Assembly (NCBI GenBank): GCA_964016885.1 | Contig: OZ024740.1 | Location: 370,574,001-370,638,000 of the forward strand | Length of the DNA: 64,000 nucleotides | DNA from: Eledone cirrhosa | Taxonomy: Eukaryota | Direction of reading: 5' to 3' | Shown: one piece after another, positions 1 to 64,000 of the stretch | Numbering within the stretch: position 1 is the stretch's first letter | How the letters are laid out: each line of letters begins with the position of its first letter | Notes under the pieces: model-generated | Told to the model about the DNA's origin: nothing | What the model saw: only the letters and a program-made list of their open reading frames with translations | Database searches by the model: none | Translations under genes and position numbers: made by a program

Positions 1-124
1 ACATACATATATATACGCACATACACACACACATATATGCACATACACACACACACATATATATATATATACACACACACACACATATATATACATACAC
101 ATACATCCAGATACACACATACAT

Positions 125-160
<36 letters not shown>

Positions 161-377
161 GCGTACATACATATATATACACACATATACATACACATAT
201 ATATACACACACCCACACATACATACACACACACATATATACATACACACATACAAACACACACACACACACACATATATACACATACACACACATATAT
301 ATACACACACACACATATATATATACACATACGCATACATCCAGATACACACACACGCAATACATACATCCACATGC

Positions 378-408
<31 letters not shown>

Positions 409-480
409 TATACACATACATACACCCACACACAGAGAAATGGCCTCCAAATATATATATATACATACATACACATATAT
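1..480. repeat. Degenerate (CA)n/(TA)n microsatellite
   Basis: Directly visible dinucleotide repeats; the His/Thr/Tyr/Ile ORFs here are artefacts. Confidence 0.95.
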
Positions 481-730
481 TGTTTCCATAATATAAGAAG
501 TTAGGGCAGTGAAATTAAAATACAAGTCATTCTGATCACATTGAGTTCTTCATGTAGATTGGGCCCCGCAACCGACAGTGGTGAATTCTGTGTGCGCATA
601 TATATATAGATATATGTGTGTGCACGTGCAGGGTTTAACATGGATGTGTTGGTCACACAAAGGCATGGTCTGTCAACGAATAAACCTGATTCTACAGAAT
701 TGGTCTCTGGTCTTTAATAGTGGTGATAAT

Positions 731-1901
<1,171 letters not shown>

Positions 1902-1917
1902 GAGAAATATAGAAGAT

Positions 1918-2306
1918 TATATTAATAAGAGGAATTCCAACTTTGTCTGATTTACTCGTTTTATTTACAATCCTTTAAAATTTATAATGGTATTATAATG
2001 AAATAGTATGATAGAATATTAAATTCTAAGTGTTAATTGAACAAGTACTTTCATGCTTCGCAATCTTCAGGTTCATAATATGTGGTGACATTCAAGTTTG
2101 CAATTTTCAACTGTTGAAAATTGCAAACTTGACTGTCACCACATATTATGAACCTGAAGATTGCGAAAGCATGAAAGTACTTGTTCAATTAACACTTAGA
2201 ATTTAATATTCTATCATACTATTTCATTATAATACCATTATAAATTTTAAAGGATTGTAAATAAAACGAGTAAATCAGACAAAGTTGGAATTCCTCTTAT
2301 TAATAT
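1918..2306. repeat. Near-perfect palindrome of about 390 bp (fold-back hammerhead element)
   Basis: Centre at about 2112 (caattttcaac t gttgaaaattg); arms are reverse complements; flanked by (GA)n and (TA)n. Confidence 0.9.
2149..2187 (+). ncRNA. Minimal hammerhead ribozyme (mirror copy at 2038-2075 on minus strand)
   Basis: tgaac CTGAAGA ttgc-gaaa-gcat GAAA gtac TT gttca. Confidence 0.8.
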
Positions 2307-2464
2307 ATATATATATATATATTTAAAGGTTAAATAAGGTTCAATGAATAAATCAAAGAATGAGTTTTACAATAGATTGGAAGCACTCAACAAGTTTGGT
2401 TTTCCGGAGTTATTAATATTAACTCAAAATATTAACAAAATAGATATTCTTGTGATCAAGTATA

Positions 2465-2527
2465 TTTTATTATACATATTTCAGAGGTACTGAGTTAACT
2501 TCAACAGTACGTCCTCATCAAATAAAA
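2465..2527 (-). ncRNA. Hammerhead ribozyme, family B, with C3U mutation (probably inactive)
   Basis: Minus: ttttat TTGATGA ggacgtactg...cagtacctct GAAA tatgta TA ataaaa; homologous to 7268-7329. Confidence 0.6.
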
Positions 2528-3840
2528 TAAGATGATGCATGACATACCCTGACATAGTAGATGGTTAAGATTCAGTCATGGTAGTGAGTAATATATGACA
2601 AAACTCAATATTTATATACCTTAATATTGAAAACATGAAAAAAACTACATATAATACATATAATAGAGAGCGTGCGTGTGAGAAATCTTTAAAAATACAT
2701 GGCAGCAATATAACTGTTACATATTCAAATAATTTAAGTTAGTGAAGAAAGAGGAAAGAAAAGAAAGGCATTGAGGAAGAAACAGATGAGGGGATAATAT
2801 AGCTAGTAGGAGCCTAGAAAACAAAGGAGAGATGATTACAGAGAGAGAGATAAAGAGGAATAACTTATATGGTGTAATCATATAGGGAGATATTAAATTA
2901 GAACAACATTTGGGCTTAGCTTTAGGACAAAGGAAAAAATTCAATTCATTGAATTATTGAAATATCTAAAAATATTCATCAATCGGAATTTTAATTTTAA
3001 ATATAATTGGGTGTATTCATATGAAGGTTAATACCAAGTCTTTAGACAATTATCTATATATACAATATATATCCAAACATATCTGGTTGACCGTTAACAT
3101 TCAAATCATTTAATTCAAGTTAGTTCAGAGTAATGAATAATATTTTAGATTATAAAAGTTAATAAATATCTGTATTAATATTAAAATATTTAATTTCTAA
3201 AATCAAATTTATGAAATCAAATTTAAAGGATTTACAAACACGAGAAAGAAAACATAATGTTTTACAACCTCACGAAGGTAAACTTTACTAAATTTATTAT
3301 ATAATATTAAATTATTTATATTGTATTGAAAACAGTTTATATTATATAAGTTAGAAAATAATTATAGTTATAATTTTTAAAGAATTTTAAGATTAACAAA
3401 TTGAATGCCTAAAGGATCAACAGGTCATTATAATTAAACTTTAAAAAGTCTGATTATTAAATTATATATATGCGTTTATCAAAAAAATACACAAAGATTA
3501 TATTGTCTAAAGACTTAAGATGATACCTCTCAAATAGACATAACATAATACAATACAATAAATAAATTACTGAAAATATTGTTAAAATTAATGTTTTAGA
3601 TCAATTATTGTAATAGGATCATTTAATAGATATATACTATTAATATATAAGTCAAAACTTCATGAGTCCTAAGGATAAGGACTAGATGCAAAATAAAAAG
3701 TGAGGGTGTGTGGGGGAGGGCTGGGAGGGGAGGGGACAGTGAAACTAGGGAGTGTTTAGTGTTTTAGTGGTGTTAGTAGGGGATGTGTGGAGGGAGGTAG
3801 AGGGGTACGGTCGAAAGCTAAAGGATGAGGGGTGGGGAGT

Positions 3841-4030
3841 TCAGGCCGGGGGTGTGTAGGTCTGTAGGGTGAAGATAGTGTGTTGCTCGACCGTGAGGTG
3901 GGTGGTTGGGGTCTCATGGCGTTGGATCAGGCCACAGACGCTGAGATGGTGGGCGGAATGTCCAGGGGAACAGAGGTGGCGGGTGATGGGGGAACTCCCA
4001 CTGAGACGAATATCTTGGAGGTGCTCCGTG
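3841..4030 (-). pseudogene. Penelope-like GIY-YIG endonuclease C-terminal remnant (5'-truncated)
   Basis: [35 protein letters not shown]...[13 protein letters not shown] resembles the PLE GIY-YIG pattern RF.EH..DI...P+ARHF...GH.....V.GL...EQ..IF.L.T..P.GLN. Confidence 0.75.
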
Positions 4031-4100
4031 AATATATACATATATATATGCAACCGGCATACCCCCTACGGACGCATTTTCATGCAACCATACAACTATA

Positions 4101-4270
<170 letters not shown>

Positions 4271-4462
4271 GAAGAGAGAAGAAACATTTAGATATAATTA
4301 GTAATAAAATGTATCATACCTAAACTGTTCCTAGATTCCTCGACTACGTAGTTTCGTGGCATAAACAAAAACAATACATCATAAAGATATAGAGTCCCTG
4401 CGAGGTCTGCCGACTTTTCTCACGTCGTGTAGACGCGTTCTTGAAGCTAGTAAAATGAGGTA

Positions 4463-4552
4463 TCCTCTTGATAAGTCGGCAGACCTCGCAGGGACTCTAT
4501 ATCTTTATGATGTATTGTTTTTGTTTATGCCACGAAACTACGTAGTCGAGGA
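4463..4552 (+). ncRNA. Hammerhead ribozyme, U3:A8 core variant
   Basis: tcctc TTGATAA gtcggca...tgccac GAAA ctacgtag TC gagga. Confidence 0.75.
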
Positions 4553-5055
4553 ATCTAGGAACAGTTTAGGTATGATACATTTTATTACTAATTATATCTA
4601 AATGTTTCTTCTCTCTTCATAATGTATTTGTAACTCTGATACTGGTCCAGTCTAGTTCAACCGGATTGGTCTGTCCCAGTCATTCATTGAGCAACATCGG
4701 TGAGGTTGGCACCATTAACTCACGGTTGGGTGTGGATGCATTCATGTATATGTGTGTGTCCGCATGTATCTGTGTGTTTCTAAATATATTGTTCATAACT
4801 CCCTCTGGTCGAGTAATCTTTGAAGTGTGCTGACTGCTGGAAAGCAGCCATTACTCATACTTCTCGCCTCCTTCACCACCTCTTCTACGGCTTCGATATA
4901 AATACCCCCTCCGCCTCCGTGGTATTTTCTTCGGGGTTATAAGAGGCTTAGCTCTGTTTCTCGACCGTTATATCGCGTGACTATCTCCCCCTCCGCCTTT
5001 TGGGATTCTTTCTCACGTCGTGTAGACGCGTTCTTGAAGCTAGTAAAATGAGGTA

Positions 5056-5145
5056 TCCTCTTGATAAGTCGGCAGACCTCGCAGGGACTCTATATCTTTA
5101 TGATGTATTGTTTTGGTTTATGCCACGAAACTACGTAGTCGAGGA
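5056..5145 (+). ncRNA. Hammerhead ribozyme, U3:A8 core variant (tandem copy)
   Basis: Same motif as 4463-4552, 593 bp downstream. Confidence 0.75.
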
Positions 5146-5376
5146 ATCTAGGAACAGTTTAGGTATGATACATTTTATTACTAATTATATCTAAATTTTT
5201 CTTCTCTCTTCATAATGTATTTTTAACTCTGATACTGGTCCAGTCTAGTTCAACCGGATTGGTCTGTCCCAGTCATTCATTGAGCAACATCGGTGAGGTT
5301 GGCACCATTAACTCACGGTTGGGTGTGGATGCATTCATGTATATGTGTGTGTCCGCATGTATCTGTGTGTTTCTAA

Positions 5377-5486
<110 letters not shown>

Positions 5487-5686
5487 ATTATTTAGGCTTG
5501 TTGGCTCACCACCGGATAGAATTGTTCATTCCGTATGGTCAATCTTGATGCAATATTATGGAAAGTACTGAACGTAGTGCAGTTCACCCGTCTTCGTTTG
5601 TGTAGTTGGTGGTGCGAATACGGAGTTAATTATTGTGAATAAAATAACAGGAGGCTGGACTGGTGTAAATCCTCGAAAAGTTTATT

Positions 5687-5744
5687 ATACTATGATCATT
5701 TCAAAGACCGGGTTCCGTATGAATCTGGTGAAATCATCAGGTAT
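5687..5744 (-). ncRNA. Hammerhead ribozyme
   Basis: Minus: atac CTGATGA tttcaccag...ccggtcttt GAAA tgatca TA gtat. Confidence 0.75.
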
Positions 5745-6283
5745 TCGAAATATAATAAAGGAATATATAAAAATCCATGGGTCCGAAAATCGGTGACAGA
5801 GAGGACGACTGACCAGCTAGCTGTTTTCACCTCGGTCAGTCGCCCTCAAGTTATGGCTATTCGGTCTACTAATTACCATCTGGTGAAGGGGCGAAGGCTT
5901 ATAGTGTACTACCACCTCTCCGTCAGAGAAGAAAAAAAGAGAAGAAAGAAAGAAGAAAAGTCAGCGTAAGGGTCACACTACTGTAAGGCAAGAAAACGCC
6001 GCGAAAAATGTTATTCCAAAGAATCTATATTTTAACAAAGGCATATATAATGGGTGTCTATATGGTCAAATGTGTGAACAGAAAATTGGAACGTTAAGAG
6101 TTAAAGGATGAAATTAAATTAAAAGTTTTAAAAAATTAAGAGTTAGAAGAAATTTTTAAAATAATTAGAAAATTAATAGAAAATTAAAGGTTTGTGTTGC
6201 GGGATTTATTTAATGAAACTACAGAGAGAGTCTTATATGAAAAAGTTTAAGTGTATTATTGGGAATCCCTATAAGTTATCAAG

Positions 6284-6712
6284 GTGGGATATAGAGTAAA
6301 GATTAAAGCCTTCGATTGTAAATCCCAGCCAGCACCTCCTAACCACGTGTCAGCCAGTTTCGAGTGGTATCGTCTAGCGAAAGAAATGGAAATTAATTTT
6401 TCCGAGTACTCTAGGAACATGACTGCCATAGGCTTCGAGTGTGCTGGCGAGAAGTCTACCAGCTTCGACAGGCCATCGACTATACCAAACGAATACTATT
6501 AATTCACACAGGAAGGGTTTATTTACGTGCCAGTGGAGGGGGGCATGATACAGCTAACAGTTATGACTAAGTCCAGAGTTTATAGGTATGAGTATGATAT
6601 GGCGGTCAAAACAGGCGGTGCGGCGGGTCCCGGCGCAAATCCAACCGTTCCGAGTAATTTCATTTACCGAAAGAGGGGAAATTTATTTTTCCAAGCACTC
6701 AAGGAAGGCTGA
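6284..6712 (+). pseudogene. Unknown reading frame of about 140 codons (one internal stop) inside the hammerhead-bounded element
   Basis: ORFs 6284-6502 and 6527-6712 are in the same frame; non-repetitive and higher in GC than flanks; no recognised domain. Confidence 0.3.
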
Positions 6713-7009
6713 ATTTTCCGAGCGCCCGGCGCACAACCGGGAAAACCACCACATCAGTCGAAAGTGGTAAAACCCAATGAAAATAGAGTATAATTATTTT
6801 TAAGTCCCAGTTAATCCGGGTAATAAGTAGTGTGGTTCTTTGGTGGGTAGGGAACTATGAAAGGTGCATAAAGACCTGAGTAAGGAATAATAAGCAGAAA
6901 ATCACAAATAAATAAAAGCAGGATACAAAGATACATTAATAAAGTAAAAAGTAAAATACATAAATTTTGGGATCCATGGATTTTTATATATTCCTTTGTT
7001 ATATTTCGA

Positions 7010-7067
7010 ATAGCTGATGATATCACCGGATTCATACGGAACCCGGTCATTGAAATGATCATAGTAT
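7010..7067 (+). ncRNA. Hammerhead ribozyme (inverted copy of 5687-5744; stem I mismatch)
   Basis: atag CTGATGA tatcaccgg...ccggtcatt GAAA tgatca TA gtat. Confidence 0.65.
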
Positions 7068-7117
7068 AATAAACTTTTCAAGGATTTACACCAGTCCAGC
7101 CTCATGTTATTTTATTC

Positions 7118-7217
<100 letters not shown>

Positions 7218-7267
7218 CTTATTCAGAATAATAATAAATGAAGACGTTCACATAATCAAAATATATG

Positions 7268-7329
7268 TTTTATTATATATATTTCGAAGGTACTCTGCTG
7301 TTTTTTCAGTACGTCCTCGTCAGATAAAA
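7268..7329 (-). ncRNA. Hammerhead ribozyme, family B
   Basis: Minus: ttttat CTGACGA ggacgtact...agtaccttc GAAA tatata TA ataaaa. Confidence 0.75.
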
Positions 7330-8594
7330 TACATGAATTGATGTATGACATACCTCAACGGTTTTGATAGTTCAATTCCAGTATTGGCAGTGATTTATTA
7401 CAACAAATCTCAATATTTATATACCACAAATAATAACATGATAAACTTAAATTTAAAGAAGAAGATTATGTGGAGCGAGATATGGGTATATGGAGGGGGT
7501 TAATATGAGGAAATGTAAGAAGAAAATTTAAAAAAACAGATACATTCATAAATATTTAAATGAGTAAATAGAAGTATTAGGGAATAAATATATAAAAGGA
7601 AAAAGGAAGAGAGGGAGGAGAGAGAAGACGAAAGAAGAAATAACGACAAAAAAGAAAGAAAGAAATGAGGTGGATATATATAAAGACCGTTGTTTTCAAA
7701 TATTAAGTCAAATTGAGGCAACCAATTAAATAACATGAAATTTTTAATATCTTTTGTAATGTTCAAGCTAACTTATATATTATATCAAAATTAAACAATA
7801 CAAAAAAATATAAAAAGTTTTATTATTTCTAATTTACTTCCATAATTACTTATTTCCCTTTAAGGATATATATTATTAAACTGTATAAATCATGTTAAAT
7901 ATACTTTAGCCAGCTATTCGGTCGGAACAGAATTATTTACGAAGATTGTAAACAAAGTAAGATAACTCATTCAATGAACCAACATTAAAACCTCTTATAT
8001 TTACATTCATATTTTATGTATCTCTATCTTTCTATCTCTATTTCTTTCACGAAATTTATTTCATCCATAGTATTTTATCTTACCATATCATTTTCACTTC
8101 TAATATAACATACAACTAATTAACCAAATAATTAATTAATTATATAATTAATTTATTAAAATAACCAATACACACATAAATATATTTAACATTATCATAT
8201 TTATACCTTCGCATCTCTCTATATTTTAACCACTTTCAATAATCTTTATATGTTTAAATTTCTTCGCACATTTTACTTATTTATTTTCATATTTTCATAT
8301 TTTTATATTTCATATTTTGTATCATACTCAATATAATTTATTTAGTTATTCATTTATTTATTCATATATTAACATTTATTCATGTATTAACATTTATTCA
8401 TTTATTGTTGATATCCTTTTTTCTCTGATGTTGTTTCTCCTCTATCCTTTCCTATTCTCTTTCTATCTTCCCTTCTCTACATATTTTTTCTCTATATATC
8501 TTTCTCTGTTTTCATTTCTCCTTTTTCTTTTTTTTTCTTTTTCTTTTTCTTTTTCTTTTTCTTTTTCCTTTATCTTCTTTTTATTTTTCCTTTT

Positions 8595-8650
<56 letters not shown>

Positions 8651-8766
8651 TCCTTTATCTATCTCGCTTTCTTTCTTTTGTTCTCTCTCTATCTTTATTG
8701 CTAATAATATTATTGATGCTGTAATTTGAATTTGTAGATTTGCTGGTTATATATATTTTTTTTATA

Positions 8767-8878
8767 ACAGTTTCTGATGACATGATTGAGCTAGCATCGT
8801 ATTTAAAATTGAGTGGCACTGATTCTAGTGTTCAGCAATTATTAAACAACTCAATCAGAGAAACGATTGTTAGACTGT
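8767..8878 (+). ncRNA. Hammerhead ribozyme with extended stem II
   Basis: acagttt CTGATGA catgattgag...ctcaatcaga GAAA cgattg TT agactgt. Confidence 0.7.
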
Positions 8879-8932
8879 AAATAAGTTCCCCTTTTTTGTA
8901 CTGTTGACCATGTTATTCTTGACATTTTTTTC

Positions 8933-8979
<47 letters not shown>

Positions 8980-9173
8980 TAAACGGAATAGAAAATGCTG
9001 ACAAATTGTTCACAGTTGAAAAATGGTTTAATTAGGAATAAAAGAGTATTAGTGATTGTATGGGTGAGTATTCAGTTGTGGTTTTAAGTTTTTAAGTTTT
9101 TAAGTTTTTACCGGTTGCGCATTTCTAAATGCTTTTAAAAAATAATTTTGAGATAGAGTGTCCGTGCTGTTTG

Positions 9174-9295
<122 letters not shown>

Positions 9296-9381
9296 TATAT
9301 ATATACATATATATATATACATATATATACAGTATAAAAGAGAAAACACAGGTAAGCATTAAGAGAAGGATTTTATCCAGG

Positions 9382-9483
9382 TATTTACGACCGTTTCATT
9401 GGTAAGTGCAACCTTATATTGCTATACTGCAAATAGCAGCCACTCAATTATAATTGTTGTTCACAGTCCAAATTTTCAAAATA
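9382..9483 (-). ncRNA. Probable hammerhead, U3:A8 variant with extended stem II
   Basis: Minus: tatt TTGAAAA tttgg...ccaat GAAA cggtcg TA aata; shares internal aattgagtggc with the 8767 ribozyme. Confidence 0.45.
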
Positions 9484-9759
9484 GTGAGTTACTCTTGAAA
9501 TAATTCTTAATATATAGAGAAAAACATTTATTTGGAATTGTATTTACTAGTATAAAGAGAGAGGAATTAGGAGGTGAGAGGACAGACGGCATAGTATAGA
9601 GAGAGAGGAAGGGGGAAGAGGAAGGAAGTAGAATGACAAACTGAGATGGAGGGAGGGGTAGAGGTGGAAGGATTCTTTGGTCAGTTTTGATAGCAGACAT
9701 CATGTCGTGGAGTGTAGTGAGTTAAAGAGAATTAAATAGATAATAGTGGGAGGGATGGA

Positions 9760-10533
<774 letters not shown>

Positions 10534-10539
10534 ATATAG

Positions 10540-10897
<358 letters not shown>

Positions 10898-10994
10898 CAT
10901 ACATATATATATACATATATATATATACATATATATATATACATATATGTATACATATATATACATATATATATATACATATATATACATATAC

Positions 10995-11041
<47 letters not shown>

Positions 11042-11079
11042 CATATATATATGTACATATATATATATTTTTTTTTTTA

Positions 11080-11445
11080 TTATATGCTGGTTGTTTACCG
11101 ACACCTCAGTATGCAGAGTGGAGCACTCGTCGAAGTACACAGGTTGGTTTTTTTACTCCGGAGTAATGTAAAATAATTAAGTCAAATATGTAAAATTTGG
11201 CTTCGTTTATTATAAATTATAGATATACTGCTACATGTAATACGGTGACAGCCATCATTGGCTGTGACCTCTTCAGGCAATCGGAATTGGTTTGGAAGAG
11301 ACAGGTACACATGTTGTTGAAGTGTGTTTTACTCCGTCAATACTCCGATATGTCCAGCTCCTGGTTGTATTGGTTGCATTGTTATTTCTCTGAGGAACTG
11401 CAATCATATGATTCCAGTTCCTCAGAGAAATAACAACGCAACCAG
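11080..11445 (-). mobile_element. Hammerhead element family E, diverged copy (degenerate hammerhead at 11227-11281)
   Basis: Homologous to 16565-16965; CTGAAGA and stem II kept, GAAA mutated to GTAT. Confidence 0.7.
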
Positions 11446-11505
11446 GATCAAATTTTCCTATAGTCTGATTCCTGGGAATATCACCTATTTATAAAACAAA
11501 CTTTG

Positions 11506-11566
11506 TATTTTATCTGATGATCGCGTACCAAATTTTTGGTACCCTTGAAATATATATAATAGAATA
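11506..11566 (+). ncRNA. Hammerhead ribozyme, family B-like
   Basis: tattttat CTGATGA tcgcgtaccaaa-tt-tttggtaccctt GAAA tatata TA atagaata. Confidence 0.7.
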
Positions 11567-11837
11567 TATATGGTTTTATATATATAGTTTCCATTTATTA
11601 ATATCATTGATATATATATATTTAGATTTCGTTTCTGAATTTGTTTAGCAAGATTCTTTATCTGAAAACGTGTGTTGAAACCGATATTGTTATACTTTGG
11701 GAGGGTCATGTTGCCAATAAGAAATACACGCACCAGTTGCTTTTACTTCAATTTATTATAATAAATTTATAAATTTAGGAATTTATAAATTTCCGGTTGG
11801 TTGGTTGGTTCCACAACTAGATGGTTGTTTATATATT

Positions 11838-11880
11838 GTCAAAGTTCTTTCGTCACACATTCTGTGACCTCTTCAGTGAC
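11838..11880 (-). ncRNA. Minimal hammerhead ribozyme
   Basis: Minus: gtca CTGAAGA ggtcacagaatgtgtgac GAAA gaac TT tgac. Confidence 0.65.
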
Positions 11881-11960
11881 TGGAGGTTCTTTTCTATATA
11901 TATATATTATATATTAAAATAACAGATTAAAGTTTAAGCAAAGAATCGCTGCTTTCGCCC

Positions 11961-12250
11961 TAGAAAAAAAGATGAAATAGAAAATGCAACTGGAGTCTTA
12001 TTTTTGTTTAAATATATATATTTATTTGGTTCCTTTACTGGTTTCTCAGTTCTTCTGCTTTTCAAAAGTAGAGTTGAGATGGGGGGTCTGTGGTTTTTCT
12101 CAGATGTGAGAAAAACCACAGACCCTCCATCTCAACTCTACTTTTGAAAAGCAGAAGAACTGCGAAACCGGTAAAGGAACCAAATAAATATATATACATA
12201 TATTTTTAAATAAGACTCCAGTTGCATTTTCGATTTCATCTTTTTTTTCT
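11961..12250. repeat. Fold-back palindrome of about 290 bp (family D; carries only the 3' half of a hammerhead)
   Basis: Centre at about 12105; right arm contains GAAA ccgg TA; related sequence at about 9060-9180, 45740-45775 and 51220-51340. Confidence 0.8.
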
Positions 12251-12489
12251 TTATACTTTCACCCGTGTAGGACACCTCGGTTATTATTCATTTTGTAAAA
12301 AAACGTCACTTTCTAATATATATATATATATATTTATTTATTTATTTACCCTAAGTATTGAGTACTCTGGTGCGTTATGGTCCATCTGGTTCCTTACCAC
12401 AATCCCTTTGTTATATTTATTTATATATATATATGTATATATATATATTTATATATATATTATGTATATATATATTTATATATATAGAC

Positions 12490-14098
12490 CTAAGTATAGT
12501 GTTTGAAGAAAACCTGAAGATAGTTAATTTTCTAGATGTTACACTAAACCTCAATTCAGGACTTTTCCAACCCTACCACAAACCCAACGAAAATCTAAAT
12601 TATGTCAACGCAAAATCGAACCACCCTAGAATAGTCACTAACGGTATTACCAAAAGCGTCTCTAGTAGAATTTCAAGACTATCTTCCAATGAAGAGACCT
12701 TTGATAGGATCTCGAATTACTATAATAGCGCCCTGGAACGCGCGGGACATAACGAGAGAATCTCATTCAAACGTCCATTAAATAGTAGTAGCAACATTGC
12801 CTGCGATAGCTTAGGCCAAAATAGTGACACTTTAGTTAACAGCAGGCGGGATGCGAGGGAGGATCAATATAGACTTCATGTTGTATTGCCTCCTAGTCCC
12901 AATGTCGATGGTACCAAGGGAACCAATCACCCGGGTACAAACACGAGGTCTGAGCACCGTAATGCCAGCGGAAACTCTAATTGTAACCTTAATTGTAGAA
13001 CTGATAAAACAACCGTTGAATGTAAAATCGAACGAGGGCCGGGTAGAGGAAGTAGGGATAAATGTAGCAGGCTCATAGTGGATATAACCCCGGCTATCGA
13101 GGGTAATCCCAATGGCTGCACGGGTGGTACACCGCCCCGGAGGCATGGGACGATTCCGAACACAATCGGGACACTCCAGGAAACCATCGACCCACGGGCA
13201 GTTTTCAGTTATAATAGACCAGTAGCTACTTGGGAAGTAGGTAACTCCAGTATAGATAGCAAGAACAAGAGGCATCGGACCAGAAAAATCCTGTGGTATA
13301 ACCCCCCCTTACTCCACTGGCCTGACCACTAGTATAGCTAAGCTTTTCTTTAAGTCCTTAGACAAATGCTTCCCTAGATCACACTGATACTATAAAATAT
13401 TCAATAGGAATACCATTAAGCTGTCCTACTCCACAACCAGTAACATAGTTCAGAATATAGCTAAGATGAATTATAGTAGACTTAGGACAGCCCAAGGGGA
13501 GATGAGACATGACAGAATTAACGGCAGCTCTATGGATGAACGGACTCATATACGTGAGGTGAGTCGGGTCACCCCAACTCCTGGGAACTTACCTATAGAT
13601 CAGACAAGAACTGAGACCCGACCCCAGAAATACCGTGGTTCCTCTGGAACTACCCAGGCCGATAGCAGAAAGTGTAATTGCAGGAACACCGCCACTTGCC
13701 CCTTGGCTGGGAAATGCCTCACCAAAAACATAGTCTACGACTGTAACGTCTCCACTTTATATAGAACCTCCAGGTATGTTGGGGAAACTGCCACTGAATT
13801 TAAGGATAGATAGTATAATCACCGCCATACCTTTAATAGATTAGATAAAAGAAATAGCACGGTGCTTTCTGAATTAGTCTGGATGCTTAAACAACAGAAT
13901 ATAGAACACTCCTTATCCTGGTCCATAATTTGCTCAGCCCAGCCATATAACGGCAGCACTGGCGTTTGTAATTTGTGTATAGCTGAAACATTTAATATTT
14001 TTAGAGGCGGCCCCCTATTAATCAATAGGAGAGCGGACCTTTTCAGCAACTGCCAACATAGAACCTCGAAAACCTTCCGTAGGATTTTTGGAAAATAA
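12490..14098 (+). pseudogene. Naiad-type PLE polyprotein remnant: RT C-terminus/thumb, CxC..C..C linker and GIY-YIG endonuclease
   Basis: VNFLDVTLNL, PYHKPN..NYVNAKSNHP, RKILWYNPP, KIFNRNTIKLSYS, CNCRNTATCPLAGKCL, YVGETATEFKDR*YNH, CNLCIAE; frameshift near 13310 and internal stops. Confidence 0.85.
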
Positions 14099-14896
14099 CC
14101 TACCACTAACTCCTCCCTCTCTACCTTAGCCATAGAGTTCTCTCAATTAGCAAAAAACAGACACTCACACACTCAGGTAGTTAGACAGCGAAGATCGTTT
14201 GCACACTTACAAACGGTACTCGGCTTGTTTCCACAGAGTTCTCACAGCTGAGTGCATATTAGAATACCTAGTTAGTAAATAGTTAGAAAGATTACACACT
14301 CAAGTAAGACCGATTAGGCGCATTCACCATTACTTTAGGATACCCTAACCACTGAGTCCTCTCGGTTAGGATATAGCTAGGCGTATTACACACTCAGTTA
14401 AGACTAATTACGCTATCTATACATAACTCTACACACAGTATCCGGTTTCTTTAGACACTGAGTTCCCACAGTTATTACTGGTCATGTTCCTATCGATTGA
14501 ACACTACACTAGGTTTTGATCCGTGATCATCTAACCATGGAGTGCTCACGGTTACAGATTGGACAATAATACTTACACACCATTAATGAACCTACACACA
14601 TTTTCTGGGTTTTGCTATTATTTGTTATTTTATTTTACCTTTTGTGTTGGATAACACACCTCCACCACTCAAACACCTATCTTAAAAGCCCAAGGGCCCA
14701 TATGACGGGAAATCGCAAGTACGCAAGTACCCAAGTACCCAACCCTACACAGAGCCCTTTGGTGGCCTACATAGCAGTTGCTTGCACACACATATTTGGG
14801 GTCTCAGATTCTCAATGGGAGAACGGCACATACTGAGTTCGATATGAACTGACTACTTGCTCTTCACAGGGATGTATATATACCTAAACATACACT

Positions 14897-15190
14897 TTTT
14901 TGGACGATACGGATGTGTATATACCATAACATACACTATTTGGAGATACGGATGTTACAATTCAATCTATATACGTATAGCAGAACACTGAACTGAACTT
15001 ACTTGCGTGTGTATAGAGTTGCGGTTGACCCAATTTTTCCAATTCTTTTGGACGATACGGATGTATATACAATAACATACACTATTTGGAGATACGGATG
15101 TTATAATTCAATCTATACACATATAGCAGATCATTGGACTGAACTTACTTGCGTGTGTATAAGGTTGCGGTTGACCCAATTTTTCCAATT
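14897..15190 (+). repeat. Tandem duplication of about 148 bp in the PLE 3' UTR
   Basis: 14897-15044 is nearly identical to 15046-15190. Confidence 0.9.
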
Positions 15191-15668
15191 TACATCGTCA
15201 AATTGAGATTTGACCAATATAACATTTGTTGTTTTGTAAACTAACTATCGGTGAATACTATGTTGGTATATTTGTATTTTTATTTTTTCTTTAACCTCGT
15301 GTCGGTGTGTGTGTGAGTGTGTGTGTGTACTTACTCACACTAACTGTGACCGTCTATAGTTCTACAGATTTGATGCTGTGTTGGTATGTGTATATATTTT
15401 TTTTTCTTTGAACTCGCGTCATGTATGTGTGAGTGTGTGTGTACCCACTCACATTAACTGCGACCGACTGTAATTCTACAGATTTAATTGATGTCCGGCG
15501 TCTTTTACAGCTATTGGGAGATAGAGACTTCATAGTTTTATGACCCTAACTGAGGACGACAGCAGTCGCCATGTTCTGACTGCTTGATCTTCATATGAGG
15601 GACTAAACTCTGTGAGTGAACACCGTTAATTTTCTCCCTCATATCAAGGATTTGAAGACAATTCATTT

Positions 15669-15742
15669 TCACCTGACGAGGTCAGTGATAATCGATCATG
15701 GCTACACGATCCATCTATCTCTTATTGAAACATGTGTCGTGA
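15669..15742 (+). ncRNA. Hammerhead ribozyme at the 3' end (pLTR) of the Naiad-type element
   Basis: tcac CTGACGA gg... GAAA catgtg TC gtga; stem II poorly paired. Confidence 0.65.
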
Positions 15743-15829
15743 TTAAAATGATTGGAAATGTATACCATGCCTTCGGATCTTTATTTTGATATATATATAT
15801 ATTATAAAAATGCACTCAAGTATTTTAAT

Positions 15830-15963
<134 letters not shown>

Positions 15964-15986
15964 TGAATGCACTCAAGTATTTTAAT

Positions 15987-16070
<84 letters not shown>

Positions 16071-16073
<3 letters not shown>

Positions 16074-16490
16074 GAATGTATATATAGTGTATTTTACAAT
16101 ACACTGTATGCTTAATTAAAAGCATTTTGAAGACCATACGCTATTGTTTTAAAGTAGTGACAATATCACTTACTTGAATTTTCAGAGCACCAATTCTAAT
16201 TTTCAACTTCTGCTGGAGCGGCGACCGTTCTGTATAATCAGTTCCTGATTATTACTGGAATTCTATAAGAATCCAACACACATAATTTTCAGCAAATAGG
16301 AAGAGTATTGAGCTTTGATAAGTACCAACAAGTACGAAACAGAGCTCTGTCAGCTTATCTCCCCTGTGTGCTGAAAGTTTAAGTAAGTGACATTGTCACT
16401 ACTTTAAATCAATAGCATATGGTCTTCAAAATGCTTTTAATTAAGCATACAGTGTATTGCAAAATACACTATATATACATTCATATATAT
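16071..16490 (+). mobile_element. About 420 bp element with about 115 bp inverted termini and a central hammerhead
   Basis: 16071-16186 is the reverse complement of about 16370-16485; embedded in (TA)n. Confidence 0.8.
16310..16356 (+). ncRNA. Hammerhead ribozyme, U3:A8 core variant
   Basis: gagct TTGATAA gtac-caacaa-gtac GAAA cagagctctg TC agctt. Confidence 0.8.
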
Positions 16491-16564
16491 ATCGCTATTT
16501 CAGAGCACCAATTCTAATATATATTTATATATGTATATATATATGTATATATTTATATATATAT

Positions 16565-16965
16565 ATAAAATAAAGTAAAATAAAAAGTCAAATGTTTAAA
16601 ATTTAGCTTCGTTTATTACTGCTATATATATTTCGGTGAGAGCCATCTTTGGCTGTGACCTCTTCAGGCAGTTCGAATTAGTTAGGTATAGACAAGTACA
16701 TATGTTGTTGAGGTGTATAATTTTGTCAATGCTCTGATATGCCCAGTTCCTGGTTGGGTTGTTATTTCTCTGAGGAAGGATAAGTGCGTCCAAAGATGGC
16801 TGTCACCGAAATATATATAGCAGTAATAAACGAAGCTAAATTTTAAACATTTGACTTTTTATTTTACTTTATTTTACATTACTCCGGAGTAACCAAACCA
16901 ACCTGCGCACTTCGTCGAGTGCTCCAGCCTGTATACTGAGGTGTTGGTATACAACCAACATATAC
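16565..16965 (-). mobile_element. Hammerhead element family E with inverted arm
   Basis: 16566-16652 is inverted at about 16790-16876; homologous to 11080-11445. Confidence 0.75.
16618..16672 (-). ncRNA. Hammerhead ribozyme
   Basis: Minus: actgc CTGAAGA ggtcacagcc-aaagat-ggctctcacc GAAA tatata TA gcagt. Confidence 0.85.
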
Positions 16966-17081
16966 TCAAAATATATATATATATATATATATGTAGGATG
17001 TGAGTTTTATTGTAGTACAATAAAGCAATGCAGATATCGGATAAGAAGCACTCTACAGTTTGTAGGACTGGAGTATACATA

Positions 17082-19257
<2,176 letters not shown>

Positions 19258-19732
19258 TGGTTGATGGCCAATTATCTTTAAATAATACACCACTCCAAAA
19301 ATCAATCAATATTTCTGGAACAAAAAGATATCTATTTAGCAAAATTATTATGTGTAAGTCATTCATGTTTCAATGTCGCTTCCATCACGTTTTTTTTGTG
19401 TCTTCTTAGCGATTTATAGTACAGAGTGCTGCAGTTCTTGTTGACGTTGTTGTTAGTGTTGCCGATATTTGGGATTGTTTTTCTTGTCATTGTCGTTCAT
19501 GTTGTTGCTATTTGTCGTTGTCAGTCGACATTGTTCCTGAACTTTATACATATATTCGTATTTCTTTGTCGTTGTTAGGAATATTTTTATTGTTAATGTT
19601 GCTTTGTTGTTGATGTTGTTTGATTTCATTCTTTTTGGTTTGGTTTTTATTATGAGTGCTATTAGTTTTCTATATCGTAGATATTAAATGTCGCCATGTT
19701 TCCATTTTGATTATTAATGATATATAAAAAGG

Positions 19733-19955
19733 TTGGATTGGCAGAATCGTTAGAGCATCGGATAAAATGCTTTGCAATCATTTAGTTGTTGCCCTTTATG
19801 TTCTGCGTTCAATTTCCACCGAGTTCCACGTTGCCTTTCACCCTTCCACTGAAGATAAAATAAATACCAGTTAAATAATGGAGTCGATATAATTGAATTG
19901 CCTCACACCACAAATTTTCAGGCCTTGTGCTTTGATTAGAAACCATCATTAATTA
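19733..19955 (+). mobile_element. tRNA-derived SINE, diverged copy of the main family
   Basis: tggcagaatcgttag A-box, gttcaatttcc B-box, gcctttcacccttc core, ggccttgtgc tail. Confidence 0.75.
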
Positions 19956-20088
19956 TAAGTAAGTATGTTGTGAAACAGCGATCGAGCTTGAAAAGAGAAA
20001 TAGAAGCTTTCGCCGAATTTTTTACTAAAGAAATTTTAGCCTGGTAGTGGGGTTTAGAACTCTCTAAAGAATAGAAAAAGATGAGTAT

Positions 20089-20155
20089 TGACAAACATGG
20101 GAGTCGAACCCACATCTTTAGTTATCTAGACCACTGTGCTACCATTACACAAACA
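20089..20155 (-). other. tRNA-like head (pseudo-tRNA or SINE 5' end)
   Basis: Minus: gtgtaatggtagcac...gtgggttcgactccca (A and B boxes); no complete cloverleaf. Confidence 0.45.
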
Positions 20156-20719
20156 CTGTTGATGTAGGGGAGGGCATAAGCCGTAGAATCCAACCAAAAT
20201 AGCATGAATGCGTTAGACGTTGTCACCTAACCAGTCTAGGTTCAGAACGTGACAACCTGTCTAAACTATCTGAGCATTCTTGTGCTATCAATGTAGTTGT
20301 ATATCATGAAATCATACAAGTCCATATCTTCGGAGAAAATATGAACAAGTGCAAATCCCAGCTAACCACATTCCTGGGCGGGAGAGACTGGAAGCGATGA
20401 AGTTTTCAGAAATTTGGAGTTGATACACAATAGAGGAGTGTTGGTTTATTACTGTTGGTGTAGTGTTAAATTATAATGTTTAGGGCTGCATCAGATGTAT
20501 CTTAAAAATTGTGTCTGTGTGTAAGTTTTTATGTCTGACGTTCTCACACCTCTTATACAACGAACATATGAGAAGGAATACTTAAACATCGCCATCTCAA
20601 TGATCGAGACCGGACTAATGTTAATGTCTGTACGGTTAACATTTTCACTGAAATCTTCACGTATATACATTTTATGTATGTGAAGACTACCTTTTAAAAA
20701 AGTAAGTTAATGTCTGTCC

Positions 20720-20960
20720 CAAGCCTAGAAGCGCATCAGGCTGATGTTTATCAGGTTTCATCGGCGTTGAGCCACTGAAAGTACAGACAGAGTGACTGCC
20801 AACCATAGGGTTAACCTTGATCTACTTCGATTTCTCATTTTCAGTGGACTAGAGCTTATTGAAATGAAGTGTTTTGCTCAAGAACACAAAACGCCATCCG
20901 GTCTAGGAATTGAACGCACGATTTTATCCGAACACCCTAAACTGTAGGCCACGCGCCTTC
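20720..20960 (-). mobile_element. tRNA-derived CORE-type SINE
   Basis: Minus: ggcgcgtggccta...gttcaattcc...gtgttcttgagcaaaacactt. Confidence 0.65.
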
Positions 20961-21794
20961 ACTGTGACTAACTAGAGAATCCAAATATCGTTTTCATTTC
21001 TACCCCATGACTCTCACAAACTACAGTCCTGTATAATTTGTCACTGGACATTTCAGAATGTACTTTGTTGTTTCTTTTGATGTCAGACATATATTCACTG
21101 TTAATGTAGATAAAGTATCCGGCAACAGATGGCCTATTATTTATACTTAAAGTAGGTTAGTAGAGAAGGAAACACAGTGACAGCATCCAGCATCAACATA
21201 ACAGAGAGTAAGATCGACGTAATAAATGCTCGTTCTTATAATCAAAACAACGACACACTGAGATTCCACGTTGACAGAACACAGAATAGATGATTATAAA
21301 AACAATATATTCAATCGCTTAGCACATTGATCTTACTACCACTCCCCAACAGACTAATTGATTAAAAAAACAAAGACCAATGAAAAATAGGATAATAATA
21401 AAAGATGGAAGTCTAATAACTACATGAAAATATATATACAGAAGAATCTGTTTGATAATTGTTTCTATTTTTTGGCACAAAGCCAGCAATTAACCAGTGC
21501 ATCACTGGTACTTGTTTTATCTGTTTGATAATGATAATAAACAAAGAATTCCACCATACATAGCAACAAAGGATACTGATTGACAAAGTTGGAAATTGAA
21601 GGTGTAAAGTCTGAGTGTTACAATTTAATAAATAACACAGTGAATAAAGAAGATAACAGTTATGCAGATGATAACAACTCTCAATCTCTTCACGCCGGGG
21701 AAACCGGGATATGTACCGACCTGATGAACCTCCAGGTTCGAGACAGACTTTAGACTTAGGTAGAGATAACAACAATTACTATTACAATAATAAC

Positions 21795-22322
<528 letters not shown>

Positions 22323-22329
22323 TCTGAGA

Positions 22330-23590
22330 TACTAAACCGGATTAAACTTGATCATAAATGCTACTGTAAGAAAATTAACCATCTCCTGTATATGGACGGT
22401 CTGAAGCTGTGCGCTGCAGATGAGAAATACTTTAAACACTACTAGAGACAGTACACAGATTCACAAGAGAAACAGACTTGAAATTTGGACTACAAAAATG
22501 TGCCAAGCGAGGAAAACTAAGGAAAAACTCTTTGATGCTAGATAAAGAAGCTGAAATTAGAAAATTAGATCAAACACAGATATACAAATACTTAGGAATC
22601 CATAAACTAGACAGGGTTTCAACTCATTCATGAAAGAAAGGATTAGAAAGGAATACTGTAGACAGATAGGTTACTAAAAACAGATCCAAAGGCAAAGAAT
22701 AAGGTAATATGAACTAGCGATCCCAGTAATAAACTAATTTCACCATTCTGAATTGGACACAATATAAACTAGCAGACTGGACAGAAAAACAAGAAATATA
22801 ATGACCGCATTTAAAATACACACCCCCAAATCTGATATAGAAGGATTATACCTAAAACGAACAAAAGGAGGGTGAGGTCTTAGGCAATTAGAAAACTATT
22901 ATAAAATAACAATAGGACTACAAAAATATCTAATGAAAAATACTGGGAAATTAATACAAATAGCTATGAAAAATAAACAAAACAAAAAATTGTTTTCCAT
23001 CTTCAATGAAACCGACAAATTCAAAACAGAAGCTGAATTGGAAGGTAATTATAAAGGAAATGAAAACACAGACGAAACAGCAAGAGGTAATGCAAAAGCA
23101 GATAGACTCCAAATTGAAAACAATATCTGAAAAAACCGAATAGATGGGATGTAGAAAAACAAAACTCACAAAACCGGTGAGGAAGCACTTGACTAAAAGC
23201 CGAGACTATAGGATTTCAAATTGCAGCACAAGGTCAAAACCTCCCCATCAGAAACCACCAAAAATATATAATGAAGTAGAATACATTAATTAACTGCAAA
23301 ATATGCGATGAAGGGGAAGATGAAAACAGAAACAATCCTTATAATGATAGGTGTACTGGGAATGATGAAAAAAAAACACATGGACAAATGAATAACCAGA
23401 ACCGAGGACTTACAAATATGCACAGCACAGAGAAAATAGGACTACTAGGCACTGCACATATATTACGAAAAATACTCTTATTACAATAGAAATAACAACA
23501 CTAAAACTAACACTGCACATACCTAAAGCACACAGCGCTGTGCTCGGTAATATAATAACAAATGCAATAAAAATAAAAATAATAATAATA
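22330..23590 (+). mobile_element. Degraded R4/Dong-type RLE non-LTR retrotransposon (3' part)
   Basis: INHLLYMDGLKL, KFGL.KCA, YKYLG, DIERLYL remnants; (AAT)n tail. Confidence 0.75.
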
Positions 23591-23594
23591 ATGC

Positions 23595-24170
23595 TGTCTA
23601 ACATTGGCACAAGGCCAAACATTTTGAAGGAAGGGAAAATCGATTATATTGACCCCAGTACTTAACTGTCTTTATTTTTATTTTAACGACCTCGGAAGAA
23701 CGAAACACAAAGTTGACATGGGCGAGATTTGAACACTTAGCCTAGAAAGTCATAACTAAATGCCGCAAAGTATGTTGTTCGACCCCCTACCGATGCTGCC
23801 AATCAATCATCCTTTCCCTACAGACATGATAATTGTTTCTACATTTTGCACAAGGCCAGTAATTTTAAAAGAAGGAGAAAGTCGATTAAATCAAACCCAC
23901 TACGTTACTGGTATTTTATTTTATCGACCTCGGTGGGATTTGAACTCAGAAATGTAAAAGGACGTAACTAGATGTTGCAAAGCATGCTGTCTGACGTTCT
24001 ACCGATACTGCCAATCCATCGTCATCCTTTCAGGTGTAATAATATATCAACATTAATGTTGCTAATCCCGCCGAGGTTGACTTTGCCTTTCATCCTTACG
24101 GGGTCGATAAAATAAAGTACCAGTAATGCACTGGGTAATTGCTGGCCTTGTGCCTAAAGTAGAAACAATT
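23595..24170. mobile_element. Cluster of three SINE copies or fragments (two minus, one plus)
   Basis: ggcacaaggcc, gatttgaac and ctgccaat motifs on minus; gccgaggttgactttgcctttcatcc...agaaacaatt on plus. Confidence 0.75.
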
Positions 24171-24249
24171 AATGTTGCTAATAATCTTAACAGTACCAAT
24201 ATCTATTGCTATAATATTACATATTTCTTTGGCTATATATATATATAAA

Positions 24250-24375
24250 TATAGGAAAAGGTTCAGGGCCCCGACGGTAGAGCTCAAGCCGTTTCGACGG
24301 CTATTTCTGGACTCAAATAGCCGTCGAAACGGCTTGAGCTCTGCCGTCTGGGTCCTGAGCCTTTTGTCCTATGGT
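24250..24375. repeat. Fold-back family C palindrome
   Basis: gacggtagagctcaagccgtttcgacggctattt / aaatagccgtcgaaacggcttgagctctgccgtc. Confidence 0.85.
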
Positions 24376-24704
24376 TTACCGATCGATTGATGGTGAAATA
24401 TATTTCTTTAAAGAAATATATACAAGGAAGATTAATCATTTTAAAAGGTATCTATATTTAAAGTTCTAGTTAAACTTTAATTAGTTACCTACCTAGCTGT
24501 GTGTGCTTACACACTTTTACAAATTATTCCCTGTGATTGTTTCCTATGTTTATTTTATATATATATATATGTCAATCAATTTCTAGTTGATATAAAATGC
24601 TCGGATCTATTCATTGGAATCTTTGAGCATATTCTACAGTGGATATGGCGCATGTCCCTCGGACATGACATCCTTAATTTAATTTTGGATATATATATAT
24701 AGAA

Positions 24705-24855
24705 AGAAATCCGAAGAGTTCGGATCTAGCTGTCCAAACGGCCGGAGCTCAGCCGTAGGGGTCCTGACTCTTTTCCTATTACCCACTCTACTATCCTAAG
24801 TATCGAGAACTCTGGTGCGTTATGGTCCACCTGGTTCCTTACCACACTTTCTTTG

Positions 24856-24858
<3 letters not shown>
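24705..24858 (+). mobile_element. Family C element, diverged
   Basis: gagctcagccg..ggggtcc..cctattacccactctact..ggtgcgttatggtcca tail. Confidence 0.75.
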
Positions 24859-24938
<80 letters not shown>

Positions 24939-25022
24939 TACATATATATACATTTATATATATATACGGCTATATATATATATATATATATACATATATA
25001 ATTATACATATATATATATATG

Positions 25023-25077
<55 letters not shown>

Positions 25078-25078
25078 C

Positions 25079-25156
<78 letters not shown>

Positions 25157-26241
25157 GACACATATATATATATATAATAAAGAGAGACAAACACATATAT
25201 ATATATATATGTATATATACTTAATGAGCTGATATAGATGTCTCTTTGGCTATTGTATCCATATATTTGTCTGGTTACAATATTTATATATCACCTTGCC
25301 TAATATTTCTAACAGGAGAAGGGACTGTACTGAATCTTCGTCATTGTCTTGTCTACTATATTTTCTTTGACGTTGACCTCGTTGTGTAACAAGGGACAAG
25401 CTCCAGACAGGCTAAATTCATGAAAGCTTTCTACTTCGTAATTATTCATAATCAATTGACTTTAAGCTTTTAATGCCCGATCGAAATACATGAAGATAAC
25501 AAAATGCAGTGTCTCTTCTGTATGAATTCGAGCCTTATTTAAAACAAAAAGAAAGAACTATTGTATTTTATTAGTGTTAAGCCTCATTGTAACCCTTTCT
25601 ATGTTTATGTGACCATATCTTTATTGTTAATCTATAAATTCATCATCAAATTGTCATTGTTATTATTGTTTTTTTATTACTATGTCTTATCTTTAGCGTG
25701 AAAATTGGCACTAAATTTGGTTTTAATCTTTTTCATTTCTTCAAAGAGTGCTTCATAAACTTCTCTAACACTTTGAAGTATGTCTCTTTGATCTGGTTCA
25801 AACCTAACTCTGATTGTATTTACTTATTTGAACTTTTTATTGTATAAAACCGTACATTGCAGGAATATGTTGTTAAGAAGTTTTTTCGCAGCAACATAGG
25901 CAAGTGTTTTTTGGCCAATGCCTCGGTTTGACTAAAGATTTGAGAGTGAAATTTCATATACGAAAACTGTGTGCAAATTCTTTCGAGAGGCAAATTTCAA
26001 TTTCTGATGCCGCGTTTACCACGATATGACGGTATGATGGCTCCTCGTTGTTGAATGTAGTAGTTGAGGTTTTTTGCCTCCATTTTATTTACCGGAATAA
26101 ATTTTAAATATAGAATTTTGAGGTCTCCGATTGATTAGAGACGTGCAGATCCTGTTTCAGCACAGCTGGACATGGTTGTGCCAACACTTCTCGGACTGAA
26201 CAAAAAAAAAAATAATAATAATAATAATAATAATAATAATT

Positions 26242-27339
26242 TTGAGTATCACAGTTGAAACTCTTAAGGGGCAGGCCAAAAAACTAACCAACTGGAAATC
26301 ACCAGGCCCAGATGGTGTGCAGGGGTATTGGATTAAAAATATAACATCCCTCCACCCGAAACTGACAACCATGTTCAATGACTGCTTGATGTCAGGTGAG
26401 GTACCAGAGTGGTTGACAAAAGGTACCACAGTTCTGATAATGAAAGACCGAATCAAGGGTAATGATGTTACCAACTATAGACCTATCACATGTCTGTCCG
26501 TAATGTGGAAACTGTTGTACCTTCTTTGAGAAAACTGAATTTAGAGATCCACAGACATGGAACTGGTTGAAAAGAAGAGACCTTAAAAAGGCTACAGAAG
26601 GAATGTTAATGGCTGCGCAGGAGCAGGCCCTCAAAACGAAGTGGTTGAAACACCACATTTACAAGGAGGAGGCTAGCCCACTTTGCAGGATCTGTGGAGA
26701 GAGAGAGGAGACTGTGGCTCACATTGTATCCGAGTGTAAACACCTAGCCCAGACTCACTATAAGGGCTGGAGACATGATGTGATGGGCAGGGTGATCCAC
26801 TGGCACCTATGCAAAGTAAACAATTTACCACATTCTGAGAAGTGGTATGAGCATAATCCAGAGGCGGTGATAGAAAACGATCAGGTGAAGGTGCTGTGGG
26901 ATTTTAGGATACAGACGGACAAGAAACTGGAACACAATAGACCTGACCTGGTGGTTTTGGACAAAGAAAAAAGATCGTGCCTGATTGTGGATGTGGCCTG
27001 CCCATTCGACACGAGAATGCAAGAGAAAGAGAGGGAGAAAATTAACCGATACCAGGACTTAAAGTGGGAGGTAAAAAGGATTTGGAACTGCCATGAAGTC
27101 AAAGTGATCCCGATTGCCATAGGCGCACTAGGGACTATCTCAAAAAGTTTCCAGGGATGGTTAAAGAAAATTGGCCCCTTCACGCTTTTTGGAACGCTTC
27201 GAAAGGCATGCTTGCTGGGAACAGCAAGAACCCTCCGATACGTCCTGAATATCTGAGGCTGCAGGTAGTGGCTTGATATTCATCTCAACAAACTTTCCAG
27301 TTAACTAACATCAATGACTGAGACTCAAAGAGTAATAAC

Positions 27340-27395
<56 letters not shown>
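26242..27395 (+). mobile_element. R4/Dong-type RLE non-LTR element, internally deleted copy in (AAT)n
   Basis: [16 protein letters not shown], joined at about 26516 to CRIC..H..C zinc knuckle, RHD and HNRPD..D.ACP..K RLE; (AAT)n on both sides. Confidence 0.9.
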
Positions 27396-27396
<1 letters not shown>

Positions 27397-27929
27397 GCAC
27401 ATGGTGGATATATATCGTTATGGAATCGCTCCCGTAAGTTTTTGATTTTTACTTCTTTAAAACAACTGTGATAGAATAATTCTTATTACAAATGAAGTAT
27501 AAGATTACAGTTTTCATGCTCAGCACGCCATAACGCATCACTTTACGGCATAGGGTCCCAATATTCAATATTTAATATTTAATTTTGGATCAGAAATGTT
27601 ATAGTCGAAAAAGAGGAAAATAGCAAAATGGCTAAATAGCTAAATGGCTAAGTGGACAGACAGGCAAATAAGTACACCACCAGCACTACCTCCGGCACCA
27701 TCACCACTACCACGCCAAAAACTCTAGTCAAGTTGCCTCAACTTCTATTTCTACTTCAACTTCAACACCATCACTACAGTACTATGATCACATCACCACC
27801 ACCACCACTGCCTCATTATCGCTACCGCCGCTATTCTCTCCCACTACGTCCTGCTAAGTACTACTAGCACAGCACCACCACCACCACCACTGCCTCATTA
27901 TCACTACCACCGCTATTCTCTCCCACTGG

Positions 27930-30900
27930 AACGAGATTGGTCTATTTAAATTAGATGAACAAAAATTGGCCGGGCAGCCTCGGGTAATAAGAACTAATGG
28001 GTGGATAAGCGAGCTAGAACTGGAGGAACTGAGCAGAGAGATTAGATTGGAAATGGAGAGTGGAGTATGCCAGGCAAACGAGCCAGTGGGAAATGAAGGT
28101 GAAGAGGTTGAGAGAACGGAGGAACCATCCGAAGCAGACAATGATCTGAATGCTTAAATAAATAATACCTGGAACAAAGATACGGCCATTGAGGAGATGA
28201 ATGCTGACGGGCTAAGACAAGATTTGGTTGATATCCTAAACTTAGTGGTAGATGAATTGAACAATGATAGTGGGAAACCTATGAACCTAAGATTTGTAGA
28301 CAGGAAAAAGTTAAAAGAAACAACAGCTAAGGTAAACAAAGTCATCCCATACCTTGAGGCGAAGAGCCTTCACCAATGCAACAATATCCTCAGAGCAACA
28401 GCAAATGCGGTGAGGAAATTACTTGGCATAAAAGCGAGAGGAAACAACAAACAAGAAAGATCAGAACCTTGGTGAAAGAAACGACTGAATGGTCAAATCA
28501 GGGAAATGAGAAATGACATTGGAAAGCTTGAGTCCCTACTGAATGGGACACTAAAAAACATAGACACTAAAATAGACTGGAAATAAAGTACAAAACTAGG
28601 AGGAAAAATCTAAATATTTTCATAGAGGAACTGAAGCAACGCATTGTAGCAAAGAGTGCAAAAATTAGGCGATACGAGAGCAGAGTCAGTCAGTATAGAC
28701 AGAACCGCATGTTTGACAACAACCAGAAGATGCTGTTTGGACAGCTTGAAGGGAAAGAGAGAGGCAACGACTTGATCCCTGAGGCGGAACAAACTAAGAC
28801 ATTCTGGAGAGTAATATGGGAGCAGGATGTTAAACATAATGACCAGGCAGTGTGGATTGAGACAGTACAAAAGGAGATTAGTGAACAGGCACACCAACAA
28901 ACAGATTTGAGTATCACAATTGAAACTCTTAAGGGGCAGGCCAAAAAACTAACCAACTGGAAATCACAGGCCCAGGTGGTGTGCAGGGGTATTGAATTAA
29001 AAATATAACATGCCTCCACCCGAAACTGACAACCATGTTCAATGACTGCTTGATGTCAGGTGAGGTACCAGAGTGATGGACAAAAGGTACCACAGTTCTG
29101 GTAATAAAAGACCGAATCAAGGGTAATGATGTTACCAACTATAGACCTATCACATGTCTGTCCGGAATGTGGAAACTGTTGACAAGCATTATGTCTGAGG
29201 AAATCTACCATCACCTCCACACAAACAACTTGTTACCGGACGAACAGAAAGTATGCCGAAAGAAGTCTCGTGGTACAAAGGAACAGTTACTTATTGATAA
29301 GATGGTAATGAGGAATTGCAAGAGGAGACACACTGGTCTTGCCATGGGATGGATAGACTACAAAAAGGCATTTGACACGGTGCCTCATTCTTGGATCACC
29401 AAAAGCCTAGAGATCTTCAAGGTGGCAGATAACATCAGACAGTTGTTGGGCAAAAGTATGAAGTACTGGAAAACAGAGTTAACATCAGCTGGAGAATCCT
29501 TTGGAGGCGTGAAGATCAAGAGAGGTATCTTCCAGGGAGAAGTCTTTCCCCTCTGTTGTTTGTCCTTGACCTTATGCCCCTGACCATTATACTGCGAAAA
29601 GTGAGAGCAGGATACAAGTTGAGAAAGGGAGAGCTTACCATCAATCACCTCCTCTTCATGGACGATCTTAAGCTCTTCGGGAAGAGTTAGGAGTTGGATG
29701 TGCTTGTTGACACTGTCCGTATTTTCAGCAATTATATATGTATGCAATTTGGTATTAGTAAGTGTGGAGTCCTTGTGATGAAGAGGGGTAAATTGAACAG
29801 AATCAACGGAATCCAGGTACCAACAGGTGAGATGATAAAGGAAATTGACTCTGAAGAAGGATACAAGTATTTGGGTGTTCAGTAGGAATGCCATAAGTGC
29901 AGTAAATTCTCGAGCTGTGTCTATTATTAGGTACAGTGCGGGAATTCTGAGATGGAATGTTGCTGAACAAAAAGAAATGGATAGGAAGACTAGGAAGCTA
30001 TTGACTATCTACAACATGTTCCAAAAGAGGAGTCATGTCGATAGACTCTACTTAAGGAGATCTGAAGGTGGAAGAGCTCTTATCAGCATAGAGGACTGTG
30101 TTCAGATGGAGAAAAACAACCTACACAAATACGTGACTGATAGTAAGGAGCCAATGCTCAGAATTGTAGTGAAGGAGAAGACAATAGACCAGGGGATGTC
30201 CAAGGAGGAAATAACAACAAGGAGAAAGAGCAGCCTTCGTGAATAATCCCTTCATAGTACCTTCTTTGAGAAAACGAAATTCAGAGATCCACAGACATGG
30301 AACTGGTTGAAAAGAGGAGACCTTAAAAAGGCTACAGAAGGAATGCTAATGGCTGCGCAAGAGCAGGCCCTCAAAACGAAGTGGTTGAAACACCATATTT
30401 ACAAGGAGGAGGCTAGCCCACTGTGCAGGATCTGTGGAGAGAGAGAGGAGACTGTGGCTCACATTGTATCCGAGTGTAAACACCTAGCCCAGACTCACTA
30501 TAAGGGCTGGAGACATGATGTGATGGGCAGGGTGATCCACTGGCACCTATGCAAAGTAAACAATTTACCACATTCTGAGAAGTGGTACGACCATAAGCCA
30601 GAGTCGGTGATAGAAAACGATCAGGTGAAGGTGCTGTGGGATTTCAGGACACAGACGGACAAGAAACTGGAACACAATAGACCTGACCTGGTGGTTTTGG
30701 ACAAGGGAAAAAGATCGTGCCTGATTGTGGATGTGGCCTGCCCATTCGACACGAGAGTGCAAGAGAAGGAGAGAGAGAAAATTAACCGATACCAGGACTT
30801 AAAGTGGGAGGAAAAAAGGATTTGGAACTGCCATAGGCGCTCTAGGTACTATCTCAAAAGGTTTCCAGGGATGGTTAAAGAAAATTGGCCCCTTCACGCT

Positions 30901-31068
30901 TTTTGGAACGCTTCAAAAGGCATGCTTGCTGGGAACAGCAAGAACCCTCCGATACGTCCTGAATATCTGAGGCTGCAGGTAACGGCTTGATATTCATTTC
31001 AACAAACTTTCCAGTTAAATAACATCAATGACTGAGACTCAAAGAACAATAATAATAATAATAATAAT
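27930..31068 (+). mobile_element. R4/Dong-type RLE non-LTR element, near full-length, mutated
   Basis: [32 protein letters not shown] knuckle, PD..D..K endonuclease; (AAT)n tail; same family as the 26242 copy. Confidence 0.92.
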
Positions 31069-31331
31069 TGGCATAGGGCTCAAATATTCAATTTTGTATT
31101 AGAAATTTTATATTCAAAAAAGAAAATGGTTATAAATGGAAGAAAAACCCCTCTGTCTACACTAAATAGAACAGCCAAATAACGGCAATTTCACCACCAC
31201 AACCTAAATACACGACCTAGACCCCCCCCCCCCCCACCCCCACCCCTCTGTGTACACTAAATACAACAGCCAAATAACGGCAATTTCACCGCCACCAATC
31301 CCAGCAAAATACTTAATATTATTATCATATT

Positions 31332-31520
31332 GGCAGTATCGGTAGAGGGTCTGACGCCATGCTTTGTAGCAAAGAGTTACGGCCCTTTATGGTCTGAGTT
31401 CAAATCCCGCCGAGGTTAACTTTGCCTTTCATCCTTACGGGGTCGATAAAATAAAGCACCAGTATTACACTCGGATAATTGCTGGCCTTGTGCCAAAAGT
31501 AGAAACAATTATTATTATTG
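31332..31520 (+). mobile_element. tRNA-derived SINE (main family)
   Basis: ggcagtatcggtag...gagttcaaatcccgccgaggttaactttgcctttcatccttacggggtcgataaaat...agaaacaattattatt. Confidence 0.85.
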
Positions 31521-31953
31521 TATCTCAAGTTTTCTCAAAATGTTTAATCCAAATATTAAGGAAATATGTCAACATGTATATTAACCGCATAGATATACAA
31601 AAAGATCAAACAAACGCAGTACAGTAATAGCTACAGTCTATTCAACAGAATTCAGTAGCTACAATGCCATCACTACAGTACCACTATCCCATCACCACCG
31701 CCACCACTCCATCATTGCTACCACCACTATTCCCCCACTACCTTATGTTAACGTAAGGAGGGGGAAGCTGGCGGTAACATTAGACAAGGGAGAGGCTAAC
31801 AAAAGATATAAATAGACTGACTTAGTGACTCGGTCAAAAGTTAACGACTATGGCAATGAAGTTCCTCACCAACAATAGAAAAAGCCCAGCACCACCGGCA
31901 TAACCAACAACAACAACAGAGGCACCTTCAACCAAAAGTATATTATATTATTA

Positions 31954-32879
31954 ACTAGCAGTGGTACCCGGCGTTGCACGGGATAAGGTATTTTGGAACG
32001 CGGGCCGCCAACAGACCTAATCGTTAAAAAACTGCATGCCTGGACAATATGTAAAGAAAATAAACCGAATAGTTTGATGTCTGGATAATCTTTAAGATTT
32101 TCCTCGATGAAGCAGGAAAGATTCAGGTTTTCATCGAATCCCTAGGGGATCAAGAAAATGAAATTTTTTTATGTGCATAATTGAATATTCGGGAAAATCG
32201 TGCTTTGAAATTTCGGGAAAAAATGAAGTTTTTCACCTAATGCCATAAAAAAAAGTTTTCACCTAATGCCATAAAAAAAGTTTTTCACCTAGGCCATAAA
32301 AAAAGTTGGATTTTCTTTGCTCACGGTATGAAGAAGAGACTGACTAATACATAGTTACAATTTCTAGGAAATCGGTCTGACGTAACGCCTCAAAAAAAAA
32401 CCCTAAAAAGCTTTAAAAACGCAGTTTTTCACCTAATGCATACCCTAGGAGATTAAAATGTTGAATTTTTTATGTGCATATCACACCCTGAAACATAAGT
32501 AATACACATGTAAAGTTTTAAAAAAATCGGTTGGGTACTTTCGAGTTTTAGGGATTCAAACTCACAGACACACACACACACACAGAATCCTCAGGGAAGT
32601 GACGTAATGCAGACAGACAGATATTATAAGGGCGCGACGTTATATGTATGTATCTATCTAATAAGAGAAAGACTAAGAATTATAGAAAGAGATCGCTAAA
32701 TCGCCTAATGCGGTCTCTAGGGCATTGAAAATTTGAAACTTTTATTAGCTCAGAACACTCCCTGAAACATAAGTATTACATGTGTAAAGTTTGAAAACAG
32801 TCGGTTGGGTGGTTCTCGAGTTTTAGGGATTCAAACTCACACACACAGAGACAGACATCCTCAGTTTTATATATATAGA
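31954..32879 (-). mobile_element. Non-autonomous Helitron-like element
   Basis: Minus strand starts TCTATATATATAAAA at 32879 and ends with the hairpin cccgtgcaacgccggg followed by CTAG(T) at 31954. Confidence 0.75.
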
Positions 32880-32916
32880 CTAGCAAAAAAACCACTCGAG
32901 GGCGGTTTTCTGCTAG

Positions 32917-33210
32917 TCTATATATCTAAAACAGAGAATGTCTGTCTGTCTGTCAGCTCACTAAAACTTGAGAACCATCCAACCGATTGTTTTCAAACTT
33001 TAGACATGTAATACTTATGGTCCTGTGAGTGTTTTGAGCAAAATTTATTTCAAATTTTCAATGCCCTAGGGGACCGCATTAGGCGATTTAGCGTTCTCTC
33101 TATATAATTCTTAGTCTTTCTTTTTAGATAGATACATAGATATAACGTTGCGCCCTTATAATATCTGTCTGTATATCTGGCTGTCTGCATTACGTCATTA
33201 TGACGCGCTC
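32917..33210 (+). mobile_element. Helitron-like 5' fragment, inverted relative to the adjacent copy
   Basis: Starts TCTATATATCTAAAA; reverse complement of about 32595-32879. Confidence 0.7.
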
Positions 33211-33489
33211 AGTGTGTGTGTGTATATATATATATATGTATCGTAATGCAGACAGCAAGACATAGCTTTCCTTCCCCTCTTCCAGCGTCTCTCTCTCTCC
33301 TTCCCACTATCACCCTCTTGTAGTCTGTCTCTTTCTTTCACTCTCACTCTCTCTCTACGCGTCGGACAGACAGACAGAGAAATTGGTGGTTATATATTAT
33401 AAGGAGATAATAGTTTCTTTCTTAGCCACGCAGGGCTCACATTAAGGAACCACTCATGATAATAACAATTTAAAAAACAAAAAAAATAC

Positions 33490-36400
33490 TCGTGACCAAG
33501 AAATACCGGGATCGCGGCCGGCGGGGCATAGCCGTGTCTCTAGGGGAGGACGACCCCTCTAGTCTTGGTTGACACTCGTCCTAGGAGTGGTAAAACGAAA
33601 TGATTACCCCTTGGCGGTTAAGGAAAAAACGCAACAAAATAAAGACAATGTCAAATGATAAAATCTAATACCGGATGGGCCGACACCCGGGTCAAAAAGG
33701 GCCGCGTCCCTCAGAGAGGAACCAGACTGGAGTCGAAAAATCAGCTAATGGTTCAAACCTTCCCATCCATCCGGAGCTGGAGACCTCCCATAACCGGAAT
33801 ACTCCTACTGTTGGCCTTCCATGCTCACCACCAAGAAATCCAAAGAAAAAAAGAGAAAAATGGTCAAGGGAAGACAATAAAGAAGTCCTTGAGGCTTTCT
33901 ACACTGCCATGTACTATCCATTAAATAGATCGAATACAGAACAGACGTATATCAACTGGAAAAAGAAACATCCCGAAAACAGAGACTATATTGACAGTAA
34001 CAAACTAGCTAATATACGAAGAAATATTGTTAAGAAAAAGTTACTAACTTATATAGAAATTGATCAGATCAAGCAATTAGCGCAAAGTCAGCGAAAGGAA
34101 AATTAAACATGTGTCAGTGAAAACGAAGTAAATTGTAACACTTTAAATCCCAGGGTTGGGGCGGAATCACTAACAGCAGAACAAATTAAAGAAAGGATCG
34201 AAAATGTGTAGGGAGTGCATGCTCAAGATGAAACACAAAATGAAAACAATGAAATCGTAAGTGATAAAGAAATGAATGAGAATGAACTTGCCAATTTGAA
34301 AAATGAAATTATGATCGAATGGATGAAAATGAAAGAATCTGACATGGGGGAACAAGACACTCACCCTAAGATCCAGAACTCCAAACAAAACCAAAGGGTA
34401 ATACACAAGACTAACATAACTCTAAAAAACGTTATCATCACAAATAAACTAAACATTACTGATCTAAATCATCTCTATTATGCATCGGCTAAAGTCACCA
34501 TTCACTTATGAGGAGTGAAAATGAAAAAAACAAAGGAATTCCCACAAAAAACCTACTTAGCAAGAGAACATCAATCGCCAAATAAACCTTCTCCGATCTG
34601 ACATAGAAATTTTAGCAAACTTCAAAGTAGGTGAACATGTTAAACAAACTAAACTTAGAAAATTGAAAAGAAAATACAATATAAAATCAACAAGTGACAT
34701 AGACATGCTGATAGAAACAACCGGCAAAAAGTGTCGGCCAAAGCTGCTCGTATAAGGCGCTTTGAAAAACGCACTAGATTCTATAAGGACAATAATATGT
34801 TCAAAAACAACCAAAAAAACTTCTACAGAAAAATTGGCAAGTCAACAATAACTGCTAAATCAATACCACCGAAGAAAAAGTTTATAATATACATGCACCG
34901 TGGATAGACAGACAAATGAAAGATACATCTTGAGGAGCAAACATGGGAAAATATAACAGTTGAACATCTGCGTTTAGCTCTTAGAAACTCCAGCAAATGG
35001 AAATCCCCAGGGAAAGACAAAATAGCAAATTTTTGGATAAATGCCTTCACAGAGTCTCATGAGCTGTTAGCCCAACTTTACAATGAAATGGTTAAGGAGC
35101 CAGAAAAGATACCATCGTGGCTAGTTAACGGCATTACATTCCTGCTTCCGAAGAATGATGAGACAAACAATCCCAAAAATTACAGACCGATAACTAGCTT
35201 GACCACAATGTATAAAATGTTAACATCAGTCCTAACTGAGTATACATATGATCACCTGATAACAAATGATCTATTTCCCAATGAGCAGAAAGGGTGTAAA
35301 CAAGGCTCATATGGCTGTAAGGATCAGCTTTTGGTTAACAAAATGATACTGGAAGATTGTCATAATAGACACAAAAATCTATCAATTGCTTGGATAGATT
35401 ACAAAAAAGCATTCGATAGTTTGCCACATAGTTGGAGAGAAAAGTGTTTAGAGATTTACAAAATATCTCCCGTGGTCAGGAGATTCTTGTCATTCAGTAT
35501 GAAGACATGGAAAACGACACTCCGTTTGAATAGTTAAAACAAATCACTGGAAGCTGGAGAAGTTAATATTAATTGTGGAATTTTTCAGGGTGACTTTATC
35601 ACCGCTATTATTCTGCATCGCGCTTATACCATTAAGTAAAATGCTCAATGAAACAAAACATGGATGTAAAGTCTATGACAAAACCATTAATCACTTGTTC
35701 TACATGGATGACCTGAAACTATTTGCAAAATAATTGTTTCTACTTTAGGCACAAGGCCAGCAATTATCCAGTGCATTACTGTTACTTTATTTTATCGACC
35801 CCGTAAGGATGAAAGGCAAAGTCAACCTCGGCGGGATTTGAGCTCAGATCGTAAAGGACGTAACTATGCTGGAAAGCATGGCGTCCGACCCTCTACCGAT
35901 ACTGCCAATCCACCGCCCTTTATTTGCAAAATAATGATGAGCAATTGCAAGGGCTATTATCGACTGTTGAAGCAGTGCAGTGATGATATTAAAATGGAGT
36001 TTGGACTAGATAAATGCGCCAAAGCCACGTTCACCAGAGGAAAGCTGCTGAGAAGTTCAGACATTAATCTTGATCGGGGGAATGTGATAAGAGAACTTGA
36101 TCAAGAGGAATCTTACAAATATCTCGGTATTTGTGAAGGAGACGGAATCAAGCACTCGATAATGAGGGAAAGGATAAGGAAGGAATGTTACCGCAGAGTA
36201 AGAGCAATCTTAAGAACGGAATTGAATGCAAGGAATAGGATCGATGCCTTAAACACGCTTGCCATACCAGTAGTAACCTACAGTTTCAATGTCATCAACT
36301 GGTCAAGCACAGAGATCCGTAGGCTCGATACAAAAATTAGAAAATTCTTAACCATGCACAGAATGCATCACTCTAAGGCAGATACAGATAGAATATATCT

Positions 36401-37523
36401 CCCTAGGAAAGAAGGAGGACGTGGATTAATCCAGTTAGATTAAAACTGCAACAATTGGATTATCTACATATCTAAGGGAATCACATGATTGGAAGATCAA
36501 ACTCGTATTGAAACACGAAAGCATCAAAAGATCATACTCCATTACAAAAGATGCACAAAGATACAGTAATGGACTACCCATTCCAGAAGTTCCATTTACT
36601 GCTGAAATGGAAAACACAGAAAAAGCAAAGCAGGTAAAAGTAACTGCAAAGAAAGAACTGCAACAGAAACTGGCTAAGAAATGGCAAGAAAAGCCTCTGT
36701 ATGGAAAATACCCAGAAAGAGCTAACAATCCTGATGTTGACAAAACTTTAACCCATCAGTGGTTGGCATCCTCTGGACTGAAAAGAGAGACTGAAGAACT
36801 GATTATATCAGCACAAGATCAGTGTCTGCCAACAAAAAATTATCAAGCCAACATAATAAATAATGGATGCAACCCATTAAGCCGTGTATGTAAAAAACAA
36901 CCAGAGACCATTGATCATATAATTTCAATGTGGAGTTCTATAGCTCCAACCGAATACGACAGAGCTGTACAATACATACATTGGATAATGTGTAAGCATT
37001 TTTACCTGCGCCATCAAAAGTATTGGTGGGAGCATCAACCACCTCCCGTACTTGAAAAAGATCACATCTCAATCTTGTGGAACTTTAGCATCCAAACAGA
37101 CCGAAACATAGATGCAAATAGACCTGATATAATACTGAAAGACTTTAAAAAGAGGGTATGCCTGCTAATTGATATGTCCGTTCCAATAGACAAGAATGTA
37201 TCTATAAAAACATTTGAAAAATTGTCCTGGAGATAGAAATTGGAAAAATGTGGAAGTTGAGAACTAAAACAATACCAGTGATTGTGGGCGCTCTAGTAAT
37301 GATACCTAAGGGGTCTAATGATTACTTATCCCAAATCCCAGGAAACCCGCGTATAGAAGAAATTCAAAAGATAGTACTAATGATTCTGTCAATATAAGTA
37401 CATCACAAGTCTAAACACCTAAAGATGCATGTGTGTGTATGTATGGTCTTTCTTGAACATGGCTGTGACTTGGTGATAACTCGTATGACCATAAAGCAAG
37501 ATAAATGCAATAATAATAATAAT
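33490..37523 (+). mobile_element. R4/Dong-type RLE non-LTR element, second family, near full-length, mutated
   Basis: N-terminal KWSREDNKEV Myb-like motif, [38 protein letters not shown], (AAT)n tail. Confidence 0.92.
35735..35920 (-). mobile_element. SINE inserted into the RT with a 15 bp TSD
   Basis: TSD tatttgcaaaataat at 35720-35734 and 35921-35935, just after the YMDDLK codons. Confidence 0.92.
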
Positions 37524-40500
37524 GTGATTGGAATGACAAAGAGTGTTTTAATAAATATTCTCATACGATGCAATATGAAGTGAAACAACTTTAACTTTGA
37601 ATTCACAAAGGAGTCGCTGACTCAGCTCCTATGAAATTCCCTTTCACACTTCAACAGTTACCGTCAAAATAATAACTTATCATTTATAGAATTCCATTCC
37701 GTGTTATTACGCAGTTATTCAAGAACAGAAATAATACAATTCTAATATCAAAAGTAATGAACATAGCCAGAGAGAAAATATACATTAAAAACAACTCAAC
37801 TTATTTGAATGACGTTGCTAACTGAGTTTTTTTTCATTGCTATTTTTTGAGAGAAAAATAAATTACACTATTCCTGAGATTTTAGTATATAGTTTTCTTT
37901 CTTCACAAAGCAACAATATATGCGCAATATATTTCAATGTAATCAAAACATCTTGTTATATATATGTATCAAGGATGATACATGTGTACATGTGTGTATG
38001 TATATCTATTTATCTATATGTATGTATGTGTGTATATGTGTGTGCGTGTGTGTGTGTGCGTGCGTATGTGTGTGTGTGTGTGTGCGTGTGTGTGCGTGTG
38101 TGTGTGTGTGTGCGGCACGCGCACACACTAACGATATTTTTTTTATAGAGATAGATATATTAAATAGATAGATAGATAGATAGATAGATATCTTTCTTTA
38201 TTTGCCACAGGAGCGTACAAGAAATGGGACATTACAAAACGTGACGGCGGGAGTTTAACATAAACAATGTGTAAACTTTAACATTAATAAATTAAAATAA
38301 ACTATATATTAAAATAAAATAACAATCGAAATCCCCAATAGAGGGAACGTTACTGTGGGGTTGTTTTATACCCCCGTAGGTAGAACAACCCTCAACACCA
38401 GGAGCACGTTTTGTAGGTGTTCCCGTCTTCCAGATGAACGGATTCCAATTACTCTGTAATTTTTTTTTTCAAATAACTAGTTAACTTGAAGAATATACTC
38501 TTCAAACGCGCCTTGCTTTATCGATCGTGTCAGGAGAAGAAAAGTGCGTTTCACATGGTTTTTATTTCTGGTATACACATTAGCTGTCCGTCAAGGAAAA
38601 ATGCTACATTAATATTGGATTATTTGCTCTGATTTGTTTGAAATAATAATTATAAATTTATGGAGGTTATAATATTTCACGTAATATATATTGACGTAAG
38701 AAGTATTCAGAATAATGAAAATCCAACTGCATGACATTGTGATGAAACATTTCTCCCTTCTTATGGGGAGTGGGGTTTGCAAACGATAGATGGTTTACAT
38801 TATATAACTTTACTCTCTCTTATTTCTGTATATGTACAACGTCTCAGTTAAAAAATTGGTTGTTTTAATAAAATAATTCAATGAAATATGCTTAGTCATC
38901 TACATGATCTCACCTGCATACTTCAAGACTATGTCAAGAAAAATATATTTAACATTATTTAATTGTTTATAACTAAAACTGTAAAAATTATCGATTGCCT
39001 AATTGCCTTAATGTTTTTTAATATTACCAAACTTATTATGACTCAAAGTCATAAATCACCGCTCTAAAACCTCTAGACAACAAACGTATTCTCTCCTCAC
39101 TCTGCTTGCACTATAGCTGCTCAACGGCCTCTACTCCTCGGAAAAAGCTGTTTGCATAATACCTACATCGAAGCCCACCAAGTACACCTGTCTCTCGTCT
39201 TTGTTCCCACACTAACCACTTTGTCCAATCCTTACTTGCTGGCACGTCGAGCACCTGTAATTTCGTTCTCTTGTTGTGCTGGAAGACTTACTGCAGCTCA
39301 AACTGAATATCCATTGAATCAATCTGAAAATGAAAAACGAAAATCATGCTCTGATAAAGGATTAAATTTTCCGATACAAAAAATACTTTGCTCTCCAGAA
39401 TTCTATCCTACAGGATAAATACTTGCTGTCATTCATTTCATGAAAGAACTGTCAATTAAATAATTCATTCTTGATATTTTGATTCTCTTGAAAATTGTCC
39501 TCGAAGCACAAATCAATATACTGGAATTGAAATAAAAAGTGTAATTGGTTTGGTAACTTAAACGAAACATTCTATCGTAGTAGACTGTAGTAGTGACTCA
39601 ATGAAGAAGCGAACATTTTGTAAGGATATAAAGCAATGGAAAAACATCATGAAAACATCGTACACCGTCATCATTGTAAATATCTCTGTTGTTAAAATAA
39701 CCACTGTTAATGCGAAATGAAGCATTCGTATGATTATCTGATTGTGTTAAAAGTGCTAGATGAAGTTACCGCAAAATATAAAACGAACGAACGGTTATAT
39801 CACTTTCTGGTGCTCTGATGCTGTCTTTTATCTTCAGCAATGACACATTACTCTTGCAAATTTAATCCACCTAGCCGAACACATGTTTCAATATACGTAG
39901 CTATAATCTATCTATGAAATCAATGAAAGTACTGTGTAATTCACAACCATCTCATCGACTTCTGTAATAATGAAACTATTCAAACGGTGAACATGTTTTA
40001 AAACATTTATAGTCGTCACTTCAATATACCTTTAATGTAAATGGACTTTGAGGAGTACCATGTTTCTAGAAACTAACACCAAATCAGTTATCAACCGAAT
40101 CTTTTACAGGTTCTACAAAAATTCCAATAGCTTTGTGGATAAAGCATCGAGATCTTGGTATGAATGTAGTGAAATGAGCCCATATTCCGTTATTGGCGTT
40201 GCACTATTATTTGTCGGATGAGAGGGGAGAATCAAATAAATCCCTTCCAAACTGCACAGATATTTCTGGAAATCTAATCTTATAAGAGAGACAAAACTTG
40301 CCTGGTAAAAAAGTAATTTTATTAAATATATCACTGGTAGCGCTCAGAAAAAGAATGAAAACAAGTAACACACAAATTACATTTAAACTAGCAAGCTCAG
40401 AAAGATGCATCTGTCACCCTTGTCAATTTCTTTAATGTACAGACAAGTAAATATTACCGACTCTATCCTCATTTCTATGCGTTTAGATCTTCAATCGATT

Positions 40501-40631
40501 AGGTTAGTTTGGAGAAATGTGGACTAGTTTTCGTTTTCAAAGCACTATGATACACACCACACACACACATACATGTACACGTATATTTACATATATGCAT
40601 GAGTAAGTACGTTTAATTATGTATCTCTGAG

Positions 40632-40681
<50 letters not shown>

Positions 40682-40737
40682 CGGAATGTATACGTATTTA
40701 TATACATATCAATATATATATATATTCATACTTTCAG

Positions 40738-40815
<78 letters not shown>

Positions 40816-40908
40816 ACACATATATAAGTGTATGGTCGTGTGGTTCTGTGTGTGTGTGCTTATGTGCATATACCAAACTTTCTCTCTCTATATATATGAA
40901 TATATATC

Positions 40909-40939
<31 letters not shown>

Positions 40940-41203
40940 ATGCGTATGTAGAGGTAGATAAATAGGTAGATAAAGAAACATTGTAAGGACCGCTTCTTTT
41001 GATTTGTAAGTTTTATATAATTTAATTTGATGCTGGTCGTGTTGGTAATGGCATTCTGTATTGTGTTGCTTAGTTGATTTTTTTAATGTTCCATTGGTAC
41101 GTCTTTGAAGTGTGATAATTTTACCTGTATAGTACCACTCTCTCTATCTACACACATACATATACAAACAAATATACAAAACACACACACGCATATATAT
41201 ATA

Positions 41204-41278
<75 letters not shown>

Positions 41279-41283
<5 letters not shown>

Positions 41284-41472
41284 AACGAGTAAGACCCCGA
41301 CGGCTGAGCTCAAGCCGTTTCGACGGCTAATTCAGTCCAGAATTAACCGTCGAAACGGCTTGAGCTCAGCCGTCGGGGTCTTACTTGTTCCTATTACCCA
41401 CTCTACTACCCTAAGTATTGAGTACTTTGGTGCGTTATGGTCCACCTGGTTCCTTACTACATTTCCTTCGTT
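41279..41472 (+). mobile_element. Family C fold-back element in (TA)n
   Basis: About 115 bp palindrome plus 80 bp tail ending ttccttcgt(TA)n. Confidence 0.85.
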
Positions 41473-41900
41473 ATATATATATATATATAATGTATAATAA
41501 ACAATACAATATAATTACCTCATTACCAGAGGTTTCCCGAATAAGACGAATACGAAAAACGTCCTGATTCGTTCGTCGGACAAGGCAATTTAAAACATAG
41601 TGAAATATTTGGAAAGTCTCCTCAAGAAATGCAAAAAATATATAAATAAAAATAATGAAAGAGATATATAAAAAAATATAAGGAAATACAGTTAGGGTAT
41701 GTGTATATGTATGTATATACACTCACAAATGTACATATGTGTGTATGTACAAATGCATGTGTATGGTGAAAATGTGTGCGTAAGTACATATATGAGGGCA
41801 AGTATATTCAATACATATATATATATATATTTATACATATATATATATATACATACATACATATTTATATATATGTGTGTGAGGTGGGGGTGTAAATGTG

Positions 41901-41933
<33 letters not shown>

Positions 41934-42122
41934 GTATATATATGTATATATATATGTATGTATATATGTATATATGTATGTTTGTGAGAGAGAGAGAAAA
42001 AAGAATGCGTATGTAATGCTCGCATATGTATATATGTACATATCTGTGTATATATATATGTGTATATATATATATATATATGTGCATACATATATAGAGA
42101 GAAATGTATGTGTGTATCTGTC

Positions 42123-42164
<42 letters not shown>

Positions 42165-42168
<4 letters not shown>

Positions 42169-42292
42169 AAATTGTTCAAGACCCCGACGGCAGATTTCTT
42201 GAACAATTTCCTATTACCCACTCTACTACCCTAAGTATTGAGTTCTCTGGTGCGTTATGGTCCATCTGGTTCATTACCACACTTCCTTCGTT
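42165..42292 (+). mobile_element. Family C element with shorter fold-back
   Basis: taggaaattgttcaaga...tcttgaacaatttccta followed by the conserved tail. Confidence 0.8.
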
Positions 42293-42326
42293 ATATATAT
42301 AATATATATATATATATATATGTATT

Positions 42327-42598
<272 letters not shown>

Positions 42599-42854
42599 GT
42601 GTGTGTATGTGTGTGTGTGTATTTTAGCAAATTTGCTGAGACACAACAATGCCATCAACGCATCTCTAAGGAGCCGCTCACTATTTTTATTATCTTTCTA
42701 CTCCATTCTTCACCGGTTTTTACCTTATGTTTCCTTATATACATTTCTTACTTTAATTCTTTTATTTTCATTCAGAAGTTTTATTAGTGTTGCTACTATT
42801 GTTGTTTGTTGTAGTCGTTATTTATGTTGTCCTTGCTGTGATTCATGTACCATA

Positions 42855-43100
42855 TGTTGTTGTTCTTGTTGCTGCTTTTGTTGTTGTTGTTGTTGTTGTT
42901 GCTGCTGATGCTTTGTTGCTGCTGATGCTTTGTTGCTGATTTTGTTGTTGTTGTTGCTGCTGCTTTGTTGCTGATTTTGTTGTTGTTGTTGTTGCTGCTG
43001 CTTTGTTGCTGATTTTGTTGTTGTTTATTGCTGTTTCCTTTTCATCTCTTTGCCAAATTGTGTTATCTTTCTTTTGTTAGTGTTGTTGTTGTTGTTTTTA
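42855..43100. repeat. (TTG/CTG)n low-complexity tract
   Basis: Directly visible. Confidence 0.9.
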
Positions 43101-43306
43101 TTTGTTTATTTAATTATTCCTTTATTGCTGTTATTGTATTTTATTTTGTTTGTATTGTTGTTCCCGAGATGTGCTCACGTGTGAGTGTATCAGTATCTCT
43201 GTAGATTCTTGTTTGTTTTTTTATGTGTGTCTTTATATACATATATATGTGTGTGTGAGTGTGTATGTTTTGGTGTTTATATTTGTACGTTTGTGTATGT
43301 GCCCTC

Positions 43307-43341
<35 letters not shown>

Positions 43342-43869
43342 CACACGCTTTCGCAGAATTTTCTTGTACATCCAATCAAGCCACCATTTCTTCTGTGAAA
43401 TTACTGATGTTCATTTTCATTGAGAGAATACGATCCTGAGACTAGTACACAGTGTGTGTTCGTTTTGGGTTGCATGCATACATTATACCATATGCGTGTA
43501 TATCCTTTCACATAAAAGCCAATATGTCCAAAGGCCATGTGTACGAGTGTGTGTGTGGTTTTTTTTTTTGGGGGGGGGGGGTATGTGTCTGTGTGTGTCT
43601 GTGCCTGTGTGTGTCTGTGCCTGTGTGTGTCTGTGCCTGTGTGTGTATCATGGGTGTGTAGTTAAATTGTTTTACAATCACGTTGTTCTTGTTCAATCCC
43701 AATGTACAGTCCATTGAGCAAGGGTCTTAAGCCTAAAAAGACCTTACAGTGAAAATTTAAAAGCGGAATTCCGACGGACATAGATGTATACACACACTGC
43801 ATATAAATATATACGAATAAACATTTAGAAGGCTATCTATCTATGAATATTGAAATGCAGACAGCTAGC

Positions 43870-45135
43870 GTCGTCTAGCGGATTCCAGCAGAATCAGCGG
43901 AAGACAATACATTTCTGGCCATGACCGTCATCATGACAGTACTTCCCCTGCTATTTGCAGGAATTTGAAACAGGCGAAAATATGTAACCAATATGCCAAA
44001 ATAGATGTTTAAAATGTTCCTGTATACCTGCTCAACCAAGGTTCCCTTTCGTTTCCCACAAGACACTCTATATACCGAAATAGAGTCATGACTTTCCTAT
44101 CAATGTTTACATTTGCGGCATTCTACATGGCTAGCGTTGAAAACAAGATTACTCTTAAACATATCTACATCATATATAACAGGTGCGTTGATGATATAGC
44201 CATTCTGATTAATACAGATGGAAGATTCCAAAAATAATTCTATACTTATATCTACAATTCAACATAATTTTAGCATAAATTCAAATCCTAAAACTACCCC
44301 ATTCTATGTAACAAATATAGAAATAAGGACCAACGTTTAAAACACCTCAATATACACGGAAAATACAAACAAATGACTACGTATGCACAGGATATTGTTA
44401 AATATGAAATAATTGAGAATATTAACTCGTTTGAGTGACCGTTATTAACCAATAATGGACATGCAAACACATTAGCAGACCAAGCCTTAGACTGAATAAA
44501 TTCAACCTCAGAGATGAAACAGACACATCACTTAGTAAAACACACAAGCCACGCATATAGTTTATTATATGAATCAAATGCACCCTAATTATAAAATGTC
44601 ATTTAAAATTAATAAAATATAGCATATGTATCAGACTTAACAGTTAAAATATATTAGAAAACACCAGAATCAAAAACCTCATCATCAACATAAACCACAA
44701 ATCTGCAAGCTAAGGAATGTAATTTAGATAACCAATAAAAACACTGTGAACGTGACAATTGAAAAACTAATGATTCAAACTGTGACATCTGTTTTTTTTC
44801 TCGTCAATGACCATAATTGTACAAGTAGCAATTTCACTACATTATAATACCCAACAAAAAACAAAATTAGATATAAAAATATTACTTGATAAAATTACCA
44901 TCCTATATATGATAGAATTCTATAAAAATTAGAAGACCATTTAAGGAAGCTTTGTTAATAGCACATTGCGATGCATATACTAGCACACTTAAAATACAAC
45001 ACACATGGAATTAACACGGAAAACAGTCAAGTTTTAACCGTTCAAGAATGTTTAGCTTATTCATGACGATTTAATTAGTTACATCATTCCTATGATCCTT
45101 GCTTATTACTACGAAACACGCCGACATAATTTGAT
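43870..45135 (+). mobile_element. Highly degraded Penelope-like element (RT to GIY-YIG)
   Basis: TCSTKVPFRFPQDTLY, FAAFYMASVENKI, YNRCVDDIAIL (RYVDD-like), EALLI; degenerate hammerhead-like tail near 45060-45130. Confidence 0.6.
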
Positions 45136-45966
45136 TCAGACAGTGATATCAAGAAAGCCTTAAGACATTAATGGACTAAAGAACATTATTGTGTCAACTA
45201 AACATAATGGTCTAACAAAGAATAGAAATGATTAATAAATGCCAAACTTGAAGGTTATTCCGATATATATATATATCCCACAAACACATACACACACACA
45301 TAACACCCATACACACACACAACTCCCTCCCCCATTTCTACTAATAGAATCATATTCCTACACACACACACACACATACCAGCACACAATTAAACATACA
45401 TATCTCTACTTTCTTTATTTCAATAGAAAATCTGAATTTTGACACCCCAGCACAACAGCCATATTCACTGAACCAGAACAATTCTCCCCATCCCGTTTTT
45501 CTTGACCATTATCTTTTTGGGGGCACAAAATTCTCTAAAAGGCTACAAAATAAATTGCCAAATGCGGGTGCGAAAAAAAAAGCCATCGTGAGCCACCTTT
45601 TTTTAAGTAAAACGAAATTCAAACACAAACTGGCGCGAAAGCTGATGTGCTTATTCACGTGACTGCATCAACCAACCACATTTCACTCATATATGAAAAA
45701 ACAACCTGCCCCCCCCCCCCCCCTTCTTTTTTTTTAAGGCCCTCCATCTCAATTCTACATTGAAAAGCAGATCTATGTAAAAGTTTTACAAACTATCAGA
45801 GGGAATATACATACCTACACATATATATGCTGTCTTCAGAAATAAATTATTTCTATATGATATACATACCAACACACACATATATATCCTAGAAACGATC
45901 GTAAAATGATGAATTTTTTAATATAAGGAACTGTTTCTTTGTTTTTATTCATTATTTTTATTAATT

Positions 45967-46073
<107 letters not shown>

Positions 46074-46257
46074 ATATACACACACAGTTCGAGAGTAAAC
46101 CAATCTTAAAGAGAGAGATGGAGATAGGAGAGGAGAATAGAGATTGGTGAAGGTGTTAGAAGCCAAAAGCGTAAAGGCATGTGCTCGATGTGCAATATGC
46201 AGTGGAAGGCAGCTAGGTGACTGGGTTCATGCAGAGATTAGGTGCACAGAACTAGAA

Positions 46258-46447
46258 ATATTCATTAGTTAAGCAAAACAAGACCACAAATTCACAAAGA
46301 AGACGTTATTTAAAGAGTTTCAACATATTTTCAGTTTAATGTAAGGAATAAGGAGTGTAATTATAGTTTAATGTAAGGAATAATAATGTTGAAACTCTTT
46401 AAATAACGTCTTCCTTGTGAATTTGTGGTCTTGTTTTTCTTAACTAA

Positions 46448-46453
<6 letters not shown>
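46258..46453. repeat. Fold-back repeat of about 70 bp arms next to (TA)n
   Basis: 46258-46330 is the reverse complement of about 46385-46453; short internal direct repeat agtttaatgtaaggaataa. Confidence 0.8.
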
Positions 46454-46490
<37 letters not shown>

Positions 46491-46502
<12 letters not shown>

Positions 46503-47480
46503 GATCGAGTATCGAAAAATCGGCGCACGAGTTCACGATAAACGAGATTCGACATGAGCGGCAGAGGGCTCAATAATTCAGATGAATCAGAGCTATAACT
46601 ATCGTTAAAATACCGTCACATATAGAACAAGTCTACAATCAACCATACGATATAAAATCGATAAAGGAAGATTCGGGACAAACAGATAAAAAATATCAAT
46701 AAAACAATACGTCAATAATTTAAATGAATGTAAAATCATACCCGGACCCACTAGACAGGTGTTAAATCTAGCTTCATGGGTTTCTGTAAATCCTTAGACT
46801 GTACTCTATCAGCTCACATATAAATATAAAAGCCTACTAGAGCAAGCGGAACGGAGTTTTACTTTCTCAACGAGCTTTTTTCCTGGCGGTAGAGGAGCTA
46901 ACTACCAGTGAAAAACGCACATGGCATTAGACAAGGGAGATAACCCCTATATCCGCGAAAACAATTCGAGTGAATGTGGAAATACACATATCGAATTAGA
47001 GTGCTCAATAGACATGTTAAAATAAAACAAAAGCTATTCATCACTCAATAGAATCGACAAAAAATGAGCAATAAAATTAACTGGTGGATAGCTAAGTCCA
47101 GAGCTAAATATATTAGAAAGATCGAGTATCGAAAAATCGGCGCACGAGTTCACGATAAACGAGATTCGACATGAGCGGCAGAGGGCTCAATAATTCAGAT
47201 GAATCAGAGCTATAACTATCGTTAAAATACCGTCACATATAGAACAAGTCTACAATCAACCATACGATATAAAATCGATAAAGGAAGATTCGGGACAAAC
47301 AGATAAAAAATATCAATAAAACAATACGTCAATAATTTAAATGAATGTAAAATCATACCCGGACCCACTAGACAGGTGTTAAATCTAGCTTCATGGGTTT
47401 CTGTAAATCCTTAGACTGTACTCTATCAGCTCACATATAAATATAAAAGCCTACTAGAGCAAGCGGAACGGAGTTTTACT

Positions 47481-47481
<1 letters not shown>
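46491..47481. mobile_element. Partial tandem element (617 bp unit, about 1.6 copies) between (TA)n tracts
   Basis: 46491-46864 is essentially identical to about 47108-47481. Confidence 0.8.
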
Positions 47482-47571
<90 letters not shown>

Positions 47572-47576
<5 letters not shown>

Positions 47577-48540
47577 TATGTATACGTACATACATATATG
47601 TATACAGACGTACAGTAGTATGTATATATATATATACATACATGCACACATATATATATATACACGTATCGGTTTACCGAACATTTATTATAATGCTCGG
47701 TTTGTTTGTTTGTAAACAGACAAACAGCCCGAATTACGCCGTACAGTGTTTAGGCACCCACGTCACCTTTTTGTTCAACACTGACACAGGAACGATGTAC
47801 TAGTTTCAAGCTTATTAGCTATCGTCAGCATTGTATACCTTCCTGCCAGATGGTTGAACGTCTGAAAGTATATACTTTCCTTATGCATATTAACGGCTGA
47901 GCAGCCTAATTTGCATATCGAGTGAGTTCAGTCGGCCGGGCGCACCGAAAACGATAAATGGAATAGAATGAAACAAAATTTCGTTTCTCACTCTTAGTAC
48001 CAGCACTTACTTAAATGTAAGTATGTATGTATACGTACATACATATATGTATAAAGACGTACAGTAGTATGTATATATATATATGCACACATATATATAT
48101 GCACGTATCGGTTTACCGAACATTTATTATAATGCTCGGTTTGTTTGTTTGTAAACAGACAAACAGCCCGTACAGTGTTTAGGCAACCACGTCACCTTTC
48201 TGTTCAACACTGACACAGGAACGTTGTACTAGTTTCAAGCTTATTAGCTATCGTCAGCATCGTAAGAGTGAGAAATGAAATTTCGTTTGATTCTATTCCA
48301 TTTATCGTTTTCGGTGTGCCCGGCCGATTGAACTCACTCGATATGCAAATTAGGCTGCTCAGCCATTAATATGCATAAGGAAAGTATATGCTTTCAGACG
48401 TTCAACCATCTGGCAGGAAGGTATACGATGCTGACGATAGCTAATAAGCTTGAAACTAGTACATCGTTCCTGTGTCAGTTTTGAACAAAAAGGTGATGTG
48501 GTTGCATACATATATACATACATACTTACATTTAAGGAAG
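47572..48540 (-). mobile_element. Family A hammerhead element: tandem plus inverted copies with three ribozymes
   Basis: Homologous to 820-1725; hammerheads at 47792-47834 (-), 48221-48263 (-) and 48425-48467 (+). Confidence 0.85.
48425..48467 (+). ncRNA. Minimal hammerhead ribozyme
   Basis: acgatg CTGACGA tagct-aata-agctt GAAA ctag TA catcgt. Confidence 0.88.
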
Positions 48541-48591
48541 ACCTGATGAATTCTCCCGAATGAAACAGTTCTAGTCCTGTAGAAGCCATTT

Positions 48592-48673
<82 letters not shown>

Positions 48674-48718
48674 CATATATAATTATACATATATACATAT
48701 ATATACATACATATATAC

Positions 48719-49245
48719 ATGATGGCTGCCCCCTCGTTATCGAGTATGGCCATTGCACGATATACCATTATTAATAATTATTAATTAATTTTATCGTGCA
48801 ATGCCTGTGCATGAAGATATTTTTTAAAGTGAGGAAAGACTGTGCACTGAGCCAAACCCACTCCCTGAGCGACAGTAGCTATAACCCAAAAAGAAGAAAA
48901 GATCAACATCATCGGTAACTACTGAGCCGCACGTTTTATATCGGAGTTATCCCAGTTTCCTGAGTTGCCTTCTCCTAGAATAATGCCCTGACGAAGGTTA
49001 GGGGTCCTTCACTCCCATTGGTTTAACCGCGCGGTACATACATATTACACACTTTCGGATGGCCGTTGACTCTTATGAGTTCTTCCGCCCTTTGTCAGGT
49101 TTTGTTTCTTGTCCTGCAGGGTGTCCAAAATCACCCTCCTCACCAAGTAAACTTGGTGGAGTTGCCGGTTTAGTCGCCGACAACCCGACCAAGCGACAGG
49201 TTGTACTGGGTTACATGTTACCAGTAGCACCCAAGAGTGACGCGA
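48719..49245 (-). mobile_element. Bipartite non-autonomous RTE-derived element, diverged subfamily
   Basis: 5' part with ctaggagaaggcaactc; 3' stem-loop ggccatactcgataacgagggggcagccatc; ATGT-like tail. Confidence 0.7.
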
Positions 49246-49277
49246 CATAATACACATATATATATATATATACATAC

Positions 49278-49685
49278 AAAGAAGGAAATGTGGTAAGGAA
49301 CCAGGTGGACCATAACGCACCAAAGTACTCAATACTTAGGGTAGTAGAGTGGGTAATAGGAACGAATAGGACCCCGACGGCTGAGCTCAAGCCGTTTCGA
49401 CGGCTAATTCTGGACTAATTTTAGTCCAGAATTAGCCGTTGAAACGGCTTGAGCTCAGCCGTCGGGGTCCTACTCGTTCCTATATACATATATATATATA
49501 ACGAAGGAAGTGTGGTAAAGAACCAGATGGACCATAACGCACCAGAGTACTCAATACTTAGGGTAGTAGAGTGGGTAATAGGAAAATGTTTAACCCCGAC
49601 GGCACAGCTCAAGCCGTTTCGACGGCTATTCCACAAATAGCCGTCGAAATGGGTTGAGCTCTGCCGTCGGGGATAAACACTTTCC

Positions 49686-49690
<5 letters not shown>
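49278..49690 (-). mobile_element. Two family C fold-back elements
   Basis: 49278-49482 and 49501-49690, each with the conserved tail plus palindrome. Confidence 0.85.
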
Positions 49691-49739
<49 letters not shown>

Positions 49740-50119
49740 AACAGGCAAAACTCCAGAGTAACAAGACTCACAATTTAGCTTTAATATAATTGTTTCTACT
49801 TTAGGCACAAGGCCAGCAAATACCCAGTGCATTACTGGTACTTAATTTAGCTTTAATATAATGAATATATATAGAGAATTTTACAAAATTATTATTTAAA
49901 ACGTCATATTCCAGAAAAGTGGGAATAACGTATATTGCATAACACTGACACGTGTTTCATCGTATGTGTTTCATATTAGTCTAGGATCGCTAATAGTTGA
50001 CTATTTCAATCAAATTAAATCGAATCCAACTAATTTCAAATTAGACAGTTGAGTAAAACACTACTGTAAGTGGCTTCTGATTTTTGTACTTAATCAAAAT
50101 AATTGATTATACTAACGGA

Positions 50120-50310
<191 letters not shown>

Positions 50311-51410
50311 CCACTCCCAGGCGTGAAACTAAAAACCATATACCATTTGTACTGCCTCTCTGTTTTTTTGTCTGTGTTTATTTATTCAACTATATATTGG
50401 TGTTATGACAATACTATACATCATTTTACCTCTTTTATTATTGATGTTATTGATGTTCTTTTGAGAGAATCGTTTTTGCAAATGACTGAAAATATCGAAT
50501 AATGTACACCATTTTTACCAGTATCACAAAATACTGGGCCATCCACACACACACACACATACACACACACGTACACACACATACACACGCGTACATTAAC
50601 ATACAAACATACACACACACACACTTCTCTGTGTAAGACAAGAGCTGAAAAATATGTTTCAACATGTTAAAATCCCCCCCCCCTCACATACACACACACA
50701 CACATACACACACGTACACACACATTCCTATTGACCGATTCATTGCCTCTACCACGAACCACTCTGCTACACACACACACACACACACACTCACACATAT
50801 TTGTCTTAATAGACACCTGAACTGTTGACCTTTCAACATGACTGCAACTCACACACACATCCCTACTGACCATTATCACAACAATGAACCTATTTACTAC
50901 ACACACACACACACACACACACATATTTATCTTAATAGACATGTTTTTCAGTGATTTCTCAACATGACTGCAACTCAATCAAGCGGAAAAGGACACTCTT
51001 CGACAAACCTATATTTGGCGCCAAACCAGTTCGCGCTAAAATCAATTTTAACATTCACGTGACTTCTACCGACCAATCAAAATTGTTTTGATACAAGAAA
51101 TTTTGCAACACGTATTGGCGCGAAATTTATAGTACTTATTCACGTGAATTCACAACCAACCAAATCTTAATACCTCTGGAGCCACTTTTTTCACATAAAA
51201 CAGAAAGAATTTACAAAACTGATCAGATTAGAGCAAACATCACGTGCGCTCTATCTCAAAATTATTTTTGAAAAGCATTAGAAATGCGCAACCGGGAAAC
51301 ACTTAAAACTAAAACTGAATACTAACCAATATTTATTACTAATTTATACTTATTCCTAATTAAACTATTTTTCACTGGGAAAAATTGTCAGCATTTTCTT
51401 TTCCTTTTTA

Positions 51411-51518
<108 letters not shown>

Positions 51519-51949
51519 GATGTGTGTGTGTGTGTGTGTGTGTGTCTGTGAGTGTATATATATATTGAAGAATTATTCAACGTGGATATAACTACAGTTT
51601 TTTAATGTAAAATGAAGGATGTGTAAACACATTTTCATATTATTCTTTCTCTTTGAAAAATAAACAAACATAAGAGATTATCTTTACACATTTCAATAAT
51701 CTTTGAAATACATAAATATAACCTCATGTTTCTTCTGATTAGAGAGGAAATAGTAGAAAATTTGTTTATACTTCATTTTTATCACAGCGAGACGTATAAT
51801 TAAAAACCATTAATAATATCTATATTAAATTGATCTCTTAAATATTCTAATATATGCTCTTTTCTGCACATAGATACGAACATACATACATACATACATA
51901 CATACATACATACATACATACATACATACATACATACATACATACATAC

Positions 51950-52563
51950 ATGGTGGCTGCCAACTCGTTTTCGAGTACGGCCACTAATTTATATCCATGT
52001 AGGAGAACCCCTACCAATGCGCTGAACGAGTGTGACTTTTTAGTCCAGCCAGCGACTTGAAAACTCTGGTACAAACACTACACTTGTGACAATTATTGAC
52101 ACATAGTGCTGGGCCCATGGTACCATGTGACGACAAGTGCAGAGAGATCTCCAGATATAAAGCAATGCCTGTGCTGTGAAGCTTTTATAGTGAGCAAAGG
52201 CACTGCACAAAGCCAGTCCCACTCTCTTAACCAAGATGATATTTACCAAAAAGAAGAACAATTCAACATCATTGGATACCATCAGGGTTGCAGGTGTTAT
52301 ATCAGAGTTTTCCTTCTCCTAGAATTCTGCCTTGACAAAGGCTAAGGGGTCATCTCTCCCGGTGATTTTGGATGGCTATTGACTCTTAAGAGCCCCTTTG
52401 CCTTTTGACAGGTTTTGTTTTTAGTCCTTCAGGATGTCCAAAGCCACCCTCCTCACCAAGAAACCTTGGTGGGGTTGCCAGTTTAGTCGCCAACGACCCG
52501 ACCATGAGACAGGTTGTACTGGGATACATGTTACCAATAGCACCAACTGGTGACCTGACACAA
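51950..52563 (-). mobile_element. Bipartite non-autonomous RTE-derived element, full-length (about 610 bp), (ATGT)n tail
   Basis: Structured 5' end, ttctaggagaaggaaaactctga motif, 3' stem-loop gtactcgaaaacgagttggcagccacc; (TACA)n on both sides. Confidence 0.8.
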
Positions 52564-52613
52564 CATACATACATACATACATACATACATACATACATAC
52601 ATACATACATACA

Positions 52614-52645
<32 letters not shown>

Positions 52646-52646
52646 C

Positions 52647-53017
52647 ATGGTGGCTGCCAACTCGTTTTCGAGTACGGCCACTATTTTATATCCATGTAGG
52701 AGAACCCCTACCGATGCGCTGAACGAGTGTGACTTTTTAGTCCAGCCAGCGACTTGAAAACTCTGCTACAAACACTACACCTGTGACAATTATTGTCACA
52801 TAGTGCTGGGCCCATGATACCATGTGACGACAAGTGCAGAGAGATCTCCAGATATAAAGCAATGCCTGTGCCGTAAAGCTTTTATAATGAGCAAGATGAT
52901 ATTTACCAAAAAGAAGAACAAGTCAACATCATTGGATACCATCAGGGTTGCAGGTGTTATATCAGAGTTTTCCGTCTCCTAGAATTCTGCCTTGACAAAA
53001 GCTAAGGGGTCATCTCT
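52647..53017 (-). mobile_element. Same non-autonomous family, 5'-truncated
   Basis: Near-identical to 51950-52357 with a short internal deletion. Confidence 0.85.
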
Positions 53018-53259
53018 CATACATACATACCTACATACCTACCTACATACCTACCTACCTACATACATACATACATACATACATACATACATACATACAT
53101 ACATACATACATACATACATACATACATACATACATACATACATACATACATACATACATACATGATGGCTGCCCCCTCGTTATCGAGTATGGCCATTGC
53201 ACGAGGAGAAAACAAAATAATAATAAATAAATAAAAAATAAAATAAAATAAAAAAAAGA

Positions 53260-53319
<60 letters not shown>

Positions 53320-53430
53320 TACATACATACATACACATATATATATATATACATACACACATATTCATTAATAACAATAATAATAATAATAATAACGACA
53401 ATAATAATAACGACAACAACAACAATAATA

Positions 53431-53463
<33 letters not shown>

Positions 53464-53516
53464 CACACACATAAACATATCTATACACACACACACACAC
53501 ACACACACGATAGCAA

Positions 53517-54600
53517 CTAACAGCGCTGCGATCGAATGTGACTTTTTAGCCGAGCCAATGATCTAAAATGTCTTGCACAGAGTCGGCAACCAAAACATTC
53601 ACTGGGAATAACCGGCTGTGGTTGGAGTTCGTGTACTTTTGCATGCCGCTTGAGCCCTCTTGCTGATCTACATTCTCTACCACATGTTTGGCAAGCATGA
53701 TGAGTAGCATCTCCAACAGCAGCCTGGTAGTCAACCACTGGTCTTACTTTATGACTGCGAAGATGACTTTCGAGTCCAGCTTTGCTTAGGCAGAGTCTCG
53801 CACAGACGCTGCATGTCAGCACCATAGGAGGACCCTCGCCGTCTGGAAGTGCAACAGCGATGCCCTTCCTCACATCCCGCTTTACTTTCTCATATGCGAT
53901 TCGAGATGCCTCAAAGGCAACTTTTCCCTCATATACAGTCTTTCTCCATTTATTACGATCAGCAGCAATATTTTCCCATGTATCAGCAGAGATGTTAGCG
54001 TCTTTCAAACAGGCTTTCTAGGAATCCTTATACCTCTTTTTTGGTTTATGTGGCGGTCGTTTTCCTTTAACCAACTCTCCATAAAAGAGTTGTTTTGGTA
54101 TTCTAGAATCCTTCATCTTGGCAAGGTGACCACTCCAACAGAGTCGTTTCTTAAGCACAAGAGCTTCTATACTGTCACACATAGAGCTTTCCAAAATCTC
54201 GACATCACTGATGTAGTCCCTCCAGTGAACGCCATGGATCCGTCTGAGACACATCTGATGGAAACGCTCCAATTTCTTAAGGTGGTGTCGATATGTGACC
54301 CAGGTCTCGCAGGCATAAAGAAGACAAGAGAGCACACATGCCTTGTACACCTTTACCTTTGTCCTCCTGCATATGTCTCGCCGACCCCAGAGTCGCCTTT
54401 CTAGCTTTCCGAAAGCATCACTTGCTTTCCTAATCCTAAGTGAGATTTCACTGTCAAGGTTGCTGTATCGATTGACAGTGCTTCCCAGGTAGACAAACTG
54501 ATCAACAACTCCAAGTCGTTTACCATACACATAGATATTTGGTTCAGTGTACTGCTTACCAGGGGCAGGTTGGTACATGACGACGGTTTTCCTGAGACTG
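53517..54600 (-). mobile_element. RTE-clade LINE 3' fragment (RT C-terminus plus three C2H2 zinc fingers)
   Basis: KTVVMYQPAPG, FVYLGS, LLYACETW, FHQMCLRRI, RLCWSGHLAKM..SRIPKQLFYGEL..GKR; CSVC..H..H, CQTC..H..H, CRLC..H; one in-frame stop at 54018-54020. Confidence 0.92.
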
Positions 54601-54693
54601 ACATACATACATACATACATACATACATACATACATACATACATACATACATACATACATACATACATACATACATACATACATACATACATA

Positions 54694-55097
54694 CATGGTG
54701 GCTGCCAACTCGTTTTCGAGTACGGCCACTACTTTATATCCATGTAGGAGAACTCCTACCAATGCGCTGAACGACTGTGACTTTTTAGTCCAGCCGGCGA
54801 CTTGAAAACTCTGGTACAAACACTACACTTGTGACAACTATTGACACATAGTGCTGGGCCCATGGTACCATGTGACGACAAGTGCAGAGAGATCTCCAGA
54901 TATAAAGCAATGCCTGTGTCGTGAAGCTTTTATAGTGAGCAAAGGCACTGCACAAAGCCAGTCCCACTCTCTTAACCAAGATGATATTTACCAAAAAGAA
55001 GAACAAGTCAACATCATTGGATACCATCAGGGTTGCAGGTGTTATATCAGAGTTTTCCTTCTCCTAGAATTCTGCCTTGACAAAGGCTAAGGGGTCA
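54694..55097 (-). mobile_element. Same non-autonomous RTE-derived family, 5'-truncated
   Basis: Near-identical to 51950-52352. Confidence 0.85.
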
Positions 55098-55160
55098 TAC
55101 ATACATACATACATACATACATACATACATACATACATACATACATACATACATACATAC

Positions 55161-58100
55161 AATGGCGACCGTTGTGGTCAGTGTCCGATAATCGGACGTG
55201 TGTAATTACGGCTTACATGAAGGCAACATACCATATATTGGAAAAAGTTGAGCTACATTACGCGGTAAGATTACATACAATAATTCTACATAAGTGTTTG
55301 AACTATAAGTGTGTTGGAAAACACCTATTTATATGAACGATACATACACTTATGATATATGAACGATACATATACTTTAACATATAAATGCAACGTTGTT
55401 ATATTACATTTATAAAGAAATATACAAGTAACGTTTTCGATTCAGAAACAAAAACATAAGTGTTTGAACTGTGAATATGTTGTGAATAAGTTGTAGAACA
55501 CCTATTTATGTGAACATACATAAACTTTAACATATAAATACAGCGTTGTTATATTATATTACCTTCATAAAGGAATATACTAAGTAACGGTTCTTTTTGT
55601 TCTCGATTCAAACGATTCAAGAACAACGTTTAAAACACAGTTGTAGAATTAAAAACTAACTGAAAAGAAATATTACCCAAGCTGTGAATAACTTTAAATT
55701 TGATTCTGACAGAACTTTGTCGAAACTTTTAAAGAAGATCATCGACTATTTTGAAAAATAAATACGAAATATTAGTGAATAGACGAACTCATCATGGCAA
55801 AAAGTACAAGTCTCCTTCGACCAAATCGCAACTACAACCGTTGTATACAATGGAGCTACGAGCTTAAAAAAGTATTATATGAAGCATACAAACAATCTGA
55901 ACCCCAAAAGTTCGGTTTTATGCAAAGGCTAAAAACTTTATGGAACTCCAAACACCCAGAATTAGACTTTTCTCCAAAGCATTTAAATGAACAGGCAAAA
56001 CGTATCATTAGATGTAAATTGATACATCTAACGGAATTGAGTGATACTACAAATACAGCCCTTGTAGACAACCACCCCACCTCCACTGACAGACAAAGAG
56101 AATGGCCAGCTAAATCTAACAGTGAACAGCTCACCAACAATTTTGCTGAAATCCATCCCACTTCCACTGAAGAACAGCGAGAAAGGTCAGCTAACTCTAG
56201 TAGTAATTGTCACCACATCAACAACGAGGCTGAAATTCATGACTCTACTGAACAAACAGAGCACCAAAAACTTGTGGACACCCTACAAGTGATATGGAAC
56301 GATATGTTTCAAGAGATACACAGCATTAATGTCAGTAAAGAACCCACTAATTTGGAATTAGAAGCGGTGAACGAAATAGCTGGCTATTATCTGAAGGCTA
56401 TGATCTAAAGGTGTAGAAACGACATTTGAAACGCTTAATGTTTTGTTATATGTTTCAGCTGTCACATTGCTATCATATAACACACATCTAAAACCACGCA
56501 ATCAAGATACAAACAGAAAGCCTGAACCAGCGGGGATACGAAATTTAAAAACCAAAATTTTGTCCCTGAGACGAAGTATCTCACACATCGCAGTTGTTAT
56601 GAAATGCAACATAGAGAGCAACTTCACACGACACCAGGAAGACCTAAAGAAAAGGTTAGAGAGACGATTTGGAGATACAAAATTTATAACTTTGAACTCC
56701 AAATTACACCAGTTGAAACAACAACTCACAGCTACAACAGAAAGACTAAAATATAAGTCAACAGCACATAAATGACAAGTGCTAAATAGATTGTTTGCCA
56801 GAGATCCTAAATCAGTTTATCGCAGCTTCGGTGGCAAAAGCTCAATCCCTGTAAACGATACCCCTTCAAAAGAACAGGTTGAGAGCTACTGGAGATCTGT
56901 ATGGGAAACGGGTGACGGATTCAACAGACAAGCTAATTGGCTAAAAGAACTGAAACAGGACTACTGCCAACATGTCCAGATAAAACAATATGACATAGAT
57001 GGGTCAATACTGGAAACAGCTCTACAGAAAATGTCGAATAAGAAATCGCCAGGCCCAGACCTCATTACAGGATACTGGTTGAAGAATTTCACTTTCTATC
57101 GGCAAGATCTCATACGGCTGTTTACAGAAACCATTAAGGGCACACAAGAACTGCCCAGATGGTTATCAACTGCCACTACTCTCCTCATTCCCAAAAATAG
57201 CCAAACCACCCTTGCTACAAATTACCGCCCAATAGCCTGCCAAAACATCATGTATAAATTATATACTGGGTGCCTTAACCTGTTCTTACAGGATCACTGT
57301 GCTACCAACAACATCATAACACCTGAGCAAGCTGGTGGAAAGAGGGAGGTGTGGGGTTGCATAGATCACCTACTAACCTACAAAATGATTCAGGAAAAAA
57401 CAACAAAGAATCGCAGAAACATGACTGTGGTGTGGCTGGACTATCAAAAAGCATTTGATAGTGAACCTCATGGGTGGATTGTTAAGGCTTTACAGTTAGC
57501 TAAAGTCCCACAACCATTGGTAGCTGCTGTTGAACGCCTGACCAAGAACTGGTACACCAATTTGATCCTTAGAGATGAGAAGGTGCAAGTTAAGACTGAT
57601 AAGATACATTACCAGAAGGGCATCTTTCAGGGTGATAGCTTGTCAGTGCTACTCTTCGTTCTCTCACTGAATCCACTATCTTACCTACTCAGGAAACAAG
57701 GTGGACAAAGAAGTGGGCCCAGAAGTATCTCCCATCTTTTCTTTGTTGATGACCTGAAGTTGTATGGGCCAAATATCAATGACATGAAGAAACAATTGGA
57801 CTTCATTACACAATTTTCAACCGACATCAAAATGAAATTTGGTGAGTCCAAGTGTGCATATTTGGTAGTAAAACGTGGAAGAGCTGTGCCCTCCTCTAGA
57901 AATCTAGAGATGAACGGCCTGACAATACAACCTCTGCAGTCAGGTGACAACTGCAGATATCTTGGACAGGATGAGAATGTCAGATATGATGGACCCATAA
58001 ATAAGGAGAGAACCAGAACTGAATACCTCAGAAGAGTAAAGAAAATATGGTCATCAGAATTGTCAGCATACAACAAATACATTGCCCACAATACTTATGC

Positions 58101-59352
58101 TGTGCCAATTCTAACGCCAACATTTGGCCTGCTGAACTGGTCATTGCAAGAACTAAGTGAGATGGATGTTAGAACTCGAAAACTTCTCAGTGTTACTGGG
58201 AACTTTAACATCAATGGTGATGTGGATAGGCTATACTTCTCACGCAAGGAAGGTGGCCGGGGTCTAAAATCAATATTAATAACATATGAGACCCGGATAG
58301 TAACACTGAAGCAACACCTTCAACAGAGGAAAAAGGTTGGCAACCATCTTGCCCAGGTTTATGAGCATGAAAAAAAAATATCATTAGAATAGCGACTGAT
58401 CTGGAGGAGAGATATGGAATAAAGCCTGATATAAATCTCTCACCCAGAGAAATCGGAAGATCCTATTCAATGTTCAAACAAGATTAAAAAATTGACCAAT
58501 TTACAGAAAAAGTTGTGCATGGATACTTGAGGCGTAAAACAAAACCATAGAGGGGATAAACCACTCAAAAAGCCTGGCATGGAGTTCCGACAAGTTTATG
58601 ACATCACACCTTGAGGGATATCTCTATGCAATACAGGAACAAGAACTCCCTACCAAATATCTGCTGCACAAAAGAGGAGGGCCAGCAGCTGACAATAAAT
58701 GTAGGCTATGTAAAACAAAGATCGAGGATGTAAGCCACATTGTTGCCAGCTGCGAAAGAATGTCATCTCGCTACTACCTCCCCATGAGACACAATGGGAT
58801 AGCTAGAACCATCTGGAACGTACTTCGGAAAACAAAATTAACAACAAACGAGGAGGAATATATAGAGACAGATGGCACTAAGAAATACTGGTGGAACCTG
58901 AAAATAAAAACTGCCACCAAATTAAAGCACAACCGGCCTGATATTGTTGTTTGGGACCACACATTGAAAACGTGTTCTGTTGTGGAGATCAGCTGCCCAC
59001 TTGATGTAAACGTTGTCAGAAAAATACAGGAGAAGGAGGACATCTACGGACCATTGATGAGGAGTTTACAAATCCAGTATCCAAGATACACCTTTAGCTT
59101 CATACCCATCATTATTGGAGCTATGGATTATATACCAACCCGCTTAGACCAAAGTATGACTGAACTTGGATTTGCAAACAAAAAGCGCAGCTCCCTAATT
59201 CATAGTCTACAAATGGCTGCGATAGCTGGCATCTTCAAAATTTGCAAAACATTCTTGCGATTCAAGGGATGACAATTTCTTTTCTTTTACAACCTTGCCA
59301 CCAGGAAGGTGGCCGGTCAAAAGAATATACTCGAAATTAAGAGAAAGAGATA
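55161..59352 (+). mobile_element. R4/Dong-type RLE non-LTR element, third family, near full-length, flanked by (TACA)n
   Basis: ORF pieces 55794-56408, 56443-56775, 56779-58392 (WLDYQKAFDS, GIFQGDSLS, FFVDDLK) and 58598-59272 (CRLC..H..C, RHN, HNRPD..E.SCP); (TACA)n at 55098-55160 and 59353-59425. Confidence 0.92.
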
Positions 59353-59396
59353 TACATACATACATACATACATACATACATACATACATACATACA

Positions 59397-59427
<31 letters not shown>

Positions 59428-59533
59428 TCTTTATTATGCCTAAATGTTGAGTCTTGTTTCTCTGGAGCTTTACCTGTGTATTCACAGGATTTTCTGACGA
59501 AATTGATTATCCTATGAATTCACTGATGAAACA

Positions 59534-59603
<70 letters not shown>

Positions 59604-59691
59604 ACATGCACACACAGACACACGCAGTCACGTGCACACACAAACAAACACAAATACATACATACATACATACATACATACATACATACAT

Positions 59692-59724
<33 letters not shown>

Positions 59725-59727
59725 TAC

Positions 59728-60320
59728 ATGGTGGCTGCCAACTCGTTTTCGAGTACGGCCACTACTTTATATCCATGTAGGAGAACCCCTACTGATGCGC
59801 TGAACGAGTGTGACTTTTTAGTCCAGCCAGCGACTTGAAAACTCTGGTACAAACACTACACTTGTGACAATTATTGACACATAGTGCTGGGCCCATGGTA
59901 CCATGTGACGACAAGTGCAGAGAGATCTCCAGATATAAAGCAATCCGTGTGCCGTGAAGCTTTTATAATGAGCAAAGGCACTGCACAAAGCCAGTCCCAC
60001 TCTCTTAACCAAGATGATTTTACCAAAAAGAAGAACAAGTCAACATCATTGGATACCATCAGGGTTGCAGGTGTTATATCAGAGTTTTCCTTCTCCTAAA
60101 GTTCTGCCTTGACAAAGGCTAAGGGGTCATCTCTCCCGGTGATTTTGGATGACCATTGACTCTTAAGAGCTCCTTTGCCCTTTGACAGGTTTTGTTTTTA
60201 GTCCTGCAGGATGTCCAAAATCACCCTCCTCACCAAGAAACCTTGGTGGGGTTGCCAGTTTAGTCGCCAACGACCCGACCATGAGACAGGTTATACTGGG
60301 ATACATGTTACCAGTAGCAC
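59728..60320 (-). mobile_element. Bipartite non-autonomous RTE-derived element, near full-length
   Basis: Near-identical to 51950-52545; (TACA)n on both sides. Confidence 0.85.
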
Positions 60321-60422
60321 CATACATACATACATACATACATACATACATACATACATACATACATACATACATACATACATACATACATACATACATA
60401 CATACATACATACATACATACA

Positions 60423-61082
60423 TAGAACCATCTGGAGCGCAATTAGGAAAACAAAATTAAAAACAAATGGAGGAATATGTTGAGATAGATGGCACAAAGG
60501 AATACTGGTGGAACCTGAAAATAAAAACTGGCACCAAATTAAAGCACAACCGGCCTGATATTGGTTTTTGGGACCACACATTGAAAACGTGCTCTGTTGT
60601 AGGAAAAATACAAGAGAACGAGGACGTCTACGAACCATTGATGAGGAGTTTCCAGATCCAGTATCCAAGATACACTTTCAGCTGGCAGTATCGGTAGAGG
60701 GTCGGACGCCATGCTTTGACGTATAGAGTTACGGCCCTTGCCATTCTGAGTTCAAATCCCGCCGAGGTTAACATTGCCTTTCATCCTTACGGGGTCGATA
60801 AAATAAAGTACCAGTAATGCACTGGGTAATTACTGGCCTTGTGCCAATCGTAGAAACAATTATTGGAGCTACAGGTTGTATACCAATCCGCTTGGACCAA
60901 AGTATAACTGAACTTGGATTTGTGGACCAAGAGCGCAGCTCCTTAATTCATATATTACAAATGGCTGCGATAGCTGGCAACTTCAAAATTTGCAAAACAT
61001 TCTTGCTATTCAAGGGATGATAATTTCTTTTCTTTTACAAACTTGCCACCAAAAATGTACTCGAAATTAAGAGAAAGAGAAA
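60423..61082 (+). mobile_element. 5'-truncated 3' fragment of the third RLE family, in (TACA)n
   Basis: Homologous to 58804-59350; ends gagaaagaga followed by (CATA)n. Confidence 0.88.
60683..60862 (+). mobile_element. SINE (main family) inserted into the RLE fragment
   Basis: Same family as 31332-31520. Confidence 0.88.
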
Positions 61083-61164
61083 CATACATACATACATAAG
61101 TACTACATACGTACATCCGTACGTAAGTACATACATACATTCATATATACATACATACATACAG

Positions 61165-64000
61165 TAAGAAACTTGACACCACCTGTACCATCTAAGTCTA
61201 CCTCGAATGCTGGGGAAAACACTATCGATAATAATAATCGAAAAAATTTGACAACACGTGTACCATCCGAGTCTACCTCGACTGTTGTGGAAAATGCTAT
61301 CGATAATGATAAAAATCAAAAGTATAAACAATTGAAAATTTCCCTCAACGAAATCTTCCAGAGAGAAATTAACTCATGTATAAATATCTGTCTTGCTGAA
61401 CGTATTAAAACGACAATGTTTAATAAGAAAAAACAAATAATTGTTTCTACTTTTGGCACAAGGCCAGCAATTATCCCAGTGTATTACTGGTACTTTATTT
61501 TATCGACCCCGTAAGGATGAAAGGCAAAGTTAACCTCGGCGGGATTTGAACTCAGACCATAAAGGGACGTAACTGTGCTGCAAAGCATGGCGTCCGACCC
61601 TCTACCGATACTGCCAATCCACCGCCCTCTGCCAATCCACCGCCCTAAGAAAAAACAAATAATGAAATATTACGTGTTATTGACGAAATAGGGGATGAAT
61701 ATAATATTTACGACGGATAAAAACCTCAACATTTTGGCAAATCAACGCCTGTTTATATGCCCTAGCAACGACGGTGAACCATTATCTTGGTGATAGCAGA
61801 GATATTAACAAGAATAGAACACCACCAAAAATACCATCATATATAATTAAATAGAAAAAAGGATTGCTGACCTACGAAAACACATAGGATATGTGACAAT
61901 GCTCCTTACATGCAAACAAACACACAAAAAACCTCACTTATCACCAACAAAGAGTGAAAAATAAAATAGAGACGATGTTTGGTAACAGTAGAACCAGAAC
62001 TCTCCAATATAAGTGATCACCCTCAAACAAGAATTGAGAGCTGTTAGCGAAAAACGCCGATACCTGAGAGAAAAGTGCTTAATAAAAGATTCAGACGAAA
62101 CCAAACATCAGTCACTGAGGCCCCATCCCAGAAAGACATAGATCCTTTTTGGAGAAAAATATGGGGTGAAAAGAAGAATTTCAACCAAGATGCAGTGTGG
62201 CTAAGAGAAATCCGAAAGAACTATTGCTCCTACACTACAACAAAAAGATACGAAATAAGTGAGAGTACCCTTGAGACTGTGATAGGAAAACTCCAAGATA
62301 AGAAAGCACCAGGAAGAGACATGATTGTCGGCTACTGGTACAAAAAAACTGATATTCTATCGGAGGTATCTTACTGACCTCTACCAACAAGTTCTTAAGG
62401 GGGATACACTTATACCAGAATGGTTGACATTAGCACAAACATTACTGATCCCCAAGAACAAAGACACCCACTTGGCAAAAAACTGCCGACCATTGCATGC
62501 CAGAGCCTGATGTATAAGATGTATACAGCCTGCCTGAACCTATTCCTCCAAGATCACTGTGAAAATAATAACATCATCACAGATGAACAAGCAGCTGGAA
62601 AGAAAGGGGTTTGGGGATGTGCTGAACAACTCCTAATCAACAAAACTGCGATGTCGGAGGTGCGACAACTTAGGAGGAATATGACTACAGTCTGGATGGA
62701 CTACAGGAAAGCTTTCGATTCTGTTCCCCACTCTTGGAGGATAGAGGCCCTCCAACTTGCTAAAGTCCCAGACATTATTGTCAGAGCCATAGAGAGGCTG
62801 TCTTCTTCTTGAGCTACTATCCTAAGGTTACAGACAGAGAGGGAGGACTCTATTTTCACTGATAAAATAAAATATTGCAGGGGTATATTTCAGGGGGACA
62901 GTCTCTCTGTGATATTATTCATCTTGTCATTAAATCCCTTGTCCTTTCTGCTCAAGAAATGTGAGGGATACATCATTGGCTCACAGAAGGGCATAAATAC
63001 GAACCTAACCCATAATTTCTTTGTGGACGATCTGAAACTCTATACCAAGAACATGGATGGGATGAAGAAAAATCTTGACCTGGTTACAATGTTCTCAAAG
63101 GATATAGGAATGGAGTTTGGCCAAGATAAATGCTCATACATGACTGTAAAGCGGAGGAAAACAACAACCCAATCTAGCAACATTGTCATCAATGGCTTAA
63201 CTGTTTCACCGATATCTAATGAGCACTGCTACAGATACCTGAGGATAGATGAGAACATATCCTATAATGGTATCTGTAATAAAGAACGCGTAACCAGGTA
63301 ATACTACACCCGATTAAGAAAGATCTGGTCATTGGAACTCACTGCGCAAAACAAAACAGTGGCTCACAATGTGTTTTCTGTGCCTGTCCTAACACAAACG
63401 TTTGGAATACTCAATTGGACGATAGAGGAAATCCGAGCAGTTGATATTGGAACTCGAAAAATACTGAACAACACCGGAAACTTCCACATCAACAGTGACA
63501 TAGACCGCCTTTACTTGAAACGTAAGCAGGGAGGCAGAGGCCTAACATCAGTCTAGACAACATTTGAATGTCGCATCATATCTCTCCGACAACATCTACG
63601 AACCTCGAAGCGGAGGAGCCCGTTTCTTGAGCAAGTCTATCTCCATGAAACAGATAAGATCATGAGAGTTGGGAAGGAACTGCTCGAGAGATATTCCCTG
63701 TGTGATAATCAAAATCTCACACCCAGGGATGTCGGTCAGCAGTATCGCAGTGAATCCATGGATGAAAAACTGCATGCTTATCAGCAAAAAATCATGCATG
63801 GATATGTTGCCAGGAAGCTCCAGAGTGAGAGTAATATAGATAAGGAAAGTAGTCTATCTTGGACTAACAACCGCTATATTGGCTCCCACTTTGAAGGATA
63901 CGCTTTTGCAATCCAGGAACAGGAGATTAACACGAAATACCTGATTCACAAAAGCGATAGGGATGCAGGCAAAACACCTAGATGTGATAACAAGTGCAGA
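61165..64000 (+). mobile_element. R4/Dong-type RLE element related to the third family, running off the window
   Basis: KKAPGRDMIVGYW, WMDYRKAFDSVPH, GIFQGDSLS, FFVDDLK, DIDRLYL..GGRGL, IQEQEI.TKYL; starts after a TACA-like tract. Confidence 0.9.
61442..61645 (-). mobile_element. SINE with an 18 bp TSD and duplicated 5' tip
   Basis: TSD taagaaaaaacaaataat at 61424-61441 and 61646-61663; gccaatccaccgccct present twice. Confidence 0.92.

Follow-up and report, generated by a model that had tools for sequence, protein, structure and literature searches.

The 28S rDNA-specific R2 elements, the model for target-primed reverse transcription, are the RLE elements that gave the best structural matches to the protein of family A, one of the two families described here (A and B), but they differ from these in targeting rDNA and in having N-terminal zinc fingers. 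The Dong elements (Bombyx Dong, DongAg, DongBg and the ostracod Dong) share with A and B a single ORF with a central RT and a C-terminal CCHC knuckle and RLE, the lack of an N-terminal zinc finger and a strand-specific insertion into microsatellites; A and B are nested among or beside AAT-flanked relatives in the RT tree. However, Dong elements are described as targeting (TAA)n (PMC3812793), a target given for 'most' insects, molluscs and cnidarians (PMC7998251), whereas A and B target (TACA)n and their relatives (CTTA)n. In Octopus vulgaris, Dong-R4 families are reported to be both abundant and of young age (PMC13282606).

The initial annotation of this locus presented a tetranucleotide target as not known to be described, yet one is on record for the unrelated Waldo elements (WaldoAg1/2, WaldoFs1), which insert into ACAY repeats, essentially the same target (PMC3812793). 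Waldo is an APE-type insect element according to the same source, its R1 placement coming from a cited title, and since A and B carry an RLE, the shared TACA/ACAY target would be convergent. The non-autonomous element D, which neighbours A, resembles microsatellite-tailed RTEs (lepidopteran RTEs and octopus RTE-2_OV) in its 3' repeat and C2H2 finger remnant (PMC9115989); unlike those RTEs, the derivatives described here have the repeat on both sides, matching the local tract.

Layout of the locus

The window (the whole 64,000-nucleotide stretch of Eledone cirrhosa DNA analysed) contains the following features:

26211..31068, plus strand: control, (AAT)n-flanked Dong family C, a truncated and a longer copy
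51880..53204, minus strand: two D copies and one E fragment, RTE derivatives stacked upstream with (ACAT)n between them and no RLE copy
51952-52560, 52649-53018, 53165-53204, 54697-55098 and 59730-60322, minus strand: RTE derivatives in the window
54601..54696: (ACAT)24 without an RLE copy, flanking an RTE derivative on its 3' side
54697..55098, minus strand: RTE-derived non-autonomous element D, 5'-truncated (402/609 nt)
55096..55159: (ACAT)16, upstream half of the A1 target, adjoining the 5' side of D
55161..59352, plus strand: A1, R4/Dong-type element of family A, full length, ORF broken
59352..59423: (ACAT)18, downstream half of the A1 target, then unique DNA
59535..59729: compound tract of (AC)34 and (ACAT)14, flanking the next D copy on its 3' side
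59730..60322, minus strand: RTE derivative D, near full length (594/609 nt)
60321..60424: (ACAT)26, upstream target of A2, adjoining the head of D
60423..61082, plus strand: A2, an older, 5'-truncated, family-A-related copy, 80-90% identical, with a SINE-like repeat inside
60683..60864: SINE-like interspersed repeat inserted in A2
61082-61097: (ACAT)4 adjoining the 3' end of A2
61082..61164: degenerate (TACA)n separating the 3' terminus of A2 from the truncated 5' terminus of B
61165..64000, plus strand: R4/Dong-type element of family B, broken ORF, running approximately 820 nt beyond the window

A1 consists of a 5' UTR, a three-helix N-terminal domain, RT, CCHC knuckle, RLE and a short 3' UTR terminating in ...AAGAGAAAGAGATA, and its ORF is split into four pieces in three frames. 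The window copy of B lacks approximately 635 nt at its 5' end, and its terminus, approximately 820 nt past the window, reads ...CCAGAAGA followed by ACATACATACAT. A second copy of the SINE-like repeat was seen in B (approximately 61436-61616), in the opposite direction to the one in A2.

As initially annotated, all three RLE copies lie on the plus strand, A1 and A2 are bounded by TACA on both sides ((ACAT)16/(ACAT)18 and (ACAT)26/(ACAT)4, respectively), and the other Dong-type copies in the window end in (AAT)n (at 23578, 27340, 31048 and 37509); the truncated family C copy at 26241 has AAT on both sides, as (AAT)10 precedes its start. The relative at 61165 is preceded by a degenerate TACA tract as described, but belongs to a separate family, A and B being 47% identical in amino acids across the RT region. 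The suggestion that the minus-strand RTE derivatives share these tracts holds for flanks, since the tracts at 55096 and 60321 each adjoin an RTE derivative on its 5' side, at a head or a truncated end, but no RLE copy in the window lies in an RTE tail: the tract at 59352 continues into unique DNA and that at 61082 sits between two RLE copies.

The tetranucleotide target

Exact counts gave 4,607 3' ends of family A and 5,274 of family B genome-wide. For an unbiased sample of A we took 65 of the first 66 exact ends on C1, of which 64 were scored, at least three pairs being duplicates (L426/L427, L429/L431 and L430/L432). TACA was present upstream of 58/64 copies, including 9/9 full-length and 49/55 5'-truncated copies (52 breakpoints), downstream of 57/64 and at either side of 63/64, while the same 5' test was passed by 2.1% of 113,280 random positions. 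As TACA precedes the truncated copies this far above background, it is the target and not a tail, and the possibility of an encoded TACA tail with random 5' flanks can be dismissed. Similarity-picked sets gave 5' values for A (full-length 34/34, truncated 41/46) and B (full-length 23/24, truncated 23/24). Control family C had AAT at 36/40 3' ends and 15/21 5' ends and TACA at none, and no AAT was found at the 3' ends of A (0/75) or B (0/49), which thus do not use the (TAA)n target.

The insertions also have a fixed phase and strand at the 3' side, where the element end is followed by ACAT and the first 8-9 bases downstream are near-invariant. In the genome-wide exact counts, 3,077 of the 4,607 A ends continue with CATACA and none with the antisense repeat, indicating use of one strand only, and 4,116 of the 5,274 B ends are directly followed by ACATACA. 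Approximately one-third of the A ends deviate from the strict CATACA pattern, and those in the sample mostly showed decayed or mixed AT/AC repeats. Only 25 matches, some overlapping, were obtained for A ends followed by (TA)5; a random 400 kb contained 283 AT, 83 AC, 23 TACA and 18 AAT tracts, so that (AT)n is 12-fold commoner than TACA yet avoided by family A. These junction counts uphold, for both A and B, the initial proposal of strand-specific tetranucleotide targeting by an R4/Dong-type lineage, and show in both families, for a microsatellite, the site-specific insertion into rDNA or a microsatellite expected of the R4/Dong clade.

An apparent excess of upstream over downstream tract length in the similarity-picked set (medians 58 vs 21, P=0.005, n=89) was not reproduced in the unbiased set (45 vs 37.5, P=0.35, n=64). 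Two 124-nt A fragments with the same start base and AT/ATGT flanks were apparently carried by an inverted-repeat element; these are included in the similarity-picked target counts and left out of the tract-length comparison. In runs X1, X2 and X7 a few loose contig ends carried TACA; these were not counted as independent support.

Proteins and phylogenetic placement

An intact family A copy (L097) has one ORF of 1,170 aa, encoding RT followed by a CCHC zinc knuckle (C981-x2-C-x8-H-x4-C) and an RLE with intact motifs (RHD1010, RPD1059 and E1076 (E..K)), with no APE domain; the A copy in the window matches Pfam RVT_1 and zf-RVT. The top fold matches of the family A protein were R2 proteins (9nl3, E 1e-35; 9dou; 9nl2; 8gh6), at 17-19% identity. 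Family A has no N-terminal zinc finger and shares with the AAT families a conserved three-helix domain (residues 22-74), for which no Myb match was listed, the best Z being 5.8 with a weak single-sequence model (pLDDT 67). While Bombyx Dong has a 5' HDV-like ribozyme (PMC3774820), none was found here at the 5' end: the 12 weak Rfam rows at four loci included no ribozyme family, and our own HDV-like descriptor matched none of six stretches, three being family C pieces perhaps without the true 5' end, both searches being run without a positive control.

A, B, AAT-flanked elements and an RT from Pediculus group together against an outgroup of RTE and other sequences, in trees built without named Dong, R4, Rex6, Hero or NeSL sequences and hence lacking other RLE clades. 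Pediculus is among the R4/Dong species in the Fig. 6 legend of PMC7998251, a match to the species and not to an accession. One RT tree excluded 17 rows with short RT cover and another used 54/195 rows. Unlike Dong, A and B fall into a distinct, long-stemmed subclade of 29 rows (support 100/99), which includes 5/5 tetranucleotide-flanked and 0/15 AAT rows; flanks are known for 5/29 of its rows, all being tetranucleotides (TACA, CTTA). Two of its members are metagenome elements with (CTTA)n flanks, from two contigs, one showing the 3' end only. A search for further subclade members gave seven loci in genome_contigs and one in viral_contigs, all 23-30% identical, and the two scanned for repeats had no tetranucleotide flank.

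AU tests on quick trees of 24 rows, with groups named after seeing a tree, rejected both a single origin of TACA targeting (A, Argonauta and B as a clade, p=0.006) and L291, L294 and L318 as one clade (p=0.0002). It is conceivable, though we would give it somewhat less than an even chance, that an old, widespread and unrecognised R4/Dong branch left TAA for a tetranucleotide TAC-W target and changed from (TACA)n to (CTTA)n or back on at least two occasions. Its octopod members would share their tracts with RTE elements lying on the opposite strand only, both regenerating and multiplying the tracts as self-amplifying two-strand arrays.

Insertion model and the role of the RTE derivatives

On sequence grounds we consider it likely that the single orientation and 3' phase in which the two R4/Dong-type families lie in (TACA)n reflect recognition of the ACAT repeat by their RT-RLE protein, which would nick the ATGT strand and start reverse transcription there, and that RTE-derived elements enter the same tracts independently from the other strand. 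The protein would bind the repeat sequence-specifically, probably via the N-terminal three-helix domain, and would nick 5'-ATGT^ATGT at or beside its T^A step, give or take one base; reverse transcription would be primed at the nicked ATGT strand, and the 5' end may be joined by short homology or end-joining. The bases immediately preceding the 5' end are passed on within subfamilies, so the transcript would start at or just within the upstream repeat. Each insertion would split one tract into two usable ones, and this splitting would lead to arrays in which RLE copies occupy one strand and RTE derivatives the opposite one, neither family needing to make the target of the other.

The 3' part of D retains a C2H2 finger remnant from the RTE C-terminus, and in tblastx this region matched an RTE piece in the window (E 1e-6) and L037 (E 8e-5); D is RTE-derived, with its 3' part stemming from the end of an RTE ORF. 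The RTE derivatives are strictly antisense (9,224 vs 3), in agreement with the opposed orientation initially noted. Exact D heads adjoin (ATGT)3 in 1,842 and (AT)6 in 939 cases, and D tails, in a pattern that also counts family E, in 9,224 and 7,072 cases, respectively. The ATGT:AT ratio is thus twofold at D heads and 1.3-fold at D and E tails, giving no enrichment of ATGT at tails over heads. The repeat in the 3' flank correlates in type with that of the local 5' flank (rho 0.60, n=30; rho 0.72, n=17), and no fixed, element-made microsatellite tail was found. The repeat on both sides and its match to the local tract suggest insertion into existing (ATGT)n or (AT)n with fixed polarity.

These data bear on the initially proposed feedback, taken here to mean that (ATGT)n tails synthesised by RTE-derived elements supply most RLE targets. 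RTE elements of other animals do make microsatellites at their 3' ends (PMC2887409, PMC9115989), co-clustering is strong, with an RTE neighbour at 37/64 A insertions compared to 3/42 random tracts (1/6 long random tracts), and among nine D copies with an AT-rich 5' flank devoid of ATGT, three have ATGT at the start of their 3' flank. However, RTE heads upstream of A (27/64) outnumber tails downstream (16/64), 27/64 sites have no RTE at all, an RTE 3' end terminates only 1/42 random TACA tracts, and exact RTE tails account for approximately 3% of tracts (9,224 of an extrapolated 315,000 or so, at 42 per 400 kb). Head and tail counts together with the flank correlation lead us to reject RTE tails as the main process, and we regard such an origin of most targets as unlikely. 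The RTE derivatives are likely co-targeters of TACA tracts and mostly not their makers, although simple independent targeting does not obviously yield the excess of co-clustering with A.

Still less probable, in our view, is a nuclease without specificity, where an encoded or read-through ACAU RNA tail anneals to existing breaks in repeats, or where purifying selection spares copies in harmless microsatellites. Microsatellites are abundant and fragile in this genome, the near-invariant downstream bases could be RNA-encoded, and RNA-DNA pairing could fix strand and phase. On the other hand, selection cannot explain the single strand (0/4,607 antisense), the single phase or why the 12-fold more frequent (AT)n is avoided, A, B and C sort cleanly to different repeats within the same genome, and the motifs of the RLE are intact. 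RNA annealing may nevertheless contribute to priming beside cleavage by the RLE.

RLE retrotransposons are under engineering for gene insertion, and how target specificity is changed is described as an open question (PMC13586686). This genome provides a minimal natural series, in which close relatives choose TAA, TACA or CTTA, the substrates are simple, the ORFs intact and the junctions number in the thousands, and domain swaps could reveal which part sets the repeat unit and the strand. The results also caution that what looks like a microsatellite 'tail' on an RTE-type element can be a target. In conclusion, the (TACA)n targeting described here would account for approximately 10,000 insertions and for the mixed repeat arrays of an octopus-type genome.

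Target of families A and B

The repeats and elements of the window were found where the initial annotation had placed them, and the R4/Dong-type RLE copies considered here are the following:

55161-59352, plus strand, family A copy
60423-61082, plus strand, family A copy
from 61165, plus strand, 5'-truncated member of family B, distinct from A; its 3' end, past the window edge, also abuts ACAT

The family A copy of the window is broken; intact family A ORFs of about 1,170 codons were found at two other loci (L095 and L097). RLE motifs are present in the family A protein, the best matches of its model (pLDDT 88) are R2 proteins, and its nearest named relative, at 65% in the RT region, comes from Argonauta hians. 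The 5' UTR of this family (window 55161-55630; L038, L066, L068-L072, L075) carries an internal duplication of roughly 200 nt, of which one subfamily has a single unit, together with a common ATATATAAA or ATAAA junction.

A flank was scored as positive if a perfect 8-nt repeat run lay no more than 45 nt before the aligned 5' end, or no more than about 20 nt past the 3' end. Among copies picked by similarity, TACA was present at 70/75 3' ends, 41/46 truncated 5' ends and 34/34 full-length 5' ends of family A, and at 46/49 3' ends and 23/24 truncated 5' ends of family B, for which a separate set gave TACA at 23/24 full-length and 4/6 truncated 5' ends. Family C, an (AAT)n-flanked Dong-type family of the same genome used as control, had AAT at 36/40 3' ends and 15/21 truncated 5' ends, and TACA at none of these 40 and 21 ends. 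A sample of family A free of similarity bias consisted of 65 of the first 66 exact 3' ends on the contig of the window, of which 64 were scored, one lacking an alignable body, and it includes at least three duplicate pairs; TACA was found upstream in 58/64 and downstream in 57/64. Its truncated copies carried TACA upstream in 49/55, at 52 distinct breakpoints, compared to a background of 2.1% in 40 evenly placed 10-kb stretches, and since a 5' repeat cannot ride on the RNA of truncated copies, the tract predates the insertion. This bears out the proposal of the initial annotation that (TACA)n is a target, and not a tail with random 5' flanks.

Across the 3.0-Gb genome, CATACA came next in 3,077 of the 4,607 exact family A 3' ends, (TA)5 in 25 matches and an antisense repeat in none, and ACATACA directly followed 4,116 of the 5,274 exact family B 3' ends. 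A few A or B copies (L004, L238, L260, L414) combined ACAT on the downstream side with (AGAC)n or (AC)n on the upstream side, representing insertion at the borders of compound tracts. Two family C copies (L197, L198) had (GAA)n upstream yet the usual GTAATAACAATAAT end, which suggests that the tail of family C is encoded and imperfect and that the family tolerates tracts of purine-rich trinucleotides.

Junctions and the proposed priming nick

Target-primed reverse transcription (TPRT) is the general model that frames the insertion of RLE elements. The 3' phase was constant, with family A terminating in GAGA(T/A)A and family B in GAAGA, followed in both by ACAT, and from this phase the nick that primes synthesis would fall in the ATGT strand, at or beside a T^A step, the last A being assignable to either element or repeat. 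The 5' junctions of truncated A copies varied in phase (12/33 overlapped by 1-4 nt, 5 were blunt and 16 had extra bases). When 31 full-length A copies were placed in a tree, the bases directly before the element start tracked subfamilies, ATAAA preceding 10/11 members of one clade and ACAT 6/8 of another; therefore a few upstream bases move with the element, suggesting that the A transcript may begin at or inside the upstream repeat. No 5' ribozyme was found by a search run without a positive control.

RTE derivatives at the same tracts

The RTE-derived neighbours of A and B were all antisense, 58/58 in one set and 43/43 in the unbiased A sample, and genome-wide 9,224 3' ends of the non-autonomous derivatives D and E meet (ATGT)3, versus 3 in the opposite polarity, supporting the opposed orientation noted initially. 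The RLE copies had also been described as nested in tails made by RTE derivatives; however, none of the three window copies (two A, one B) is so placed. Of their tracts, two upstream ones border an RTE derivative on its 5' side, a downstream one continues into unique DNA, and another lies between two RLE copies. Genome-wide, 7,072 D/E 3' ends lie at (AT)6, the heads of D lie at ATGT in 1,842 and at AT in 939 cases, and the 3' flank tracked the 5' flank type in two comparisons, in one of which the 5' flank could not be scored for 13/30 rows, mostly owing to an internal deletion in the reference. RTE derivatives therefore likely enter existing tracts. From end counts and a census of the 40 stretches (283 AT, 83 AC, 23 TACA and 18 AAT tracts), their preference for ATGT over AT would be roughly 16- to 24-fold per tract.

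That (ATGT)n tails made by RTE derivatives are the main source of RLE targets is unlikely. An RTE neighbour was present at 37/64 A sites compared to 3/42 random tracts and 1/6 long random tracts, and in 3/9 D copies with AT-rich, ATGT-free heads the tail opened with ATGT; both observations count against pure co-targeting, and some local positive feedback is thus likely. On the other hand, the clustering was symmetric or head-biased, which is better accounted for by tract splitting and a shared preference than by tail-making. The apparent feedback is mostly co-targeting of tracts.

D is 609 nt long, and the C-terminal zinc finger of RTE survives in it as a remnant. A truncated RTE 3' end at 53490-54600 (minus strand), related to the 3' part of D, encodes several C2H2 zinc fingers, as likewise described for RTE-2_OV. 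At least five RTE-derived families (D-H; L212, L215, L023; window 48721-49246) have a common 5' UTR and a ...GCAGCCA(C/T)C-like 3' end and differ in their interiors. Many MITE-like direct- or inverted-repeat elements lie between long (TA)n tracts (window 800-1850, 4260-5490, 5636-7118 and 46488-48505). A 124-nt family A 3' fragment with an identical start base at L034 and L080, on both strands in the latter, was probably captured by an inverted-repeat element located in AT repeats.

Relatives and known targets

Among 80 metagenome relatives, an (AAT)4+ run lay near the protein match in 35, and TACA near none of those listed. Two had (CTTA)n flanks and may come from one species:

L291, 1-4871, closest metagenome relative, intact 1,153-codon frame, (CTTA)n on both sides
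L294, 4650-4694, 3' end in (CTTA)n

(CTTA)7+ is rare in the Eledone genome (608 overlapping matches). An N-terminal WTYELN motif is common to L291 and family A.

RT trees (195 rows, FastTree; 54 rows, IQ-TREE) united A, B, L291, L294 and 24 rows without known flank in one clade (100/99), with 0/15 AAT rows inside and the octopus families C and C2 outside. L291 stood closest to B (83/95), and Argonauta closest to A (100/99). A single clade of TACA-targeting elements was rejected by a test on 24 rows with quick trees and groups named after tree inspection. A distant outgroup put the A/B clade within the AAT radiation, the root being weak and the tree free of named reference elements. In L398 (2399-6370), a viral collection record, a Dong-like element is flanked by (AAT)n at either end. 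L310, an AAT-clade relative, ends in poly(A) and (AT)11 rather than (AAT)n.

In the sections consulted, PMC3812793 gives TAA as the target of Dong and ACAY as that of Waldo, the latter of the R1 clade going by the title of a cited paper, and groups Dong with APE-type elements, whereas section 3.3 of PMC7998251 assigns it an RLE. Octopus Dong-R4 families appear in portions of PMC13282606, PMC9115989 and PMC10294476 without targets. No tetranucleotide target for R4/Dong was found in the main-text parts of the literature covered, including PMC3774820, PMC5035012, PMC13586686, PMC13580325 and PMC2887409; the novelty of such a target may also depend on what the survey tables of Fell 2025 list. Judged from sequence, families A and B belong to a wider tetranucleotide subclade. 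In summary, the R4/Dong-type elements here have a real new target, (TACA)n, which is strand- and phase-specific and common to two long-diverged families.
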